Both the position numbers and the translations under genes were made by a program. A stretch of 64,000 bases of DNA from assembly GCA_021736975.1 (NCBI GenBank), contig JAIPET010000004.1, positions 2,008 through 66,007 on the forward strand. Reading direction: 5' to 3'. This document shows, piece after piece, positions 1 to 64,000 of the stretch; positions within the stretch are counted from its first letter, which is position 1; the number at the start of each line of letters is the position of its first letter. The notes under the pieces are model-generated. The model saw only the letters and a list, made by a program, of their open reading frames with translations. It made no database searches and had not been told where the DNA came from. This DNA is from Candidatus Woesearchaeota archaeon (GTDB taxonomy: Archaea > Nanobdellota > Nanobdellia > Woesearchaeales > 21-14-0-10-32-9).

Positions 1-726
1 AACTAAACTATCTTCAAGTTTTTTCATTCTATAAGCTTTATCAGAAGCTCTCACTGCAATAAAACCATTTTTAGAAATAACAGATGGACTAATATCAAGA
101 TACTTTTCAGCAACTATACTTTTTAATTCATCATCAGAATTAATTTCAACACCCATCTCCAAAGATCTTGCAAAATCCATGATTTCAACAAGCTTCTTAT
201 CCTCATAATTAAAATAATATTTATCTAAAAAAGGATCTATCTTAAAAAAAACCTGGCCAATCCGCTCATTTTTCTCAAAAACAATATTATTACAAGAATA
301 ATTACCTAACTCTATTTGAGAACGAGATCCTGCATCAATAAAAGTATTTCCCATATACAAAACATAACCTCCAGGTCTTCTTACAGAACTTCTTCCCTCA
401 ACTGAAGGAAAAATAAATTTATGATTATAATCTCCAAAACCTTCAAAACTAATTTTTTCTGTCAAATTAAGCACACATTCAGAATGAGCAGGCAAAATCA
501 ACTCATCCTCATTAAATAAAACACTATTATTTCTTCGCGAAATAAATTCATCAACATAATCTAACTTCACATCTAAAGTAGACGGCTGCAACCTATTTTT
601 TTCTAACGAAAAATCAATTTTTGGGTCGATAGAAATAAATCCTGCATCAATAGCAGCCAATATAACTTTATCAGATAAAATTCTAATACCACACCTATTT
701 ATATCAAGAGGATCTGGAATTTTCAT
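1..726 (-). CDS. dcd: dCTP deaminase/dUTPase-superfamily protein, partial (3' end beyond window edge)
   Basis: Reverse-strand ATG at 724-726. Manual translation of all 242 codons to position 1 gives no stops. N-terminus ILSDKVILAAIDAGFISIDP...LQPSTLDVKL and motif EGRSSVRRPGG match the dcd/dut fold. Longer than typical Dcd and continues off-window. Confidence 0.55.
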   Translation of the reverse strand, partial: MKIPDPLDINRCGIRILSDKVILAAIDAGFISIDPKIDFSLEKNRLQPSTLDVKLDYVDEFISRRNNSVLFNEDELILPAHSECVLNLTEKISFEGFGDYNHKFIFPSVEGRSSVRRPGGYVLYMGNTFIDAGSRSQIELGNYSCNNIVFEKNERIGQVFFKIDPFLDKYYFNYEDKKLVEIMDFARSLEMGVEINSDDELKSIVAEKYLDISPSVISKNGFIAVRASDKAYRMKKLEDSLV

Positions 727-799
727 AAATATAAGAAAAATGATGTAAATATAAATATTACTGCAAAACAATATAAAACAACAAACAATTCTTATATTT

Positions 800-1819
800 A
801 TGTACACATTAAAACAAATTCCTGAAGACTTTCAAGTAACAGAAATACCAGAAAAAGAATTCTTAAAAGAAGGAACATATCAAGTCTGGAAACTAACCAA
901 AACAAACTACAACACAGAAGACGCGATAAAACAAATAAGCAAAGCACTACACATAGAAAGAAAAACAATATCATATGCAGGAACAAAAGATCGAAATGCT
1001 ATAACAAAACAATACATCACAATAAAAAATACACAAAAAGAAAAAATAGAAAAAATAGAATTAAAAGACATACAACTAGAATTTTGCGGATACTTAAACC
1101 AACCATTAAGTTTAGGAGACCTAAAAGGAAACAAATTCAAAATAACAATAAGAAATCTAAACAATGAACAAATCGCAAAAATCAAAACGCAAGATACAGA
1201 ACACAAAAAACAAAACACAGAACTTATACCGAATTACTTTGATGAACAAAGATTTCAAAAAAATAATGCGGAAATAGGAAAACTACTAGTGAAAAAGAAA
1301 TTCAAAGAAGCATATAATTTACTAAAAGAAGACTACCAATACGGAAAAATAATAAAAGAACACTTTGAAGAAAATCAAAACGATTACATAAATGCACTAA
1401 GAAAAATACCAAAAAAAATCCTAAAATTATATGTACATGCATATCAAAGTAAACTATGGAATGAAACAACAACAAAAATACTACATCTAGAATTAGCAAC
1501 CAACATTCCCGAAAATATACCAATCATCGGATTTGGAACAGAAAAAACAGAAAACGAAAAAATACAAGAAATCATAGAAGAAATAATGAAAAAAGAAGAA
1601 ATAACAGAAAGAGAATTCATAAATCAACAAATACCTGAACTTACTGTAGAAGGAACAAAAAGAAAAACATACATAAAATTACAAAATTTAAAAATAAATA
1701 AACCTGAAAAAGATGAACTAAATCAAGATAAAGAAAAAATAAACATAGAATTCTCAATAGGAAAAGGAAGTTATGCAACAATAGTCATAAAACACATATT
1801 TGGCCCAAAAAACAATTAA
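800..1819 (+). CDS. truD: tRNA pseudouridine synthase TruD/Pus7 family
   Basis: N-terminal PEDFQVTEI and catalytic-region motif ISYAGTKDRNAITKQ typical of TruD/Pus7. 339 aa. Confidence 0.6.
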   Translation: MYTLKQIPEDFQVTEIPEKEFLKEGTYQVWKLTKTNYNTEDAIKQISKALHIERKTISYAGTKDRNAITKQYITIKNTQKEKIEKIELKDIQLEFCGYLNQPLSLGDLKGNKFKITIRNLNNEQIAKIKTQDTEHKKQNTELIPNYFDEQRFQKNNAEIGKLLVKKKFKEAYNLLKEDYQYGKIIKEHFEENQNDYINALRKIPKKILKLYVHAYQSKLWNETTTKILHLELATNIPENIPIIGFGTEKTENEKIQEIIEEIMKKEEITEREFINQQIPELTVEGTKRKTYIKLQNLKINKPEKDELNQDKEKINIEFSIGKGSYATIVIKHIFGPKNN

Positions 1820-1875
1820 ATTTATATATTAAAAAGTTAAAAATCTATAATATTACTAAAAAGAGGTAGATATTC

Positions 1876-2526
1876 ATGGCTAAAAAAAAGATAGCAAAGA
1901 AAGTTTCTAAGAAAAAAGTAGCTAAAAGACCAGTAGCAAAAAAAGTAGTACAACCAAAACCAGTTGATAACACAAAAAAAGCGCTACATGGAAGTTGGTT
2001 TCCAGTAACAATGAGAGCACTAATAATGGTATTACTAGGCGTATATTTATTAGCAGCACCAACAATTACATTAGCAACACTAATAACAACAGTGGGAATA
2101 ATACTAATTGCAGAAGGATTACTATTATCAATAACAACTATGATACACCCAAAAGAACATGAAGAGTGGGGAATCTCATTATTCAGAGGATTTTTAGGAA
2201 TATTAATAGGATTATTTGTTCTAGTACAACCATCTTGGTGGCCAAACATGTCAACAAGCACACTAGCATATGTTGTAGCAACAGTAGCAATATTCATAGG
2301 ATTAATAGAACTAATACATTCAATACAACTACACAAACACTTAGAAAACAAATATTTAATGACACTAGCAGGACTATTAGGAACAATATTTGGAGTTTTA
2401 TTATTATTCACACCAATATTTGAATCACCATCAATAATAGTATTACTAGGAGTATATAGTATAATATTTGGTGTTGGATTAATGCTATTTAGCTTTGAAC
2501 TAAAACTGCTTGGAAACAAGCTATAA
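1876..2526 (+). CDS. membrane protein with Lys-rich (histone-H1-like) N-terminal tail and HdeD/DUF308-like repeated TM segments
   Basis: SD-like AGAGGT 8 nt upstream. KKKIAKKVSKKKVAKRPVAKK tail followed by about 6 hydrophobic helices. Confidence 0.5.
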   Translation: MAKKKIAKKVSKKKVAKRPVAKKVVQPKPVDNTKKALHGSWFPVTMRALIMVLLGVYLLAAPTITLATLITTVGIILIAEGLLLSITTMIHPKEHEEWGISLFRGFLGILIGLFVLVQPSWWPNMSTSTLAYVVATVAIFIGLIELIHSIQLHKHLENKYLMTLAGLLGTIFGVLLLFTPIFESPSIIVLLGVYSIIFGVGLMLFSFELKLLGNKL

Positions 2527-2565
2527 TTTTTTTTAATTTTTTAATCTTATTTTTAATCAAAAAAA

Positions 2566-3636
2566 ATGAAAACCATAATACCTAAAATTCTAAAGAGAAA
2601 AAAAGAGAAAGGACTCCCTCCAGGAACACTAATATACACTGGAGAACACACAGAAGAAGAAATAAACATAGAACTAATTCAATACAACGAAAAACAAATA
2701 ATAGAAACAAAAATACAAAAAGAACAAATATCTAAAAAAATAGCCAATAACAAAGTTAACTGGATAAACATAACAGGAATACACGATTCTGAAATAATAG
2801 AAAAAATAGGAAAAGAATTCTCAATAAACCCCTTAATTCAAGAAGACATACTAAACATAAATCAAAGACCAAAAATAGAACAATTTGAAAAACACATATA
2901 CATAGTTATGAAAATGCCAGAATATAAAAAAGAAACACACAAATTGTCAATGGAACAAATATCCTTAATACTAGGCAAAAACTACGTGATTTCTTTACAA
3001 GAAAAACAAGGAGATGTATTTGACACAATAAGAAACAGAATAAAACAAGGAAAAGGCAGAATTAGAAAGAAAAAATCAGATTACCTTGCATACGTATTAA
3101 TGGATTCAATAATAGATTCATACTACTCATTACTAGAAGAACTCGGAGAAGAATTAGAAGATACAGAAATAAAACTAATAGAAAACCCAACAATAGAAGA
3201 ACAACACAAATTAAACAAAGACAAAAAAAACCTCATACTACTAAGAAAAGCAGTGTGGCCTGTAAGAGAACTAATAAGTAGTTTACAAAGACAAGATACA
3301 AAATTAATCAGTAAAGAACTAGAACCTTATCTAAAAGACCTATATGATCACTCAGTACAAGCAATAGATACAGTAGAAACATACAGAGACATGACAAGCA
3401 GCATGACAGACTTATATATGTCAAGCATAAGCAATAAAATGAATGAAGTAATGAAAGTTCTAACAATCTTTGCAGCAATATTTATCCCACTAACATTCAT
3501 AGCAGGAGTATATGGAATGAACTTTCAATACATGCCAGAACTAAACTGGAAATACGGATATTTATATGTATGGATTTTATTTCTAATAATAGGTGGTGGC
3601 ATGTTAATATATTTTAAAAGAAAAAATTGGCTATAA
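2566..3636 (+). CDS. corA: CorA-family Mg2+/Co2+ transporter
   Basis: C-terminal two TM helices with YGMNF (GMN signature) followed by a basic tail. 356 aa. Confidence 0.8.
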   Translation: MKTIIPKILKRKKEKGLPPGTLIYTGEHTEEEINIELIQYNEKQIIETKIQKEQISKKIANNKVNWINITGIHDSEIIEKIGKEFSINPLIQEDILNINQRPKIEQFEKHIYIVMKMPEYKKETHKLSMEQISLILGKNYVISLQEKQGDVFDTIRNRIKQGKGRIRKKKSDYLAYVLMDSIIDSYYSLLEELGEELEDTEIKLIENPTIEEQHKLNKDKKNLILLRKAVWPVRELISSLQRQDTKLISKELEPYLKDLYDHSVQAIDTVETYRDMTSSMTDLYMSSISNKMNEVMKVLTIFAAIFIPLTFIAGVYGMNFQYMPELNWKYGYLYVWILFLIIGGGMLIYFKRKNWL

Positions 3637-3643
3637 AAACATT

Positions 3644-4255
3644 TTAATTCTTTAATTTTTTATAAACAAAAAAATACAATAAAAAAGATAACAAAACAGA
3701 AAATAAAACATCAAACAAATAATGTTGTTTTATAAAAACTGTCGATATACAAACAAGAAAAGTTACAGGGAATAAATACAACGCTTTATTTTTATCAACA
3801 GAATACAAACATAAATTACTAAGTAAAGAATAAAAAACATGACCACTCGGAAATAAATTAAAAGGTAAATCATTAGAATAAATCCAAGAAACTAAACCTG
3901 TAAAAAAATTACTTTCTAAAATAATAGGCCTTAAAATCAAAGTAGGAATAAAAAGATGAAATAAACTAGTAATAGTAACTGCCAAAAATAACGTGAATGA
4001 AAGCTTATAAAAATTTTTTTGAGAATTCCAATAAAAAGAAAATATCAATATCAATAAAGGAATAAAAAGCACATAAAAAACACTAAAAAAAGGAACAAAA
4101 GGAATAAAATCATCAACTAAAGGCCAAGAAAAAACAAAAACATTAGAATTAATCAATAAACGTTGAATCAAACCATATAAAAAAAAGAATTCTAAAATAA
4201 ACAAAATTAGAAATAAAAAACCTTTATGTTTAATAAAAAATTGTTTAAATCCCAC
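3644..4255 (-). CDS. PAP2-family (type 2 phosphatidic acid phosphatase-like) integral membrane protein
   Basis: Polytopic membrane protein with PSGH motif and HYLFDV (SRx5Hx3D-like) motif. TATA-like TATATAAA at 4278-4285 sits about 27 nt upstream of its start. Confidence 0.5.
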   Translation of the reverse strand: MGFKQFFIKHKGFLFLILFILEFFFLYGLIQRLLINSNVFVFSWPLVDDFIPFVPFFSVFYVLFIPLLILIFSFYWNSQKNFYKLSFTLFLAVTITSLFHLFIPTLILRPIILESNFFTGLVSWIYSNDLPFNLFPSGHVFYSLLSNLCLYSVDKNKALYLFPVTFLVCISTVFIKQHYLFDVLFSVLLSFLLYFFVYKKLKN

Positions 4256-4299
4256 ACATTTTTTATTAATAAAAAAATATATAAATGTTTTCGTAAATT

Positions 4300-4463
4300 G
4301 GCTCTAGCCGAAAAAGAATAAATTTGTAAACTGCGAATATTTATTTTTCATCTCCGCTAAAAAGAAATAACCGATAAGCACGTAATTTTATTGACTTTGT
4401 CAATAAACTCATCTCAAAATTCTTCAAGGCAGTATACTAAAATCTGTTATTCCTGCTAGAGCC
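4300..4463. repeat. Family-1 palindromic element, copy 1 (candidate structured ncRNA or MITE-like element)
   Basis: Termini GGCTCTAGCCGAAAAAGAATAAATTTGTAAACTGCG ... GGCAGTATACTAAAATCTGTTATTCCTGCTAGAGCC form an imperfect inverted repeat of about 36 nt. Homologous termini at 25536-25658. Contains an internal 9-bp-stem hairpin TTTATTGAC-TTT-GTCAATAAA (4387-4407). Confidence 0.5.
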
Positions 4464-4600
4464 TGTAAATTAGGCTAATATAAAACCCTTCTTTTTGTAT
4501 TGCGAAGCAATATTATTGACTCCGTCAAAAACAAAAAACCAATATTTGAACTTGTTTTGCCATACAAAAAACAAAGAATTACAATTTAATTCACATTATA
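4464..4600. repeat. Family-3 intergenic repeat, copy 1
   Basis: TAAATTAGG...TTCTTTTTGTATT...TATTGACTCCGTCAAAAACAAAAAACCAATATTTG...GTTTTGCCATACAAAAAAC is closely similar to 47243-47410 (about 35-nt core with 2 mismatches). Confidence 0.45.
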
Positions 4601-4663
4601 AAATTTAACTCTTTCAATTTTGCTTTAAATACTCAAATAAATTAATATTAACACACAATTAAA

Positions 4664-4681
4664 CTAAAAACCTTTATAAAT
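4664..4681 (+). promoter_or_regulatory. Archaeal-type promoter (A-rich BRE-like tract plus TATA box CTTTATAAAT) for tRNA-Phe
   Basis: TATA box at 4672-4681 centred about 30 nt upstream of the tRNA 5' end at 4707. Confidence 0.5.
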
Positions 4682-4706
4682 AACGTCTTTGTTCTATTCT
4701 TCATAC

Positions 4707-4780
4707 GGGAGCTTAGCTCAGACTGGGAGAGCGCCACGCTGAAGACGTGGAAGTCCAGGGTTCAAATCCCTGAGTTCCCA
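4707..4780 (+). tRNA. tRNA-Phe (anticodon GAA), no encoded CCA
   Basis: 74-nt cloverleaf folded by hand. Acceptor GGGAGCT/AGTTCCC, D-arm GCTC-AGACTGGGA-GAGC, anticodon stem CCACG/CGTGG with loop CTGAAGA, T-arm CAGGG-TTCAAAT-CCCTG, discriminator A, followed by TAA. Confidence 0.9.
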
Positions 4781-4835
4781 TAAATTTTTATTAAAAAAAA
4801 TCAATAAATAAGACATCTAAAGGTGCCCATAAATA

Positions 4836-5795
4836 ATGGATACAATAATAACAACAATAATCGTGGTTTTTCTTATATGCCTATCAGGAATATTCTCCGG
4901 ACTAAATTTAGGACTAATGACACTTAATCCTTTTGAACTAAAAAGACAAATAAGATTAGGAAACAAATACGCAAAAAAAATATATCCCTTAAGAAAAAAA
5001 GGAAACCTACTACTATGCACAATACTATTAGGAAACGTAGCTGTAAACTCAATACTAGCAATATTCTTAGCAGGAATAACAACAGGATTAGTTGCAGGAA
5101 TAACATCAACAGCATTAATTGTGGTATTCGGAGAAATAATACCGCAAGCAACATTTTCAAAACACGCACTAAAACTAGGATCAAAAACAGCATGGATTAT
5201 ATGGCTATTTTTATACATACTATTCCCCATAACAAAACCATTATCAATGATTCTTGATAAAATTTTAGGAAAAGAAATACCAAGAGCATATACAAAAAAA
5301 GAAATATCATTATTAGCAGAAGATCAAGAAAAAATAAAACACTCAGACATAGATATAGATGATTTAGAAATAATAAAAAAAGGATTAATATTTTCAGATA
5401 AAACAGTAAAACAAGTCATGACATACAAAGCAAAAGTACAATTCATAGAAAGAACAACATACCTAACAAAAGAAATACTAAATCAAATAAGAACCACAGG
5501 ACATTCAAGAATCCCAGTTTATGATTTAACCAAAGACAAAATGATAGGAATTTTATACACAAAAGACTTAATAGGACTAAATCCACATCCACCAAAAATA
5601 GTAACTAAAATTATGCGAAAACAAATAGTTAGAATAAAAGACACAGAAAAATTAGATGACGTTTTAAAAAAATTTCAAAAAGACAGAATACACATATTCA
5701 TAGTACTAAACAAAAACAACAAATATGTAGGAATAATAACATTAGAAGATATATTAGAAGAAGTATTTGGCGAAATATGGGACGAATACGACTAA
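4836..5795 (+). CDS. CNNM/CorC-family divalent-cation transporter (DUF21 membrane domain plus CBS pair)
   Basis: N-terminal 4-TM DUF21-like region (GLNLGLMTL...LLGNVAVNS) followed by CBS-pair-like region. 319 aa. Confidence 0.8.
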   Translation: MDTIITTIIVVFLICLSGIFSGLNLGLMTLNPFELKRQIRLGNKYAKKIYPLRKKGNLLLCTILLGNVAVNSILAIFLAGITTGLVAGITSTALIVVFGEIIPQATFSKHALKLGSKTAWIIWLFLYILFPITKPLSMILDKILGKEIPRAYTKKEISLLAEDQEKIKHSDIDIDDLEIIKKGLIFSDKTVKQVMTYKAKVQFIERTTYLTKEILNQIRTTGHSRIPVYDLTKDKMIGILYTKDLIGLNPHPPKIVTKIMRKQIVRIKDTEKLDDVLKKFQKDRIHIFIVLNKNNKYVGIITLEDILEEVFGEIWDEYD

Positions 5796-5847
5796 ACAAA
5801 TTCTAACAAAAAAACTTATAAATGATTAACTATTACGAAGTGGTAAA

Positions 5848-6336
5848 ATGAGAGAGAAAATATTAGATTGGTATTTAAATTCAAAATACCCAACAGGAAC
5901 AACAAGCAATCAAATAATAAAGTATTTGGAAACAAGCAAAATACAACACCAAATAACAGACCTATTTGATACCCCAGCAATAAAAGAAGAAGAAAATACA
6001 CCTCACAAAATAAACTTTTACAAAAAAATATTCATACTATACAAAGACAAATCAAAAATACTCTCAAAGTTTGGAAAACCTCAAGAAAAATTTGAAAAAT
6101 ACGATTACGAAATTGAAGAACACATATACATAACAAAAATACCAATAATAATTGCAAATTTATTACCGAACTCAAACAAAGAAACCTCACTTAGACTCCA
6201 AGATAGAAAAGCAATAGGAAAAACAGCGATAATATACGGAACAAAAGAAAACATGGAAACATACATAAAAATATCCAAATCAAATGTAAACTTAAATAAC
6301 ATAATAGAAGAAAAAAACAGAGCCAGACATCTATAA
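5848..6336 (+). CDS. hypothetical protein
   Basis: 162-aa ORF with A-rich coding-strand composition. No recognisable motif. Confidence 0.4.
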   Translation: MREKILDWYLNSKYPTGTTSNQIIKYLETSKIQHQITDLFDTPAIKEEENTPHKINFYKKIFILYKDKSKILSKFGKPQEKFEKYDYEIEEHIYITKIPIIIANLLPNSNKETSLRLQDRKAIGKTAIIYGTKENMETYIKISKSNVNLNNIIEEKNRARHL

Positions 6337-6424
6337 ACACTCCCTAAACATCTAAAAACACAAAAAAAACACTAATCTTTAGTAGTTATAAAGACTTAAA
6401 TAATAAAAAACATAAAAAATACAT

Positions 6425-7054
6425 ATGCAAATAACACCAACCGTATTTTCAAAAAATAAAAAAGAATTTGAAAACAGATTCAAAAAAATATCAAAACTAT
6501 CAAGAGAAATACAAATAGACATAATGGATGGAAAATTTGTAAAAACAAAATCAATAAATATTTCTGACTTACCAAATTTTTTATATTCAGGAAAAATAAT
6601 AGAAGCGCACCTAATGGTAAAAAACCCAGAAAAATATATTGAACCACTAAGAAAAAAATTTGTTGGACGAATAATATTCCATTACGAAACAACAAAAACA
6701 AAAACCCCTGAAATAATAGAAAACATACACAGACACGGAATGCACGCAGTAATGGCAATAAACCCAGAAACAAAACTAGAAAAAATACAACCATATACAC
6801 ACCTAATACACAGAGTCCTAATAATGGGAGTCAAACCAGGAAAAGAAAAACAAAAACTACTAATATCAACATACAAAAAAATCAAAGAACTAAAACAAAA
6901 TAATCTACATCTAAAAATACAAATAGATGGCGGCGTAAATAAAGAAACAGCAAAAAAATTAAAATACGCAGGCGCAGACATATTAAACACAGGAAGCTAC
7001 GTTACAAACGCAAAAGATCCGGAAAAAGCTCTAAAAGAATTAAAAAACATATAG
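6425..7054 (+). CDS. rpe: ribulose-phosphate 3-epimerase
   Basis: IDIMDGKFV and AHLMV motifs of the Rpe (TIM-barrel) family. 209 aa. Confidence 0.6.
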   Translation: MQITPTVFSKNKKEFENRFKKISKLSREIQIDIMDGKFVKTKSINISDLPNFLYSGKIIEAHLMVKNPEKYIEPLRKKFVGRIIFHYETTKTKTPEIIENIHRHGMHAVMAINPETKLEKIQPYTHLIHRVLIMGVKPGKEKQKLLISTYKKIKELKQNNLHLKIQIDGGVNKETAKKLKYAGADILNTGSYVTNAKDPEKALKELKNI

Positions 7055-7062
7055 AGAGCTTT

Positions 7063-7201
7063 TTCCAACATTTCTGTTTTTCAAACAAAAATCATCCAAA
7101 AAAAGCAATAGAAGAACTAAAAAATCTATAACTCACTTTTTCTAACATTTTCATTTTACAAACAAAAATCATCCAGAAAAAGCAATAGAAGAACTAAAAA
7201 A
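7063..7201. repeat. Tandem direct repeat, two copies of about 65 bp, in a convergent intergenic region
   Basis: TTTTC[C/T]AACATTT...CAAACAAAAATCATCCA[A/G]AAAAAGCAATAGAAGAACTAAAAAA occurs at 7063-7128 and 7136-7201, between rpe stop and the stop of the minus-strand gene at 7202. Confidence 0.5.
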
Positions 7202-7729
7202 CTAATATTTCTTTAATAAATTATTCAAATCAAAATACTGAGACCTAACACTCCTTAAAGAATCACTAAAATCTTCCTTAAACTTAACTTCAGAAACATA
7301 ATCGCCACTCCCAACACCAATATTAAAATCAGAATCAAATTTAAATTTGTCATTTGAACCATCAAGAGCATCATTCATTTTTTTATAAGCCAAAACATCA
7401 TTAGGACAGTTAATCTCAAAACCTCCTAATTTAAAACTTAAAGGAGTAAGCTTCAAATCAAAAGCCAAATTATTACCCTTGGAATAAAATTTAGTAAAAC
7501 AACCAACTAAACTAGGAACATCAGCAAAATCAACATAAGTACCTTTTATCTCAGAATGAAAAGAATCATTATAAAAAAAATTAGCTGATTGAATAAAAAA
7601 AGAAGACAACAACTCATTAAAAGGACCATTAGAATCATTAAGGAATTTTAAATCAGCAAATTCAGCATACTCATTTTTCAAATTTGTACCAATTTGAAAA
7701 TTTACTCCTAAACTATTCAAAATCGACAT
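7202..7729 (-). CDS. hypothetical protein
   Basis: 175-aa ORF. No recognisable motif. Confidence 0.4.
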   Translation of the reverse strand: MSILNSLGVNFQIGTNLKNEYAEFADLKFLNDSNGPFNELLSSFFIQSANFFYNDSFHSEIKGTYVDFADVPSLVGCFTKFYSKGNNLAFDLKLTPLSFKLGGFEINCPNDVLAYKKMNDALDGSNDKFKFDSDFNIGVGSGDYVSEVKFKEDFSDSLRSVRSQYFDLNNLLKKY

Positions 7730-7825
7730 ACAAAAAGAAATAAAAACACATTTATAAATTTTTCATTAAAAAATAGTAAAAAAAATAACAATAAGGTTTA
7801 TTAATAACGAAAGAAAAATAAACAT

Positions 7826-8668
7826 ATGCTTGCAAAAAAAGAGGAAATTAAGTTAAAAAAGAAAGCAAACCAAATAAGACAAGACATAATATCCATGATC
7901 TACCACGCAGAATCAGGACATCCAGCAGGAAGCCTAGGAATGACAGATGTCTTAACCTATTTATATTTTAAATTTCTAAAAACATATCCAGGAGAACCCT
8001 CAAACCATAAAAGAGACTATCTAATATTAAGCAATGGACACATATGCCCTGCAATATACGCAACTCTTGCACACAAAGGATTCTTTAAAATGAAAGAACT
8101 CCTTACTTTAAGAAAATTAGGCTCAAGATTGCAAGGACACCCACACAGAACACAATTACCAGGCCTAGAAACAAGCAGCGGCCCACTAGGCAGCGGATTA
8201 AGTCAAGCATGCGGAATAGCACTCTCATTAAAACAAGAAAATAAAAAAAACCAAGTCGTAGTATTAACAAGCGACGGAGAACACGAAGAAGGAAACCAGT
8301 GGGAAGCAATAATGCTCGCAAACAAATACAAACTAGACAACATAATACAAATAATGGATCGAAACCACATCCAAATAGACGGAACCACAGACGAAATAAT
8401 GCCACTAAAAAATCTAAAAGAAAAATACGAAAGCTTCGGATGGCACGTACAAGAAATAAACGGCCACAAATTTAAAGAAATACATAACGCGCTAGAACTA
8501 GCAAAAAACCTAAAAGGACAACCAAAAATAATAATAGCAAACACAACACCCGGAAAAGGCGTGCGCTTTATGGAAAACACAAACAAATGGCACGGCAAAG
8601 CACCAAACCACGAAGAAACACATCAAGCAATACAAGAACTAAAAAAAGAATACGAAAAAATAAAATGA
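7826..8668 (+). CDS. tkt: transketolase, N-terminal (TPP-binding) subunit
   Basis: GHPAGSLGMTDVLTYLYF, SNGHICPAIYA and later GHP motifs. Stop overlaps the next start (ATGA). Confidence 0.8.
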   Translation: MLAKKEEIKLKKKANQIRQDIISMIYHAESGHPAGSLGMTDVLTYLYFKFLKTYPGEPSNHKRDYLILSNGHICPAIYATLAHKGFFKMKELLTLRKLGSRLQGHPHRTQLPGLETSSGPLGSGLSQACGIALSLKQENKKNQVVVLTSDGEHEEGNQWEAIMLANKYKLDNIIQIMDRNHIQIDGTTDEIMPLKNLKEKYESFGWHVQEINGHKFKEIHNALELAKNLKGQPKIIIANTTPGKGVRFMENTNKWHGKAPNHEETHQAIQELKKEYEKIK

Positions 8669-9141
8669 AAAACAAACAAATAAAACTCTTAACATTATGC
8701 TTTATCCAAAAAGAAAATAAAATACTACTCGCAATGAAAAAAAGAGGATTTGGAGCAGGAAGATATAATGGATACGGAGGAAAAGTAGAAGCAAATGAAA
8801 ATATTAAAGAAGCAGCAAAAAGAGAAATGCTCGAAGAATCCACATTAAAAATAAAAAAATTAGAAAAAAAAGCAATACTAAAATTTGACTCAGAAAAATT
8901 TGAAAAAATCCAAGAAGTACACGTATTTGAAATAAAAGAATACGAAGGCGAACCAAAAGAAACAGAAGAAATGAAACCAAAATGGTTTGACATAAACAAA
9001 ATACCCTACAAAGAAATGTGGCCAGACGACGAATACTGGTTACCCAAATATTTAGAAGGAAAAAAATTCAAAGCATCATTCAAATTCGATAAAAACGACA
9101 AAGTAATAGAACACGAAATAAAAGAGGTTAAAAAACTTTGA
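8665..9141 (+). CDS. NUDIX hydrolase
   Basis: Nudix box GYGGKVEANENIKEAAKREMLEE. Start chosen at ATG 8665 (MKNKQIKLL) overlapping the tkt-N stop. The longer N-terminal extension from 8587 overlaps the tkt frame and is rejected. Confidence 0.7.
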   Translation: MKNKQIKLLTLCFIQKENKILLAMKKRGFGAGRYNGYGGKVEANENIKEAAKREMLEESTLKIKKLEKKAILKFDSEKFEKIQEVHVFEIKEYEGEPKETEEMKPKWFDINKIPYKEMWPDDEYWLPKYLEGKKFKASFKFDKNDKVIEHEIKEVKKL

Positions 9142-9148
9142 AAACAAA

Positions 9149-9634
9149 ATGAAACTCTTACTAATAATAGATATGCAAGAAGGGTTTAGATATAAAACAA
9201 ATGAAAAAATAATACCAAATATAAAAAAACTAATTAAACAATTTAAAGGAAAAATAATATTCACAAAATTTCAAAACAAAAAAAACTCCCATTTTGAAAA
9301 AATACTAAACTGGAAAAAATTTCAAAACAAAAAAGATCAAGAAGTGATGACTGAATTAAAAGAATTAGTAAAAGAAACAATAACACATACAAACTACACA
9401 GTATTAAACACAGCTTTAAAAAAATACATAAAACTACACAAAATAAATGAAATAACCATATGCGGAATATACACAGATGTATGCATAATAAAAACAACAA
9501 TGGATTTATTTGATGTAAAAATACTTGTTAAAGTTGTTGAAAATGCCACGATAACCCAATATAATAATGATCAAAATCAGACATTAAAATCAATAAGACG
9601 AATAATAGGAAAAGAAAACGTGATAAAAATATGA
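9149..9634 (+). CDS. isochorismatase-family cysteine hydrolase (nicotinamidase-like)
   Basis: LLIIDMQEGF start and ITICGIYTDVCI catalytic-Cys region typical of the isochorismatase fold. Stop overlaps tkt-C start. Confidence 0.6.
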   Translation: MKLLLIIDMQEGFRYKTNEKIIPNIKKLIKQFKGKIIFTKFQNKKNSHFEKILNWKKFQNKKDQEVMTELKELVKETITHTNYTVLNTALKKYIKLHKINEITICGIYTDVCIIKTTMDLFDVKILVKVVENATITQYNNDQNQTLKSIRRIIGKENVIKI

Positions 9635-10614
9635 AAACAAAAAAAGAACTTGAATTAAAAAGCACAAGAGAAGGATTCGGAGAAGGCGTTTTGTTAGCTG
9701 CTAATCGGAACGCCGCGGTCTGGGCATTAACTGCAGATCTAGCTGGTTCAACTGGACTAGGAGCATTTCTAAAAGCATACCCAGAAAGATTTGTAGAAGT
9801 AGGTGTAGCAGAACAAAACTTAGTAACTGTAGCATCAGGCCTTGCAGCAACTGGAAAAATACCCTTTGCAACAAGCTTTGCAGCATTTTCACCAGGAAGA
9901 AACTGGGAACAAATAAAAACAACAATATGCTATAATGATCAACCAGTAATCGTAGTGGGAAGCCATACTGGTCTAGGCGTAGGCGAAGATGGCGCAACAC
10001 ACCAAATGCTAGAAGACCTCGCGATGATGCGAGCAATACCCAATATGCAAGTAATAGTGCCATGCGACTTTGAACAAGCAAAAAAAGCAACAATTGCATT
10101 AACAAAAAATCCAAAACCAACATACCTAAGACTAACAAGACAAAAACAAGAACAAATCACAACAACAAAAACAGAATTCAAAATAGGAAAAGCACAAATA
10201 CTAAAAAAAGGAAAACACCTAACCATAATAGGAACCGGACCAATACTAAACGAAGCAAAAAACGCAGCGGCCAGCGTTCAGAACGCAGAACACGGAAATA
10301 TTTCTGTTGAAATAATAAATATTCATACAATAAAACCACTAGATACAAAAACAATACTAAAATCAATAAAAAAAACAGGAAAAGTAATAACCCTAGAAGA
10401 CCACCAAATAACAGGAGGACTAGGCTCAGCAATTTCTGAACTAATAGCAGAAAATAGCAACATTCTAAACAAAGACGGAAAACTACTTAAATTCACAAGA
10501 ATAGGAGTAAAAGATTCATTTGGAGAATCAGGAACAATAGAAGAACTTTATGAAAAACATAAAATGAATGCAAAACACATCCTCTTAGAAATTAAAAAAA
10601 TCAATAAACTATGA
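9631..10614 (+). CDS. tkt: transketolase, C-terminal (pyrimidine-binding) subunit
   Basis: VEVGVAEQNLVTVASGLA, GSHTGLGVGEDGATHQ, EDLAMMRAIPNM. Confidence 0.85.
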   Translation: MKTKKELELKSTREGFGEGVLLAANRNAAVWALTADLAGSTGLGAFLKAYPERFVEVGVAEQNLVTVASGLAATGKIPFATSFAAFSPGRNWEQIKTTICYNDQPVIVVGSHTGLGVGEDGATHQMLEDLAMMRAIPNMQVIVPCDFEQAKKATIALTKNPKPTYLRLTRQKQEQITTTKTEFKIGKAQILKKGKHLTIIGTGPILNEAKNAAASVQNAEHGNISVEIINIHTIKPLDTKTILKSIKKTGKVITLEDHQITGGLGSAISELIAENSNILNKDGKLLKFTRIGVKDSFGESGTIEELYEKHKMNAKHILLEIKKINKL

Positions 10615-11247
10615 TTTATGCTCAATAAAATGCATCGCAATATCCGCTAAAGTTTTAAGAATTAAAAACACAATAAGAGAAATACTTTCTGAAAACAAAA
10701 TACCAAACATAATAATCGCATGCATAGGAACTATTCTTAAATACGGAAAAAACATCAATCTTCCAATATTAACTTTTTTTGCAGCACGTTCATGTTCTTT
10801 AAACCGATTGTAAATATAAGAAAACAAATGATGACCAAAAAAAATAAGTATTGCTAAAAAAACAAACAAAAAATCAATCTTAGAATCAACTCCTAAACTC
10901 ATCAAATTATTAAAAACAAGACCAAAAATAAGAAAAAAAAGATAACCTATATGAAATAAACCATAATGAAACGCAAAAAATAAAGCCAAAAAAATCTTAA
11001 TACCTGCACTAGGCTTGATAGGCAAATTATTTATTTTAACATTATTTGTAGAATACTCTTTTAAATTTAACATCCTAATAAAATTAAATAAACCAATAAT
11101 AACACTTTGACCCCAATAAATAAACAAAACAGTCATCAAACTCAAAGAGTCTGAAATAATAAAATAAGTAGATATAATATTTGCCATTAAAAGAGTCCAT
11201 AAAGAAATATCTAAATACCAAAACTCGCTTTGAAAATATTTATGCAT
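10609..11247 (-). CDS. polytopic membrane protein, unknown function
   Basis: 212 aa with about 6 hydrophobic helices. Confidence 0.45.
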   Translation of the reverse strand: MHKYFQSEFWYLDISLWTLLMANIISTYFIISDSLSLMTVLFIYWGQSVIIGLFNFIRMLNLKEYSTNNVKINNLPIKPSAGIKIFLALFFAFHYGLFHIGYLFFLIFGLVFNNLMSLGVDSKIDFLFVFLAILIFFGHHLFSYIYNRFKEHERAAKKVNIGRLMFFPYLRIVPMHAIIMFGILFSESISLIVFLILKTLADIAMHFIEHKS

Positions 11248-11358
11248 AAAATTTTATATAACTAAACAATATATAAATTTATCAGTATGACACTGGCCAT
11301 TCTTTAATAACACTTTTAAACTAAAAATAAGTCTGAACCGTATAAACTACGAAAAAAA

Positions 11359-14211
11359 ATGAAAAATCTAATAATAAAAGGCGCTCGCGAACATAACTTA
11401 AAAAATATATCTGTAGAATTACCAAGAGATAAACTAATAGTAATAACAGGCCTGTCAGGATCAGGAAAAAGCAGCCTGGCATTTGACACAATATACGCAG
11501 AAGGACAAAGAAGATACGTAGAATCATTATCAGCATACGCAAGGCAATTCTTAGGACTAATGAACAAACCAGACGTAGACTCAATAGAAGGACTATCGCC
11601 AGCCATAAGCATAGAACAAAAAACAACAAGCAAAAACCCAAGAAGCACAGTTGGAACAGTCACAGAAATATATGATTACTTAAGACTACTATATGCAAGA
11701 ATAGGAATTCCACACTGCCCAGAACACAAAATAGCAATAGAATCACAAAGCCCACAAAAAATAGCGCAAATAATAAAAGACGCAAACCAAAAGAAATCAA
11801 AAAATATTTCCGGGGTTGCTGAAAATAAATCTTCCAGCAACAAAGAACAAATAACAATACTTGCACCAATAATTTCACAAAAAAAAGGAACACATGAAAA
11901 AATAATAGAAGACCTAAACAAAGAAGGATACGCAAGAGCAAGAGTAAATAAAGAAATAATAAAAACAGACACAACGCCAAAACTAGAAAGATACAAAAAA
12001 CACGACATACAAGCAGTAATAGATAGACTAAATATTTCTGATGAACAAAGACTAACAGAAGCAATAGAAGCAGCCTTAATAAAAGGCGAAGGCAACGTAA
12101 TAATACTAGATGAAAAAGAAAAAGAAACAACATACTCCTCAAGTCATGCATGCACAAAATGCGGCCTAAGCTTTCCAGAACTACAACCAAGAATGTTCTC
12201 ATTTAACAGCCCCTTTGGAGCCTGCGAAACATGCCACGGCCTAGGCATAAAAATGGAATTTGACGAAGACCTAATACTACCAAATAAAGACCTAACAATA
12301 GCAGACGGAGCAATAGCAATATACAGAAACGCAGTAGACGGCTGGAGAGGACAATACATAGCAGCAGTAGCAAAACACCACGAATTTGACATATTCACAC
12401 CAATAAAAAACCTAAGTCAAAAAAACATAGACATAATACTATATGGCTCAACACAAAAAATGAAATTTAACATGAGCATGAAAGGCGGAGAAGCGAACTG
12501 GTCAAGCCACGGAACCTGGGAAGGCATAATTCCCCAATCAGAAAGACTATACCACCAAACAGAATCAGACTACAAACGACGCGAACTAGAAAAATTCATG
12601 AAAATAACACCCTGTCAAACCTGCAAAGGAAAACGACTAAACAAAAAAACACTATCTGTCACAATCCACAACAAATCAATAATAGACATAACAAACCTAT
12701 CAATAAACAAAGCACTAGAATTCTTCACAAAAACAAAATTCACAGAAAAAGAAACAAAAATAGCAAAACAAATACTAAAAGAAATAAACGAAAGACTAAC
12801 ATTCCTAGACAAAGTAGGACTAAACTATTTAACACTATCAAGAAACGCAGGAACCCTATCAGGCGGCGAAGCACAAAGAATACGCCTTGCCACACAAATA
12901 GGATCAAACCTAATGGGCGTACTATACGTACTTGACGAACCATCAATCGGACTACACCAAAAAGACAACCAAAAACTAATAGACACACTACACAAACTTC
13001 GAGACATAGGAAACACACTAATCGTAGTAGAACACGACGAAGACACAATAAGAAAAGCAGACTACGTCCTAGACATAGGCCCAGGCGCAGGAATACACGG
13101 CGGAGAAATAACATCCAAAGGAACACCAAAACAAAGAGAAAAAGACCCAAAAAGCATAACAGGACAATACCTATCAGGAAAACTAAAAATAAAAACCCCA
13201 AAAAAAAGAAGACAACCAAAAGAATACATAACAATGCTAGGCTGTGAAGAACACAACCTAAAAAACATAAACGTAGACATACCCCTTGGAATCCTAACAG
13301 CAATCACAGGAGTATCAGGCTCGGGAAAATCAACACTAATCTATGAAACACTATACAAAGCAATGATGAAAAAACTGCACGGCTCAAAATTAAGCGTGGG
13401 AATGCACAACGAAATAAAAAACACAGAGAAAATAGACAAAGTAATCGTAATAGACCAATCACCAATAGGAAAAACACCTAGATCCAATCCTGCAACATAC
13501 ACAAAAGTATTTGACGAAATAAGAAACATATACGCAGGAACAAAAGAAGCAAAACTACGAGGATACAAACCAGGAAGATTCTCCTTTAACGTAAAAGGAG
13601 GACGATGCGAAAACTGTCAAGGAGACGGCACAATAAAAATAGAAATGAACTTTTTACCCGACGTATATATTGAATGTGAAGAGTGCAAAGGAAAAAGATA
13701 CAATAACGAAACACTAGACGTAAGATACAAAGGAAAAACAATCGCGCAAGTCCTAGAAATGAGCGTAGAAGAAGCATTAAAATTATTTGAAAATATTACG
13801 TCAATCAGAAATAAATTAGAAACATTAAATCAAGTAGGACTAGAATACATAAAACTAGGACAAGGATCCACAACACTATCAGGCGGCGAAGCGCAAAGAA
13901 TTAAACTAACAAGAGAACTAAGCAAAAAAGCAACAGGAAAAACAATGTATCTACTTGACGAACCAACAACCGGCCTGCATTTTCACGATGTAAAAAAATT
14001 AATAAAAGTACTAGACTCACTAGTAGAAAAAGGAAACTCAATGATCGTAATAGAACATAATTTAGACGTAATAAAATCGGCAGACCACATAATAGATATA
14101 GGCCCAGAAGGCGGAGACAAAGGAGGATACATCGTAGCAGAAGGAACACCAGAACAAGTTGCAAAAAATAAAAAAAGTTATACTGGAGAATTCTTAAAAA
14201 AAGTATTGTGA
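11359..14211 (+). CDS. uvrA: excinuclease ABC subunit A
   Basis: 950 aa. Two ABC modules ([14 protein letters not shown]; [10 protein letters not shown]), Zn-finger Cys pairs, LSGGEAQR signatures. Confidence 0.95.
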
Positions 14212-14215
14212 AAAA

Positions 14216-14698
14216 ATGGAAAAAGAAAAATTGTTAAAAATTATTGCAAAAGCACACAAGCACACATATGCGGCACCAACAGAAATAAGAGAAAAACATA
14301 AATGTGAAACTCCTATTTTAGACGGTCATAAAGATTATGAATTCATTGAAGAAGAATTTAGTTATCATGATTCATACGCTGGAAATTATTGGGCTCCTGG
14401 AAGAGAAGTTGTTTTTTTCCAAAAAAAACCTATTTGGTGCATGTCTTATCAAGGACAACATAATTCAAACTATGATGATGAGTTCTTTGAAAAACAAGCA
14501 TTCATATTTCTAAAAAAAGCATTAATGAATTTTGATGAAAACATGCCTTTTAGAGGACCAAAAGAATATTCTGAAGGAGACTTCAAATATACTTTTGAAA
14601 TAGAAGGAAACTATGAATATTTTAAAGGACAAGAAAAAATATTTTACAAAGGAGAAGTCGTATTTTTTCAAGACGTCATGGGAACTTTAATAAAATAA
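14216..14698 (+). CDS. small conserved hypothetical protein embedded in the uvr cluster (resembles DUF5680-type proteins)
   Basis: 160 aa. AKAHKHTYAAP...PIWCMSYQG...FRGP...YKGEVVFFQDVMG pattern. DUF5680 assignment is from memory only. Confidence 0.4.
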   Translation: MEKEKLLKIIAKAHKHTYAAPTEIREKHKCETPILDGHKDYEFIEEEFSYHDSYAGNYWAPGREVVFFQKKPIWCMSYQGQHNSNYDDEFFEKQAFIFLKKALMNFDENMPFRGPKEYSEGDFKYTFEIEGNYEYFKGQEKIFYKGEVVFFQDVMGTLIK

Positions 14699-14712
14699 AA
14701 AATACATAAAAA

Positions 14713-16311
14713 ATGATGAAACCAGATCTAACTCAAATTCCAACAAACCCAGGATGTTATATCTATAAAAATCTTGATGGTGACATAATATACGTTGGAA
14801 AAGCAAAAAATATCAAAAAACGAGTAACAAGCTACTTTACAAAAAAGCACACCGACACCAAAAATCCTGGTGCAAGTGAAAAAACTGTGCAACTCGTAAA
14901 AAGAATAAAATACGTTGAATTTGTAATAACAAACACAGAAACAGAAGCACTGCTCTTAGAAAATAACTTAATAAAAAAACATAAACCAAAATACAACATA
15001 GACTTAAAAGATTCAAAAAGATACGCATACCTCCTTTTAACAGATGAAGAATTCCCAAGAATTCTAACAGCAAGAGATAAAAAAGAAAAAGGACAATACT
15101 TCGGACCATTCACATCAGGAGAAACACGGCTACAAATAAGAGATTTTCTAATAAAAACATTTCAAATAAGAACCTGCAAGCGATTGCCAAAAAAAGAATG
15201 TTTACGCTACCACATAGGAATATGTTCAGCGCCCTGCACACACAAAATAACAAAAGAAAAATACTTAGAAGACATAGAAAAAGCAAAACAAATACTATCA
15301 GGAAAAACAAAAGAAATCATAAAACAATTAGAATCAGAAATGAAAAAATACGCATTAGAAACAAACTATGAAGCAGCAAAACATAAAAAAAATCAAATAG
15401 ACGCCCTACTATACTTAGATGAAAAACAAAACATGGAACGAAACAGAAAATACAATGAAGACATACTAAACTTTGTTATAAAACAAGACAAAGTATATTT
15501 AATGGTCTTTAATATCTACAAAGGAATACTAGAAAACAAAGAAGAATATATATTTGAAAATGAAGAAGACTTTCTAGAAAAATTCTTAATACAATACTAC
15601 GATGAGAAAGAAATACCAAAAGAAATCATATTGCCTAAAGAAATAAACGATGGAGTAAAAAAAGAATTACAAACACAAAAACTAACATTAAAAACAAACA
15701 CAAAAAAAGAAAAATTAAAATTTACTGTCCCGGAAATAGGAGAAAAAAAACAACTACTAAATCTAATACTAAAAAACATAGAAAATGCATATTTCTTAGA
15801 AGATGATACGCTTGAAGAATTACAAAAAGAACTAAAATTACATGAAACGCCAGAAATAATAGAATGCTTTGATATCTCGCACTTATCAGGAACATCAACA
15901 GTAGCGTCAATGGTGCAATTCAAAAATGCAAAAACAGACAAAAACAACTACCGACGATTCAAAATAAGAACAGTAGAAGGAATAGACGACTTTGCATCAA
16001 TAGCAGAAGTAGTAAGAAGAAGATATACAAAACTAAAAACAGATAATCTTCAAATGCCAAACCTAATCGTAATAGACGGAGGAAAAGGCCAACTAAGTGC
16101 CGCAATAAAAGAACTAGAAAAACTAAGACTAAATACACCAATAATAAGTTTAGCAAAAAGAGAAGAAGAAATATTTATGCCAGGAAACCCAAAACCAATA
16201 ATACTAAACAAAAAATCAAAATCATTAAAACTATTACAAAGAATAAGAGATGAAGCGCACAGGTTCGCAATAACATATAATAGAAACTTAAGAAAGAAAG
16301 AAATCAAATAA
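14713..16311 (+). CDS. uvrC: excinuclease ABC subunit C
   Basis: N-terminal GIY-YIG (GCYIYKNLDGDIIYVGKAKNIKKR), UvrBC-interaction and C-terminal RNaseH-like/HhH regions. Confidence 0.9.
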   Translation: MMKPDLTQIPTNPGCYIYKNLDGDIIYVGKAKNIKKRVTSYFTKKHTDTKNPGASEKTVQLVKRIKYVEFVITNTETEALLLENNLIKKHKPKYNIDLKDSKRYAYLLLTDEEFPRILTARDKKEKGQYFGPFTSGETRLQIRDFLIKTFQIRTCKRLPKKECLRYHIGICSAPCTHKITKEKYLEDIEKAKQILSGKTKEIIKQLESEMKKYALETNYEAAKHKKNQIDALLYLDEKQNMERNRKYNEDILNFVIKQDKVYLMVFNIYKGILENKEEYIFENEEDFLEKFLIQYYDEKEIPKEIILPKEINDGVKKELQTQKLTLKTNTKKEKLKFTVPEIGEKKQLLNLILKNIENAYFLEDDTLEELQKELKLHETPEIIECFDISHLSGTSTVASMVQFKNAKTDKNNYRRFKIRTVEGIDDFASIAEVVRRRYTKLKTDNLQMPNLIVIDGGKGQLSAAIKELEKLRLNTPIISLAKREEEIFMPGNPKPIILNKKSKSLKLLQRIRDEAHRFAITYNRNLRKKEIK

Positions 16312-16374
16312 GATAAACTGGAAAAACAAAAATTCAAATAAAAAACAAGTTTTTTGAGAATTTAATTTAATAAA

Positions 16375-18309
16375 ATGAAATTCAATCTAAAATCAGATTA
16401 TGAACCGAAAGGAGATCAACCAACAGCAATCAAAGAATTAGTTAGCGGAATAAAAAATAAAGACAAATATCAAACGCTCCTTGGCGTTACCGGATCTGGA
16501 AAAACATTTACAGTTGCAAACATAATTAATGAAGTTCAAAAACCAACAATTGTTCTAGCACACAATAAAACCCTAGCAGCGCAGCTTTACAACGAATTAA
16601 AAGAATTATTTCCAGAAAATAGAGTTGAATATTTTGTTTCTTATTACGATTATTACCAACCAGAAAGTTACATTCCAAGTAAAGATCAGTACATAGAAAA
16701 AGATGCGCAAATAAATGAATCATTAGAGCGAATGAGACTTGCTACAACTGCTTCACTTTCGCAACGAAAAGATGTTATTGTTGTAGCGTCAGTATCTGCT
16801 ATTTACGGCCTTGGAGATCCAAAAGATTTCGTGAAAATGGGTTTTGAAATAAAAGTAGGCGAAAAAATAGAAAGAAAAAAACTTCTTACAAAATTGATAA
16901 ATGCACAATATGAAAGAAACGATATGGAATTAATGTCGGGAAGATTCAGAGTAAAGGGCGACACAATAGATTTTGTTCCAAGCTATGGACAAAACACAAT
17001 CAGAATAGAAATGTTCGGAGACGAAATAGAGAGTATGAAAGAAATACATAAAGTAGACTCAAAAATAATTGATTCAATGAACTATTTATATGTTTACCCT
17101 GCAAAACATTTTGTTATGCCAGAATCAAAAATAAAACAAGCAATGAAATCAATACAAAAAGAACTTGATAAAAGATTGCCAGAATTAGATATTGTAGAAG
17201 CGCAAAGACTCAAACAAAGAACACTTTATGACATAGAGATGATAGAAGAAACAGGATTTTGCAAAGGAATAGAAAATTATTCTCTTCACTTTGAAAACCG
17301 CAAAAGCGGAGAACCACCATTTTGTCTACTAAATTATTTTCCAGAAAATTTCTTAATAATAATAGATGAAAGCCATCAAACATTGCCGCAATACAAAGCA
17401 ATGTATAAAGGTGATAGATCAAGAAAACAAAACCTAGTAGACTACGGATTTAGACTTCCAAGTGCACTAGATAATAGACCATTAAAATTTGAAGAATTTG
17501 AAAAAATACTAGAAAAAAATCAAACAATATTTGTATCCGCAACGCCAGCAGAATACGAAATAACAAAATCAAATAAAATAGCAGAACAAATAATAAGACC
17601 AACAGGTCTACTGGATCCAGTAGTTAATGTGCATCCAATCAGTGGACAAATTGAAGACTTGAAAAATGAAATACAACAAACAATTAAAAAAGGATTCAGA
17701 GCTTTAGTAACGACCCTAACAAAAAAATTAGCAGAAGAACTAACAGAATACTTATCAAAACAAGGAATAAAAACAAGATACTTACATTCAGATATTGAAA
17801 CGCTTGAACGAACAGAACTAATAAGACAACTAAGACTTGGCAAATTTGATGTATTGGTTGGAATAAACCTATTAAGAGAAGGACTAGATATTCCTGAAGT
17901 TGGATTTATCGGGATAATGGATGCAGATAAAGAAGGATTCTTAAGAAATACGAGAAGCCTAATACAAATAATAGGAAGAGCTGCAAGAAACTCAGAATCA
18001 CACGTAACGCTATATGCAGATAAAATGACTGATTCAATAAAACAAGCACTAAAAGAAACAAATAGAAGACGAGAAAAACAAATACGATTCAACAAAGAAC
18101 ATAATATAACTCCAAAAACAATCATAAAAAAAATAAGAGAAAAAGAAGTCGATATTAAAGACACAAAACATATTCCAAAAGGAGATATACCAAAAATGCT
18201 GATAAATATAGAAATGGATATGCGTGCAGCAGCAGATAATTTAGATTTTGAAGAAGCAATAAAATTAAGAGAAAAACTTTTAAACCTAAAAAAAAGAATA
18301 GAATTATGA
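16375..18309 (+). CDS. uvrB: excinuclease ABC subunit B
   Basis: GVTGSGKTFT Walker A, DESH helicase motifs, C-terminal UVR domain (DFEEAIKLREKL). Confidence 0.95.
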   Translation: MKFNLKSDYEPKGDQPTAIKELVSGIKNKDKYQTLLGVTGSGKTFTVANIINEVQKPTIVLAHNKTLAAQLYNELKELFPENRVEYFVSYYDYYQPESYIPSKDQYIEKDAQINESLERMRLATTASLSQRKDVIVVASVSAIYGLGDPKDFVKMGFEIKVGEKIERKKLLTKLINAQYERNDMELMSGRFRVKGDTIDFVPSYGQNTIRIEMFGDEIESMKEIHKVDSKIIDSMNYLYVYPAKHFVMPESKIKQAMKSIQKELDKRLPELDIVEAQRLKQRTLYDIEMIEETGFCKGIENYSLHFENRKSGEPPFCLLNYFPENFLIIIDESHQTLPQYKAMYKGDRSRKQNLVDYGFRLPSALDNRPLKFEEFEKILEKNQTIFVSATPAEYEITKSNKIAEQIIRPTGLLDPVVNVHPISGQIEDLKNEIQQTIKKGFRALVTTLTKKLAEELTEYLSKQGIKTRYLHSDIETLERTELIRQLRLGKFDVLVGINLLREGLDIPEVGFIGIMDADKEGFLRNTRSLIQIIGRAARNSESHVTLYADKMTDSIKQALKETNRRREKQIRFNKEHNITPKTIIKKIREKEVDIKDTKHIPKGDIPKMLINIEMDMRAAADNLDFEEAIKLREKLLNLKKRIEL

Positions 18310-19316
18310 ACAACATAATCCTAGAAAAACATTCAAACCACAAATTCTCAGAAAATATTCTTTGCTTAGATATAGGCGGAACAATAACACAAATAGGAAT
18401 AATAGGAATAAAAAACAAAGAACCCTATTTGGCATACTCAACAGACATCTGGACGAATGAAATAAAAAACATTTATTCATTCACAGAACAAATAATAACT
18501 TTTGTAAAAAAAGAATTACAAATAACAATAAAAAAAACAGCAATCGCAATAGCAGGACCAATAAACAAAGACAAAACAAAAGCACACCAAACAAATAACA
18601 ACATAAAAATAAACATAAAAGAACTAAAAAAGAAACAAAAGCAAGAAAAAACAATACTACTAAATGACTTTGAAGCACTCGGATACAGCATAAACTTAAT
18701 ACACAAACAAAAAAACCAAAAACCGATAGCACTAATAGGAACAGGAACGGGCCTTGGCAAAACACTGCTAATACATAACGGAAAATATTACGAACCAATG
18801 CCAAGCGAAGGATGCTTTGCAGACTTTCCAATAACAAACAAAGAAGAAATAGAACTAGCAAAACAAATAACAAAAGGAAAAAGAAACTTACAACAAGAAG
18901 ACATACTAAGCGGACGAGGAATAGCACACATATACGACTTTTTAAGATCACAAAAAAAAATAAAAGAATCAGAATTCACAAAAAAAATAGATGAATCAAA
19001 AGACAAAATCTACGAAATAGTAAAACACAAAAGACACGACAAAACATGCATAGAAACATACAAAGAATTCTCAAAATATTTAGCAAGAATCGTAAAAAAC
19101 TACGCACTTGAAACACTACCCTACGACGGAATATACCTAGGAGGTGGAATCATAACAAGAAACCCCGAAACAATAGGAAAAGAATTCTTCAAAGAACTAA
19201 ACAACCTAGATAAAAACCAAAAAGAAATAATAAAAGGCATACCCATAAACGTATTACCACAAAAAGAAGCAAGCCTACTAGGGTTAGCGTTTGCAATGAT
19301 ACATACAAACTTATGA
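18306..19316 (+). CDS. glucokinase/ROK-like sugar kinase
   Basis: LCLDIGGT phosphate-1 motif and IGTGTGLG motif of the glucokinase family. Start overlaps the uvrB stop. Confidence 0.55.
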   Translation: MNNIILEKHSNHKFSENILCLDIGGTITQIGIIGIKNKEPYLAYSTDIWTNEIKNIYSFTEQIITFVKKELQITIKKTAIAIAGPINKDKTKAHQTNNNIKINIKELKKKQKQEKTILLNDFEALGYSINLIHKQKNQKPIALIGTGTGLGKTLLIHNGKYYEPMPSEGCFADFPITNKEEIELAKQITKGKRNLQQEDILSGRGIAHIYDFLRSQKKIKESEFTKKIDESKDKIYEIVKHKRHDKTCIETYKEFSKYLARIVKNYALETLPYDGIYLGGGIITRNPETIGKEFFKELNNLDKNQKEIIKGIPINVLPQKEASLLGLAFAMIHTNL

Positions 19317-19574
19317 TTTTTTATAAACTCTGTTTCTCTTATCTATTTTTGCAATTGCAACAAAATTAAGTTCATACAATATTGTGTAAATAACTCTATA
19401 TTTGCCTATTCTAATCCTAAAAAAAGAACCTTTTTTTCCAACAAGTCTTTTTGCATCAGACGGAATAGGATCATATATCAATTTATCACAAGCAGAAAAT
19501 AACATTTTTCTATCTATTGAATTTATTTTTTTCATAGATTTTTTAGCAACAGAGTAAAATTCAATTTTTAGCAT
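19311..19574 (-). CDS. RelE/ParE-family toxin
   Basis: MLKIEFYSVAKKSMKKI ... RIGKYRVIYTILYELNFVAIAKIDKRNRVY. Start placed at MLKIEF; the ORF track extends to 19601. Confidence 0.6.
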   Translation of the reverse strand: MLKIEFYSVAKKSMKKINSIDRKMLFSACDKLIYDPIPSDAKRLVGKKGSFFRIRIGKYRVIYTILYELNFVAIAKIDKRNRVYKKS

Positions 19575-19776
19575 TCTGCAGCTCCTGCCGCAAATCTTCA
19601 AGCGAAGTCGTTTTACCCTCTTTGACTTCTTTTAAGACTTCTTCATATAGATTTTCTTCTTCCGGAGTCATTTTTTCATCCAACATCTCTTTTTCTAAGA
19701 TGCTAACTCTTTTTTTAATATTTTCAAGCTCCTTAATTACGTCTTCATTTCTCATAATACTTAGATTTGCAACCAT
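19561..19776 (-). CDS. putative antitoxin (small helical protein upstream of the RelE-like toxin)
   Basis: 71 aa, overlaps the toxin start by about 14 nt. Near-palindromic CCATAAATATATATTTTATGG (TATA region) immediately upstream at 19786-19806. Confidence 0.5.
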   Translation of the reverse strand: MVANLSIMRNEDVIKELENIKKRVSILEKEMLDEKMTPEEENLYEEVLKEVKEGKTTSLEDLRQELQNAKN

Positions 19777-19954
19777 AAATATATATTTTATGGAAATCTA
19801 TATAAAAATCCCATTGACAACTGTCCTGTGAAGTATTTTCTCGTCACGAAATATTTACTAAATGACTTATGAATTTTTTCGAACCATAACATTTATTAAT
19901 AACCTCCATTTGATAAAATTCACAGAAAAAAAAGAAACACAAGAGGCAATATAA

Positions 19955-20830
19955 ATGAAAATATTCTTAGATTCAGCAGACATAGACGAAATAAAAGAAG
20001 CATATTCATACGGAATAATAGATGGAATAACAACTAATCCAAGCCTAATAAAAAAAGCAGTAGATACAAGAATTACAAAAGGCGAAAAAATAGATATGAA
20101 AAAATATATCACAGAAATTCTAAAAGTAGCAAAAGGAACACCAGTCAGTTTAGAAGTAACAGAAACAACATACGACCGTATGATTCATCAAGGAAGAAAA
20201 CTGTACAAAACATTTAATCCGATTGCAAAGAATGTCGTAATAAAAATACCAATAAATACAGCATTCACAGATTCTGACGATAGACAAATGGACGGCATAA
20301 GAACAATAGCAACACTTAGCAAAGAAAAAATACCAATAAATTGCACACTAATATTCACACCAGAACAAGCACTACTAGCAGCAAAAGCAGGAGCAAAATA
20401 CGTAAGCCCATTTGCAGGAAGAATAGATGATGAAATTCGAGATTTAAACAGAATAAAATACGAAAAACACGACTATTTCCCTTTAGAAGGATTAGAAAAA
20501 GGAAAAGTTCTAGAAGATAATGGCGTAGTATCAGGAATAGACCTAATAGAACAATGCATAGACATAATAGACATGTACGAACTAGAAACAGAAGTTCTTG
20601 GTGCTTCAATAAGGAATGCAAGACAAACAAGAGAATGTGCACTTGCAGGAGCAGACATCGCAACTTTACCACTAAACGTAATACAAGACTTATTAAAACA
20701 TCACAAAACATACGAAGGCATGCAAAAATTCACAAAAGACATAGTAATAGAATACATGCACTTAATGAACGGATTTAAAAAAGAAAATACTAAAAAAAAC
20801 ACAAAAAGAAATAAATTCAAGAAAAAATAA
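19955..20830 (+). CDS. tal: transaldolase/fructose-6-phosphate aldolase family
   Basis: MKIFLDSADIDEIKEAYSYGIIDGITTNPSLI. SD-like AGAGG upstream. Confidence 0.8.
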   Translation: MKIFLDSADIDEIKEAYSYGIIDGITTNPSLIKKAVDTRITKGEKIDMKKYITEILKVAKGTPVSLEVTETTYDRMIHQGRKLYKTFNPIAKNVVIKIPINTAFTDSDDRQMDGIRTIATLSKEKIPINCTLIFTPEQALLAAKAGAKYVSPFAGRIDDEIRDLNRIKYEKHDYFPLEGLEKGKVLEDNGVVSGIDLIEQCIDIIDMYELETEVLGASIRNARQTRECALAGADIATLPLNVIQDLLKHHKTYEGMQKFTKDIVIEYMHLMNGFKKENTKKNTKRNKFKKK

Positions 20831-20833
20831 AAA

Positions 20834-21133
20834 TTATTTTAAATAATTTTTAAACAGATCAATTGACAACACATGCAAATTATTCTTAAATAAAGAATAA
20901 TGATTTTTTATATCCTCAAATTCCTCTTTATTTGGTACACTTAAATTCTCCTTAAAATCATCAAAAACACCATCACATAATTTCAAAAGCTTTTCTAAAT
21001 TAGAATCTGATTTATATAAATTAATAACCATATCATCCTTAATTGATGAAGAATTATATTTAACAACAAAATAAGAAGTAGGATAAGAAGATAAATTCTC
21101 CTTATATTTTAAAATAAAATAAACCAAATTCAC
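20834..21133 (-). CDS. hypothetical protein
   Basis: 99-aa ORF directly downstream of, and overlapping by 4 nt, the 21130-21570 gene. Confidence 0.35.
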   Translation of the reverse strand: MNLVYFILKYKENLSSYPTSYFVVKYNSSSIKDDMVINLYKSDSNLEKLLKLCDGVFDDFKENLSVPNKEEFEDIKNHYSLFKNNLHVLSIDLFKNYLK

Positions 21134-21570
21134 TCCACAATAATCAAAGCATCTAATTCAGTTGCACCTTTAATACAATTATTTGTGCATACAAAATTAT
21201 GAACTCCTTTTTCTTTAGCTATAAATTCATAATAAATACTTCCACTTTCATAGCTAATATCTACGATATCGACACCTGAAACTGTGAACGCAAAATCATC
21301 AACCATTTCAACATCACCAACTTTATCATTATCCCTAACATAATTAATATCTAGAATAACATGATCTCCTTGATTAACGTAAATAGTATCCGGTTCAACA
21401 ACATCACCTTCTATTGTCATAAAAAATTCTTTAACTTCTGCTTTTTGAACTGGTTCATTTCCTGATTCTTGTAAATTAAGAACAGGAGCATTTGTAACTT
21501 CTTCTTGAACATCACAAGCCGTAAAAACCACCAAAGCAATTATTGCCAAAATTAATAATAATCTTCTCAT
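21130..21570 (-). CDS. secreted cupredoxin-like lipoprotein (putative)
   Basis: Signal peptide plus Cys (LVVFTAC). Beta-sandwich-like pattern ending GVHNFVCTNNCIKGA. Confidence 0.45.
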   Translation of the reverse strand: MRRLLLILAIIALVVFTACDVQEEVTNAPVLNLQESGNEPVQKAEVKEFFMTIEGDVVEPDTIYVNQGDHVILDINYVRDNDKVGDVEMVDDFAFTVSGVDIVDISYESGSIYYEFIAKEKGVHNFVCTNNCIKGATELDALIIVE

Positions 21571-21664
21571 ACTAACCCTCCTAATATGTTTTCTACTCTT
21601 ACGTAGAAACTTTTTATATATAAATATATCTTATTTGTTTAAAAAGAACTTTTCAAAATAATAT

Positions 21665-22360
21665 TTAAACATGTTTTAATTTTTCAAACTTTGCAATAAC
21701 ATCATTTACTAATTTTAAATAATTAGAAACATCTTTTCTTCCAGGATCCATTGAAAGAATCTTCACACAATACGTTTTCCAATTCCTAAGATCATGCAAA
21801 AAATATTCTGGTTGCGTATGTAAAAAATTTCTAACAGCTTTTTTAAAACCATGCCCATCAGGAATATATTTAAGACTTTCAGACATATTAGTCAAAATAT
21901 CCACTACCTCCCTATAAATAGAACTCCATCTTAAAATTAACGGAGATACATCAACATCATTATCCAATGCATTGTATGTCTCTAACGAAATAGTTTCACC
22001 ATCAACATATCTAAACAAGACTCTATACTCCTTAAAAACGATATTAATTGCTTTAATAATACTTTCTAATCTTTCTTTATTAGGTGTATCTGAAGGTAGC
22101 GCACTCACAAGACTATTAACATTTAAAATAATATCATTTGCTTTGTCAAATTCATTATTTGAAATTAAATTAATTGCAGATTTAAGAGTGTCCGAAATAA
22201 TATTTTCTTGACTAATAATCTTAATTTGTCTTTTTGAATCAAGCTTTTTAAAATCATCAGATCTTGATAATTCTCTAACCCCAAAAAATCCCAAAGCAAC
22301 AACAAAAGTTGCAATAATATATTGCTTAACCTTTCCAGATTTAAAATTAAATTTCGACAT
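21665..22360 (-). CDS. hypothetical N-terminally membrane-anchored protein
   Basis: 231 aa, one N-terminal TM helix. Confidence 0.4.
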   Translation of the reverse strand: MSKFNFKSGKVKQYIIATFVVALGFFGVRELSRSDDFKKLDSKRQIKIISQENIISDTLKSAINLISNNEFDKANDIILNVNSLVSALPSDTPNKERLESIIKAINIVFKEYRVLFRYVDGETISLETYNALDNDVDVSPLILRWSSIYREVVDILTNMSESLKYIPDGHGFKKAVRNFLHTQPEYFLHDLRNWKTYCVKILSMDPGRKDVSNYLKLVNDVIAKFEKLKHV

Positions 22361-22399
22361 AGTACTAACAATTATGAAAAATCTTTAAAAATGTTTTCT

Positions 22400-23737
22400 T
22401 TAGAAAACTAATTCTTTTCTCAAATCTTCAATCTTGACCCTTTTCTGCTCAGTCGTATCTCTATTTCTAATTGTGACTGTTCCATCTTCTAAAGTATCAA
22501 AATCAATAGTCACACAATAAGGAGTCCCAATTTCATCCATTCTCGCATAACGTCTACCAATACTACCAGATTCATCATAAAAAGCAACAAAATCTAGTTT
22601 CAAAGAATCAAATAATTCTTGAGCTTTTTCTTTTAAACCGCCTTTTTTAACTAAAGGTAAAACCGCAACTTTAATAGGCGCAAGTTTAGGATGTAAACGT
22701 AAAACAATATTTCCTCTTTCTTTATCATCTTCATATGCTTCATACAAAAGCAATAATAAAGTTCTATCAAGACCAGCTGAAGTTTCAATTATATGCGGCA
22801 CAAAACTTTCCTTTTTTTCTTCATCAAAATAATCAAGTTTTTGTTTACTATGTTTTGAATGAGTAGATAAATCCCAATCACCTCTATCATGAATTCCTTC
22901 AATTTCCTTCCATCCAAAGGGAAACTTATATTCTATATCCTCAGCTCTTTTCGCATAATGAGCCAATTCGCCTTTTTCATGAGCTCTATATCTAAGGTGT
23001 TCTCTTTTAACACCTAAATTTAAATAAAAATTTGTTCTTTGCTCCTGCCAATATTTAAACCACGTTTCTCTATCTTTAGGATCAATAAAAAATTGCATTT
23101 CCATTTGTTCAAATTCTCTACATCTAAACAAAAAATTTCTTGGACTAATCTCATTTCTAAACGCCTTACCTATTTGAGCAATACCAAACGGAACTTTCAT
23201 TCGCGCATTTTGCTGAATTAATTTATAATCCAAATAAATCATTTGAGTAGTTTCCCCTCTAAGATAACCTTTAACTTTTTTTGCACCAATACTAAGAGGA
23301 AACATCAAATTAAAAGATTCACATGTTTTAAACTTCTTACCATTAGGTCCTGTCAAATTATTATCTTTTATTAAATTGTTAACTTCATCAGCAGACACAC
23401 CATCAAAACTCTTACCAAGTTTTTCCTCTAAAAAAACATCTGCCCTAACTTCAAAAGAACCATCTTCTGAAACTAGCATTAAATCAGAAAAATTCTCTAA
23501 ATGACCTGATGCTTGCCAAACAGATTCCGGAGAAATAATAGATCCATCCATACCAACAACATCTGATCTAGAATTAACCATGAATTTCCACCATTCATTA
23601 ATAATATTTTTCTTAAGTTCCACACCATAAGGACCATAATCAAAAAAACCAGCTAAACCACCATAAATTTCAGCACTAGGATAAATAAATCCTTTTCTCT
23701 TACAAAACGAAGCCATATCATCAATATTTAATGTCAT
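22400..23737 (-). CDS. glyS: glycyl-tRNA synthetase, archaeal/eukaryotic dimeric type
   Basis: N-terminal FCKRKGFIYPSAEIYGGLAGFFDYGPYG, class II motifs, C-terminal anticodon-binding domain. 445 aa. Confidence 0.9.
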   Translation of the reverse strand: MTLNIDDMASFCKRKGFIYPSAEIYGGLAGFFDYGPYGVELKKNIINEWWKFMVNSRSDVVGMDGSIISPESVWQASGHLENFSDLMLVSEDGSFEVRADVFLEEKLGKSFDGVSADEVNNLIKDNNLTGPNGKKFKTCESFNLMFPLSIGAKKVKGYLRGETTQMIYLDYKLIQQNARMKVPFGIAQIGKAFRNEISPRNFLFRCREFEQMEMQFFIDPKDRETWFKYWQEQRTNFYLNLGVKREHLRYRAHEKGELAHYAKRAEDIEYKFPFGWKEIEGIHDRGDWDLSTHSKHSKQKLDYFDEEKKESFVPHIIETSAGLDRTLLLLLYEAYEDDKERGNIVLRLHPKLAPIKVAVLPLVKKGGLKEKAQELFDSLKLDFVAFYDESGSIGRRYARMDEIGTPYCVTIDFDTLEDGTVTIRNRDTTEQKRVKIEDLRKELVF

Positions 23738-23849
23738 AACAATAAAAAACTAAAGAACATTAATAAATTTATTGATAAAAAAATAAAAAAATTCAAAATT
23801 AAAGATAAAAAATTAAAATAATGAAAAATAATAAGAACTAATTATAAAA

Positions 23850-25379
23850 TTATCTTCTTCTGTTTCCTCTTGGTGCTCCGCCAGAAGACCTATTACCAGA
23901 AGATCTACCACCTGCAAAACCACCAGAAGACCTATTACCAGAACTTCCACCAGACCTACCGCCAGAAGAACCGCCAGAAGACCTATTACCAGATCCTCCT
24001 CTTCTATCTCCTGAACCCTCTTGATTTCCCCTACTATAATTACTTCTTTTAGAAGAATTAGAATCATCATTTAATCTATTAGAATTACCAGACGATCTAC
24101 CTGAAGACCTGCCACCTGCAGAACCACCAGACGATCTACCACCATATCTACTAGGAGGCCTACCGCCACCAGAGCCTCCACGTTTTCCACCGTTTCCACC
24201 ACTCCTATAATTGCCTCTTCTATCTCCAGAATTATTTGAATCTCCTCTAGACTGAACAATTTGAACATTAGGCAACTCTTTTGGAATCTCTTGCTTTTTA
24301 ATATCTAAAGTAAAAGATTGATTTAATCTTCCAAAATTCTGATGATCATTCTGAGAAAGAATAGTTATAGCAATACCTTCTTTTCCAGCTCTCGCAGTTC
24401 TACCAATTCTATGTACATATTGCTTTGGATCCTTAGGCACATCAAAATTATAAACATGCGAAACACTAGGAATATCTAATCCTCTAGCTGCAACATCAGT
24501 ACAAACCATAACAGAAACTTCCGATTTATGAAAATCTTGTAAAACCTTGCTTCTTCTATCTTGCGAAAAACCACCATGAATTGCTTTAGCCCTAATATTT
24601 TGAGCATTCAAATTCTTAGTAACAAAATCAACATTATCCCTACTATTACAAAAAACCATGACAAGACCAGGTTTTTCATTCTTAATTAAAGAAATCAATA
24701 AAGATAACTTTTGATTAGGTCTCACATCATAATAAACTTGTTTTAATTTTGTAGGATCAACTTGATTCTTAACAGCTACATCAACAGGATCTTTTAAGAA
24801 CCATTTAGAAACTCTTCTAATTTCAGGCGTGATAGTTGCAGAAAACAATAAAGTTTGTCTTTGTTTAGGACAAACAGAAACTATTCTTCTAACATCATCA
24901 ATGAAACCCATATCAAGCATAGTATCTGCTTCATCTAAAACAACAAAATGAGTTTCAGAAAAATCAATAGTCTCCCTTTCCATATGATCCATTATCCTAC
25001 CAGGGGTACCAACAACAACATCAGCCCTTCTAAGATTTTCAATTTGAGGATTAATAGAAACACCGCCATAAACAGAAACAACTTTCAATTTTTTATGTTT
25101 AGAAAATTTCTTGATAGCATCACTAACTTGCTCAGCTAACTCTCTAGTTGGAACAAGAATAAGTGATTGAACCACACTTTTCTTTTCAACATACTCAATA
25201 ACACCACACGCAAATGCAAGTGTTTTTCCAGAACCTGTTGCACTACCCGCAATAACATCTTTACCTTCTTGAATCAAAGGAATAGTTTTCTTTTGAATCT
25301 CTGTAGGTTCAGTAAAACCTTCTTCAGATATTACTTTTAGCACTGGTTCTATTATATTTAATTTTTCAAATTCATTCAT
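23850..25379 (-). CDS. DEAD-box ATP-dependent RNA helicase with about 150-aa C-terminal RGG/Gly-Ser-rich low-complexity tail
   Basis: Q-motif/TEPTEIQ, AGSATGSGKT, DEAD, SAT, HRIGRTARAG. Tail made of repeated GGRSSG/RGG units. Confidence 0.9.
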   Translation of the reverse strand: MNEFEKLNIIEPVLKVISEEGFTEPTEIQKKTIPLIQEGKDVIAGSATGSGKTLAFACGVIEYVEKKSVVQSLILVPTRELAEQVSDAIKKFSKHKKLKVVSVYGGVSINPQIENLRRADVVVGTPGRIMDHMERETIDFSETHFVVLDEADTMLDMGFIDDVRRIVSVCPKQRQTLLFSATITPEIRRVSKWFLKDPVDVAVKNQVDPTKLKQVYYDVRPNQKLSLLISLIKNEKPGLVMVFCNSRDNVDFVTKNLNAQNIRAKAIHGGFSQDRRSKVLQDFHKSEVSVMVCTDVAARGLDIPSVSHVYNFDVPKDPKQYVHRIGRTARAGKEGIAITILSQNDHQNFGRLNQSFTLDIKKQEIPKELPNVQIVQSRGDSNNSGDRRGNYRSGGNGGKRGGSGGGRPPSRYGGRSSGGSAGGRSSGRSSGNSNRLNDDSNSSKRSNYSRGNQEGSGDRRGGSGNRSSGGSSGGRSGGSSGNRSSGGFAGGRSSGNRSSGGAPRGNRRR

Positions 25380-25507
25380 TTAAATCTCCTGTTTTTTAGT
25401 TTTTTAAGTTAGTAAGAAAAAGTCAATTGATATTTAGGTCATCACATATCAGCATATGCTTTTTCTTGGACCATTTGTACTTAATAAGTAACAAGACTAC
25501 AGATTCA

Positions 25508-25515
25508 TTTATAAA
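25508..25515 (+). promoter_or_regulatory. TATA box (TTTATAAA) positioned to initiate at the 5' end of Family-1 element copy 2
   Basis: Box ends about 21 nt upstream of 25536. Archaeal TATA boxes are centred near -26/-27. Confidence 0.35.
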
Positions 25516-25535
25516 ATCTTTCATTTAAATAATTC

Positions 25536-25658
25536 GGCTCTGGCCGGAAAAGAATAAATTTGTATACTGGAACACGGCACAACCTATGCATTCTCTTCGA
25601 GACTGCATGTACCTCAATGGGCGCCAGTATACACAAAAGCGTTATTCCGGCTAGAACC
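25536..25658. repeat. Family-1 palindromic element, copy 2 (candidate structured ncRNA or MITE-like element)
   Basis: GGCTCTGGCCGGAAAAGAATAAATTTGTATACTGGA ... GCCAGTATACACAAAAGCGTTATTCCGGCTAGAACC. About 35-nt imperfect terminal inverted repeat homologous to 4300-4463. Confidence 0.5.
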
Positions 25659-25672
25659 AATAATTCAAATCA

Positions 25673-25680
25673 TTTATAAA
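25673..25680 (+). promoter_or_regulatory. TATA box (TTTATAAA) for the RIO kinase gene (leaderless GTG start at 25702)
   Basis: Box is 22-29 nt upstream of the GTG that opens the only long frame. Confidence 0.4.
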
Positions 25681-25701
25681 TGAAAATGCTTTCTTTAAGA
25701 T

Positions 25702-26439
25702 GTGGTTAGAAAATCAAGAAAATCAAGAGAAGAATGGAAAATATACAAAAATGTATTTGACCAGTTTACAACAAGAAAACTCTTTGAACTAACAAGCCAA
25801 GGACACATAGGCGATTTAGAACAACCAATAGCGCTTGGAAAAGAAGCAAACATATTCATAGCACACAACAAAGAAAATGTTCCTGTAATCGTAAAAATAT
25901 ACAGATTAGAAAACTGCAATTTTAACAAAATGCACTCATACATCAGCGTAGACCCACGATTCATAGGACTAGAAAATCAAAAACGAAAAATAATATTTAG
26001 CTGGGTACAAAGAGAATACAGAAACCTAATGATCGCAAGAGAAAAAATCAAAGTACCAAAACCAATATTATTTAGAGACAACATACTACTAATGGAAATG
26101 ATAGGAGAAGAAGAACCAGCACAACAACTAAAAAATTTACCGCCAGAAAACCCAGATGAATTTGCAAAAAAAATAATAAAAAACATAGAACTACTACTAA
26201 AAGCAGAACTAGTACACGGAGATTTATCAGATTTTAACATTTTAAACCTAAATGAAGAACCAATATTCATAGATTTTAGCCAAGCAACACCTATAGGCAC
26301 AAATGGCGCAAGAGAAATGCTAGAAAGAGACATAAAAAACGCTCTAAACTGCTTTAAAAGAACATTAAAACTAGATTTAAACAAAATAACAGAGAAGCTA
26401 CTAAAAAAATATGATGAGCTAGCTTCTGACAAGCTTTAA
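25702..26439 (+). CDS. RIO-type serine protein kinase
   Basis: GKEANIF, VIVKIYR, LVHGDLSDFNIL (RIO catalytic loop). GTG start. Confidence 0.75.
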   Translation: MVRKSRKSREEWKIYKNVFDQFTTRKLFELTSQGHIGDLEQPIALGKEANIFIAHNKENVPVIVKIYRLENCNFNKMHSYISVDPRFIGLENQKRKIIFSWVQREYRNLMIAREKIKVPKPILFRDNILLMEMIGEEEPAQQLKNLPPENPDEFAKKIIKNIELLLKAELVHGDLSDFNILNLNEEPIFIDFSQATPIGTNGAREMLERDIKNALNCFKRTLKLDLNKITEKLLKKYDELASDKL

Positions 26440-26464
26440 AAAACAAAGAAGATTACTAATAAAA

Positions 26465-27004
26465 ATGGACTTCAAATACGAACTAAAAATTCCAAAAGAA
26501 AGAATCGCAGTACTTATAGGAACAAACGGAGAAACAAAAAAAGAATTAGAAGAATACTCCAAAACATACCTAGACATAGACAGCAAAGAAGGCGACGTAA
26601 CAATCAAAGGCGAAGACTCCATAAATATGTTCGCACTAAAAGAAGTAATAAGAGCAATAGGTAGAGGATTTAATCCAGAAATAGCAAGACTATTACTAAA
26701 ACAAGATTACGTTCTAGAAGTCATGCCTATGCTAGACTACTTAAAAAACAAAGATCATATACCAAGAGTAAAGGGACGAATAATAGGCTCTGGAGGAAAA
26801 TCAAGATCAACAATAGAAACCCTAACAGAAACATTCATCGTAATCTATGGAAAAACAATTAGCATAATAGGCGAAAGCCAAGGTGTAATGTCAGCAAAAA
26901 AAGCGATCGAATCACTAATAGCAGGAAGCCCACATGCAAACGTATACAAATGGCTAGAAAAAAACAGAAAAAAGATGAAAGAACAACAAATCAAAAGCTG
27001 GTAA
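26465..27004 (+). CDS. KH-domain RNA-binding protein (archaeal Dim2/Pno1-like), conserved neighbour of RIO kinase
   Basis: Two KH-like modules (IAVLIGTNGETKKELEE; GRIIGSGGKSRSTIE). Confidence 0.6.
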   Translation: MDFKYELKIPKERIAVLIGTNGETKKELEEYSKTYLDIDSKEGDVTIKGEDSINMFALKEVIRAIGRGFNPEIARLLLKQDYVLEVMPMLDYLKNKDHIPRVKGRIIGSGGKSRSTIETLTETFIVIYGKTISIIGESQGVMSAKKAIESLIAGSPHANVYKWLEKNRKKMKEQQIKSW

Positions 27005-27045
27005 AAAACAAGAGAAAATAAATCTAAATTATTAACAATTAAATT

Positions 27046-27480
27046 TTATTGACTATTTAAAACAAAAACTTCCAAAGCCCTAAAACAAAAAGTTCTTTCA
27101 AAAGGATTATTCAAAAGCCTACAATCAAAACCATTTTCAACTTCAACCCTATAACAAGCATCTTTATCTAAATCCATACCAAGAATATTTTTACAAGAAA
27201 TAATTGTAGATTCATTATAACTACTAGAATTATCCTTAATAACAACAGTAGTTGGATTTTTTAACAATAAAACAATAAGAATAGCAAGAAACGCAACTAA
27301 TAAAATTATAAAAGCAAAAGCTACATAAACCATTTTTCTTGCAGAATAAACACTATTAACAAGCTCATCAACCTCTTTATCAGACCAACCAGCCTCCCGT
27401 AACCTATACTTAAGATTTCCAGGATGAACCCCTTTATTCTTTTGATCCTTCACATATTTTAGAAGCCTATCATCAACCAT
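27046..27480 (-). CDS. hypothetical membrane protein with N-terminal cytoplasmic helical domain
   Basis: 144 aa, one central TM helix. Confidence 0.4.
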   Translation of the reverse strand: MVDDRLLKYVKDQKNKGVHPGNLKYRLREAGWSDKEVDELVNSVYSARKMVYVAFAFIILLVAFLAILIVLLLKNPTTVVIKDNSSSYNESTIISCKNILGMDLDKDACYRVEVENGFDCRLLNNPFERTFCFRALEVFVLNSQ

Positions 27481-27540
27481 ATAATTCCTCTTTTTAAATA
27501 AATATTAACAAAGATGTTTTTAAAGGTTTCTTATTTTTTC

Positions 27541-28146
27541 CTACATATTCTTCAAGAAATATTTTTTTAAATAACGCTTCTGAAAATTATCAGGATATAT
27601 TCTAGATCTTTCAAAGCTCCAAGCTCCTGAATTTTTAACCCATTCACCAAATTCGATGAAATTATTTTCTAAAAAACTCTCATATTTAGTTCTGAATTTA
27701 TCAGATTCTTTTCTTAAAACATTTCTATCGTTAAGATCGACGTCAATTAGATAATCACTTGGAGTTCTTCCAAAAATTAAGGTGTTTTTTACTCCTGCAC
27801 ATTTCAAAACTTGTTTTGCTTCATTCACAAAAGCATCAGAACTCTTTTCATGCTTAAGAGGTTTTTCTGAATAAATTATATAATGAACTAACCCCTTATC
27901 TGAAAACTTTAATGGCCCTCTAAAAAAACTATAAGTCATATCCTTTGATGAACTTACAAGGGTTTCTGACCTAGATGTGAGATCATCAAGAAATTCATTT
28001 TCTCGACCTCTTTTCATAATAAAAAAAACATCTATATCTTTTTTCATATCTAAATATTCAGGTTGCGAACCTGCTAAAAACATAGAACCTATGTTCTCTT
28101 TGTTCAAATTATTTTTCAAATAGTTAATTATTTTTTTAGTTTTCAT
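27541..28146 (-). CDS. hypothetical protein with Pol-beta-type nucleotidyltransferase motif
   Basis: GSQPEYLDMKKDIDV fits hG[GS]x9-13DhD. Confidence 0.35.
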   Translation of the reverse strand: MKTKKIINYLKNNLNKENIGSMFLAGSQPEYLDMKKDIDVFFIMKRGRENEFLDDLTSRSETLVSSSKDMTYSFFRGPLKFSDKGLVHYIIYSEKPLKHEKSSDAFVNEAKQVLKCAGVKNTLIFGRTPSDYLIDVDLNDRNVLRKESDKFRTKYESFLENNFIEFGEWVKNSGAWSFERSRIYPDNFQKRYLKKYFLKNM

Positions 28147-28220
28147 AAACTCACCTTTTTGTTACTATTTAGTAGTTCTGTAGAAACATTTATATTTTAG
28201 CCACCACCACAGTGACTGTA

Positions 28221-28949
28221 ATGACACAAATAGAACTTTTAGAATTAGAAGAAGCAGGACTTAACAAATATGAATCCACAGCATATCAATCACTAGTAAA
28301 ACTAGGAACAACAACTGCATCAAGAATAAGCAAAGACTCTGGAGTGCCTCATAGCAGAATATATGATGTTCTTGATTCATTAGAACACAAAGGGCTTGTA
28401 AAAGTATTTCCAGATAAGACAAAAAGATTCACTGCTACAAATCCAGAAAATCTTATAAAACTAATAGAAGAAAAAAAGAAAAAAATAGAAATAACAGAAA
28501 AAAAACTCGTAGAACTTAAACAAATATATGAAGAAAAAGAAACAGAACCTGTATTAATAGCGACCGGTAAAAAGAATTTTCATTTATTGATGAAAGAAAT
28601 ACCAAGTGCAAAAACATTCAACTATGCAGTACGATACATGGCAGATACAAGACCTGAATTTATAAGAAAAACAAAAACACATATAAAAAAAGGACTAGAT
28701 GAAAAATCACTAATAAGATATGATGAAGAAACAAAGAAGAACGCAGACAAATTTCTAAAAGAAACAAAAGTAAACGCAAAACAAATAGAAAACGAAGGCG
28801 TAATAATGTCTTTAAACGATAACGCACTTCTTTTAGGATTAATAAAATCAAACACAACCCTATTAATCAAAGATAAAGCATTCATAAACTTCATGAAAAA
28901 AGCATACAATGCACTATATAAAACCGCAAAACCAATAAAAAAAAATTAA
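28221..28949 (+). CDS. TrmB-family transcriptional regulator
   Basis: N-terminal wHTH LGLNKYESTAYQSLVKLGTTTASRISKDSGVPHSRIYDVLDSLEHKGLV. Start moved to ATG 28221. Confidence 0.65.
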   Translation: MTQIELLELEEAGLNKYESTAYQSLVKLGTTTASRISKDSGVPHSRIYDVLDSLEHKGLVKVFPDKTKRFTATNPENLIKLIEEKKKKIEITEKKLVELKQIYEEKETEPVLIATGKKNFHLLMKEIPSAKTFNYAVRYMADTRPEFIRKTKTHIKKGLDEKSLIRYDEETKKNADKFLKETKVNAKQIENEGVIMSLNDNALLLGLIKSNTTLLIKDKAFINFMKKAYNALYKTAKPIKKN

Positions 28950-29221
28950 TTAGACTTTTTCTTTTTCTTAACAAAATAAATAATAATATCAATCAAAAAA
29001 CCAAAAATCAGTACAACAGGACTACAAAGAACATAAAAAATCAAAGGATGATAAATGCAAGCAGAAAAAGAAGAACCGCCTTCCCAAAGAAAACCCTCGG
29101 AACAACTCCAATCATTTTTTAAACCATTAGAAACAATTAGTAAGATAAAAAAAAGAGTATAAATTAGAAAAAACCCAAAAGCAAATTTATTTTTAAAAAT
29201 AAACGATTTCAAACCCAACAT
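28946..29221 (-). CDS. small hypothetical membrane protein (weak)
   Basis: 91-aa ORF, two hydrophobic segments. Could be spurious. Confidence 0.25.
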   Translation of the reverse strand: MLGLKSFIFKNKFAFGFFLIYTLFFILLIVSNGLKNDWSCSEGFLWEGGSSFSACIYHPLIFYVLCSPVVLIFGFLIDIIIYFVKKKKKSN

Positions 29222-29319
29222 AATCCCCTAATCTTAAAAAAAGAAGTTCAAATATAAAATACTATCTATTAAAAGTAACACCAAAACAAATATAAATAAA
29301 CCTAAAAGAATAAATTAAC

Positions 29320-31125
29320 ATGGCAGATACAAACTTACAAGATTATGATGAAAAAACGCAAAATCAAACACAAGAAAGTACAATAAAAGAACCCATAAAA
29401 GAACCCGTTAAACAAAACGAACCTAATAAAAAAGAAATTCCAACCAATTCAAGTGATTCAAAAGCACACGAAATGGCAAAAAGCCAAAGAGAAATTTCCA
29501 TTGCCGAATTCTTTGAAAAAAACAGACACCTACTAGGTTTTGACAATAAAAGAAAAGCACTACTAACAACAATAAAAGAAGCAGTAGACAACTCCCTTGA
29601 CGCATGCGAAGAAGCAGACATACTACCAGAAATAATAGTAGAAATACACGAAGTAGGAAATGACAAATACAGAGTAATAATAGAAGATAATGGACCAGGA
29701 ATAATAAAAGCGCAAATACCAAAAATATTTGCAAAACTACTATACGGATCAAAATTTCATAAACTAAAAATGCAAAGAGGACAACAAGGAATAGGAATTT
29801 CTGCAGCAGTAATGTACGCACAACTAACAACAGGAAAACCAGCAAAAATAATATCAAAAATCCACAAAGACGAACCAGCACACTACTACGAACTAAAAAT
29901 AGATACAGCAACAAACAAACCCGACATAGTAAAAGACGACATGAAAGAATGGTACAAAGACCACGGAACGAGAATAGAAATAGATTTAGAAGCAAGCTAC
30001 AATAAAGGAAACCAATCAGTAGACGAATACATAAGAGAAACCGCAGTAATAAACCCGCACGTAACACTAATATATCAACCGCCAAAAGGCGAACAACTAA
30101 TGCTTGTTCGAGCAACAGAGCAAAAACCAAAACAAGCGCAAGAAATCAAACCACACCCATACGGAGTAGAACTAGGAATGCTCATAAAAATGCTAAATGT
30201 AACAGAAGCAAAAACAATAAAACAATTCCTAAAAGAAGACTTCTCAAGAGTAGGAGATAAAGCAGCAGAAGAAATACTAGAAAACTCAAAACTCCTAAGC
30301 AAAACAAAAACAAAAAACATCTCAAGAGACATGGCAGAACAACTAATGGAAGGAATCAAAAAAACAAAACTAATGATGCCACCAACAGACTGCATAGTAC
30401 CCTTAGGCGAAGAAATGCTAGAAAAAGGAATAAAAAAAGAAATCAACGCAGAATTCTACACATCAGTATCAAGACCACCCGCAGTATATAGAGGAAACCC
30501 ATTTGCCATCGAAGTAGCAATAGCATACGGCGGAGACCAACCATCAGACAAAGCAATAAACGTAATGAGATTCGCAAACAGAGTACCACTACTATACCAA
30601 CAAGGAGCATGCGCAACACAAGAAAGCATAACACAAACAAACTGGAAAAGCTACGGAATAAACCAAACAGGAAGCAACATGCCAACAGGACCAATAACAG
30701 TAGTAATACACATAGCATCAGTATGGGTGCCATTCACAAGCGAAGCAAAAGAAGCAATAGCGCATTACCCAGAAATCATAAAAGAAATGAAACTAGCAAT
30801 ACAAGAAGCAGGAAGAAACCTAGCAAAATACGTAAAGAAAAAGAAAAGAGTCAAAGACGAACTCAAAAAAAGATCATACATAGAAACATACATACCACAC
30901 ATCGCAGAAGCACTAAGAGACTTAACAGAATGCTCTGCTACCGAAGAAGAAATAATAAAAGAAAACCTAACAGAACTACTAGAACAACAAAGAGGAAAAG
31001 TAGACTCACTAGACTTTGACCCAACAAAAAACGAAGAATACGATGAAGACTTCGCAAAAATAGGAAGAGAAAAAGATGAAGAAGACGAAGAAGACGATCA
31101 AGAAGAAAACGGTGAAGAAAAATGA
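29320..31125 (+). CDS. top6B: DNA topoisomerase VI subunit B
   Basis: GHKL/Bergerat ATPase motifs ([18 protein letters not shown]), transducer domain, acidic C-terminal tail. Confidence 0.9.
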
Positions 31126-32204
31126 CTAAAACACTAGAAAAAATAAAACAAACCGCAAAAAAACTATTCACAAACATCAAACTAAAAGAAAAAGCAGAAA
31201 TGGAATCACCAGTAAGATCCCTAAACAACGTAATATACAACAAAAAAGACGGATATTTTGAACTAAAAGGAATGATGAAAAAAAGAACACTAACCGCAAA
31301 CACAGTAAAAACATTCGCACAAACACTAAAAATGATGTCACTATCAAAAGAACTAATAAACTCAGAAGACATCGCAACAAAAAGAGAAGCATACTACGTA
31401 AGCAAAAACTGGGGAGAAGCCAGATTCAAAGAACAACCAGAAAGCGACGCAGTAATGGACGACATCGAAGCAACATTCTCATGCAACAGAGAACAACTAG
31501 GATTCATAGCAGACGAACACGGCGGAAGCCTAGCAGGCGCACTAACAGTAATAGACAAAGACTCCACAACAAAAAAAGAAATAAAAATAGACTGCACAAA
31601 ATTTGGATCAGGAAGTTATTCAATACCAAGTGACGTAGAACATTTAAAATTTGAAACAAAAGCAAAATTTGTACTAGCAATAGAAACACAAGGTATGTTT
31701 GAACGATTAAATAAACACCAATACTGGAAAAGCGCAAACTGCATAATAATATCAATGAGCGGAGTACCAAGCAGAAGCTGTCGAAGATTCATAAGAAAAC
31801 TAACAGATGAAACAAAAATTCCTTGCTACGTATTCACAGACGGAGATCCATACGGAATGATGAATATATACAGAACACTAAAAGTAGGATCAGGAAACGC
31901 AGCACACATAAACGAATACTTTTGCGTACCACACGCACACTTCATAGGAATAACCCCACAAGACATAAAAGACTACAAACTACCAACACACCCATTAAAA
32001 GAAGTAGACATAAAAAGAGCAAAAGACGCAATCAAAAATGATCCATTCGTAAAAGACCACAAAGAATGGCAAAACGCACTAAAAGAAATGATACAAGGAA
32101 AAGTCAGAGCAGAACAACAAGCACTCGCAAAGCATGGATTAAATTTTGTAATATCAGACTACCTACCAGAAAAAATGAAGAATGAAAAAAGCTGGCTACC
32201 ATAA
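31122..32204 (+). CDS. top6A: DNA topoisomerase VI subunit A (Spo11 homologue)
   Basis: Start overlaps top6B stop. Toprim DGDPYG. Spo11-like 5Y-CAP region. Confidence 0.9.
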
Positions 32205-32412
32205 ACTTCAAAAAACATCTGAGATTAACTTCTGAACTCTTATTAAAAAAATAAGTTTATCAAATTGGATGGCGCAATATTTTATAGATACAAATATTTG
32301 GCTAGATTTTTTATTAGAAAGAAAAGATAATTAATAAATTTATGCAAAAAAATGGAGTGTTTACTTCGCAGTAACAAAATATTTATATATTGGTTTTGGT
32401 TTCTTAAATAAA

Positions 32413-33429
32413 ATGAATTCAATAAAAAACATATTAACAATAAGCGCAATAACACTAACAACACTATTATATTCCTGCAAAAACAATGACCAACCAATAA
32501 CAATTAGACCTGAAAACACCCAAACGCCAAAAAAAGAACTACAAATACAACCAGAAATCAAAAAAGAACCAAAATATAAAATGCTTGAATTTGATCAGAT
32601 AATAAATACAGATCTAGGAGAAATAACTCTGAAAGAAATAGGCTTAATGGATGCCTATTACAATCTCAAAGAAAATGAAACTACAAGATTTGAATTAACA
32701 CTTCTTACAGATAAAACAGAAGAAACATGGAGTCAAATAGATGCAGAAGGAAATTTCACCGATAGCACAAGTAGCTACACAAAAGATTCCCTATTAGAAA
32801 AATTTGAAGGATCTGAAACAAACTCAATTATAATATATAAAAACAAAATACTAATTAATAAATCTGAAATAAACGCGTACAACTTAGAAGCGACAGTAGA
32901 AAATGGTTTAATAACAACAAAAGAACTAGAAGAAAAAAAAGCAGATGCAAAAACAAAATTTGCAGAAGTTAAAAAATCATTTAAAGACGCAGTAAACAAA
33001 GAACTCGACTTGTATCTAAATAAACTTAATAAAATAATCAATAAAACATACATATTTGATTCAGAAAATAATTTGACAACACTCGTACTTACTCTTGAAA
33101 ATAATTATAAAGCACAAATTAAAGACACAAATAACGATAATAAAATAGACTTTAATAATTCAGACGAAGTAAATATCTCAATTGATAGAGACATATACGG
33201 AAACGAAAATAATAACTCATTTTGGATGAATGATAAAGAATTTTCAATCGGTGTAAACCTAAATACCGAAAATGAAAATACTTCTTATTTTAGAGCGAAC
33301 TCGCAAACACCAATCATACAAGAAATTTATAATTCAACAAAAGAAAAAATTGCAAAAAAAATAAACAACATCTATAAAAAAACATTAGATGAACGAACAG
33401 AACAAATCAAAAGAGCAATAATGCAATAA
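32413..33429 (+). CDS. secreted lipoprotein-like hypothetical protein
   Basis: Signal peptide ending LLYSC, Asn/Glu/Lys-rich. Stop codon lies inside the conserved 5' block of Family-2 element copy A. Confidence 0.5.
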   Translation: MNSIKNILTISAITLTTLLYSCKNNDQPITIRPENTQTPKKELQIQPEIKKEPKYKMLEFDQIINTDLGEITLKEIGLMDAYYNLKENETTRFELTLLTDKTEETWSQIDAEGNFTDSTSSYTKDSLLEKFEGSETNSIIIYKNKILINKSEINAYNLEATVENGLITTKELEEKKADAKTKFAEVKKSFKDAVNKELDLYLNKLNKIINKTYIFDSENNLTTLVLTLENNYKAQIKDTNNDNKIDFNNSDEVNISIDRDIYGNENNNSFWMNDKEFSIGVNLNTENENTSYFRANSQTPIIQEIYNSTKEKIAKKINNIYKKTLDERTEQIKRAIMQ

Positions 33430-33623
33430 TGAAAATCCCTGCTCCGAATCTATCTCCGCCCTAAAGGACGGAGTATTACGACTCAGTCGCCTAGACGGGA
33501 TTTTCAAATTGCGCACTATCGACCTAAATGCACAAAAACAATAGTTTTTGGCATGCCAGAAACCACAGTTTCTGTGCAGGTCGGGGTATTAAACCCCATT
33601 CGCTAACGCGCAATAATAAAAAT
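33424..33623 (+). repeat. Family-2 GC-rich structured element, copy A (candidate ncRNA)
   Basis: 5' block CAATAATGAAAATCCCTGCTCCGAATCT and 3' block GTATTAAACCCCATTCGCTAACGCGCAATAATAAAAAT are shared with 61989-62283. Internal helices AAAATCCC/GGGATTTT, CTCCGCC/GGACGGAG, CAGAAAC-CACA-GTTTCTG. Confidence 0.5.
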
Positions 33624-33919
33624 AGAACCAATATAAAACAACACAAACAACACATTCAAAAAAACAGAAAGTTTAAACGAAAACTGATTAATTTCTTTAT
33701 CAAAATATTTTCTAAGAAAAAAACTAGCAAACCTAGGTAAAAAAACACAATAAACAAGTTGTAAAAAAAACAAAACTAAAAAAAACACTTTCACTAAAGA
33801 TAAAACAATTAGAATGAATAACACTAACAAAATATAATAAAAGAAAAGATGCATAAAGAAACACAGAACCAATGAGCTGCACACTAATATATGATAAAGC
33901 AACAGCAACCACATTCAAA

Positions 33920-34210
33920 TCATACTTTGAAGTTCTCTGGAACATAACAAAAAATTGAAAGAATAAAATCATAAACATTTTTTCTATGTTCAAATTTTAA
34001 AAGATACAAAATATCTTTTTCTTCATCATAAGAATAAATTAATCTAAAAGGCTTTACATACAAACTTCTTTCGTTATGCTTATATCTTAATGGCTTTCCG
34101 ATATAAGGATTTTGAGATATTTTTTGAACTTGTTTATTCACCTTAATTTTTAAAAATGGATCTAATCTTTTTGTACTTTTTTTGAATGCTTCCCCCGCAA
34201 TAGTTTTCAT
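33920..34210 (-). CDS. RelE/ParE-family toxin
   Basis: GKPLRYKHNERSLYVKPFRLIYSYDEEKDILYLLKFEHRKNVY. Confidence 0.6.
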   Translation of the reverse strand: MKTIAGEAFKKSTKRLDPFLKIKVNKQVQKISQNPYIGKPLRYKHNERSLYVKPFRLIYSYDEEKDILYLLKFEHRKNVYDFILSIFCYVPENFKV

Positions 34211-34211
34211 A

Positions 34212-34463
34212 TCACCAAGAGTTCATTTCTTTTAAAAAGTCTTTAGAGTCGAATTCCGAATACTTTCCGGCACGAATATCTTCCCAAATTTTATCAAGTT
34301 CTTCCATTTCTTTGAGTTCTTGTTTTGTATAACCTTCTACTTTTTTTAGTACAATCATATCTTTTTTTCGCATAACAGAAAAAGCAGTTCCAGAATTAAG
34401 ATCTTTTCTTGCTTCTTTTGGAATCACAATTTGACCTTTTGAACTAAGTTTCGTTATTAACAT
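34212..34463 (-). CDS. AbrB/MazE/SpoVT-type antitoxin
   Basis: SSKGQIVIPKEARKDL swapped-hairpin motif. Immediately upstream of the toxin. Confidence 0.6.
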   Translation of the reverse strand: MLITKLSSKGQIVIPKEARKDLNSGTAFSVMRKKDMIVLKKVEGYTKQELKEMEELDKIWEDIRAGKYSEFDSKDFLKEMNSW

Positions 34464-34468
34464 AATAA

Positions 34469-34483
34469 GTAAGATATTCTTAC
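34469..34483. promoter_or_regulatory. Inverted repeat GTAAGA-TAT-TCTTAC between TATA box and antitoxin start (putative autoregulatory operator)
   Basis: 6-bp arms. TATA TTTATAAA at 34488-34495 on the antitoxin side. Confidence 0.35.
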
Positions 34484-34611
34484 ATATTTATAAATGTTTA
34501 TATTACTTTTTTGGAACATATTTATTTTCTATATTGCAATTAATTACATCACTATTTATTAGTAGTAAAATATATAAATGTTGAAATTTATACATAGAAT
34601 ATACATAAAAA

Positions 34612-34824
34612 ATGGAAAAAACAAACTCATTTAGCCTAACAAAAAAAATAGCCAAGCATGGAAACCAATCCATAATAGTAATACCTAGAATTCTTGAAAA
34701 AAAACTCAAACCAAAAACAATAGTTCAACTAAAAATAGACATCATAGAAGAAGTAGAAGAAATAGAGGAGGAAAACAGAAACAAAGTATCTGATCCTTCC
34801 AAAACAAGTTTGGAGGAGAACTAA
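34612..34824 (+). CDS. small AbrB/SpoVT-like DNA-binding protein
   Basis: KHGNQSIIVIPRILEKKL motif plus acidic tail. Ends 1 nt before the kinase-like gene. Confidence 0.45.
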   Translation: MEKTNSFSLTKKIAKHGNQSIIVIPRILEKKLKPKTIVQLKIDIIEEVEEIEEENRNKVSDPSKTSLEEN

Positions 34825-34825
34825 A

Positions 34826-36943
34826 ATGTTAAATCTAAAAAACACAACTATTGGAAATTTCCTTCTGGACAATAACCACCCTAATAAAAGAAACAGAGAA
34901 TCAAGAATAAAAAAAATATCAAGAAACATGGACGAAGTAAGAAAAAGACAAGAAACAGTAGAAAAAACACTTTCACCACAATATAGAAGCGTAGTATATA
35001 ATCCATCAGACGGACCAAGAATAAATTTTAGAATAATATGGGGCCCTAATGACGAAGAAAGAATTGTAAAAACAGATGGAACACCAATAGGACCAAGACA
35101 AACAAGACACATATCAAGAGGATGCACAACTAATAACGAAGCACTAAAACTTGGAAAAATAGATGAGCCGGAACTATTTCATATAAATCCCATGATAGAT
35201 TATTATGAAGGCACTGAAGACAATAAAATAATTTCTATGTCCATAGAAAAGTTCAGAAAAAAATACAAAACATTAGACCAACAAATAATAGATAACGGAC
35301 CTTTTGACATTAAAGACTTTGAACAAACATTCGAAAAAATACTAAGATCTGGAAAATATTATATGAATAAATTTGGAATCTTGCACAGAGATCCGAAAGC
35401 ATCAAATATTTTATTTAGAAAAAACGGTTCAATAGATATATGGTTAACAGATTGGGCAAACGCAGGAACAATAAACAACAACAAATACAAAATAATGCCA
35501 ACATCAGGAGGACATTTCATCTTAGATCCAATAAGTTCAGGAATATTTTCAGAACGCCAATCAACATATAACATACAATCAGAATTATACGCTTTCGGAA
35601 CAGAAGGAACAGACATGCTTTTAGGAGATTATGATTTCGAGTTTGATCCAGATAAAGAAATTGGAATATACATCCCTACAGGAGAGTCAATGCTAAACGA
35701 AAAAGGTAAACTAGACAAAGAAAAATTCTCAAAACAACTATGGAACTCGTTAAAAGAAATTAAAGGAGAACCAAAAAAATATAGAGAACTATTATACAGA
35801 TTAAGAACTCCTTATGAAAATGAAAGATTTGAAAGCATAAATGAAGTTGTAAATGAATTTGAAAAAATAAAATCTAAAAAAAGTTTTGTCCAAAAAGTTA
35901 AAAAACATAAAAACACAATAATCATAAGCTCTTTAATATTAACAGGAGGATCAGGCATAGGATTGCAAACATATCAACAACTAAACAAAGAAATCCTAGA
36001 AGCCAAAAAATATCCGGTCAACACAGCATGGAACGGTGCAGATCTAACAATAAACAACAGCTTGTTTGACATAAAAATAAGTTCTAGTGTATTTAATGGA
36101 GGAAAAAACTACAGCAAATATCCGGGAGATAAATTCCTCGTCGCTAAACCAGGAGAAACAATTCATGCATACATAGAAGCAAACGGAAAACCATTCTCAA
36201 AAGAAAACTATAATTCTTTATGGCTTCCTGCAAAAGCATACATAGAAGGATACGAAATTTCTAATGAATTTAACTTTTATGTTGACGATCCCGATAAAGC
36301 TTATTGTCCGGACGATATGTATGGATATCCATACGGAGATATCAATATGAAACTTCCTGAAGATATACATGAAGGAATATCAAAAATGATTATAGAAGTC
36401 TACAGTCCAAATCCAAAAATAAACAAACGCAATTCAAAAGATGCGATGAATAAAATAAATCTTCAAAGCTCAGGACGTGTATTGCTTAGGAAAAAAATAC
36501 CTATAATCGTAGGAGATCCAAAATTTAATGTTACAGTAAATAACCTTTACATAGGTTCATATACCGAATATATTTCGTTTGGTCCATTTACTAGACTCAA
36601 TGATTATGTTGATGAACTAAGTAAAGACATTAATTACATCATTAGCTTAACAGGTACTGATTTCAAAGAACTATGGACTAATGAAGGCAACATATATAAC
36701 TCGAAAAGTGGATATATAAAAATACCTGATGGACAAAAAAATCAAGAAGGCATTCTAAAAATACTATACCAAGATAAAAATAATCAAAAAATAACAGGTT
36801 TTGATTTCGTTCCCTTAATATACAAAGATACTACATATGCAAATGGATACAGATTTGGATGTTGGGACTTTAATGACATAGACACAAATTATTTCAAAAC
36901 AGTTACCAAGTTAGGTCAAGAAGCACTGGACTTAAACAAGTAA
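34826..36943 (+). CDS. large protein with eukaryotic-like protein-kinase fold (atypical)
   Basis: SD GGAGGAG upstream. Catalytic-loop-like GILHRDPKASNILF and IWLTDWANAG (DFG replaced by DWA). 705 aa with unknown C-terminal half. Confidence 0.5.
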   Translation: MLNLKNTTIGNFLLDNNHPNKRNRESRIKKISRNMDEVRKRQETVEKTLSPQYRSVVYNPSDGPRINFRIIWGPNDEERIVKTDGTPIGPRQTRHISRGCTTNNEALKLGKIDEPELFHINPMIDYYEGTEDNKIISMSIEKFRKKYKTLDQQIIDNGPFDIKDFEQTFEKILRSGKYYMNKFGILHRDPKASNILFRKNGSIDIWLTDWANAGTINNNKYKIMPTSGGHFILDPISSGIFSERQSTYNIQSELYAFGTEGTDMLLGDYDFEFDPDKEIGIYIPTGESMLNEKGKLDKEKFSKQLWNSLKEIKGEPKKYRELLYRLRTPYENERFESINEVVNEFEKIKSKKSFVQKVKKHKNTIIISSLILTGGSGIGLQTYQQLNKEILEAKKYPVNTAWNGADLTINNSLFDIKISSSVFNGGKNYSKYPGDKFLVAKPGETIHAYIEANGKPFSKENYNSLWLPAKAYIEGYEISNEFNFYVDDPDKAYCPDDMYGYPYGDINMKLPEDIHEGISKMIIEVYSPNPKINKRNSKDAMNKINLQSSGRVLLRKKIPIIVGDPKFNVTVNNLYIGSYTEYISFGPFTRLNDYVDELSKDINYIISLTGTDFKELWTNEGNIYNSKSGYIKIPDGQKNQEGILKILYQDKNNQKITGFDFVPLIYKDTTYANGYRFGCWDFNDIDTNYFKTVTKLGQEALDLNK

Positions 36944-37837
36944 ACCTGTTAAAGGACTATTCGCTTGATAAAATTCTCTTATTGAAATAAGTAAATGATA
37001 TGTTATAGGTGAAGAATTATTTCCTGATAAAATTCCATACCCAAGATCATAAATAATTTTCTTTTCTAGATCATGAATCTTACCGATTAATTTAATATCT
37101 TTTTTTGTATAGCATAAAAATATTAGTTCGAAAATTTCTGATGAACTCTTAAATAATTCACCATTCTGTTTATCAAGAGAGCCATCTTTAAGTATTTTAT
37201 TCAAATGATATATTTCTCTTTGACCATGATTAAGCAAGGTTAGAAAAGTCCATAACAATTCAGAATTTTTATTTCTTATACTTTTTTTTGATATTATTCT
37301 TTTGCAGAAATTATCATATTTCATTATTCTTTCTTCAATAAGTTCTACATCTTCAAATTGATCTTCTTTATTAATTCTTTTTTTAACAGATCCAAAAAGT
37401 AATCTTATATTAAATAAAAATTTGAGCATAATATCATCAAATTGATCTGCATTTGGTTCAGTCACAGATTCTATAATACATCTATTTTTTTCATTTCTTT
37501 GAATATCAAAACCTATCAATCTTTTATTCACAATATCAGCAAGAATCTTAAATTGGTTTTCCGAATAAAAATCAACTAATATTTTATCAAAACCTTTTCT
37601 ATAAGCATTAGTTATTAAAGTCCTTATACTACTTTCAGAAAGATGCGTTAAACCCAAATTAGTCTCTGATAATGTCTTTTTTCCATCCGCGGAAATTATT
37701 AAATCATCTCCCGCTTCTTCTATTTCAACACCAGAACCCTTATCAAGATTAAACCTATCAACCCACTTCTTAGGAAGATATATCGTATATCCTCCAAGTC
37801 CTTGCTTGATTATTTTTCTTTTCATAAGATCATTCAT
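36932..37837 (-). CDS. AbrB/SpoVT N-terminal domain regulator with helical (PhoU-like?) C-terminal region
   Basis: GGYTIYLPKKWVDRFNLDKGSGVEIEEAGDDLII swapped-hairpin-like N-terminus. 301 aa. Confidence 0.4.
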   Translation of the reverse strand: MNDLMKRKIIKQGLGGYTIYLPKKWVDRFNLDKGSGVEIEEAGDDLIISADGKKTLSETNLGLTHLSESSIRTLITNAYRKGFDKILVDFYSENQFKILADIVNKRLIGFDIQRNEKNRCIIESVTEPNADQFDDIMLKFLFNIRLLFGSVKKRINKEDQFEDVELIEERIMKYDNFCKRIISKKSIRNKNSELLWTFLTLLNHGQREIYHLNKILKDGSLDKQNGELFKSSSEIFELIFLCYTKKDIKLIGKIHDLEKKIIYDLGYGILSGNNSSPITYHLLISIREFYQANSPLTGLLV

Positions 37838-37866
37838 ATTTTGTTCTATTTAAATTCTTCGAATTA

Positions 37867-37888
37867 ATATTAATAATATTATTAATAT
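37867..37888. promoter_or_regulatory. 22-bp perfect palindrome ATATTAATAATATTATTAATAT in a divergent promoter region
   Basis: Located between the starts of 36932-37837(-) and 37952-39046(+). Confidence 0.35.
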
Positions 37889-37951
37889 GAATAAAATATT
37901 AATATGTAGTAATAACCACTATATAATAACAAAAATACCAAGAGACATAAA

Positions 37952-39046
37952 ATGATTTGGCTACAAACAATCAAAGACACACTATCCTTAATAACACAAC
38001 AACCCGACACGACAGCACTAGAAGCAAAAAGAATACAAGCAGAACAAGATTTTTTACTAAACAAACAAACAAAACAAGAACAAATAGAAACAAAAATACA
38101 AAACTACAACAACATAATACAAGAACCCCAAAAAAATGGATTGAAATTAAACAGGTTTAATGTAACATCTGGAAACTATCACCTTACAATAGATCAAAAT
38201 CCAAATTTAGAAAATAAAATACAAAATGATGTAATAATTTTTGGAAAAAACAAAGTTTACAAAGATTTATTTGTAAACATAATAACAAACGGAGATATAG
38301 AAGAAGAAATAACAGGATACTTACACACAGGAATAAACACAAAAATAGGAAATACAAAAATAAAAATACATGGAGGACATGGACTTAGCAACAAACTCCC
38401 AAAAACATTCATAGGAGGAGAAATAAGCGAAGAAAATAATTACCATCTTGAATCAGTATTCTTTAGTCCAGAGCCAATCCTATCAAATGGACAAAAAGCA
38501 TTTTTCATAATGACTGCAAAACAAATAGGACAAAAAGATTACATAAGCATAGGAAACAATGATGGAACCTGGAAATCAATCTACGGACACATAAATGATA
38601 AAATAGGAACCTACCTAAGCACTGAATTTGAGCCGAATAAAAAAGAATTTTCATTTTCAACAACAACAGCATGGAGTAAACCTGCAAAAAATGCATATTC
38701 TTGGAAAGGAATGAATTTTGTAAGTCAAATACTAATGATACAACCATTTTCATTCCCTTATCTTTCAAGCCACACAAATAAAGGAGACGACATAACACGC
38801 ATAGAAGGAAAAATATCAGAAAATAATAAAGAATTTACAGTGATGCAAGGTAAAAATCTAGGACTTATGAAAATAGGAATAGGACTCACATATCAGAAAA
38901 AAAATGGAGAAGAAAAATACGGAGTAGTCGGAAACATCTACAAAGAATTCGATATAACAAAAGAAATGACAGGAACCATAGACCTAAGATACAACTCAGC
39001 AAAAAAAACACTTAATCTATGGTTAAACACAAATATTGAGATGTAA
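37952..39046 (+). CDS. hypothetical beta-rich protein
   Basis: 364 aa. No signal peptide recognised. Confidence 0.45.
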   Translation: MIWLQTIKDTLSLITQQPDTTALEAKRIQAEQDFLLNKQTKQEQIETKIQNYNNIIQEPQKNGLKLNRFNVTSGNYHLTIDQNPNLENKIQNDVIIFGKNKVYKDLFVNIITNGDIEEEITGYLHTGINTKIGNTKIKIHGGHGLSNKLPKTFIGGEISEENNYHLESVFFSPEPILSNGQKAFFIMTAKQIGQKDYISIGNNDGTWKSIYGHINDKIGTYLSTEFEPNKKEFSFSTTTAWSKPAKNAYSWKGMNFVSQILMIQPFSFPYLSSHTNKGDDITRIEGKISENNKEFTVMQGKNLGLMKIGIGLTYQKKNGEEKYGVVGNIYKEFDITKEMTGTIDLRYNSAKKTLNLWLNTNIEM

Positions 39047-39048
39047 AA

Positions 39049-39798
39049 ATGAAAAAAGCAATACTAACAACAATACTACTTACAACAATACTTTACACAA
39101 CAGGATGTAATACTCAAAACGATAAATCCTTCCAAACAAGAAATACACTTACAGAAGAAGAAGTAGAAAAAACAAGAATGGAACTTCTTAACAAAAAAGA
39201 AGAATATTTCAAAGAAAAAGGAATAACTATGGACTCAATCTATGCATATCCAAAAACAACAACAGAACCACTTATCACAGCATATCTAGAAGAATTTAAT
39301 CTTGCAGAAATATATCTAAAAGGAATAACCCCAAATAAAGCAAAAAAATACAAAGATCAAACACTAGAATCCCTCAAAATATATGCACAATTCGGAATAG
39401 AACCAGAATTCGAAAACAAAATTCCTGAACAACTAAAAAAATTCCACATAGTAGATCTCTACAAAACAAACATAGACGCAGATACAATAAAATCAGAATA
39501 CGAAAAATTCAACCAACTAGAATCTACAGTGAAACACGACGGACCAAGAAACATATACGACAACGATTTTGTGAATGTACTCAAAAGCTGCCTTAAGATG
39601 AAAGATTTTGAAAAATACTGGGAAATTAACAACAAATACAAGACACATATAGACTTCGGAGAAGCATATAGTTTCGAAATTAACAAAACTCCTTTCTACA
39701 AAATAAAAGAAGCTGCAAAAACACACTACAAAAAAATCCTAGAGAAAGAAAAGAAAGAATTCGAACAAAGAATAACAAACGCGCTAGAGAGTGAATAA
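39049..39798 (+). CDS. lipoprotein, unknown function
   Basis: Signal peptide with lipobox-like LYTTGC. Confidence 0.5.
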   Translation: MKKAILTTILLTTILYTTGCNTQNDKSFQTRNTLTEEEVEKTRMELLNKKEEYFKEKGITMDSIYAYPKTTTEPLITAYLEEFNLAEIYLKGITPNKAKKYKDQTLESLKIYAQFGIEPEFENKIPEQLKKFHIVDLYKTNIDADTIKSEYEKFNQLESTVKHDGPRNIYDNDFVNVLKSCLKMKDFEKYWEINNKYKTHIDFGEAYSFEINKTPFYKIKEAAKTHYKKILEKEKKEFEQRITNALESE

Positions 39799-39801
39799 AA
39801 A

Positions 39802-40734
39802 ATGACTGAAATAAAACTAATAATAAAACCAAGAGAAGAAATGACCTGGAAACAGTTCATCAAAGAAACACCAGAATACTCAATAGCATTAGATGGAATT
39901 GTAACCGGAGGACCAAACTTTGATGAAAAATCCAAACACGTAAACTTTGATCACCACGGACTCAAACTTCCAAGAGAAGCACTAATGAGCACAGCAAAAC
40001 AAGTTTACTTTGCAATCAAAGGAAACTTATTCAAACTTTTTCAAAATGATGGAATACCCAAAGCAAATATATACATAAACGACACAGACCAAGACACAAT
40101 GCTCGGAGTTTATCAATTAATGAATCATAAAGGATTTGAAGGAATACAAAGCAATGCGCAATTTAATCGACTTTTAGATCTTACAGATAAACTCGATATA
40201 ACAGGCGGTGCATTTCCTATGAATCTTGACGAAAAACTTGTATCGCAACACAACTGGATATTCGAACCATACACAAAACTTAGACAAACAGGAGAGCTAA
40301 ATAAAGCAACAGAAGACATACTAAGAGATAACGTAGAAGCAATGACTCTAAGAATAAACAAATTCCTATTAGGACAAGGAGGGAAAAAACCACTAGACAC
40401 AAGACATAAAATAATCTACAACTCGCCAAAATTTGTAATGATAGATGAAATAGGAGGAAATGAAGCACGATATTATTTATTTTCAAAAGGAATGGACGCA
40501 TACATAAGCATAGTTGGAAATATGCCTGGAGGGAGAAGAAACATAACTGTGGGAAGATCATCAAAATACGTTCCTTTTGATGTACCTGGACTAGTAAATC
40601 ACTACAACAAAAATGAAGACATGGAAAATCCTTGGGGCGGGTCAAGTCTTGTCGCTGGATGTAGAAATGTAGGAACATCATTTAGCAACCAAAAAATAAT
40701 CGATTTAACAAACGAATACCTTGATAGAAAATGA
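39802..40734 (+). CDS. hypothetical protein (FDHHG and GGSS motifs, possible phosphoesterase-like)
   Basis: 310 aa. Weak DHH/GGGH-like motifs in atypical order. Confidence 0.4.
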   Translation: MTEIKLIIKPREEMTWKQFIKETPEYSIALDGIVTGGPNFDEKSKHVNFDHHGLKLPREALMSTAKQVYFAIKGNLFKLFQNDGIPKANIYINDTDQDTMLGVYQLMNHKGFEGIQSNAQFNRLLDLTDKLDITGGAFPMNLDEKLVSQHNWIFEPYTKLRQTGELNKATEDILRDNVEAMTLRINKFLLGQGGKKPLDTRHKIIYNSPKFVMIDEIGGNEARYYLFSKGMDAYISIVGNMPGGRRNITVGRSSKYVPFDVPGLVNHYNKNEDMENPWGGSSLVAGCRNVGTSFSNQKIIDLTNEYLDRK

Positions 40735-41058
40735 AAGAAAACTATGAAAGAAAATATTATTCATTAGATATGGTTTCAGAAATTTCTGAAAAAGAAATAA
40801 TTTTCGAAGGAATAGAAAAAGAGCTCGAAAACTGGGAACTAATAAGGAAATGAATGATTTTACTGGGCACGAACCTAGTTTCAAAGAGCCATCATTTTAT
40901 CATAACTCCCAAGTCTAATAATGCTGCAACATTAGAAAAAAAACACTAAAATATGGGCATGTAAAAATAGGTTGAGTGGAGATTTATTTAACAGGAACAA
41001 AATCAGGAATAAACAATATTTTAGAAAATATAGCAAAAACGTATAAGGAGAAAACAAA

Positions 41059-41799
41059 ATGACACTAACTGAACAACAACAAAAACAAATAGATAAACAA
41101 AAAGAAGCACACCAGCACGAAAATTATAAAATAGATCTAAAAATAACAGAAGACTTTATTTTAAAAGACTTTGAAGTGCATAAAGATATACTAAGACCTG
41201 AAGTTATGACCTCCATAACATTAGCAAGATGGCTTTATTATCACAAATCTCTATATGAAAACAGACCTGTTCTAGATATGGGAAGCGGGACTGGATTACA
41301 AGGAATAATAACTGGATTAAATGGAGCTCAAAGAGTTGATTTTATAGATTCAGAAAAAAACTGTGTGAAAAACACAAAAACAAACGCAAAAAAATATCTT
41401 AAAAATTTAGAATACGAAACAATACAATCAGATTTATTTAGCAATAACGAAATAGAAAAAATAGAAATGCCTGGAAAAGGAAGACACGAAGTATACATAT
41501 TCAACCATCCCTTCTTCTCACAAAAATATATAGGTCCTGTAAATAAAAGCATGGAAAGCAATAGAAATATTGGAAAAGAATTTTTGATGCAATTATATTT
41601 CAAGATAGATGAAGACGACGACATAATCATGCCTTTTTATCATAGAGCATCAATAGAAAATGACCCAGAAACATTAATCGAAAAAGGAAATCTCTATGGA
41701 TTCTTTGAAATACAAACAAAAGAAACAGTAAATATACTTTCAGGACTCCAACAAGGAAAACAATCAATCTACCACATCAAAAAAATAAGCGAACAATAA
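41059..41799 (+). CDS. class I SAM-dependent methyltransferase (HemK/RsmD-like N-methyltransferase type)
   Basis: SD AGGAG upstream. Motif I VLDMGSGTG and motif IV IFNHPFF. Confidence 0.6.
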   Translation: MTLTEQQQKQIDKQKEAHQHENYKIDLKITEDFILKDFEVHKDILRPEVMTSITLARWLYYHKSLYENRPVLDMGSGTGLQGIITGLNGAQRVDFIDSEKNCVKNTKTNAKKYLKNLEYETIQSDLFSNNEIEKIEMPGKGRHEVYIFNHPFFSQKYIGPVNKSMESNRNIGKEFLMQLYFKIDEDDDIIMPFYHRASIENDPETLIEKGNLYGFFEIQTKETVNILSGLQQGKQSIYHIKKISEQ

Positions 41800-41800
41800 A

Positions 41801-42382
41801 ATGAAACTTCAAGACACAATAACAGACCCATTCGCAGAAAAATTAGCCGCAAAATTAATAGGGGACAAATACTACGATTTTCTTGGAGAAATAAGATTAA
41901 ATCAAGATACAAAAAATATAATAATTGACAAACAATTATTTAAAAAAAATAAAAAAGAATTTTTTCAAAAATATAATTATGACTATCTAACAAAAGAAGA
42001 TGGATTATACGTAGTTAACAATTTAGGCTGGACAAATAAAATAGGAATGAAAAGAGCAATAACTAAACACAGAAAAGTTTTCAAGAAAAGCATCCCTTAT
42101 TATACACTAATAATAAAGCCAGAAGATATAGAATATATTGGAACAAGACAAATTAATTTAGGCTTCTACAATTTTAATAACATGACATTGGTAACTTCTC
42201 CTGTAACAAAAAACTTCAACACCTATTTATTTCACGCATTTTTTGATAATAAATCAGGAGACCCTGTTTACAAAATGCATAGCGGCATATACCTGCAAAG
42301 AGACGCAGGAACTAAACGTTTAGAATACAAGACGCTAACAGATCTAACTCAAATAAAATTATTGGCGAAATTATATTGGTGA
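41801..42382 (+). CDS. hypothetical protein
   Basis: 193 aa. Start overlaps the methyltransferase stop. Confidence 0.4.
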   Translation: MKLQDTITDPFAEKLAAKLIGDKYYDFLGEIRLNQDTKNIIIDKQLFKKNKKEFFQKYNYDYLTKEDGLYVVNNLGWTNKIGMKRAITKHRKVFKKSIPYYTLIIKPEDIEYIGTRQINLGFYNFNNMTLVTSPVTKNFNTYLFHAFFDNKSGDPVYKMHSGIYLQRDAGTKRLEYKTLTDLTQIKLLAKLYW

Positions 42383-42580
42383 AATTAGAATGAATGAATC
42401 AGAGTTTAGACAAAAAACCTGTTAATACCTGAATGAGGCAAACATCATAATTATTCTGGATACAAGATATTTAAAGTTGAGAAAAAATAAAATTTTATTA
42501 ATAATTAATTTCTATATTATAAATAAATAACCATTTAAAGCAAAACGTTTAAATACTGAAAGAACAAAATTCTATATAAA

Positions 42581-44260
42581 ATGGTGAGAAAAGGACAAAC
42601 TGGCTCAAATGCAGGCATCACAATAATAGTAGTTGTTGTATTAATGATTTTATACTTATTATTTTTACCTCCTGGAGACCGACAAACAATTCTAGAAGGA
42701 GGAGTTCCAACAGGAATGCATAATACAAACGGAAACGATGACGGAACATACACGAGTTCAGGCACATTACAAAAATATTTACTAAGAGAAAACGTAGGAA
42801 ACGTATATGAACAAGATAAAGATGAAATAACAATAAACCTTCTAACAGCAAACATAGGAACAAACACACAAGCACAAATAATAAAACAAAAAAATGTAGT
42901 ATATATAAAAAATTCAGCGTTTCAAGACATAAAAGATTCGATGACATTTGAACTAGACTCCGACTTAGCAGAAAACCTAATACTAAGTTTTAATTCAGAA
43001 AAAGGAGAAGGAACACTCCAAGTAGCAATAAATGGAGAAACAATATACAGAGGAGAACTAAAAAACAAAAATTCACCACCAATATATATAGAAAAAGAAC
43101 AACTCAAAGGAATAAATGAAATAACATTTGAAGTAGACAACCCAGGAATAATATTTTGGAGATATAACGAATACTTACTATCAGATGTAAAAATAATAGC
43201 GGATGTAACAGACGTAACAAACTCAAAAAATGAACAAACATTCAGCATAAAAGAAGCAGACTACGAACAAATAGACACTGCGAGACTCAAATACATACCT
43301 GTATGTAAAGAATACGAAATACAAAATATGGAAATAATCCTAAACAATCAAAGAATATTCAAAGGAATACCAGATTGTAATGCACATAATTTCATCGCAA
43401 TAAGCAAAACACAAGTAAAATCAGGAATAAACGAATTAGAATTCAATGTAGAAAAAGGAACTTTGCTAGCAGATAGACCTGAACTACAACTAAAATTCAG
43501 CGAACCAGAATACCCAATATATTACTTTGAATTAAATGATAAATACTTTGATACACAAACTAAAGAAAAACAATGTGGCGACATAGACGGACAATGCCCA
43601 TCAGGATGCACAGAAGATGAAGATAAAGACTGTTGTTTCAAAAGATCCTCAAATTATTGGTGCGACACAGATACAAATAATTTTAACGATAGATGCATAA
43701 GTTTTGTAGCAGACTGCGATCGATGCGAAGCAGGATATGAAGACAGATCAGGAGATGCACCAGACAGATGCGTAGACGAATACGAAGACACAGGATACTG
43801 TGGAGATGATGATGATGACTATTGCCCAACAGGATGTTCAAAATACTACGATAAAGACTGTTGCTTTGAAGATGGACCAAATTACTGGTGCGAAGACGTA
43901 CCAAGACAAGGACTAGAATCAGTATGCGAAGCAGAAATAGATGCAAACGAATGCGATGACTGCATATACGGATATAAAGACGAAGACGGCGATAAACCAA
44001 GTTGTAATTTAAACACAATAACAGACGAAGACGAACAATTAAGCGAAATGTACGACATAAAATACGAAATGACATTTCCAAATAATGATAAAAAAGAACT
44101 AAACATATGGATAAATGGGAAAAAATTTGGAATAAATACATTAGAAGAAAAATATGACAGATTAATAGATGAATACGTAAAATCAGGATCAAACTCAATA
44201 GAAATAAGACCTGAAAAAGACGCAACAATAACAGAACTAGTAGTGAAACTACTAAGATAA
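42581..44260 (+). CDS. membrane-anchored surface protein with C-terminal duplicated Cys-rich module
   Basis: N-terminal TM (ITIIVVVVLMILYLLFL). Two copies of C..GC.(E/K)..DKDCCF......NYWC(D/E). Confidence 0.55.
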   Translation: MVRKGQTGSNAGITIIVVVVLMILYLLFLPPGDRQTILEGGVPTGMHNTNGNDDGTYTSSGTLQKYLLRENVGNVYEQDKDEITINLLTANIGTNTQAQIIKQKNVVYIKNSAFQDIKDSMTFELDSDLAENLILSFNSEKGEGTLQVAINGETIYRGELKNKNSPPIYIEKEQLKGINEITFEVDNPGIIFWRYNEYLLSDVKIIADVTDVTNSKNEQTFSIKEADYEQIDTARLKYIPVCKEYEIQNMEIILNNQRIFKGIPDCNAHNFIAISKTQVKSGINELEFNVEKGTLLADRPELQLKFSEPEYPIYYFELNDKYFDTQTKEKQCGDIDGQCPSGCTEDEDKDCCFKRSSNYWCDTDTNNFNDRCISFVADCDRCEAGYEDRSGDAPDRCVDEYEDTGYCGDDDDDYCPTGCSKYYDKDCCFEDGPNYWCEDVPRQGLESVCEAEIDANECDDCIYGYKDEDGDKPSCNLNTITDEDEQLSEMYDIKYEMTFPNNDKKELNIWINGKKFGINTLEEKYDRLIDEYVKSGSNSIEIRPEKDATITELVVKLLR

Positions 44261-44368
44261 AAAAAGTTCTAAACTATAAACCAAAAACAAAGCTAAATAA
44301 TAGCATCACAATATTTGCTGCATAAAAAATTTATTAAAAATAAAAATGCCAAAAAGAGCGTATCTTAA

Positions 44369-46153
44369 ATGAACATGAAACTTGGAGAAAAAATTAGCGC
44401 GACAAAAAAAGCAGCATTTGAAACTTATTCAAAAATAAAAGAATATAGAGAAAGAAAAAAAATAGTTTCAAAAATAAAAAAACAAGAAAAAAATAAAAAG
44501 AACGAAATTAAAGAAGAAAACAAAAAACAAAAAAATAACAATAAAATGGTTCAACAAAATAATAACATACCAAATAAAAGAGACAAACACCACATAGACT
44601 CATCACACCTTGGTGGAATAAACGCATTATATATGACAGCAATATTAGTACACATTCTAGATTGGTTATTATTTTCATTTAGAATAAGTCCAGGCACAAT
44701 AGTAAGCAGAGTAGTAGCATACATAGCATTAGCAATAGGAGCGCATTTCGTATTAAGAAATGAAAGCTGGACAGATAGCATAAAAGAATTCTGGCCACTA
44801 GTAATAATACCAACATTCATAATACCCCTTGTGGGAGAATTTGCAAAAATGTTCACATACTCAGCAAGATATGCAGACACAATTGCTGCTTTTGCATTTG
44901 CAATACCAATATGGCTATTATATTTAAACTCAATAACAAGAGATGTTCCTGCAAAAGAACAAACAATATTTATGAAAATTGGAAAAAGATACATACTTAT
45001 TCTTGCAATATTCGCAATAATAAATTTATCAATTGTCACAACAATGAGCATAGCAGAATTTGATGCACTAGGAACCACAGGAATGGATATTGGAATAGCA
45101 ACAAACACTCTTTGGGAATTTATAACAGGAACAGTAGATACTCTAGGCTCGAGCATAAACGAAAGCATAAATAGAGTCTATGAAAACTCGATAGGCGTAT
45201 GGTATAAAGGCCGCGTAGAAGAAGGAAAAGAAAACTCAGGACTATACATAAAAGACTTTAGAACATTTGGAGAAAAAACAAAATATTACAAAGGAGACAC
45301 AATAGAATTAATAGCAGACATAGAAGCAAAACAACTTGAAAAAGAAACACTAATAGACACAAAATGCTACATAGAAGAACTTGGAATAAGTGGATACAAA
45401 CAAAAACAAGAATTACAAGGAACAATAGAAATAGCAGGAAAACCAATCAACTCACTTATAAGATTTGATGATGTTATATCCTCAGAAACAATATTATGTG
45501 TTGTAGACAGTGAATTATTAAAAACAGGAAGATACCAAGCAAAACTAGTAGGAACATTAAATTTCACAACAGAAGGAACAGTACAATACATATTATTATC
45601 AAGAGAAGACATACAAGCACTATCAAAATCACAAAGAGACAATATAAACGGATACTTAAACATACCAATAAAGCCATGGGCAGAATACACACAAGGACCA
45701 TTATCCTTGAAAATGTCTTCAGAAAATCACAAAAACCCAGTATTAGTAAGTAGAGAAAGTCCAACATCTTCAATAAACACAATAGGATTCTTACTCTCAA
45801 CAGAATCAATGAATACAAACTCAAGAAACGGAATAATAAAAAGAATTAAAGAAGTAAGAATAGAAGTTCCGCCAGAATTTGACTTAGACTGTTCAACAGG
45901 AGAATTCTTAGGCCAAACAATAAGACAACAAACAGGATACAAAATATACAAATATAACTACCCATCACAAAAATATTATGATTTGCACGAATTACCACAA
46001 GTATGCCGAGCAACAATAAATTCTGCAAACGTAAACAAATTATTAACAGGACCTATAACACCAACAGAAATATATGTATTCGCATCCGTAGACTACGAAT
46101 ATGAATTTATAAGAAGATCACAATCATTTAATGTACTAGAGGCAAATTCATGA
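44369..46153 (+). CDS. polytopic membrane protein with Lys-rich N-terminal tail and large extracytoplasmic C-terminal domain
   Basis: 594 aa, about 5 TM helices. Confidence 0.5.
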   Translation: MNMKLGEKISATKKAAFETYSKIKEYRERKKIVSKIKKQEKNKKNEIKEENKKQKNNNKMVQQNNNIPNKRDKHHIDSSHLGGINALYMTAILVHILDWLLFSFRISPGTIVSRVVAYIALAIGAHFVLRNESWTDSIKEFWPLVIIPTFIIPLVGEFAKMFTYSARYADTIAAFAFAIPIWLLYLNSITRDVPAKEQTIFMKIGKRYILILAIFAIINLSIVTTMSIAEFDALGTTGMDIGIATNTLWEFITGTVDTLGSSINESINRVYENSIGVWYKGRVEEGKENSGLYIKDFRTFGEKTKYYKGDTIELIADIEAKQLEKETLIDTKCYIEELGISGYKQKQELQGTIEIAGKPINSLIRFDDVISSETILCVVDSELLKTGRYQAKLVGTLNFTTEGTVQYILLSREDIQALSKSQRDNINGYLNIPIKPWAEYTQGPLSLKMSSENHKNPVLVSRESPTSSINTIGFLLSTESMNTNSRNGIIKRIKEVRIEVPPEFDLDCSTGEFLGQTIRQQTGYKIYKYNYPSQKYYDLHELPQVCRATINSANVNKLLTGPITPTEIYVFASVDYEYEFIRRSQSFNVLEANS

Positions 46154-47217
46154 AAAAAATAACAATAACAATCTTACTATTAATATTACTCATAGTGAGT
46201 GGCTGCGGAGGAAATGTAAAAGCAAATTTACCAAATCAATATGTAGGCACTGAAGGATTAACAATAAAATATTGGGATAATATGCCACCAAAAGAAGTAT
46301 ATGAAGATCAAGAAATAATACTAGGATACGAAGTAAAAAATAAAGGAGCAACAAGCCTAAACGAAACAGACATATATGGAACAATAACAATAAAACACAA
46401 CGAACCATACTTAGAACCAAAAGAAAAAATACAACAAAAATTCTACCTACACGGAAAATCACTAGATTATCCAATAGGAGAAAGTTTATTCGTAGAAGGA
46501 GCAGCTTATAAAATACAAAGACTCATAGGACAAGACCAAACATTTTTTGCAACAATAACATCATCACTATGCTACCCATATAAAACAACACTAACAGAAA
46601 CAATATGCGTAGACACAGATTTTCAAAACTCAGAATACCAACCAATATGTAAAAATCAAAAAATGTACAACTACAAAAGTGGACAAGGAGCACCAATAGC
46701 CATAACAAAAATGGAAGTAGCAATGCTACCACAATCAATAAAAGAAACAGATCTAGGAACATTTAATGTAATAAACGAAATAGCATTTGGAAATACAAAT
46801 CCAACAACAGAAATCATAAAAGGAAATAACTTTGCAATACGACCACAAATAAAACTAACAATAGAAAATAAACAAAAAGGATTTCCTTTAATAGATACTC
46901 AAAGCATAACAAACTTACTAAAAACATTCGGTGGACAAGCCTGCGAAAATGAAGAAACACAAGGATTAAATCAAGTATATGTAAAAGCAAAATTAGGAAA
47001 TTATGAATTAAAATGTCTACCTGAACTATTACACCTAGGAAAAAACAAAGAATTAACATGCACACTAAAACCAGAAGATATAACATACATAAACCAAAAT
47101 TACTTAATACCTCTAACAGTAGAAATATATTATAATTATCAACAAACATTCAAAAAAGCAATACAAATAAACAGATTACCAGAAGTCGTAAGAACAGACC
47201 CCTACCAACTACCATAA
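46150..47217 (+). CDS. secreted lipoprotein-like protein, paralog 1 of 3
   Basis: Signal peptide plus SGCGG. Shared motifs YVGTEGL and GAPIAIT with the next two genes. Confidence 0.55.
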   Translation: MKKITITILLLILLIVSGCGGNVKANLPNQYVGTEGLTIKYWDNMPPKEVYEDQEIILGYEVKNKGATSLNETDIYGTITIKHNEPYLEPKEKIQQKFYLHGKSLDYPIGESLFVEGAAYKIQRLIGQDQTFFATITSSLCYPYKTTLTETICVDTDFQNSEYQPICKNQKMYNYKSGQGAPIAITKMEVAMLPQSIKETDLGTFNVINEIAFGNTNPTTEIIKGNNFAIRPQIKLTIENKQKGFPLIDTQSITNLLKTFGGQACENEETQGLNQVYVKAKLGNYELKCLPELLHLGKNKELTCTLKPEDITYINQNYLIPLTVEIYYNYQQTFKKAIQINRLPEVVRTDPYQLP

Positions 47218-47242
47218 AAAACAAAACAAACTATATTCTTAA

Positions 47243-47410
47243 ATAAATTAGGATACAAAAAAAATTATTAAAAATACAAGATTCAAATAATATAATATGA
47301 AACAATTCTTTTTGTATTTTCAAATACCAATATTGACTCCACCAAAAACAAAAAACCAATATTTGCATATATTTTTGCAATACAAAATACAAATAATACA
47401 AATTAACATC
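47243..47410. repeat. Family-3 intergenic repeat, copy 2
   Basis: TAAATTAGG...TTCTTTTTGTATT...TATTGACTCCACCAAAAACAAAAAACCAATATTTG...TTTTGCAATACAAAATAC homologous to 4464-4600. Confidence 0.45.
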
Positions 47411-47484
47411 AAAGCAACACTGAGAGTTTCATAATATCCCTCAAAACAGTAACATTTAAATACAAAAAAACCTAAATTCCACTT

Positions 47485-48798
47485 ATGAAACCCAATAAAA
47501 CAATAATCATTCTATTAATAATAGCACTAATACTAATAACAGGCTGTGATTTTATAGGAAGCGAAAACAGAGGATGTACTGCTGGAGACGCTTGCAGATA
47601 CTATACAGGCACAGAAGGAATATGGATGTATGAAGAAACACCACCAAGATATTTATACTATAGATCAGAAGATGTGGCAGATCCAGATGGAAACGCAATA
47701 GATATAAGTGTAAGAGTAGAAAATCATGGAGCAAGCGAAGCAAAAGGAGCAGTATTCTTAACAGGATTCGCAGAAGGAATGAGCGACATATTCATAGTAG
47801 AAGATAACGGAAATTTAAGAGAAGTAACAATATCAAACATACTAGACGCATGCTATTTTGATTTAGATACAGTAGGAGGCGCATCAAGCCTAACCAATAT
47901 GTTCGGATTATTTAGTTGCGGTGGATTCACAGGAGGCAATAGACCAGGTGGGTGGAGCATAGGAACAAACTTTAAACAAGTAGCAGAAACATTCGGATGG
48001 AATCTAGGAGGCCTTGAAGCATTAAACTTTGAACTAGGAAGAGATTACGACTCAGGATGGAACTTCAAACTAGGAGTTGACGACGAATACTTCAACTTCA
48101 TGTATAACGGAAGAGCATTAGCATTTTTAGTATCAAACCTAGACTTAGAAAGATGGGGTGGCGCAGGATACAACCTAAATGGAGATAATCAAGACACACC
48201 AGGCGGAGATGTAGACTATAAACAATTCAAAGTAAAAATGGAAGGAACATGGCCAGCAGGACAAGATTTCTTTGACATAAGATATCAACTAAAATCATGC
48301 TACGGATACACAACATACGTAAGTCCAATGCTATGTATAGACTCAGATCCATTCTCATCAGAAGACAAAGTTTGCGTATCAGAACAAATGAACTTTGGAG
48401 GAACACAAGGAGCACCAGTAACTGTAACAAATGTAGACCAAACAAACACAGGAAAAGAACTAATACTCGACTTTGAAATAAGAAATTCCGGAAACGGAAA
48501 AGTATGGGATGTTGGAAGACTAGAAGCATGCAGCCCCTATTTCCCAGGAAGTGTAAAACCATCATATCATGACGTAGTATACATAGGACCTGCAAGAGTA
48601 GGATATAGAGAAATAACATGCAATACAAGAAAAGTAAGACTAGATCCAAAATCAGGAACAGGAAGATTCACATGTAGAGTACCATCAGAAATAGGAGGAG
48701 ACGTTGGAAGCGGAACACAAATACCTCTACAAATGGAACTATGGTACGGATACGAAGAAGTACAAACAAATCAATTAACAGTCAGAAAATTAAGCTGA
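47485..48798 (+). CDS. secreted lipoprotein-like protein, paralog 2 of 3
   Basis: Signal peptide plus ITGC. YTGTEGI and GAPVTVT motifs. Confidence 0.55.
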   Translation: MKPNKTIIILLIIALILITGCDFIGSENRGCTAGDACRYYTGTEGIWMYEETPPRYLYYRSEDVADPDGNAIDISVRVENHGASEAKGAVFLTGFAEGMSDIFIVEDNGNLREVTISNILDACYFDLDTVGGASSLTNMFGLFSCGGFTGGNRPGGWSIGTNFKQVAETFGWNLGGLEALNFELGRDYDSGWNFKLGVDDEYFNFMYNGRALAFLVSNLDLERWGGAGYNLNGDNQDTPGGDVDYKQFKVKMEGTWPAGQDFFDIRYQLKSCYGYTTYVSPMLCIDSDPFSSEDKVCVSEQMNFGGTQGAPVTVTNVDQTNTGKELILDFEIRNSGNGKVWDVGRLEACSPYFPGSVKPSYHDVVYIGPARVGYREITCNTRKVRLDPKSGTGRFTCRVPSEIGGDVGSGTQIPLQMELWYGYEEVQTNQLTVRKLS

Positions 48799-48816
48799 AT
48801 TCGGAGGTAAAATAAA

Positions 48817-49767
48817 ATGAAAAAAATAATATTAGTCCTAATGCTTATTGTTATGCTATCATTCTCAGCATGCAATAACAACAATGCAGAAACAGGAGTA
48901 ACAAACACATACATAGGTGGAAGCGAAGGAATAAAAATGGAATTTGCACCAGATGCACCACCAGCAACAACAGCAGATGGAGAACAACAAAACTTTAACA
49001 TCGTAGTTCAATTATCAAACAAAGGAGAATCAGATGTAGAAACAAAAGATGCAAAAGTAACAATAAAAGGATTTTTACCAGAAGCATTTGGAAAAACAAA
49101 AGCAGATCTTGAAATAAACCCTGATGAAAAAATAGAAAAAAGAATAAGAACACCAGACGGCACAATAATAGAACCACCATACATAGAAGCAATAGTAGAA
49201 GACCTAGAATATCAAAATAAAGAACCAGGAAACATAAATCTACCAATCAGAGCAGAAATATGCTACCTATACGAAACAAACGTTGCAACAAAACTATGCA
49301 TAAAAGAAGATATGCTAAAACAAGAAGATGACGACATATGTGAAATAAACTCAAACAGAGACGTATCAAGCAGCGGAGCACCAGTACAAATATCAAAAGT
49401 AAGTCAAACAGGAGCAGGAAGAGACAAAACAAGATTTACATTCACAATAGCGAATGTAGATACAGGAAAAGTATACAAAGAAAACACAGATTGCTCACCA
49501 AGCACAACTAATGAAAACAAAGTATATGCAGAAATACTAGGATTAGAAGGCTCAGAAGTAAAATGTACAGGACTACAAGGCGGAACTAAAGAAGAAAACG
49601 GATATGTAACACTATCAGGCGGAACACCAAGAGACGTAACATGTACAGCAACATTCGCAGAAGACCAAAGAACAGATAGACTACAAACATTCCAAATAAG
49701 ACTAAGCTATAATTACAACGAATTCATCGAACAACCAATAGAAATAGTCTACACACCAGAAGAATAA
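48817..49767 (+). CDS. secreted lipoprotein-like protein, paralog 3 of 3
   Basis: SD GGAGGT upstream. Signal peptide plus SAC. YIGGSEGI and GAPVQIS motifs. Confidence 0.55.
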   Translation: MKKIILVLMLIVMLSFSACNNNNAETGVTNTYIGGSEGIKMEFAPDAPPATTADGEQQNFNIVVQLSNKGESDVETKDAKVTIKGFLPEAFGKTKADLEINPDEKIEKRIRTPDGTIIEPPYIEAIVEDLEYQNKEPGNINLPIRAEICYLYETNVATKLCIKEDMLKQEDDDICEINSNRDVSSSGAPVQISKVSQTGAGRDKTRFTFTIANVDTGKVYKENTDCSPSTTNENKVYAEILGLEGSEVKCTGLQGGTKEENGYVTLSGGTPRDVTCTATFAEDQRTDRLQTFQIRLSYNYNEFIEQPIEIVYTPEE

Positions 49768-49805
49768 ATATTCTTCAATTTTTTCTTTTTTTATTAAATA
49801 AAAAC

Positions 49806-50303
49806 ATGTTCTTAAATAAATTGATTAAAATACGCGAATATAAAAAAGGAGAGTATGAAGAATTCATTTTACCTCTTTGCAAAAAACACATGAAACCCTA
49901 CTTTGATAAACACTTTGGAGGCTGGAATGATAACGCAAATAAAAAACAATTCTTTAATATTCTAAAAAAGGGATATGTTTATTTATTTGAAATAGAAACC
50001 AAACAAACAAACAAAAATATTCTAATCGGATATGCAACATTCATAGAAGAAAAAAATGAAGAAAACAAAAATAAATACACATTAAATGACATACACGTAA
50101 AAGAAGAATTTCAAAAACAAGGATATGGTTCAAAAATGCTTTTATTTGTCGAAAATAAAATAAAAGAATTAAAAGGTACAAAACTAAAAATATTAGTATT
50201 TAAAGACAATAAATCAATAGAATTTTATAAAAAACATAATTACAAAAAAATAAATTTTATAGAAAAAAATGATACAATTGTTTTAGAAAAAGAATTAATA
50301 TAA
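49806..50303 (+). CDS. GNAT-family N-acetyltransferase
   Basis: Motif A QKQGYGSKML. Confidence 0.6.
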   Translation: MFLNKLIKIREYKKGEYEEFILPLCKKHMKPYFDKHFGGWNDNANKKQFFNILKKGYVYLFEIETKQTNKNILIGYATFIEEKNEENKNKYTLNDIHVKEEFQKQGYGSKMLLFVENKIKELKGTKLKILVFKDNKSIEFYKKHNYKKINFIEKNDTIVLEKELI

Positions 50304-50334
50304 AAATATAAATCATGTTAAAAATCAAAGAAAA

Positions 50335-51315
50335 TTAATTTTTAGAATTTAATAAAATAAAGTTTGCTAAAAGAGCTTCTAATTGTATAAATTCATCAGA
50401 TCCTTCAATCATTCTAAATTCTGCCTCGCCACAATGCTTAATCATTTCAAGCTTGATTTGATTATCAGAATCTATACCCCATGCTTCTTGCTGAATTTGT
50501 TTAATAATATCAATACCAGAAAGCCCTTGTTTTAACATAGTGTCTAAAAGTTTCTTTTTAGCATCTTCAAAATTACCTTTAACACAATATTCTAAAACAT
50601 CCCTAATCTCTTTAGGTTCAGCAAAACTAGCAACATCATAAATAAGCTTTTGAGTAATATTAGTTTGAATAGCTGCACTTGATTGCATTAAATTTTCAAG
50701 TCTTCTAACATCTCCACCAGAAACATAAAATAAAGCTTCTTTACCCTCATCATCAATTGTTAAATTTTCAGCTTTAGCGACAGTATCAACAATTTCAAAA
50801 ATTTCATCCTTACTTAAAGGCTTAAACTTAAATACAGTACACCTAGATTGAATTGGATCAATAATTTTAGAAGAATAATTACAACTTAAAATAAAACGAG
50901 TTGTTTGAGTATAATTCTCCATAGTTCTTCTAAGAGCCTGCTGAGCTTCTTTTGTAAGAGCATCACTTTCATCTAAATAAATTATTTTAAAAGGAACATT
51001 CCCAATACTTCTCGTTCTAGCAAAATCTTTAACTTTCTGACGAACAACATCAATACCACGCTCATCACTAGCATTTAATTCTAAGAAGTTTTCTCTCCAA
51101 TTTTCGCCAAACATTTGTCTGACAATAACTAAAGAAAGAGTAGTTTTACCAACTCCCGCAGGACCAGAAAATAAAAGATGAGGCATATTATTAGTTTTAA
51201 CAAACGCTTTAACCCTTGAAACAATTTCTTTTTGACCTTTAACTTCTTCAAAAGTCTTAGGTCTAAATTTCTCTGTCCAAATCGCGCTAATCCCTGAATT
51301 ATCTTGTCCCATCAT
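50335..51315 (-). CDS. rfcS: replication factor C small subunit
   Basis: WTEKFRPKTFEEVKGQKEIV, GPAGVGKTT, DEAD-like LDESD, SRC motif. Confidence 0.9.
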   Translation of the reverse strand: MMGQDNSGISAIWTEKFRPKTFEEVKGQKEIVSRVKAFVKTNNMPHLLFSGPAGVGKTTLSLVIVRQMFGENWRENFLELNASDERGIDVVRQKVKDFARTRSIGNVPFKIIYLDESDALTKEAQQALRRTMENYTQTTRFILSCNYSSKIIDPIQSRCTVFKFKPLSKDEIFEIVDTVAKAENLTIDDEGKEALFYVSGGDVRRLENLMQSSAAIQTNITQKLIYDVASFAEPKEIRDVLEYCVKGNFEDAKKKLLDTMLKQGLSGIDIIKQIQQEAWGIDSDNQIKLEMIKHCGEAEFRMIEGSDEFIQLEALLANFILLNSKN

Positions 51316-51482
51316 TGTATAAAGAACGAATGAACAAGGTTTTATAATTGTTGTGATAAATAATTATTTACAATATAGCAAATAAATAATAAAAAACTTT
51401 AAATACTTATTTCGTTTTTTTAACAAAAAGTAAACTCAAATTTTTGTAAAAAACTACAAAAAACGCGCTTACAGGCCTGAAA

Positions 51483-52229
51483 TTGACTAATACTAGCGAT
51501 AGCTATGTGGAAAATGATGAAAAAAACATACTCGAATTAGTTCAAACTTTAAAACAACAAACAAACAAACCAGAAATAAAACAAATATATGAAATACTAG
51601 AAAAAGCGAAAAAAACAGAAGAAATAGCAAAAAAAACAAACCTAAGCAAAAGAAGAATACAACAAATAATAAAAAAACAAACAGGAAAAACACCGAATCA
51701 AATAAGACAAGAAATAATACACTTAAAACAAAAAAATCTAAAACAAACCAAAAAAATATCTAGCTTAAAACAAATAAGAACAAAAAAATACATTTCAGAA
51801 AGTGAAATAGAAAACATTCTAAACAAAACAAAAAATAAAACAAACCTAACAATAATTCAAACAATTCTAGAAACAGGCTGCACACTAGACGAAATAACAA
51901 ACATAAAAAAAACAGATTTATTTGACAACCAACTAAACATAAATGGACGAATAATAACAATAACAAAACAACTAAAAAAAAACCTGAACAAAATACAAAC
52001 AAAATCAAAATACATATTCTCATCAAGACAATCAGAACAAATAAGCAAAAAAAGAATTTTTCAAATTATAAAGAAAGAAACAAATCAAAACGCACAAATT
52101 CTAAGAAATACCTGCATCGTAAACTTACTTCAAAAAGGAATTTCTAAAGAAAAAATAGTGAAAAAAACAGGCATCAAAAATCTGAGCCTGAGTACATACG
52201 GCATAGGAGAAAAAATAAACCATGACTAG
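51483..52229 (+). CDS. Lys-rich HTH protein with C-terminal degenerate tyrosine-recombinase-like domain
   Basis: Non-ATG start (TTG 51483 or GTG 51507). HTH-like TEEIAKKTNLSKRRIQQI. C-terminus ILETGCTLDEI...ILRNT...LSLSTYGI aligns by eye to recombinase box I/II but lacks most catalytic residues. Confidence 0.45.
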   Translation: MTNTSDSYVENDEKNILELVQTLKQQTNKPEIKQIYEILEKAKKTEEIAKKTNLSKRRIQQIIKKQTGKTPNQIRQEIIHLKQKNLKQTKKISSLKQIRTKKYISESEIENILNKTKNKTNLTIIQTILETGCTLDEITNIKKTDLFDNQLNINGRIITITKQLKKNLNKIQTKSKYIFSSRQSEQISKKRIFQIIKKETNQNAQILRNTCIVNLLQKGISKEKIVKKTGIKNLSLSTYGIGEKINHD

Positions 52230-55200
52230 ATTAAAGAATAAACCGGAAAGTGTACTCTTTAAAATAGTTTTAATTACGATTATGCTAATATTACTAACAT
52301 CCAATGCAACCGCTGATTGGTGGAATCCTGCATGGGAAGAAAGGATAAATCTAAGTATGAACTACACAGGAAATAACCAAACAAATTTCCCAATAGCTGT
52401 GCATCTAAATCAAACCATAATAAACTACAATAAAACAATGGCAAATGGACAAGACATAAGAATGATAGATTGTCAAACAAACCAATCACTAAACTACGAA
52501 ATAGAACTATGGAACAACACAGGAGACTCACTAATATGGGTAAACATACCAACAATAAGTCCAAATAGCTGCATATGGCTATACTACAATAACTCACAAG
52601 CAACAACAAATCAAAGCGCGGCAAATACTTGGAACAGCAATTACGACATAGTATATCACATGACAAATACAGGAATTGACGTATCAGGAAACAACATAAA
52701 CTACAACGGACTAATTGGATCCCCACAAACAACAAAAGAATTTTTAGGATACGGACAAACATTTGACGGCACTAATGCATGGAACATGAAAGACGTATCA
52801 TACTGGGAAATAGAATGGTATGTACGAGCACATGAAGTCGTATTTAAAACTACAAATGACATAACAACAAAACAAACACTACTCGGAGAAGGAGGGGGAA
52901 CAAACGGAGTACTAATGTACATAGACTCAGGAAACTTATACGCAAGATGGTGGAGCGAAACAGCACCAGCCTGGGCAGGAGATCAAATACTCGCGCCAAT
53001 AGAAGAAAATAAAACATATTATGCAATAATGACATTTGCAGAAGATACAGCACCAAACAATTACTCCCTAATACTAAATGGAGTAACGATAGATTCAAGA
53101 GTAACACCTGATGAAATGGACCCCCACACAGGAGATGGAGGCATAGCATACACAGGAACAAATACAAAAGATTACCATGATGGAAATAGTGGAGGAAATT
53201 ACTTTAAAGGAACCATATATGAATTTAGAACAACAAACTCAATATATGACGAAGACTGGTACGCACTACAAAACAAATCAATATTTAACAATTTAATAAA
53301 TTACAACATAGAATCAGGACAAGCAAACTTTAACACAATAAACATAAGCGACACAACATTAAATTATAACCAAACCATAAACATAACCGCGAACATAACA
53401 AGCACAGAGCAAATAAATAAAACATGGCTAGAAATAATAATGCCAGACACCACCAAAATAACAAAATTCCTAACAAAAATATCTCAAGATACATATGAAC
53501 TAATAATACAACTAACAAACCCAGGAATCTACACACTAGAATTATTTGCAAATAATTCACAAGGAAATAATTACTCAACAACATTACAAAATATTGAATT
53601 ATACAACAACATAAAAATAACAAACATCTCAACAACAAACACAAGCATAGACCTAGGAAACAGCGTAAAAATAAATTGCACAATAATAAATAACGATACG
53701 AACTCACCACTAGAAAATTATACAGTTACATATACAAGTAATCAAACAGGATTCTTAGAAAATAAAACAACAAACAATAATGGCATAGCCCAATATACAT
53801 TCATAGACAATACTCTAGGAATAGAAGAAATAACTTGCCATATTAACAATTCACAAGGAAAATATCTAAATACAATAAATCCAAGCAGCATGCAAACAAC
53901 AATAATAACAATACAACCATCAGACTTGACAATATATAATGTGACGCATACAGAATTAGAAGGAATATATCAAAACATAAAAATAAATACAAATATAAAA
54001 ACAGCATTTAATATAACTTATGCAAAAATAAACATAACATTGCCAAATAATGAAATAAAAACAATAAATATGACGCACATAACAGGAGAACTATACGAAG
54101 CAAATTATAACGATACAAAAATAACAGGAAATTATAAATTTAAAATATATGCACAAGACGAAGAACCAAGCACAGACATAAGTCCGGAATTTTCATTTGA
54201 CATAGAAGTTAATTCAAACATAGAAATATATACTGATAAAGAAGCATATGCAAAAAACGAAATAATATTATTATCCTCAAACCCATTAAACTGGTGGGAT
54301 ATAAATTGGAATAATAGAAAAGAAATCACACTAACAGAAAACTCAAATGAAAACCTATACGAATACCAAGTGCCAATAAATGTAAATACGCAAGAACTAA
54401 TAACGCAAGGAAAATTAAGTTCAGATTGCTCAGATATAAGAATGATAAGCATAGATAATGAAGAATTAGATTTCTTTTACGAAGAATACGGACCAAATAA
54501 ATGCAACACAACGCAAACTACAATTTGGACAAAAATGCCAATAATGCTAGCAAATGAAGAAACAACAATATACATATATTATAACAACATAGGTATAGAA
54601 AAAACAAGCAACATATCAAACACATTTAGCTACAATGCGCCAAGAACCATAGGCTATGTACTAAGCGATGTATTAGCCGCTCAAAGTTTATCAGTAATAA
54701 GTTTAGAAGATGATAACGAAGTGCAAGTAAATGCAACAACAAAACAACTAAATAAACAAAACACAACAACATTTCCTGCGAGCTCAATAAACACTCAAAT
54801 AAAAGCTAAAAAAGCAGTACACATAACAAGTCAAGGAGATGGAACTGACATTATAAGTCCAATAAGTCATGCAGGAACAAACTTTTACTATAGATCCGAC
54901 AGATATACAAACAGATTTGCCATGATATCTCCATTTGGAAATGCAAATGTAACAATATATTCATCAGGAACAAAAGTATGGAATGGAATAATAAATGAAA
55001 ATGGATCCGTAATAAATCAAGACATAGTAGATGGAAACACAGTAAAAATAAATTCTACACTCCCTATATTAGTCCAACATATAAGTGATAGCGGAAGCGC
55101 AGATACAGATTCACAACTATTCTACCCTGCAACAACAGACCCACTATACGGCGTGCCAACAAATTATTTACAAATAGGATCCGGTGCAAATGGAGCATAC

Positions 55201-57639
55201 ACAATATTTGCAATAAGTGATGGAACAACAGGAAGCGCGAGCATGACAAATAATCAAAATTATGAATCCGCATCATTAGGAACACAAGGAACTGCACCTG
55301 CATACAAACTAACATCAAATAAACCAATAGGAGCAAATAGTCAAGCAGATTCAGATGGAGTAGAAACAAACACGTTTTGGCCATACAAAGAACTAGGATA
55401 CACCTTTGGAGCAAATGAAATAGTGCAATACATAGCAATAGCTGCACCAGAACCAAACACAACCTGCACAGTATATAACTCTGCAGGAACACAAGTAGAC
55501 CAAAAAACAGGAGGACAAAGAACAGATATAAATAAAATAATATTTGGACTCGTAACAACAGGAGATCACACATGGCAAAATGCAGGATGGCTAATGGAAT
55601 GTAATAAACCAGTATACGCACACTACGAAAAAGAATCAGGCGCATCAAGCGAACCAACAGATGAAACACAACTAATGAGCCACAAACAAATAAGACAATA
55701 TATATACCCCGAACCAACATACACAATCAATACAGAAAAATCCCCTATAATAACAGGACTGCTAAATAATACAGGCGAAACAAACATAACAGGATATTTA
55801 ATTTTAACAATAGAAAAATATGAAAATGAAACTTGGAACACAATATACACCGTATTAAATAACAGTCAAAGCCAAACAAAAACAACACTAGAACCAACAC
55901 AAACAATAGATATTGCAAGCTACTGGAATAGCCAAAATGGATGGAACTCCACAGAAAATCAAGGAACAAACTTTAGAGCCGCGGCATACCTAGTAAACTT
56001 AGATCAAAAAATATTAACAAACCAAAATACATCTCAAATATTAGCAACCCATAATTTCAAACTTGACAAAGATCCGCCAATAATAACACTAATATCGCCA
56101 AATAATAAAACAGGAGATAATGATGGAATATTCCAAATAAAATACTCTGTGAGCGACAATAGCGAAATAAATTTATGCGAAATATATCTGAACTCAGGAT
56201 TATACAGTTCCAGAAACACAATAACTAAAGATTCAACAATAGTAAAAAACACAAATCTAAATCCTGGAAAATACTCATGGTTTGTAAGTTGCATTGACGA
56301 AGCAGAAAACATAGGATACAGCGAAACAAGAAGTATAACTGTATTAAAAACAACAAATTATGACGGAGAAACAACAGATTTAACAAATGCAGATATAACA
56401 AACATACCTAATTTTAAAATCCACAAATCAGGTATTGGAAAAATAATATTCCAAGAAAATGTAGACTTAAGCCAAGGAGGCGACTTAAACAATCTAATAC
56501 AAATACAAAATAATAAAATAACAATAAATACCAATTCATTCCCACAACTAAACAAATCCGCGACACTAACACTATATGATTTAAACTTGCAAAACCCAAT
56601 AATATTAAGAGATGGGATTGCTTGTGATGATTGCACAATAAATACTTATGCGTCAAATAATTTAGAATTCGCAGTACCTCATTTCACTTCGTACTCTGCT
56701 ACAGAAAATTCAGAATTAATAATTTGGGATGATACAGATACAAAAAGAAAAACAGAAAATGAAAAAATATATTTTTATGCAAATTACACAAACAGAACAA
56801 GCAGTCAACCAATAACAGGAATAATATGCACAATAAATGTTAACGGAACATCAGATTCAATGACTTACAATGCAGGAACATACACATATAACAAAACATT
56901 TACACAAGCAAATATATACAACTACACAATTAACTGTGATGGATCACCTCAAGGCTATTCAGAATTAAATGCGACAGATTATGCTAGCATAAATGCTATG
57001 AATGGCCCACTAGGTGCAAATGTAACAACAATAAACTCAGAAAGATATAATATAACAACAACCACAACCCAAATATTGTCCCAAGCAGCAAATGTTACAA
57101 AACTAACCATAAATGCGAGCGCAGTAACAAGTTCATGGCAAGGATACTTCGGAAATATCACAGGAAAACTAAAACTTGAAAATTCAAACGGAGAAACATT
57201 TTATGATTGGAATCTAATAAATCCAAGTGGAGAAATATATGCAACAAGAGCATTTGATGTAAACTTTGCAACAATAAATTGTGCAGACATAACAGACATA
57301 ACAAATGAAGAAAATTTCTTAAATCAAGATCCAAGTAATAGCGACTCAGTAACAAATACATACCATAAAAATAACCATCCCGAATTTTATGTAGGACAAA
57401 AACAAATATTGCAAAATGCTTGCAAAAGTACAAATATAAAAATAAACAATCAAACACAAGAAGTAAACTCGCACCAAATACTATTAAGCGATGCAGCAAA
57501 TAACATAATTTATACATCAACAATAAACACGACAGCCGCATTTAATAACAACACATTTGATTTCCAATTAATAGTCGGAGAACCGGGAAAATATGATCAA
57601 ACAACAACCCCATATTATTTCTTCATAGAAATAAATTAA
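52222..57639 (+). CDS. giant (1805 aa) Asn/Thr-rich secreted cell-surface protein with internal domain duplication and LamG/ConA-like region
   Basis: Signal peptide. Repeated module DWWNPAWEERINL...DIRMID...IWV.IP...YYNN and NWWDINWNNRKEITL...DIRMIS...IWTKMP...YYNN (DUF2341-like). Very many N-x-S/T sequons. Start overlaps the upstream gene by 8 nt. Confidence 0.8.
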   Translation: MTRLKNKPESVLFKIVLITIMLILLTSNATADWWNPAWEERINLSMNYTGNNQTNFPIAVHLNQTIINYNKTMANGQDIRMIDCQTNQSLNYEIELWNNTGDSLIWVNIPTISPNSCIWLYYNNSQATTNQSAANTWNSNYDIVYHMTNTGIDVSGNNINYNGLIGSPQTTKEFLGYGQTFDGTNAWNMKDVSYWEIEWYVRAHEVVFKTTNDITTKQTLLGEGGGTNGVLMYIDSGNLYARWWSETAPAWAGDQILAPIEENKTYYAIMTFAEDTAPNNYSLILNGVTIDSRVTPDEMDPHTGDGGIAYTGTNTKDYHDGNSGGNYFKGTIYEFRTTNSIYDEDWYALQNKSIFNNLINYNIESGQANFNTINISDTTLNYNQTINITANITSTEQINKTWLEIIMPDTTKITKFLTKISQDTYELIIQLTNPGIYTLELFANNSQGNNYSTTLQNIELYNNIKITNISTTNTSIDLGNSVKINCTIINNDTNSPLENYTVTYTSNQTGFLENKTTNNNGIAQYTFIDNTLGIEEITCHINNSQGKYLNTINPSSMQTTIITIQPSDLTIYNVTHTELEGIYQNIKINTNIKTAFNITYAKINITLPNNEIKTINMTHITGELYEANYNDTKITGNYKFKIYAQDEEPSTDISPEFSFDIEVNSNIEIYTDKEAYAKNEIILLSSNPLNWWDINWNNRKEITLTENSNENLYEYQVPINVNTQELITQGKLSSDCSDIRMISIDNEELDFFYEEYGPNKCNTTQTTIWTKMPIMLANEETTIYIYYNNIGIEKTSNISNTFSYNAPRTIGYVLSDVLAAQSLSVISLEDDNEVQVNATTKQLNKQNTTTFPASSINTQIKAKKAVHITSQGDGTDIISPISHAGTNFYYRSDRYTNRFAMISPFGNANVTIYSSGTKVWNGIINENGSVINQDIVDGNTVKINSTLPILVQHISDSGSADTDSQLFYPATTDPLYGVPTNYLQIGSGANGAYTIFAISDGTTGSASMTNNQNYESASLGTQGTAPAYKLTSNKPIGANSQADSDGVETNTFWPYKELGYTFGANEIVQYIAIAAPEPNTTCTVYNSAGTQVDQKTGGQRTDINKIIFGLVTTGDHTWQNAGWLMECNKPVYAHYEKESGASSEPTDETQLMSHKQIRQYIYPEPTYTINTEKSPIITGLLNNTGETNITGYLILTIEKYENETWNTIYTVLNNSQSQTKTTLEPTQTIDIASYWNSQNGWNSTENQGTNFRAAAYLVNLDQKILTNQNTSQILATHNFKLDKDPPIITLISPNNKTGDNDGIFQIKYSVSDNSEINLCEIYLNSGLYSSRNTITKDSTIVKNTNLNPGKYSWFVSCIDEAENIGYSETRSITVLKTTNYDGETTDLTNADITNIPNFKIHKSGIGKIIFQENVDLSQGGDLNNLIQIQNNKITINTNSFPQLNKSATLTLYDLNLQNPIILRDGIACDDCTINTYASNNLEFAVPHFTSYSATENSELIIWDDTDTKRKTENEKIYFYANYTNRTSSQPITGIICTINVNGTSDSMTYNAGTYTYNKTFTQANIYNYTINCDGSPQGYSELNATDYASINAMNGPLGANVTTINSERYNITTTTTQILSQAANVTKLTINASAVTSSWQGYFGNITGKLKLENSNGETFYDWNLINPSGEIYATRAFDVNFATINCADITDITNEENFLNQDPSNSDSVTNTYHKNNHPEFYVGQKQILQNACKSTNIKINNQTQEVNSHQILLSDAANNIIYTSTINTTAAFNNNTFDFQLIVGEPGKYDQTTTPYYFFIEIN

Positions 57640-57870
57640 AACTTTGAAAATTTAATATATTTAAATTGTACAAATAACTTTCTTAAGAACCCTTAAATAT
57701 TAAGAAAAGAACAATTTAATATATTGAAAAATAATACAATCATAATAAATATAAATTACTTATAATAAGTTAAATTAGCTCTGTAAAGAAAAAAATGTTC
57801 ACAGCAAAAGTAAACGGAACCTGGAACCTTTACAAAATCTTAGAAGATAAAGAATAAATTTTTTTATAAT

Positions 57871-58278
57871 TTATAAATATTTTTCACATAATTCTTTTAT
57901 TATTTCTTTAATTTCTTTAAGTGCTGCTTTTGTCACATTTTCCGAAACGGGTTTCCCATAATAATTTATGCCGTTTCTGAGTTTTCTTAATCTATCAAAT
58001 TTGTTTGAAAGAATTATTTCTCCTTTTTCAAGTAAATAATCAGTGTATGCTTCATGAGAATAAATTTTATATCCTTCACTTAAAGCTATAGCTTCCAATA
58101 TTTGACGCAAGGATTCGTATGCTTGACTTAAAATGATTGAAGCAGAATTTTTATCAAGATGGATTTTTTGAACGACCAGAAAATTATTTTTTGACATTTT
58201 TTGAAGAGCTAAAACTTTTTGTGTGTCTGGAATACTCTTTACTACTTTTTTATTTTTAATATACTCCTTAAAACCCAT
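57871..58278 (-). CDS. HEPN-domain protein (toxin-like partner of the upstream nucleotidyltransferase)
   Basis: Helical 135-aa protein with LRKLRNGINYYG (Rx4-6H-like; H replaced by Y). Confidence 0.5.
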   Translation of the reverse strand: MGFKEYIKNKKVVKSIPDTQKVLALQKMSKNNFLVVQKIHLDKNSASIILSQAYESLRQILEAIALSEGYKIYSHEAYTDYLLEKGEIILSNKFDRLRKLRNGINYYGKPVSENVTKAALKEIKEIIKELCEKYL

Positions 58279-58847
58279 TATTTAACCTCTATAAATCCTG
58301 ATAATTTAACTCCATTTATTATGTTGTTAAAAAGTTCTTTGTTTAAATTTTCGAATTCTTTTCGGTTAAAAACAAATAATTGAATTTCTCTACCTAAAAA
58401 TTTCTCAAATTTTTTCAAAGAAACCTCCTTTTTATCATCAGTGATGATGCACAAATCTATATCGCTGTTCTCATTAAAATCCCCTTTAGTAATCGATCCA
58501 AATAAAATTATTGCAGGATATGCATATTTATCTTCTAAAAAATCAATTAGATTTGATTCCAGAATAAATTCAATGAAATAACTAATTTTTCTATGTCTTG
58601 CTTTTTTATTATTTGCATATGAAACAAATTTTTTTTCATCCTTAACAACATCAACAAGATTATTGGCTTTAAGTTCATTCACAGTAGTTATTATTGTATT
58701 TGGATGTAGGTTCGTATTCCTTGCTAATTCTCGTATGTGCATAGGTTCTTTATTTAATAATGTCTTTAATACTATTTCTTCATTATTCCTCATGATGTTT
58801 GTATAAATATTTGTATATATAAATATTTTGTCTATTTTATTGTACAA
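58278..58847 (-). CDS. minimal nucleotidyltransferase (MNT) with N-terminal wHTH
   Basis: GSITKGDFNENSDIDL NTase motif plus HTH. Shares a 1-nt stop/start overlap with the HEPN gene. Confidence 0.6.
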   Translation of the reverse strand: MYNKIDKIFIYTNIYTNIMRNNEEIVLKTLLNKEPMHIRELARNTNLHPNTIITTVNELKANNLVDVVKDEKKFVSYANNKKARHRKISYFIEFILESNLIDFLEDKYAYPAIILFGSITKGDFNENSDIDLCIITDDKKEVSLKKFEKFLGREIQLFVFNRKEFENLNKELFNNIINGVKLSGFIEVK

Positions 58848-59264
58848 GTGTATAAAATATTGTACGCGTTTTTATTTCGATACATCTAGCACATAATTTT
58901 TCTAATTCTTAAATCCGTGTATACACTAAGGTGGTCGCATAATTTTTCAGATAATTCATCCATGAAACCATCTACGTCTTCTGAGTTTATATGCCTTTTA
59001 AATACAAATCATAAAAACCGAATAATATGATTTCGTTCGCCCTATTTGAATGTCAGAAACGCATATTTTTTATTAGGATCTTTATTTTCGTCAATTTTTA
59101 TATTCCTGAAAGTGTTTTTTTGTTACCATAAGCATAAAAAAATTTCTTTATACAAATACCCTCCATCAACAGACATCAAGAAATACTACGATTAAAAAAT
59201 AAAACCCACAAATACATTTGCAAATACAGAAACAATTAAAAACAACTACATAAACTAAACAGTA

Positions 59265-61247
59265 ATGACCTTAAAAACAGAGAAAATTTCAGAAATAACC
59301 AAATTCAAAGAATTCAAACTTGACAGATTTCAAATAGAAGCAATTCAATCAATTGAGAAAAATAATTCTGTAGTTGTTTCTGCTGCAACCGGAACAGGAA
59401 AAACACTAATAGCAGACTACATCATAGACAAATGCCTAAAAGAAAAACAAAAAGTCATCTATACAGCACCAATAAAAGCACTATCTAATCAAAAATATAG
59501 AGATTTTAAAAAACAATACGGAGAAGAAAACGTAGGAATACTAACAGGAGACATAACAATAAACCCAGAAGCGCCAATAAAAATAATGACAACAGAAATA
59601 TACAGAAATATGCTATTAGCAAACGACCCAGAAACAGAAGAATTACCCTACGTAATATTTGATGAAATACACTTTTTAGGAGACATCGAGCGAGGAACAG
59701 TATGGGAAGAATCAATAATATTTAGCCACGAAAACACAAGATTCCTATGCTTATCAGCAACAATACCAAATGCAAGACAATTCGCAAACTGGATACAACA
59801 CATAAAAAAACACAATGTAGATGTCGTGACAGAAAAAAAGCGAGCAGTTCCCTTAAAACACATGTTCTTTGATGATGAAAAAGGATTTGCAACACTCCAA
59901 GACATAGAAGAATGGAAAAAACTAGACAAATACCCAAAATACAATAAAGCATTCAATAATAAAAAAAGATACTTAGACGACTTAAGAAAAAGAAAAAAGA
60001 AAGGATACTTAGAACTACTTCATGACCTAGAAAAAGACAACCAATTACCATGCATATACTTTTGTTTTTCAAGACAACTAACACAAAAAAAAGCAGAACT
60101 CCTAAAAACTAAAAAAAATTATTTGAACGCACAAGAAACAAGTAAAGTAGGACAAATAATAAGAGACACAATGAATACTGCTGATGAAGCAGTAAAACGA
60201 CTAGAAACAACAAAAATATTAAGAGAATGCCTAAAAAACGGAATAGGATTTCACCACGCAGGAATATTACCAACACTAAAAGAATTAGTAGAAGAACTAT
60301 TCGCACAAGGATTAATAAAAGTATTATTTGCAACAGAAACATTCGCTGTAGGAATAAACATGCCTGCAAAAACAGTATGCTTTGATTCTCTTGAAAAATT
60401 CGACGGAATACAATTTAGATACTTAAATTCAAAAGAATACTTTCAACTAGCAGGACGAGCAGGACGAAGAGGAATAGACAAAGAAGGATTTGCAATAAGT
60501 GTCATAGATAGACAATTCATGGACATAAAAAAAGTAGCAAACATAACTGAATCAGATTCAGAACCACTACTAAGTCAATTTAGATTAAGTTTTAACACAG
60601 TACTAAACATGGTACACTCACACAGCGAAGAAGAAATAGCAATTATACTACAATCATCACTATTTAGCTACCAAGAAACAGGAAGACAAAGCAGCCAAAG
60701 AGTAGTAAATAGCTTTAACAAAAAGAAAAAAAAACTATACCAATTAGGCTACATAATAAAAGGATTAAATGGAGATGAACTATCAGAAAAAGGACTCTTT
60801 GCAATGAGAATATATACTATGGAACTATTAACAACAGAAATATTTTGTTCATCACTAACACCGAACTTAACAAACATAGAAATTCTCCTAATAGTAGGAA
60901 GAATAATGTATGAAGAAAGAAAAAATATCAAATTCAAAGGAAGAGATAAATCCGTATCAAACAGAATATACAAAAAAATGTTGAATTACAATTATCCACT
61001 ACAATTTTTCAGAGAAAATCCTTTATTCACACTAGAACCATTCTTAAAAGAATGGTTTGAAGGATGCAAATTCGAAGAACTAATGAACCTAACAACAATG
61101 CCCGAAGGAGACATAGTAAGATTCATAAGACAAATCCTAGACATGCTACAACAAATACAACATGCAACACTAAACAAAGAATTAAAAGATAAAGTTGTAG
61201 AAATACAAAAAACAATAGATAGAGATGTAATAGCAATAAGATTCTAA
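59265..61247 (+). CDS. Ski2/Hel308-like superfamily-2 helicase (DEIH box)
   Basis: AATGTGKT, DEIHFLGD, LSATIPNARQFANWI, HHAG, QLAGRAGRRG. Confidence 0.75.
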   Translation: MTLKTEKISEITKFKEFKLDRFQIEAIQSIEKNNSVVVSAATGTGKTLIADYIIDKCLKEKQKVIYTAPIKALSNQKYRDFKKQYGEENVGILTGDITINPEAPIKIMTTEIYRNMLLANDPETEELPYVIFDEIHFLGDIERGTVWEESIIFSHENTRFLCLSATIPNARQFANWIQHIKKHNVDVVTEKKRAVPLKHMFFDDEKGFATLQDIEEWKKLDKYPKYNKAFNNKKRYLDDLRKRKKKGYLELLHDLEKDNQLPCIYFCFSRQLTQKKAELLKTKKNYLNAQETSKVGQIIRDTMNTADEAVKRLETTKILRECLKNGIGFHHAGILPTLKELVEELFAQGLIKVLFATETFAVGINMPAKTVCFDSLEKFDGIQFRYLNSKEYFQLAGRAGRRGIDKEGFAISVIDRQFMDIKKVANITESDSEPLLSQFRLSFNTVLNMVHSHSEEEIAIILQSSLFSYQETGRQSSQRVVNSFNKKKKKLYQLGYIIKGLNGDELSEKGLFAMRIYTMELLTTEIFCSSLTPNLTNIEILLIVGRIMYEERKNIKFKGRDKSVSNRIYKKMLNYNYPLQFFRENPLFTLEPFLKEWFEGCKFEELMNLTTMPEGDIVRFIRQILDMLQQIQHATLNKELKDKVVEIQKTIDRDVIAIRF

Positions 61248-61300
61248 AATCTTCACTTTTGAATAGCAATATTTAAAAAAGATCATTAAAATACACATTT

Positions 61301-61951
61301 ATGTTACTAGGAAATAAAGCACAACAAATAAAAGAATATTTATCAAATTATCCAGAAGAATTAAAAGACAAAAGACAAAAAAAATTAGAACAACTTCTAT
61401 TAATATTTAAACAATATCAATTTGAATTTTTAAAAAATAATTACAACATACCAGGAATGCCAGAAAATGAAACACATATGTACTTATGGCTTAACTTAAT
61501 ACCAGATTTAAACAACAAAATAAATTTAATAGAAACTATAAAACAAAAAAATCCTAAAATAAAAAAAACAATAAAAATTTTAGAAGACACATATATTTTA
61601 ATGAAATATACAACTAGAAAATATATTAAAACAACAAAAGAATATTCAAAAATAAAATCAGTAAAAATACGTCAAAACATACTAGATTTAACCCCTTTTA
61701 ATAATTATAATGAATCAGATAAAACAATATCATTACACCACATAATAACAAAAGAAAATGAAATAAACAAAAATGAAGAAAAAACAGAATTTTACTATCT
61801 GAAAAATAACAAACAAACAACAATAACTCTAGAAAAACCAATAAACATAAAAGATAATAAAGATTCAGCAATAATACTGATAAATGAACTAAATAACTTA
61901 GTAAAAAAAGAAATAGGACTATTTTACAAATTTGATAAAATAAATATTTAA
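61301..61951 (+). CDS. hypothetical protein
   Basis: 216 aa. No recognisable motif. Confidence 0.4.
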   Translation: MLLGNKAQQIKEYLSNYPEELKDKRQKKLEQLLLIFKQYQFEFLKNNYNIPGMPENETHMYLWLNLIPDLNNKINLIETIKQKNPKIKKTIKILEDTYILMKYTTRKYIKTTKEYSKIKSVKIRQNILDLTPFNNYNESDKTISLHHIITKENEINKNEEKTEFYYLKNNKQTTITLEKPINIKDNKDSAIILINELNNLVKKEIGLFYKFDKINI

Positions 61952-61988
61952 AAAAAATTATTTTAAAAAATCAGTAATTTTTCTTAAT

Positions 61989-62283
61989 CAATAATGAAAA
62001 TACCTGCTCCGAGTCTGCTCATAAATAATATTTTCTGGCACACAAAAACCAAAAGTTTTTTCGTGTATCTTAACCATAAATGCAAAGACAAAAAATAAAT
62101 CAAAGATTTATTGTGCACTAAAAAAAAATATTTTTTTACGTGAAGCGCAGCTTTCTGCATGGCAGAAACATAAAGCGTTTCTGAGCAGCACGGAGTACGA
62201 CAAAATCAAAGATTTTGTGTACAATAAATGCAAAGAATTTATTCGTATTAAACCCCATTCGCTAGCGCGCAATAAAAATAATC
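61989..62283 (+). repeat. Family-2 GC-rich structured element, copy B (candidate ncRNA or 5' leader)
   Basis: Shares the 5' block CAATAATGAAAATACCTGCTCCGAGTCT and 3' block GTATTAAACCCCATTCGCTAGCGCGCAATAA with 33424-33623. Internal ACGGAGTACGAC and CAGAAAC-ATAAAGC-GTTTCTG hairpin. Confidence 0.5.
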
Positions 62284-62346
62284 TAAATTTAACAAGAAAA
62301 TCTAAAAAGAAAAGATATTTAAAAATAATAAATAAAAAACAATATA

Positions 62347-63795
62347 ATGGTAGAAATTGAATTTGATAAAATAAAACAAATAATAAAAACAACACAAGAC
62401 TACATAGAAAACCAATCAAAAAAGAAAAAAGAACAAACAGAAAAATTGCAAAAAAACAAAAAATATGACTACGAAGAACTATACAAAGCAACTAACAACC
62501 ACCACTTATTCTCTGAACACACAGTGAAAGTAATCAACAAACTAAAAGAAAAAATTCAAAAACAACCCCCAAACAAAGAACTAGACGAACAAATAAACAT
62601 ACTAGAAACAATAAAAACAAGAATAGAAATAATAAACAAAATACTAAAACAACAAGTAAACTCAATAGAACAAAAAAACATAGAAGAATACCTAGATCTA
62701 TACGAACAAGAAAAAATAATAGATCAAGGAACAATAAACAACTACGAACCAAAACTAAAAAAATACAATATAAAAATCCCAAAAATACTACTAAACACAA
62801 CAGTAATAATACTAATGCTATTAGGATCAATATCTGAAATGAAAGGAGGAGAACTAACAAGAAAAATAATACCCAAAAAAAATCCAGAAATAATAAAAGT
62901 AATGGAAAATTACAAAAAAAATCTAAAATCAAAAATAATTCTTAAGGGAACCGAGCATTTACCTAATACAACTGAATTTTCACTAGACAAAATAAAAGAA
63001 GCAATAGAAGAAGCAATAGCATTCACAATATATAACTATGGAAAAACAAAACAACCAGAACAAATAGTGATAAAACTGATGCCAGGATGGAATCTACACA
63101 CATTAGGACAATTTACAGGACATTTAAACACTCAAACCATGGAAATAGAAGTAAACCTATCAGAAACATATACATCTTACAAAGCATACCATATATTCAT
63201 AGCGAAAACACTTGGAACAATAATACACGAAACAACACACTACCTAGATTTTTTTAACAATCCAGATAACCTAGAAATAGATCTTAACATAGAAAAATGG
63301 AAAAAAGGAATTTCATTGCCAAACGAATACAAAAAAGTTATTCAAACCCTACAAGCATACAACAATATACTAATAGAAACAGAACTAAAAGCTCACAAAA
63401 TACAAACAGATTATTTAATTCTACTAAAAAAAGAATTTCCACAGTTTGAGCATGTACATGAAACAAAAGAAGGCGGAATGGAAAAAGGAATATTTTTCAT
63501 AAAAGACATCATACAAGAAAAAAAATCAAAACTAGCAATAATAAAACAAGGAGAATACTCTGGACAAAAACAATTCATACAAAATGCAAAAGAAAAAATA
63601 GCAGGTCAAATGATAAACAAACAAATATCAATAAACCCATTATTTAAAGATAAAAAAGTAAATATAGAAGAAATAAGTAAATATTTACAAATAGAACTAG
63701 AACTCGCAAAAAAAGGAGTTTCTATAATGAGAGAAGAAAACATTTTGCAAATAGAAATAAATAAAACAAATAATTCTATATTTATATTCAAATAA
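62347..63795 (+). CDS. hypothetical membrane protein with HExxH (HETTH) zinc-metallopeptidase-like motif
   Basis: 482 aa, central TM ILLNTTVIILMLLGSI, LGTIIHETTHYLDFF. Confidence 0.45.
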   Translation: MVEIEFDKIKQIIKTTQDYIENQSKKKKEQTEKLQKNKKYDYEELYKATNNHHLFSEHTVKVINKLKEKIQKQPPNKELDEQINILETIKTRIEIINKILKQQVNSIEQKNIEEYLDLYEQEKIIDQGTINNYEPKLKKYNIKIPKILLNTTVIILMLLGSISEMKGGELTRKIIPKKNPEIIKVMENYKKNLKSKIILKGTEHLPNTTEFSLDKIKEAIEEAIAFTIYNYGKTKQPEQIVIKLMPGWNLHTLGQFTGHLNTQTMEIEVNLSETYTSYKAYHIFIAKTLGTIIHETTHYLDFFNNPDNLEIDLNIEKWKKGISLPNEYKKVIQTLQAYNNILIETELKAHKIQTDYLILLKKEFPQFEHVHETKEGGMEKGIFFIKDIIQEKKSKLAIIKQGEYSGQKQFIQNAKEKIAGQMINKQISINPLFKDKKVNIEEISKYLQIELELAKKGVSIMREENILQIEINKTNNSIFIFK

Positions 63796-63918
63796 AAACA
63801 AAGTATAACTTATACAAAATCACAAAAATCAAAGAAAAAAATTAATCAAAAAACCAGATAATATCCTCTTCTGCAACAACGCTAAAATCAAAGATTCACT
63901 AATTGCAAAATCAAATAT

Positions 63919-64000
63919 CTAAATAATATCCTCTTCTGCAACAACAAGGAAATCACCCATTGCAATAACTGCAGAAAATGGAATTAAAGCATCTCCTTCC
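63919..64000 (-). CDS. 3' end of a minus-strand gene continuing beyond the window (unknown product)
   Basis: Reverse frame reads ...EGDALIPFSAVIAMGDFLVVAEEDII then stop (TAG complement at 63919-63921). Confidence 0.3.
   Translation of the reverse strand, partial: EGDALIPFSAVIAMGDFLVVAEEDII

Follow-up and report, generated by a model that had tools for sequence, protein, structure and literature searches.

Two elements with inverted ends and flush target-site duplications

Two short non-coding elements in the genome of a Candidatus Woesearchaeota (DPANN) archaeon are very probably MITEs, with terminal inverted repeats (TIRs) of about 35 bp and 8-bp target-site duplications (TSDs). Their inverted ends, together with 8-bp TSDs that lie flush against these ends and differ in sequence from site to site, show that both were inserted by transposition. 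The 64-kb window, by which we mean the whole stretch of DNA that was analysed, has about 30% G+C and carries archaeal genes, including those for a RIO kinase, a KH/Pno1-like protein and a TruD-family pseudouridine synthase. The DEAD-box helicase encoded in it is 100% identical to a protein that carries the name Candidatus Woesearchaeota archaeon at NCBI. Copy 1 is situated between a PAP2-family gene (- strand) and the genes for tRNA-Phe (+) and CNNM (+), and copy 2 between the genes for a DEAD-box helicase (-) and a RIO kinase (+). Both are thus intergenic and flanked by divergently oriented genes, in line with the original prediction, which had placed them in divergent promoter regions. The features of the two insertions, including the four arms as aligned, are listed below by position.

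4292..4299, unstranded: left TSD of copy 1, CGTAAATT (cgtaaatt), flush with the element tip, 7/8 positions identical to 4464-4471
4300-4463, same orientation as copy 2: copy 1, very probable MITE, 164 bp
4300..4335, + strand: IRL of copy 1, GGCTCTAGCCGAAAAAGAATAAATTTGTAAACTGCG, profile match E=5e-8; aligned arm IRL1, GGCTCTAGCCGAAAAAGAATAAATTTGTAAACTG
4336..4428, unstranded: interior of copy 1, AT-rich, GC 0.28, no ORF >28 aa
4429..4463, - strand: IRR of copy 1, reverse complement GGCTCTAGCAGGAATAACAGATTTTAGTATACTGC, profile match E=1.5e-8; aligned arm IRR1, GGCTCTAGCAGGAATAACAGATTTTAGTATACTG
4464..4471, unstranded: right TSD of copy 1, TGTAAATT (tgtaaatt), 7/8 positions identical to the left TSD
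25528..25535, unstranded: left TSD of copy 2, AATAATTC (aataattc), flush with the tips, 8/8 positions identical to 25659-25666
25536-25658, same orientation as copy 1: copy 2, very probable MITE, 123 bp
25536..25570, + strand: IRL of copy 2, GGCTCTGGCCGGAAAAGAATAAATTTGTATACTGG, profile match E=8e-9; aligned arm IRL2, GGCTCTGGCCGGAAAAGAATAAATTTGTATACTG
25571..25623, unstranded: interior of copy 2, GC 0.51 (genome GC 0.30), contains a small hairpin
25624..25658, - strand: IRR of copy 2, reverse complement GGTTCTAGCCGGAATAACGCTTTTGTGTATACTGG, profile match E=5e-8; aligned arm IRR2, GGTTCTAGCCGGAATAACGCTTTTGTGTATACTG
25659..25666, unstranded: right TSD of copy 2, AATAATTC (aataattc), 8/8 positions identical to the left TSD

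The inverted repeat of copy 1 (arms 4300-4334/4429-4463) is 35 nt long and ungapped, with 71% complementarity overall and no mismatch in the outer 9 bp, and so agrees with the imperfect inverted repeat of about 36 nt and perfect outer 9 bp that had been described from the letters. A second copy at 25536-25658, with the same ends and a different, shorter interior, had also been claimed and was confirmed; its complementary arms are 25536-25549/25645-25658 (outer 14 nt, 86%) and 25561-25570/25624-25633 (inner 10 nt, 100%). The IRLs of the two copies are identical at 31/36 positions, and all four arms can be aligned without gaps and fit a single profile with E between 8e-9 and 5e-8. Left and right ends have their tip in common (positions 1-9) as well as a block further in (positions 27-34), and the spacing of the conserved tip GGCTCTAGC and the inner block GTAWACTG is fixed in 4/4 arms. 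The middles of the arms differ between left and right, each being kept between the copies (IRL1 resembles IRL2, and IRR1 resembles IRR2). This pattern is that of IS ends, and an RNA stem constrained by pairing alone would not be expected to show it. When the window was searched with 34-nt left-end and right-end patterns, only these two places were found, with 0.00 matches expected (100 dinucleotide shuffles), and a profile of the four arms detected no further, solo or degenerate ends in the window or in the loci of the nearest relative. Dispersal, as seen with end patterns and profile, amounts to two copies within 64 kb.

The interiors of the two copies are unrelated, with a local alignment score below the shuffle mean and a GC content of 0.28 versus 0.51. 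The perfect hairpin with a 9-bp stem that had been noticed inside copy 1 is real (TTTATTGAC-TTT-GTCAATAAA, 4387-4407). The longest ORF overlapping either copy encodes 51 aa, and there is no transposase gene inside. In the short ORFs running across the right ends, copy 1 and copy 2 differ by one synonymous and four non-synonymous changes, and this codon comparison gave no apparent sign of coding constraint.

The 8-bp direct repeats of host sequence that abut the GG...CC tips of both copies had been overlooked in the earlier note. For random positions in this window, the chance of a match of at least 7/8 at the spacing of copy 1 is 2e-3 and that of an 8/8 match at the spacing of copy 2 is 8e-5; the empirical joint chance of both flush TSD matches in this window is about 1e-7. 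As the duplicated octamers differ between the two sites, they represent target DNA and not element sequence. Inverted ends combined with a target duplication of fixed length are the hallmark of elements inserted by a DDE transposase via staggered cuts. Against the assignment as a MITE count the single mismatch in the TSD of copy 1, the low number of copies seen directly (two), and the searches that detected neither a transposase or autonomous element with matching ends in the window nor an empty site.

Distribution and signs of further copies

A strict end pattern fitting 4/4 arms, GGYTCTRGCMGRAA-N12-GTAWACTG, gave 0 matches in GTDB genomes (185,579 species, one genome per species), among the 241 million records of the JGI metagenomes and in IMG/VR, collections from which the source population is absent. 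A looser pattern, GGYTCTRGC-N3-AA-N12-GTANACTG, led to 27, 10 and 1 matches in these collections, all of them to a single arm. These were rejected as relatives of the element: they come from unrelated organisms or coding DNA, are mostly GC-richer and have neither an inverted partner nor a duplication (two were checked by eye). We judged them to be chance matches, their number being close to that expected from the pattern information by our own estimate. BLASTN against 72,556 plasmids yielded no match for copy 2 and only fragments with E of at least 2 for copy 1.

At the locus of the nearest relative the element is absent and the gene order different. The helicase of this closest other genome is 69% identical at the protein level, and four extra genes separate RIO kinase and helicase, so that it offers no orthologous intergenic region for an empty-site comparison. 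Neither an empty site nor a presence/absence polymorphism was found, as all available assemblies of this population carry both copies. The homologues in related genomes that the original prediction expected of an RNA were thus missing, both from the end-pattern searches (GTDB, JGI, IMG/VR) and from the nearest relative. With no matches in the collections or the relative, the element is lineage-restricted, and such a restriction is consistent with a young mobile element but not with a conserved RNA gene.

Sequences matching the window were found in contigs of GCA_021734925.1 and GCA_021735585.1 and in the Logan assemblies of SRR12088349-51. The two matching contigs that were compared in full each differ from the window by one base. 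The Logan contigs, which we take to have been built with k=31, break at both loci. In the assemblies of the three runs, three contigs stop at 25563, 28 nt inside the IRL of copy 2, and two begin at 25581. Around copy 1, position 4419 is the end of two contigs and 4519 the start of one. The breaks inside the elements suggest further copies in the sample, and population polymorphism could be an alternative cause. If the breaks are repeat boundaries, exact repeats of the segments ~25534-25610 and ~4390-4548 exist elsewhere in the samples. The former would begin at most 2 nt from the element tip, as a further copy with other flanking DNA should. In the latter, the right half of copy 1 and the TSD next to it would form one unit with half of the adjoining Family-3 repeat (see below), which, on the same premise, counts against the MITE assignment.

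Structured RNA and other explanations

We consider it very unlikely that the two copies represent a structured small RNA gene, either independent or derived from a domesticated MITE, with a + strand transcript and a long terminal stem selected for pairing. Folding of the elements does beat shuffles (z -4.0 and -5.6), but the opposite strands fold equally well or better, with -34.0 kcal/mol on the plus versus -42.8 kcal/mol on the minus strand for copy 1 and -45.2 versus -50.0 kcal/mol for copy 2. As both strands beat shuffles and the minus strand is at least equal to the plus strand, the folding fits a DNA palindrome. Similarly, the mismatches in the outer helix of copy 2 are C-A and G-U on one strand and U-G and A-C on the other, and since the mismatch types swap between the strands, neither strand is favoured.

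One both-sided change preserves a pair in the stem, namely the C:G to G:C swap that had been put forward as compensatory. The swap itself is real, but the argument for selection on pairing that was drawn from it found no support: it affects a single pair at the innermost edge of the repeat, with one G-U and two broken pairs next to it, and the observed covariation values were reached in 261/500 shuffles. Over the three helices proposed at the outset, the comparison of copy 1 with copy 2 gave one both-sided change, one G-U, two broken pairs and 20 invariant pairs. TATA-like AT-rich sequence about 20-30 nt upstream of copies 1 and 2 would also suit a transcript, but it is host DNA outside the element, and such strings are common in this genome. 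The GC-rich interior of copy 2 within an AT-rich genome speaks for an RNA as well, although the interiors of copies 1 and 2 have nothing in common. In an Rfam scan of the whole window at gathering thresholds only tRNA-Phe passed, and around both copies at E<=10 the best matches scored 15-18 bits (E 0.8-7), where the thresholds lie at 42-64. No family, C/D and H/ACA sRNAs included, was obtained for either copy, as anticipated from the earlier failure to match the element to tRNA, 5S, SRP RNA or RNase P RNA. Homologues were found neither in any collection searched nor in the nearest relative, and an RNA gene would leave the flush 8-bp target duplications unexplained.

It is less probable still that the copies are hairpin-recognised or site-specific elements handled as single-stranded DNA, such as an integron attC, a REP/RAYT palindrome or an IS200/IS605-type palindrome-associated element. 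A single strand of the element folds well as a hairpin, and an imperfect palindrome of 123-164 bp with a variable centre overlaps the size range of attC. Yet 8-bp duplications are present at both copies, and we know of no IS200/IS605, REP/RAYT or attC system that makes them; integrase, RAYT and TnpA/TnpB domains are absent from the window. An attC is defined by conserved core sites at its ends and a cassette array beside an integrase, without target duplication. By inspection the ends here, GGCTCT.../...AGAGCC, are not attC core sites, and the copies stand alone, separated by 21 kb and outside any cassette array. From these ends, the isolated positions, the 8-bp duplications and the lack of an integrase domain in the window, an integron attC was rejected.

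An immobile two-copy repeat, segmental or due to chance, with flanking 8-mers that coincide in AT-rich DNA, is close to refuted: just two copies were observed directly and short matches are commoner in an AT-rich genome than in balanced DNA, but against this stand the joint chance given above for the two flush duplications, the 0 chance matches expected for the 34-nt ends, and a similarity that stops exactly at the tips around unrelated interiors, which a segmental duplication would not yield.

Proposed mobilisation of the probable MITE

The TIRs, the TSDs that differ from site to site, small size, lack of coding capacity and intergenic sites together point to a MITE that would be mobilised in trans by a DDE transposase, where both the mobilisation in trans and the DDE chemistry are what we infer from this combination. 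A transposase encoded elsewhere would bind both ends as double-stranded DNA and then excise or copy the element, which would be joined to AT-rich target DNA after staggered cuts 8 bp apart; gap repair would lead to the 8-bp direct repeats. Each copy would retain just its two predicted transposase-binding ends of about 35 bp, and the hairpin-forming potential is then a by-product of the inverted ends. The non-coding filler, wholly different between the copies, suggests two independent deletion derivatives or sub-families. Recognition of the ends as double-stranded inverted repeats is likelier than recognition of a hairpin, because hairpin-recognising systems make no 8-bp duplications. The original prediction had left the choice between a structured RNA and a mobile element recognised by its hairpin, and had named MITE behaviour as a point to check; the mobile element is supported by the TIRs and flush TSDs, the RNA is not supported, and recognition as a hairpin is the less likely mode.

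MITEs are familiar from bacteria and archaea (PMC10969869), with archaeal examples from Sulfolobus, Halobacterium, Haloquadratum and a DPANN census (PMC10969869, PMC11602168). In a census of 8,220 archaeal genomes, a Woesearchaeal genome was among the most MITE-dense, with 105 per Mb (PMC11602168). The elements described here are like prokaryotic MITEs, including archaeal ones, in their size (123-164 bp here), TIRs, TSDs, lack of coding capacity, intergenic position and restriction to a taxon (PMC10969869, PMC11602168). They differ in that most MITE families are homogeneous throughout, whereas these two copies have only their ends in common, their single somewhat unusual trait, and in that the inverted repeats of about 35 bp make up a large share of the element.

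It is unlikely that the element belongs to an undescribed IS lineage, DPANN-specific or horizontally acquired, in which case the GC-rich interior of copy 2 (0.51 vs 0.30) would be left over from DNA recently received from a donor of higher GC, for instance the symbiont's host. Unlikely, too, is an acquired role of the copies at the divergent promoters, as regulatory hairpins close to the promoter or as small RNAs. That the GC-rich interior of copy 2 hints at a foreign origin is speculation.

Parent transposon family

An ISL3-like element is our best guess for the parent family of the MITE, a tentative one suggested by the GGCTCT tip, the 8-bp duplication and the long inverted repeats. ISL3 elements have inverted repeats in a long size range, and the repeats of about 35 bp found here fall within it. 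ISL3 elements have an inverted repeat beginning GGCTCTTCG... and 8-bp direct repeats, often insert into AT-rich targets and spawn MITEs (PMC6305408 Table 3; PMC11448079); an ISL3-derived MITE of Microcystis is a comparable known case (PMC11448079). ISArsp7 (ISL3), with the IR GGCTCTTCGCGG... and an 8-bp DR, matches our elements in the first six tip bases, GGCTCT (PMC6305408). AT-rich targets are likewise common to ISL3 and the elements here, as illustrated by the ISPst2 direct repeats TTTTTAAA and CAAAAAAG (PMC6305408). After these six equal bases, however, the tips diverge, with AGCCG here versus TCGCG in ISL3. No transposase domain was detected among the window's genes (Pfam matches on record and scans of the ORFs at 57.9-63.8 kb), nor an autonomous element with matching ends within the 64-kb window.

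Other families making 8-bp duplications are IS256, IS1595, IS66, ISH6 and the ISH1 group of IS5; within the IS6/IS26 group, IS6100 begins GGCTCTG. The IS6 family is abundant in archaea, makes 8-bp duplications and has short inverted repeats (15-20 bp) whose tip is GG and in which the motifs cTGTt and caaa are conserved, the TGT inside cTGTt fully so (PMC7986276). The elements resemble IS6/IS26 in the GG tip, the 8-bp target duplication and an A-run at positions 12-16, and two IS6-derived MITEs are on record (PMC7986276). Nevertheless, the IS6 family does not fit as the parent: in 4/4 arms TAG or TGG stands at positions 6-8 in place of TGT, and the repeats are about 35 bp and not 15-20 bp long. 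IS6 also moves by cointegrate formation, rarely leaving simple MITE insertions.

Neighbouring repeat and other features of the window

Next to copy 1 lies Family-3, a dispersed intergenic repeat with copies at 4476-4589 and 47293-47406 that are 74% identical over about 114 nt. The first of these starts 4 nt past the right TSD of MITE copy 1. Nesting of copy 1 within Family-3 was considered and rejected: similarity to the second Family-3 copy begins at 4476, with none left of the MITE, and the two elements abut instead. The original prediction was therefore correct in describing copy 1 as contiguous with a Family-3 repeat and upstream of tRNA-Phe (4707-4780). This is the only tRNA gene in the 64 kb, and as the bases following it are TAA, no CCA end is encoded.

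The first Family-3 copy is partly palindromic (arms 4492-4510/4552-4570, 84%), and folding of the second is no better than that of shuffles. One Logan contig starts within Family-3 at 4519, suggesting more copies of this repeat elsewhere. A TATTGAC-NNN-GTCAA palindrome is found once in copy 1 (4389-4403) and once in Family-3 (4514-4528); at the latter position TATTGACNNNGTCAA occurs again, which bears out the earlier observation that the TTGAC...GTCAA motif recurs in the adjoining repeat. Part of the copy 1 interior (4341-4376) weakly resembles the Family-3 core (4510-4544), with 27/35 positions identical and 2/300 shuffles scoring equally high. From this alignment, the likeness may reflect a shared origin or a shared protein-binding site.

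Further observations concern the rest of the window. On its + strand, A strongly and consistently outnumbers T (AT skew 0.05-0.54), and G+C varies between 0.26 and 0.37. A tandem repeat at 7002-7202 (77-nt units, 2.6 copies, 79% matches) begins inside the 3' end of the ORF 6425-7054 and barely reaches into the ORF 7202-7729 on the minus strand, likewise at its 3' end. In the DEAD-box helicase gene (23850-25379, - strand), the C-terminal ~130 residues are of low complexity and rich in Gly, Ser and Arg, with GGRSSG and SGNRSSGG units; the DNA encoding this tail (23878-24150) consists of imperfect repeats of 33-51 nt. Nine consecutive + strand genes of 193-594 aa without a Pfam match on record occupy ~38000-49800 and are followed by an acetyltransferase gene, an RFC-like AAA gene, one gene without a Pfam match and the gene for a DUF2341 protein of 1805 aa (52222-57639). 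The nine-gene run and the DUF2341 region may form a cell-surface gene cluster.

Implications

The elements leave the current understanding unchallenged. Their practical value is for annotation, where both loci should be entered as MITE insertions instead of candidate RNA genes. The insertions may also explain why the short-read assemblies of this population are fragmented at these points, and both mark transposon activity in a reduced DPANN genome.

Follow-up and report, generated by a model that had tools for sequence, protein, structure and literature searches.

Copies A and B, two related segments in a window of 64,000 nt of Woesearchaeote DNA (the whole stretch that was analysed), are in our view probably members of a lineage-specific, multi-copy, mosaic and degenerate repeat derived from an IS200/IS605-type insertion sequence (IS), resembling PATEs (palindrome-associated transposable elements) and HgcC, and not a new RNA gene, although we hold this reading with limited confidence. 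The subterminal hairpin of A is identical in sequence and strand to that of real IS ends, both copies carry the flank signature of the family and are mosaics of small modules, and the window contains no transposase gene.

Results

Two co-oriented copies with shared end blocks

Copy A occupies 33424-33623 (200 nt) and copy B 61989-62283 (295 nt); they share their end blocks and differ in their interiors. The 28-nt 5' block of A, CAATAATGAAAATCCCTGCTCCGAATCT (33424-33451), is identical to 61989-62016 at 26 of 28 positions, and the 3' block (33586-33623) to 62245-62282 at 35 of 38, with one mismatch in a 31-nt core. Each block occurs twice in the window, in the same orientation in A and B, and was matched 0 times in 100 shuffles, so that such a match is not expected by chance. 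Both blocks and both copies were assigned to the minus strand on the grounds given below.

The 5' block of A starts on the last codon and the stop (CAA TAA, 33424-33429) of a 338-aa ORF (32413-33429), and both copies lie directly after an upstream gene with which they are co-oriented. The imperfect direct repeat CAATAAT(G/A)AAAAT is present at the flanks of both, with the same sequence at A and B. No homologue was found for the 338-aa ORF, which ruled out an empty-site comparison. The 28.5 kb between A and B contain housekeeping genes, such as those for RFC and a Ski2-like helicase; the two copies were therefore rejected as attL and attR of a 28.5-kb island. Neither tnpA nor tnpB was detected in the window, its extensions or 1.2 Mb from relatives, and a six-frame peptide search of A and B revealed no tnpB remnant or tnpB-like peptide.

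Modular interiors

Both interiors contain the motif ACGGAGTA(TT)ACGAC (33468-33482 in A, 62190-62201 in B) and a CAGAAAC...GTTTCTG hairpin (33557-33574 in A, 62163-62183 in B). Copy A consists of two modules. Unit L (77 nt, 33430-33506, minus strand) is closed by a perfect 10-bp inverted repeat, TGAAAATCCC/GGGATTTTCA (33430-33439 with 33497-33506), and encloses the hairpin CTCCGCC/GGACGGAG (33454-33473). Unit R (107 nt, 33508-33614) is closed by an imperfect 15-nt inverted repeat, ATTGCGCACTATCGA/TCGCTAACGCGCAAT, and includes an AAAAAC/GTTTTT hairpin, the CAGAAAC/GTTTCTG hairpin and GGGG-TATTAAA-CCCC. These observations agreed with an earlier sequence-only reading of this DNA, which had reported the near-identical co-oriented blocks, interiors of different length, the overlap with the TAA stop of the upstream gene, the flanking repeat, the shared ACGAC motif and CAGAAAC/GTTTCTG hairpin, and the two extra helices of A.

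The interior of B is AT-rich and made of small hairpins, without a local IS hairpin. Its long stem pairs CTGCTCCGAGTCTGCTCA (62004-62021, the 5' block plus an extension) with TGAGCAGCACGGAG (62182-62195) and encloses about 160 nt. The B segment ACGGAGTACGAC (62190-62201, minus strand) reads GTCGTA-CTCCGT and appears to be a remnant of the 5' arm of the IS hairpin with its guide side; the counterpart on the minus strand of A is GTCGTAATA-CTCCGTCC.... The motif order differs, and is partly inverted, between A and B. The helices that they share are identical by descent with no compensatory change in any pair, and two differences preserve pairing on the plus strand as G.U: CGAAT to CGAGT opposite ATTCG, and AUUGCGC to AUUGUGC opposite GCGCAAU. 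Two proposed long-range helices are nested in A and cross in B. Read from the sequence, the ends of the whole element have no terminal inverted repeats and share CGAAT/ATTCG only; inverted repeats are confined to internal sub-units. A processing stem or bulge-helix-bulge between the blocks was rejected, as at most these 5 bp (CGAAT/ATTCG) could form.

Composition, folding and RNA-family searches

The GC content of A reaches 43% in a 200-nt window, compared with 30% across the whole 64 kb, whereas B is GC-rich in patches only (26% over 401 nt). On the plus strand the folds were more stable than those of shuffled sequences (z = -7.1 for A and -4.1 for B). The minus strand of A folded better (-82 kcal/mol, z = -8.1) than its plus strand (-69.6 kcal/mol), and the minus-strand fold of B was weak (z = -2.9). 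Runs of T5-T9 occur inside both strands: T5-T7 within the plus strand, and on the minus strand T5 in A and T9 in B. Archaeal transcription terminates at oligo-T, and a full-length transcript is therefore unlikely. An RNA product, coming from the minus strand, is still conceivable; among published relatives, HgcC and PATE-derived RNAs are transcribed.

No Rfam family reached its threshold over either copy, and ARAGORN reported no tRNA there, in line with the earlier statement that the segments are not a recognisable tRNA or other standard RNA. The best matches were far below threshold (E = 0.2-0.6). Positions 33431-33535 of A (minus strand) aligned to positions 1-130 of HgcC (RF00062) at 14.0 bits (E = 0.23), against at least 50 bits for membership, with the 5' block weakly aligned to the 3' tail of the model. 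Positions 33453-33474 (minus strand) aligned only to the terminal hairpin of sot0042 (RF02656) at 11.5 bits, against at least 88 bits and an overlap with the 3' end of tnpB for a sot0042/TnpB omega RNA. The terminal inverted repeats and variable target-site duplication of a classical MITE were absent as well. No anatomy or partner gene matched an integron attC site, a diversity-generating retroelement (DGR), a retron, or a C/D or H/ACA sRNA, all of which were rejected.

The structured-RNA reading therefore held in part. The copies are related, pair strongly with themselves and are unmatched by standard RNA models; its strand, architecture and transcript length did not hold, given the better minus-strand fold of A, the internal T runs, and shared helices that are re-ordered and partly inverted without compensatory change.

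An IS200/IS605-type hairpin in copy A

The hairpin of unit L reads CTCCGTCC-TTTA-GGGCGGAG on the minus strand (33454-33473), an 8-bp stem with one T.G pair, whose plus-strand counterpart is a C.A mismatch. An 8-bp stem with a UUYA loop has been described as the 'RE-like tetraloop' in sotRNAs, HgcC and PATE-derived RNAs (PMC4615843). In two separate collections, 33452-33480 of A was identical at 27-28 of 29 positions to IS200/IS605 ends in Helicobacter and Actinobacillus (E = 4e-3 and 1e-2). The matched IS end lies about 20 nt beyond the tnpA stop in H. suis and about 90 nt beyond it in a Helicobacter phage, in both cases next to a divergent tnpB; in A. pleuropneumoniae p9555 it adjoins a tnpA remnant. 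The exact 20-mer of the hairpin was found in 20 viral contigs, at IS ends, and 12 of the 20 also carry tnpB. In all but one or two of these 12, the CTCCGTCC..GGAG orientation is on the tnpB sense strand, with the hairpin just 3' of tnpB or beyond a divergent tnpA. On the IS200/IS605 reading, the orientation of the hairpin at tnpB-linked IS ends makes the minus strand of the window the top strand of the element. The opposite assignment was tried, since GAAA exactly 19 nt 5' of the hairpin on the plus strand matches a guide CTAT, and was contradicted by the hairpin orientation at real IS ends.

Mobility of an IS200/IS605 element requires a hairpin at each end. Searches by regular expression and BLAST found this hairpin type once, in A, B keeping only CTCCGT; no second similar hairpin was present at the other end of A, where an unrelated GGGG-TTTAATA-CCCC hairpin is located, and no IS-type hairpin at either end of B. 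The two conserved blocks matched no known IS end, and B with the right half of A gave only noise against plasmids.

Flank signature and guide rule

IS200/IS605 elements insert 3' of a fixed tetranucleotide and carry a related one at the terminus, with no inverted ends and no target duplication. Both copies show this arrangement. On the minus strand they read TTAT|TGCGCG... ...CATTAT|TG, without terminal inverted repeats or target duplication. In A, the TTAT proposed as target or cleavage tetranucleotide (plus-strand ATAA, 33613-33616) lies in the left flank; a second one, at 33426-33429, forms the end of the element and provides the stop codon of the 338-aa ORF. In B, TTAT is in the left flank of the minus-strand view of the 3' block (62245-62282; plus-strand ATAA, 62272-62275), and a second one is at 61991-61994. 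If the IS200/IS605 reading is right, the element itself would span about 33426-33612 in A. Its left end, the 3' block in minus-strand view, runs from the flank ...TTAT | TGCGCGTTAGCGAAT (15 nt) into the GGGG...CCCC hairpin; the 5' block (33424-33451) becomes a 28-nt tail after the IS hairpin, ending ...GGGATTTTCATTAT|TG at the proposed right-end terminus.

A guide-to-cleavage-site rule was derived from IS608 (PMC3201880) and checked on 23 hairpin-bearing loci, where it fitted all six of the guide types read off them (6/6). For the guide of A, AATA, the expected site is TT?T, and both copies have TTAT in the flank and at the end. The distances do not agree with those of IS200/IS605 elements: the terminal TTAT is 28 nt after the hairpin foot versus a canonical distance of about 10 nt at a right end, and no TT?T is found 15-19 nt 5' of the foot, the canonical left-end distance. 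In addition, the third guide base of A is T, usually A.

The sequence-only reading had stated that it would fall if the blocks were ends of a known IS or MITE; the IS200/IS605 end hairpin in A, the flank signature and the apparently multi-copy mosaic largely amount to this outcome.

Evidence for further copies

Five independent assemblies (three Logan runs and two MAGs) have contig ends that imply further loci sharing exact pieces of A (58 nt) and B (about 95 nt), the breaks and not the loci being what is seen. The positions are consistent with k=31 in Logan and, for the second MAG, with an inferred k=67. By contig-end arithmetic, the 58-nt segment 33449-33506 of A would recur exactly at another locus, and a B segment of about 85-95 nt that begins with GGAGTACGAC and takes in the 3' block (62192-62286) would do so at one or more loci. 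At B, Logan contigs end at 62221 and start at 62247, 62252 or 62256; those of the second MAG end at 62257 and start at 62221. An insertion polymorphism at a TATT|AC-like site could also produce the contig breaks at 33477/33478 in A, but shared segments account better for both copies and both assemblers.

A contig walk in both directions reached no further copy. Exact-pattern scans for the 3' block (genome, metagenome and viral contigs) and for the 5' block (viral and metagenome contigs) gave 0 matches. Across 80 loci (1.2 Mb) around Top6A in related Woesearchaeota (67-74% identity), nhmmer and blastn detected no match to A, B or the blocks, and dispersed GC-rich repeats of a comparable kind were absent. 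All six-frame peptides of A and B, joined into a 694-aa chimera and searched for spurious ORFs over other copies, retrieved nothing at E <= 10. Conservation of the blocks beyond the lineage was thus found neither in the collections searched nor in the 1.2 Mb of relatives.

Discussion

Proposed origin and alternatives

We propose that the ends of an IS200/IS605-family insertion sequence gave rise to the repeat, and that it is non-autonomous and partly decayed, with archaeal PATEs and HgcC-type GC-rich RNAs as its probable relatives. Its functional (top) strand would be the minus strand, each copy lying immediately 3' of TTAT and ending ...CATTAT. Insertion at a fixed tetranucleotide in the IS200/IS605 style explains what had been described as a flanking direct repeat, and insertion into CAATAA leaves the last codon and stop of the upstream ORF intact. 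Judged by its sequence, the subterminal hairpin that A still has appears canonical, of the type to which the Y1 transposase TnpA binds; B would have lost this hairpin and gained AT-rich hairpin modules. The copies may have spread, or may still spread, by TnpA acting in trans (single-strand 'peel and paste'), further copies presumably exist elsewhere in the genome, and any RNA product would be a minus-strand, HgcC/omega-RNA-like transcript. The co-orientation of the copies, the T.G pair that only one hairpin orientation gives and the better minus-strand fold also count for this origin. Against it count the single hairpin in A, the wrong distances, the third guide base T, the blocks without a known IS counterpart, the sub-threshold HgcC and sot0042 scores, the lack of tnpA, tnpB or a remnant, and the fact that the other copies are deduced from contig ends.

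An unlikely alternative is an interspersed mosaic repeat of generic type, comparable to BOX, BIME or nested MITEs and without IS200/IS605 ancestry, in which one copy acquired the hairpin or evolved it convergently; it would have spread by an unknown recombinase or by gene conversion. Blocks without an IS homologue, two modules in A each closed by its own inverted repeat (10-bp perfect and 15-nt imperfect), the shuffling of modules between A and B, the missing hairpin of B and cleavage-site distances unlike those of IS200/IS605 would all suit such a repeat. Convergence, however, hardly yields 20 of 20 hairpin bases plus 7-8 flanking bases as in real IS ends; the TTAT left-flank and terminal signature with a matching guide is specific to IS200/IS605, and the whole element lacks terminal inverted repeats and a variable-target duplication.

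Rather unlikely, too, is a stand-alone functional guide RNA gene of the HgcC/omega-RNA type on the minus strand, served in trans by a TnpB encoded elsewhere or kept by the host as a regulatory RNA. The stable minus-strand fold of A (-82 kcal/mol, z = -8.1) and its weak but full-length HgcC alignment, which ends at the proposed right end, point that way, and published PATE-derived and tnpB-overlapping RNAs with the tetraloop are expressed and alter growth when overexpressed (PMC4615843). The absence of tnpB from the window, its extensions and the 1.2 Mb of relatives, Rfam scores far below threshold, a copy B with no hairpin and a weak minus-strand fold (z = -2.9), minus-strand T5 runs inside A and T9 inside B, and the lack of covariation between A and B argue against it. 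That the copies are live TnpB-less guide-RNA genes of a DPANN archaeon, minus-strand scaffolds using their own flank as guide with TnpB from the genome, host or a virus, or scaffolds co-opted for regulation, is quite improbable; if so, module shuffling would be a way to diversify scaffolds.

The proposal of the sequence-only reading, a new family of plus-strand structured ncRNAs or 3' UTR elements with conserved ends, now seems very improbable. Folds far better than shuffles, the position of both copies just after and co-oriented with an upstream gene, and the two differences that keep pairing as G.U are compatible with it. The minus strand, however, folds as well or better, the two long-range helices are nested in A and crossing in B, the motif order differs between the copies, T5-T7 runs interrupt the plus strand, no match was found in the 1.2 Mb of relatives or in any searched collection, and an IS end occupies the interior of A on the opposite strand.

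The idea of a tRNA gene that is disrupted, permuted or split by several introns, or of a tRNA-derived attachment site of an integrated element, is effectively refuted. In its favour, the T-arm and 3' part of the tRNA-Phe of the window recur as AAATCCCTG in the 5' block, and the variable loop and T stem of tRNA-Thr from relatives as TGCAGGTCGGGG in A; the window has 1 tRNA in 64 kb versus 70 in 1.2 Mb of relatives, whose tRNA introns are 27-55 nt. Against it, these matches span 9-12 nt (E = 0.06-4), ARAGORN gave nothing credible when introns were allowed, thresholds lowered and all single deletions of 12-259 nt tried, the Rfam tRNA model was silent there, and the 28.5 kb between A and B contain housekeeping genes and are not an island.

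Comparison with known systems

PATEs are non-autonomous IS200/IS605 derivatives of haloarchaea with fused left and right ends (PMC4615843). Like them, the present copies are short, without an ORF or terminal inverted repeats, carry an IS200/IS605 subterminal hairpin, lie 3' of a fixed tetranucleotide with the same one at the end, are apparently multi-copy and intergenic, and may give structured RNA. Unlike PATEs, they have one recognisable hairpin, in A only, cleavage-site distances that do not fit, an interior mosaic of extra hairpin modules, end blocks without a known IS counterpart, and no cognate transposase in sight.

With HgcC (RF00062), sotRNAs and the omega RNAs of IS1341-type elements, they share the form of a GC-rich island in an AT-rich archaeal genome. 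The 8-bp stem, the UUUA tetraloop and the following tail of about 23 nt resemble HgcC and sotRNAs, and the HgcC model is matched over its whole length by the minus strand of A, at a sub-threshold score. The differences from HgcC and sot0042 are the scores (14 versus 50 and 11.5 versus 88 bits), the weak similarity outside the hairpin and the lack of an upstream tnpB; moreover, copy A departs from the guide rule, which the HgcC consensus follows at +7 to +10 (GAAC to TCAG).

Pneumococcal BOX and enterobacterial BIME/REP elements have conserved end modules and internal hairpin modules variable in number and order, fold stably and lie after genes. The present copies are alike in their conserved end modules, variable hairpin modules, stable predicted folds and location just after genes. 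They have no sequence relation to these repeats, and boxA and boxC of BOX elements are mutually complementary, unlike the blocks of A and B.

On the favoured reading of an IS200/IS605-derived repeat, a false lead is removed from annotation, as the most conspicuous GC-rich 'RNA-like' islands of the genome would be transposon-end relics. Screens of such AT-rich genomes for ncRNA by GC content will go on turning up relics of this kind, as happened in the original HgcC screen. Transcription of the copies, if it occurs, would bring a DPANN example into the class of PATE- and omega-RNA-like RNAs. The guide-to-cleavage-site rule is usable as a quick test for IS200/IS605 end calls.

A close counterpart of the hairpin of A is that at the left end of Helicobacter/Campylobacter IS605-type elements, identical at 20 of 20 positions, with shared flanking bases CGTAA(A/T)A (5') and AT (3') and the same predicted target, TTAT. 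In those elements TTAT(C) is found 15-18 nt 5' of the hairpin, which is followed by the IS body and its genes, whereas copy A has no TT?T at that distance and continues for only 28 nt after the hairpin. The hosts belong to a different domain of life from the Woesearchaeote. The base-for-base identity of a TnpA-binding-type hairpin in Helicobacter IS, many viral contigs and a Woesearchaeote bears on the range of one IS200/IS605 lineage. The Helicobacter/Campylobacter elements carry divergent tnpA and tnpB genes and are annotated as ISCco1-like in phage COL 23-PUJ.

Conserved blocks and modules of the two copies

The window is archaeal, carries topoisomerase VI B and A genes at 29320-32204 (Pfam families), has an overall GC content of 30%, and contains two related repeats, copy A (33424-33623) and copy B (61989-62283). 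The sequence-only reading had proposed a new structured RNA on the plus strand, with recurring 5′ and 3′ blocks. The recurrence was reproduced: the 5′ blocks (33424-33451 and 61989-62016) were identical at 26 of 28 positions and the 3′ blocks (33586-33623 and 62245-62282) at 35 of 38, and each block occurred twice in the window and never in shuffles. All the smaller interior motifs that it had listed were found in the copies, the 5′ block of copy A indeed begins on CAA TAA, the end of a 338-aa ORF, and the verdict that this is not a standard RNA held, with no Rfam family at threshold and no tRNA found. The claimed GC-richness applied to copy A, the GC-richest non-coding stretch besides tRNA-Phe, but copy B is GC-rich in patches only. 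The window has one other main GC island, a GC-rich proline-rich repeat of CCAGAAGACCTATTACCA units (23878-24150) within a 509-aa minus-strand ORF (23850-25379).

Copy A consists of two modules, each with its own closing inverted repeat: 10 perfect bp in module 1 (33430-33506) and 12/15 in module 2 (33508-33614). In copy B, a 13-bp long-range stem enclosing approximately 160 nt of AT-rich hairpins takes the place of the insertion sequence (IS) hairpin described below. The conserved blocks themselves matched no known sequence (IS ends, plasmids).

An IS200/IS605-type hairpin in copy A

In a blastn search of copy A against phage and plasmid records, the sole matching stretch was positions 29-57 of the copy, ATCTCCGCCCTAAAGGACGGAGTATTACG, with 27-28/29 identity to phages and plasmids of Helicobacter and to A. 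pleuropneumoniae p9555. This site is located about 20 nt (H. suis plasmid) or 90 nt (Helicobacter phage) past the stop of the IS200/IS605 transposase gene tnpA, with a divergent tnpB adjoining, and after a tnpA remnant in p9555; in these bacterial copies, the likeness ends a few bases beyond the hairpin. The H. suis plasmid piece also carries, at 660-700, a second hairpin of IS608 type (CCCCATAGCTAAAGCTAGGGGG then TTTACGGCGCG) beside another tnpB, so that two IS200/IS605 subtypes stand side by side. Scanning viral contigs with the hairpin 20-mer gave 20 loci, 12 of which also contained tnpB. With one or two exceptions among these 12, the orientation CTCCGTCC-TTTA-GGGCGGAG was on the tnpB sense strand. 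The hairpin was either at a right end, directly 3′ of tnpB, or at a left end of the Helicobacter type, past a divergent tnpA and with TTATC 15-18 nt upstream. In this orientation, which is the minus strand in the window, the 8-bp stem includes a T.G pair; the corresponding pair in the complement is a C.A mismatch.

In IS608, the four nucleotides immediately 5′ of the hairpin foot act as a guide that reads the cleavage tetranucleotide, which at the left end lies in the flank, 19 nt upstream, and at the right end 10 nt downstream (PMC3201880). At the hairpin-bearing IS loci, guide (G1-G4) and tetranucleotide (C1-C4) were related as follows: C1 is the complement of G2, C2 of G1, and C4 of G4. This fitted the six guide types read off these loci (GAAG/TCAC, GAAT/TCAA, AAAG/TTAC, AAAT/TTAA, CAAG/TGAC, and AAAA/TTAT), and the HgcC consensus also obeys it (GAAC/TCAG). 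Among unrelated IS200/IS605 copies with one identical hairpin, the guide varied and the tetranucleotide varied along with it, the cleavage site being either at +7 to +10 or upstream by 15-18 nt. Such co-variation is a natural experiment confirming the IS608 guide rule.

For copy A, whose guide is AATA, the predicted tetranucleotide is TT?T. In the minus-strand reading of both copies, TTAT precedes the element and CATTAT ends it (plus-strand ATAA at 33613-33616 and 33426-33429 in copy A, and at 62272-62275 and 61991-61994 in copy B). A TTAT flank and a CATTAT end, without inverted ends or true duplication, is an IS200/IS605 signature. The direct repeat reported to flank both copies is present, and TTAT-type ends explain both it and the untouched ORF end, as CA|ATAA is restored with or without the element. 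Several features fitted poorly: the terminal TTAT is 28 nt from the hairpin rather than about 10 nt, the third base of the copy A guide is T, the copies contain just the one hairpin of this type, and neither tnpA nor tnpB was found in the window, its extensions, or 1.2 Mb of relatives. Only some of the criteria for PATEs, non-autonomous IS200/IS605 derivatives, apply to the copies. We consider that the copies are probably selfish or mosaic repeats and not a dedicated new RNA gene, and we lean slightly towards a decayed, rearranged IS200/IS605-derived (PATE/HgcC-like) family as their specific ancestry.

Probable further copies, from contig ends

JAIPGR010000006.1 (GCA_021735585.1), contigs of a second bin, and contigs of three Logan runs were identical to the window. 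In all three Logan assemblies (k=31), copy A was broken at the same bases, left contigs ending at 33478 and right contigs starting at 33477. In copy B, left contigs ended at 62221 and right contigs started at 62247, 62252, or 62256, and one Logan contig had both its ends within the copies, starting in A and stopping in B. The second bin was broken inside B at 62257 and 62221 and read through A. We infer an exact match to 33449-33506 (58 nt) at another locus and shared sequence from 62192 to about 62286 at one or more loci; such sharing would explain all the breaks. The 58-nt segment is limited on the left by an A/G difference that also distinguishes the two 5′ blocks, and on the right it stops exactly where the 10-bp inverted repeat does. 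The contig-end numbers were consistent with k=31 (Logan) and k=67 (second bin), and at k=67 a 58-nt repeat is predicted to be resolved, as was seen in the read-through of A. Alternatively, the breaks in A could reflect a polymorphic insertion at TATTA|C. The most economical reading is an IS200/IS605-derived family with multiple copies in this lineage, at present or until recently.

Strand, folding, and relation to HgcC

A dedicated plus-strand RNA is unlikely, as both strands fold well, helix order differs, covariation is absent, and T runs are internal. Both strands folded far better than shuffles; in copy A the minus strand was the better folder (-82 kcal/mol, z = -8.1; plus strand -69.6 kcal/mol, z = -7.1), and z was -4.1 (plus) and -2.9 (minus) in copy B. 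The helices common to both copies are identical in sequence and hence show no covariation. ACGGAGTA comes before ATTG(C/T)GCACTA in A and after it in B, so that the two long-range pairings, which are nested in A, cross each other in B, and one hairpin module is inverted between the copies. Oligo-T runs such as T5-T9 tend to terminate archaeal transcription, and runs of this length lie inside both strands.

Transcripts overlapping IS1341-type tnpB genes are now called omega RNAs. Near their 3′ end lies an "RE-like tetraloop" (8-bp stem, UUCA or UUUA loop), also present in the HgcC (RF00062) family, Pyrococcus abyssi repeated intergenic RNAs, and a Halobacterium PATE-derived RNA (PMC4615843). 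In a permissive Rfam search, 33431-33535(-) scored 14 bits (threshold 50) in an alignment covering positions 1-130 of the HgcC model, and 33453-33474(-) aligned with the last hairpin of sot0042 (RF02656) at 11.5 bits (threshold 88). The copies are not HgcC or sot0042 members by Rfam criteria; the hits agree with the tetraloop literature in kind, though not in strength. An HgcC-like transcript from the minus strand is possible.

Neighboring genes and other repeats

The genes flanking the copies (32413-33429, 61301-61951, and 62347-63795) are orphans. The N-terminus of the 338-aa protein (32413-33429) resembles a lipobox (...LLYSC), and a search of 5.8 billion clusters gave no homologue of this protein; neither the 216-aa nor the 482-aa flanking protein had a Pfam match. 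Toxin-antitoxin-like pairs adjoin the elements (33920-34463 and 57871-58793, both minus strand): to the right of copy A, a toxin of the ParE family and its 83-aa partner, and a nucleotidyltransferase (NTP_transf_2/Polbeta, winged-helix N-terminus) with a 135-aa partner about 3 kb to the left of copy B. Proteins of the source carry the name 'Candidatus Woesearchaeota archaeon'. By Top6A, the closest species representatives were 67-74% identical, mostly Woesearchaeota/Nanoarchaeota bins. The window has a single tRNA gene, tRNA-Phe (4707-4780); in relatives, 1.2 Mb around Top6A contained 70 tRNAs (ARAGORN), many with 27-55-nt introns.

A second dispersed family, AT-rich, 114 nt long, and 74% identical, carries a small hairpin, TTGACTCCGTCAA, and lies upstream of tRNA-Phe (4476-4589, shortly after a Logan contig end at 4419) and of the ORF at 47485 (47293-47406). 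Tandem arrays were found at 7002-7207 (three 77-nt units; a fourth match, a partial one, lies at 8604) and, directly past the 482-aa ORF, at 63844-63955 (two 65-nt units).

Follow-up and report, generated by a model that had tools for sequence, protein, structure and literature searches.

Phosphorylation of an AbrB regulator by Hanks-type kinases is known from B. subtilis, where YabT, PrkC, and PrkD phosphorylate AbrB and inhibit its DNA binding (PMC4837961). Among archaea, the Hanks-type kinases ArnC and ArnD of Sulfolobus belong, together with ArnA and ArnB, to the archaellum network of a lineage without two-component systems (PMC5300886, PMC5007285), and Nanoarchaeota have been reported to lack two-component systems (PMC5007285). 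As for archaeal regulators, TK2245 of T. kodakarensis is annotated as a SpoVT/AbrB plus PhoU transcription regulator and was found associated with the chromosome (PMC7325993), and a count of the transcription-factor families of P. furiosus includes the PhoU-like proteins (PMC6316755). How the small-genome, often host-dependent DPANN archaea sense their environment is hardly known. Here we describe a locus in which the gene for a predicted receptor-type kinase follows a small conserved open reading frame (ORF) and converges on the gene for an AbrB/PhoU-type regulator. It looks like an undescribed signaling module and not like a toxin-antitoxin (TA) islet. In the literature searched, we found no paper describing this module and no kinase linkage described for archaeal regulators of the AbrB plus PhoU type.

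The locus lies within a 64-kb window, i.e., the whole stretch of DNA analyzed, and its features are listed in Table 1. All coordinates given in an earlier note on this DNA held when they were rechecked on the window sequence. That note had also described the small ORF and the kinase ORF as coupled across a gap of 1 nt, and the GGAGGA ribosome-binding site within the 3' end of the small ORF agrees with this; judging from the gap and the internal site, the two genes are translationally coupled. The corresponding ORFs of relatives share 4 to 14 nt.

Table 1. Features of the kinase locus and the adjoining gene pair (nucleotide positions in the window)
Feature	Position	Strand	Basis or remark
ParE/RelE-like toxin	33920-34210	-	Pfam ParE-like_toxin, 6e-8
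AbrB antitoxin	34212-34463	-	TIGR01439, 4e-9
TATA-like stretch AAAATATATAAAT	~34567-34579	+	~20 nt upstream of the dyad
Operator-like dyad TATACATA-GAA-TATACATA (TATRYATA-N3-TATRYATA)	34589-34607	+	4 nt before the small-ORF ATG
Small ORF, 70 aa; core TKKIAKHGxQxIxVxPRxLExxLxPxT, extra acidic tail	34612-34824	+	ORF check
GGAGGA, Shine-Dalgarno sequence of the kinase gene	34812-34817	+	Read from sequence; within the small-ORF 3' end
Kinase ORF, 705 aa	34826-36943	+	ORF check
Hanks-type Ser/Thr kinase catalytic domain (residues ~45-350)	34958-35875	+	Pfam PF00069, family profile
Single hydrophobic segment TIIISSLILTGGSGIGLQT (residues 363-381)	35912-35968	+	Kyte-Doolittle; preceded by a Lys-rich stretch
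C-terminal all-β domain, tandem Ig/FnIII-like sandwiches plus terminal helix (predicted)	35975-36940	+	AF2, Foldseek
Regulator gene, 301 aa, convergent to the kinase gene; N-terminal SpoVT/AbrB/MazE domain, C-terminal region putatively helical and PhoU-like	36932-37837	-	12-nt overlap with the kinase gene at the 3' ends

Judged by fold and family, the 705-aa protein is a genuine Hanks-type Ser/Thr kinase, and the profile search that the earlier note had proposed for this fold bears it out. The window protein matched Pfam PF00069 above the gathering score (2.6e-8; 34 bits against 31.7), all 36 relatives matched Pkinase (best, 3.4e-26), and the family profile aligned with StkP over profile positions 18 to 321 (3.6e-28), with Stk1 (4EQM; 2e-26), and with PknB (1e-21). 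By exhaustive HMMER search, the family comprises 275 cluster representatives, mostly aligned over their full length; word-indexed homologue searches, whether run with the single sequence or with a profile, yielded nothing beyond the protein itself and generic kinases. The identity as a kinase was by itself already on record, as NCBI names the protein a serine/threonine-protein kinase. Neither the small protein nor an AbrB domain was found fused to a kinase in the collected kinase set.

All catalytic residues are present in the window kinase (K82, E105, H187-R188-D189, K191, N194, and D209), with T226, D234-P235, and E253 as further residues of the domain, and H187, R188, D189, N194, and D209 are invariant among the 36 aligned kinases. 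Thus, of the catalytic Lys and Asp residues whose conservation the earlier note wanted checked, K82, D189, and D209 are in place, and both aspartates are invariant in the 36 sequences. The catalytic-loop motif GILHRDPKASNILF occupies residues 184 to 197. In the segment IWLTDWANAG (residues 205 to 214), the DFG position reads DWA, as had been noticed, and retains its aspartate (D209); the family form is D-W/F-A-N-A. The note had found neither the glycine-rich loop nor the VAIK lysine obvious. The loop is indeed degenerate: the stretch SDG63PRINF contains one Gly and no GxGxxG pattern, and the family consensus at this place is GGTR, aligned to GRGGMADV of StkP. The lysine, in contrast, is present, because K82 (RIVK82TD) aligns with VAVK of StkP and is the β3 Lys. 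A degenerate glycine-rich loop is no disqualification for the kinase fold. The stretch SELYAFGTEG (residues 252 to 261), previously taken for an APE-like region, aligns instead with subdomain IX (D-x-W-S-x-G), and it is the nearly invariant D234-P235 that corresponds to APE. With its full set of catalytic residues, the kinase is less atypical than proposed. In the wider family, the β3 Lys varies in approximately 5 of 36 members and the catalytic-loop Lys varies as well, and therefore some members may be pseudokinases.

Behind the catalytic domain, the protein has a receptor-type layout as predicted from sequence and structural modeling, i.e., an N-terminal kinase, one membrane segment, and a C-terminal domain predicted to be extracytoplasmic. 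The hydrophobic segment of the window kinase is weak (Kyte-Doolittle maximum, 1.28), and a hydrophobic segment is found at the same position in 20 of the 22 kinases that come after the small ORF; we regard it as a predicted membrane anchor, with a topology that would place the kinase on the cytoplasmic side. The C-terminal domain was modeled by AF2 with a pLDDT of 85.5 and a pTM of 0.86. Foldseek searches with this model returned only generic β-sandwiches (RbmA, factor XIII barrels, and contactin FN domains; E, ~5e-5) and no specific structural relative of the tandem, and no useful PDB sequence match was obtained. Pfam matches were absent from the C-terminal half in all 36 relatives, which includes PASTA repeats and any wall-binding domain; the NCBIfam model of PASTA kinases (NF033483; cutoff, 450 bits) reached 14.3 bits, and this only within the kinase domain.

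The convergent gene was described in the earlier note as encoding an AbrB-domain regulator, and this is upheld by a match of the 301-aa protein to MazE_antitoxin above the gathering score (1.3e-5; 25.5 bits against 24.7). All 21 relatives matched the same domain (best, 4.2e-10). PhoU (PF01895) was matched by 6 of the 21 relatives (best, 2.2e-5) and not by the window copy, and no PDB sequence match was found for the 301-aa protein. The family thus appears to combine an AbrB domain with a C-terminal region that is PhoU-like by way of the relatives.

The small protein is conserved well beyond this locus. We confirmed 273 copies in GTDB species genomes; its 120 database clusters are all labeled "hypothetical" and have no Pfam domain. 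Most relatives measure 47 to 56 aa and consist of a conserved core of ~40 aa and a short acidic tail. The codon-position entropies of the small ORF (0.68/0.28/1.50 over 89 copies) show that it is under strong purifying selection, and T10 is invariant and T36 nearly so. Together with the size of the kinase family, these entropies place the features of the locus well outside what chance would produce. An AF2 monomer model reached a pLDDT of 87 to 90 over residues 11 to 40. The earlier assignment of the 70-aa protein as AbrB/SpoVT-like survives only as a weak likeness. The window copy matched nothing in Pfam or NCBIfam at an E value of ≤1 and had no PDB sequence match, and 4 of 40 relatives touched MazE_antitoxin (PF04014) at E values of ≥0.0047. 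The hhalign comparison with AbrB/MazE was in register (P = 0.0032) at a probability of only 9.9%, and all three Foldseek matches were cradle-loop barrels (8JVQ, 8JVR, and MazE 1MVF) with nonsignificant E values of 2.7 to 9.7. Matches to ChpS (3 of 50 relatives) and MazE (1 relative) compare with 6 of 50 chance matches to the TypA G-domain. From these results, the small protein may correspond to one half of a cradle-loop barrel of the AbrB/MazE type; because this fold is weakly supported, a DNA-binding role is uncertain. A RIFT-barrel link suggested by the TypA matches was rejected, since these fall within the GTPase G-domain (profile positions 102 to 148) and reflect chance similarity.

Besides, the small ORF is not specific to kinases. 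Among 72 informative copies, 34 have a Hanks kinase directly after them or within 3.5 kb, and the other 38 head operons without one, in which the partners include AAA_5/MoxR-like ATPases, APH-like proteins, alpha/beta-hydrolases, and AlaE-like proteins. We also considered the small ORF as a marker of membrane proteins and discarded the idea, as hydrophobic segments are absent from its AAA_5 and hydrolase partners.

An operator-like dyad lies upstream of the small ORF. It occurs once in the 64-kb window, where 0.01 occurrences would be expected, and each of the 39 strict dyads in 737 kb of related loci precedes a small ORF and has the same orientation as that ORF. With a TATA-to-dyad spacing of mostly 22 to 25 nt (mode) in related loci, the dyad is placed at about the expected transcription start. 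We consider it a new cis-element and a candidate operator, for which the link to binding by the small protein is indirect. Another palindrome, YHACT-N4-7-AGTDR, was dropped as a specific element: it was counted 49 times before the small ORF (3.1 expected) and before 17 of 36 AbrB/PhoU genes, and we claim no specificity for it because 27 of 74 AT-rich upstream regions used as controls contained it too. A sigma-70 promoter/terminator scan was uninformative for an archaeon.

We found the three genes together in other genomes. At the eight kinase-side loci with DNA (the window, L002, L003, L005, L007, L008, L089, and L090), the small ORF was always present, directly upstream of the kinase gene in seven and with one gene between in one, and the convergent AbrB/PhoU gene adjoined the kinase gene in all eight. 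On the small-ORF side, the AbrB/PhoU gene adjoined the kinase gene in ~20 of 26 complete loci, although the related loci were chosen around the small ORF, which inflates the apparent linkage of anything near it. The 3' ends of the kinase and AbrB/PhoU genes overlap by 4 to 90 nt in 25 of 30 pairs. The flanks of the module, meanwhile, differ between loci (S8e, TFIIB, LSM, EF-2, seryl-tRNA synthetase, and others), and the kinase sits among housekeeping genes. Thus, the triad is conserved in Woesearchaeota/Pacearchaeota-type (DPANN) genomes. The earlier note had asked whether the pairing is kept elsewhere and had spoken of an uncharacterized regulatory module, which is a fair description since the pairings of the kinase with both the small protein and the convergent AbrB gene are conserved in other genomes. 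The locus offers defined parts for study, namely, a receptor-like kinase, a pair of candidate regulators, and a candidate operator found before small-ORF operons only. It also places in context a small protein so far labeled "hypothetical," which species-representative genomes encode at no fewer than 273 places.

With moderate confidence, we propose that the locus encodes an autoregulated, three-gene transmembrane signaling module specific to Woesearchaeota/Pacearchaeota-type DPANN archaea. The β-sandwich domain would lie outside the cell and receive a surface or ligand cue, upon which the kinase would autophosphorylate and then, to go by gene linkage and domain content, phosphorylate the AbrB/PhoU regulator, the small protein, or both. 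Phosphorylation may alter the DNA binding of these regulators. The dyad would serve as the operator for autorepression of the small-ORF operon, most likely with the small protein as the repressor, since its gene is the only one common to every dyad-bearing operon. As a whole, the module would stand in, with a single step, for a two-component system.

A bolder form of this proposal is possible, and we put it forward tentatively. The protein of ~47 aa might be a minimal regulator of a new kind, with a lineage-specific regulon of its own in Woesearchaeota/Pacearchaeota: it would come first in many operons (those of receptor kinases, AAA+ ATPases, APH-like kinases, and hydrolases), bind the dyad across the transcription start, and be switched when the receptor kinases encoded with it phosphorylate it, for example, on T10 or T36. 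Together with the AbrB/PhoU protein, it would then form an undescribed "kinase plus AbrB-type" counterpart of two-component systems, possibly reporting host-cell contact.

It is rather doubtful that the protein is instead an envelope or cell-division kinase like PknB and StkP, with substrates encoded elsewhere and flanking regulators that control only its expression. Its best relatives, StkP, Stk1, and PknB, and the common layout of kinase, membrane segment, and ectodomain would fit such a role, and neither the dyad nor the AbrB/PhoU gene conflicts with control at the level of transcription alone. However, a generic Ig/FnIII-like tandem takes the place of a PASTA or wall-binding domain, no division or envelope genes were consistently near the module in the loci examined, and the linkage of kinase and regulator, with 3' ends overlapping in 25 of 30 pairs, is tighter than simple expression control predicts.

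A TA-like or defense module, in which a small AbrB-like antitoxin or repressor neutralizes a kinase "toxin" (compare HipBA and kinase-based abortive infection) and swaps among effectors, seems improbable to us. In its favor, a short gene is coupled in translation to the larger effector gene behind it, one and the same small protein is found ahead of kinases, AAA_5 ATPases, APH-like proteins, and hydrolases, and a genuine ParE/AbrB pair, correctly recognized in the earlier note as a RelE/AbrB-type TA pair, adjoins the module (Table 1). That pair is not conserved with the module, however: among ~88 related loci, the ParE toxin was found in none and its AbrB antitoxin in one, so that its position is incidental and a TA-rich islet is not supported. 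PADLOC gave weak matches of the kinase to the PD-T4-6 and MkoA kinase models (2.6e-7 to 1e-4), which we rejected as a defense signal because they do not extend past the generic kinase domain and fall short of the matches to StkP and PknB; no other PADLOC match was found in the neighborhood. The partner of the small ORF is not a recognized small cytoplasmic toxin but a kinase of ~700 aa with a predicted membrane anchor and a large β-sandwich region, the small protein has no toxin-binding extension beyond its core and short acidic tail, and the module holds a third conserved gene that is absent from TA pairs. The suggestion of a toxin-like module is thus not sustained for a membrane-anchored, receptor-type kinase among housekeeping genes.

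Quite unlikely, finally, is a meaningless linkage of a generic operon-leading autoregulator, a PhoU-type phosphate regulator, and a kinase kept nearby by genome compaction: the small ORF does head many nonkinase operons, overlaps are common in compact DPANN genomes, and PhoU-family proteins are usually tied to phosphate control, but the kinase and AbrB/PhoU genes stay adjacent while all their neighbors change (8 of 8 kinase-side loci and most small-ORF-side loci), they do so across kinases sharing only 25 to 37% identity, and no pst/pho transporter genes were seen beside the module in the loci examined.

The three-gene signaling module that we favor shares parts with several known systems. The PASTA kinases StkP, PknB, and Stk1 are the best sequence matches of the kinase family, over the whole catalytic domain (3.6e-28 to 1e-21), and share with it the predicted order of N-terminal kinase, one membrane segment, and C-terminal noncytoplasmic domain. 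They carry PASTA repeats, whereas the archaeal kinase has an Ig/FnIII-like tandem without a Pfam match; the latter differs further in its archaeal host, in D-W/F-A-N-A for DFG, and in its degenerate glycine-rich loop, and its conserved partnership with the small ORF and the AbrB/PhoU gene is not shared by PASTA kinases. Type II TA systems with AbrB/MazE antitoxins likewise have a small first gene (here, possibly AbrB/MazE-like) coupled to a larger partner, and the partners vary; their toxin is small and cytoplasmic, whereas the present locus has a predicted membrane receptor kinase, a third conserved gene, and a conserved operator-like dyad.

The Hanks kinases acting on AbrB in B. subtilis provide a mechanistic precedent for the proposed output, although phosphorylation is only inferred here. 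The archaeal regulator differs from B. subtilis AbrB in its putatively PhoU-like C-terminal region and in being encoded convergently to the kinase; to our knowledge, the Hanks kinase genes and abrB form no conserved gene pair in B. subtilis. Regulators of the TK2245 type show the same domain order as the 301-aa family (AbrB/MazE in 21 of 21 and PhoU in 6 of 21 members), with the window copy by itself below any PhoU threshold. ArnC and ArnD are likewise archaeal Hanks-type kinases controlling regulators, but they belong to a different lineage in which an equivalent small ORF or dyad operator is not described, and their substrates are FHA/vWA proteins and not AbrB.

Only a narrow pass against the Pfam Pkinase profile was obtained with the 705-aa window protein itself (34 bits; threshold, 31.7), the match being to the C-lobe. 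An exhaustive HMMER search retrieved 275 cluster representatives at E ≤ 0.001, including 98 at E ≤ 1e-30; the relatives are mostly 650 to 790 aa and align over their full length at 25 to 37% identity. In an alignment of 36 of these representatives, all of which matched Pkinase, H187, R188, D189, N194, and D209 were invariant, D234-P235 and E253 were nearly invariant, and the beta3 lysine was mostly kept. Besides, the family profile matched StkP (3.6e-28), Staphylococcus aureus Stk1 (2e-26), and PknB (1e-21) across the full catalytic domain, and the StkP Gly-loop and VAVK aligned with GGTR...IKVDK of the family. Accordingly, K82, E105, D189, K191, N194, and D209 are all present in the window protein, and the kinase fold that an earlier note had proposed from motifs, together with its catalytic Lys and Asp residues, is borne out. 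The note had found neither the Gly-rich loop nor the VAIK lysine obvious; the loop is indeed degenerate, the only such element of the catalytic core, but the lysine is present as K82. The DWA of the window kinase is the family's D-[FWL]-A-N-A form of DFG, and SELYAFG, previously called APE-like, falls in subdomain IX of the alignment.

C-terminal to the catalytic domain, a Lys-rich stretch is followed by one hydrophobic segment (residues 363 to 381), which occupies the same position in 20 of 22 related kinases. The final 322 residues gave a confident all-beta model (pLDDT, 85.5; pTM, 0.86) resembling only generic tandem Ig/FnIII-like sandwiches, and this domain had no Pfam match and no PDB sequence match. 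The layout is thus that of a receptor-type kinase, and we infer its inside/outside orientation from the basic residues that precede the hydrophobic segment.

The gene arrangement seen in the window recurs in other genomes: a small ORF, the kinase, and a convergent 3' gene were found in all eight kinase-side loci with DNA (the window, L002, L003, L005, L007, L008, L089, and L090). The small ORF encodes 47 to 64 aa (70 aa in the window) and abuts or overlaps the kinase start in seven loci, with a 1-nt gap in the window, while one gene intervenes in L089. The convergent genes (291 to 301 aa) belong to one family, whose members carry an N-terminal MazE/AbrB domain (21 of 21 relatives; best, 4e-10) and in part match Pfam PhoU (6 of 21; best, 2.2e-5), the window copy falling below the PhoU threshold in the Pfam search. 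An envelope kinase with substrates encoded elsewhere was considered; the AbrB/PhoU gene goes with kinases (directly adjacent to one in ~20 of 26 complete cases) and is also found downstream of some APH-like genes. We also considered gene linkage without function, and found that the flanks of the module vary by locus (ribosomal protein S8e, TFIIB, LSM, EF-2, seryl-tRNA synthetase, and others). Kinase and regulator overlap at their 3' ends by 4 to 90 nt in 25 of 30 pairs (by the final 12 nt of the kinase gene in the window), so that, judged from gene layout, their transcripts must be mutually antisense there, either for regulation or through mere genome compaction.

Several loci show additional genes. 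In one lineage only, the gene directly upstream of the small ORF encodes a low-molecular-weight phosphatase (Pfam LMWPc) that may be a counterpart to the kinase. In an extended operon, an AlaE-like membrane protein, a ~150-aa protein, or both are encoded between the small ORF and the kinase; L037 and L077, in both of which the AbrB/PhoU gene lies ~2 kb further on, may have the same operon. A RelA/SpoT-family gene (HD_4, RelA_SpoT, TGS, and ACT), unusual for an archaeon, lies a few kilobases from one module on a contig with archaeal housekeeping neighbors.

Coordinates of features in the window and in related loci (L numbers, from other genomes)
Feature	Locus	Position	Strand	Remark
ORF pair	window	29320-32204		translations suggest topoisomerase VI B and A
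Type II toxin-antitoxin pair, canonical	window	33920-34463	-	profile matches
Palindrome YHACT-N4-7-AGTDR, ACTATTTATTAGT	window	~34552-34564
Dyad TATACATAGAATATACATA	window	34589-34607	+	4 nt before small-ORF ATG
GGAGGA site	window	34812-34817	+	read from sequence
Small ORF	window	ends 34824	+	kinase ATG at 34826
Kinase/regulator 3' overlap	window	36932-36943		convergent gene, 301 aa
Kinase/regulator 3' overlap	L003	7029-7082
Kinase/regulator 3' overlap	L087	6462-6551
364-aa protein	window	37952-39046	+	divergent from AbrB/PhoU gene
Very long ORF	window	52222-57639	+	1805 aa
LMWPc phosphatase gene	L005	4281-4667
LMWPc phosphatase gene	L006	284-670
Extended operon	L089	459-1781
Extended operon	L071	2643-3608
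RelA/SpoT-family gene	L003	11924-12082
Small ORFs of tandem modules	L088	2729-2887 and 4474-4650		1.6 kb apart

The small protein, named only "hypothetical protein" (Candidatus Woesearchaeota archaeon) in the database, is far better conserved than the kinase (47 to 67% identity among the loci sampled first), and its core reads TKKIAKHGxQxIxVxPRxLExxLxPxT. By pattern search, 273 copies were confirmed in species-representative genomes, nearly all in MAGs labeled Woesearchaeota, Pacearchaeota, or Nanoarchaeota. Several TPA-assembled carrier MAGs are titled "uncultured Methanosarcinales archaeon" (L016-L019, L024, L044, L062, L077, L082, and L085), probably a mislabel, since every other carrier bears one of the three former names. 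Entropy per codon position in 89 copies was 0.68, 0.28, and 1.50, a signature indicating a real protein under purifying selection. The window copy had no family match in Pfam, NCBIfam, or PDB. There are weak pointers to its earlier assignment as AbrB-type: MazE_antitoxin was matched by 4 of 40 relatives and ChpS by 3 of 50 (E ~0.005), hhalign gave a weak, in-register alignment with the AbrB/MazE class (P = 0.003; probability, 10%), and Foldseek returned for a well-scored model just three matches, none of them significant, namely, MazE and two dimeric proteins of the RIFT fold. We lean toward an AbrB/MazE-like (cradle-loop barrel) fold. An equally weak similarity to TypA was set aside as chance matches, the positions mapping to the TypA G-domain.

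The small ORF is not kinase specific. Among 81 copies in 80 reference loci, a Hanks kinase followed directly in 29 and within 3.5 kb in 5, none followed in 38 for which 2.5 kb or more of downstream sequence was available, and the contig was too short to tell in 9. Other followers were AAA_5/MoxR-like ATPases (8; L032, L042, L050, L053, L058-L060, and L079), ~760-aa APH-like proteins with an SLT domain and one membrane segment (6; L015, L018, L019, L027, L028, and L055), alpha/beta-hydrolases (3; L014, L036, and L041), and AlaE-like membrane proteins (3; L037, L071, and L077). These unrelated partners are translationally coupled to one near-identical ~47-aa protein, and some genomes hold at least two copies (L010 and L022 in CAZWNN01; L025 and L052 in JAGVWS01).

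The small ORF is often preceded by a BRE/TATA-like AAAGNTTTAWAWA box and then by a pair of 8-mers separated by 3 nt, each TATACATA or its complement TATGTATA. This dyad occurs once in the 64-kb window (0.01 expected by chance). The related loci, 737 kb in all, contain 39 strict dyads, every one of them upstream of a small ORF and on the coding strand of that ORF. The distance to the conserved motif of the small ORF is 36 to 110 nt for 32 of them; the remaining seven are 569 to 1,227 nt away with one intervening same-strand ORF (at least 60 aa) and therefore stand at the head of an operon whose second gene is the small ORF. The dyad typically begins 22 to 25 nt after the start of the TATA box and so covers the expected start of transcription, where archaeal repressors usually sit. 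Each 8-mer is a near-palindrome, and with 11 bp between their centers the two lie on the same face of the helix. The dyad accompanies 21 of 38 kinase-class copies and none of 8 AAA_5-class copies, and even one 8-mer precedes the AbrB/PhoU gene in only 3 of 36 cases. The most economical candidate for the factor that binds the dyad is the small protein, as the sole gene product that every operon with a dyad shares. Palindromes of the form YHACT-N4-7-AGTDR also occur just upstream of the BRE/TATA box (49 sites; 3.1 expected) and in 17 of 36 AbrB/PhoU gene promoters; 27 of 74 AT-rich control upstream regions carry one, and no specificity to the module is claimed.

All coordinates and motifs of the earlier note were correct on re-check against the AT-rich window (~29% G+C), where archaeal housekeeping genes surround the module (RIO kinase, KH-domain protein, DEAD-box helicase, and TrmB regulator). 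A truncated NCBI record, named [quoted passage not shown] and belonging to assembly GCA_021734925.1, matches the 705-aa protein with full identity. The 364-aa protein had no family match in profile searches; weak homologues at the same position in L030 (3e-10) and L009 (6e-5) suggest that it may be an occasional fourth neighbor. The adjacent toxin-antitoxin pair is genuine, with an 83-aa AbrB-type antitoxin (TIGR01439, 4e-9) and, beginning 1 nt later, a 96-aa ParE/RelE-like toxin (6e-8), and is transcribed divergently from the small-ORF operon across a shared 148-nt intergenic region. A toxin-antitoxin or defense-like module was likewise considered, but no related locus carries a counterpart of the ParE toxin and only one that of the antitoxin; the supposed toxin-antitoxin-rich islet is a coincidence of the window genome.

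We instead propose a membrane receptor kinase whose beta-sandwich domain would detect a cue and whose output would be phosphorylation of the adjacent AbrB-type regulator(s), in an operon that may be autorepressed through the dyad. The domain identities, the catalytic residues, the gene linkage, and the specificity and placement of the dyad are observations; the membrane topology, the kinase substrates, and the identity of the dyad-binding protein are predictions. No description of such a module was found in literature on Woesearchaeota or DPANN with kinase and AbrB, and AbrB is absent from the main review of protein phosphorylation in archaea. For the proposed signaling there is a precedent in Bacillus subtilis: AbrB binds DNA less well once phosphorylated by Hanks kinases (PMC4837961). 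Taken singly, the kinase class, the AbrB/PhoU architecture, and signaling from kinase to AbrB are already known, whereas their conserved combination with a small ORF and a dyad is new, in a lineage whose signaling is unexplored.
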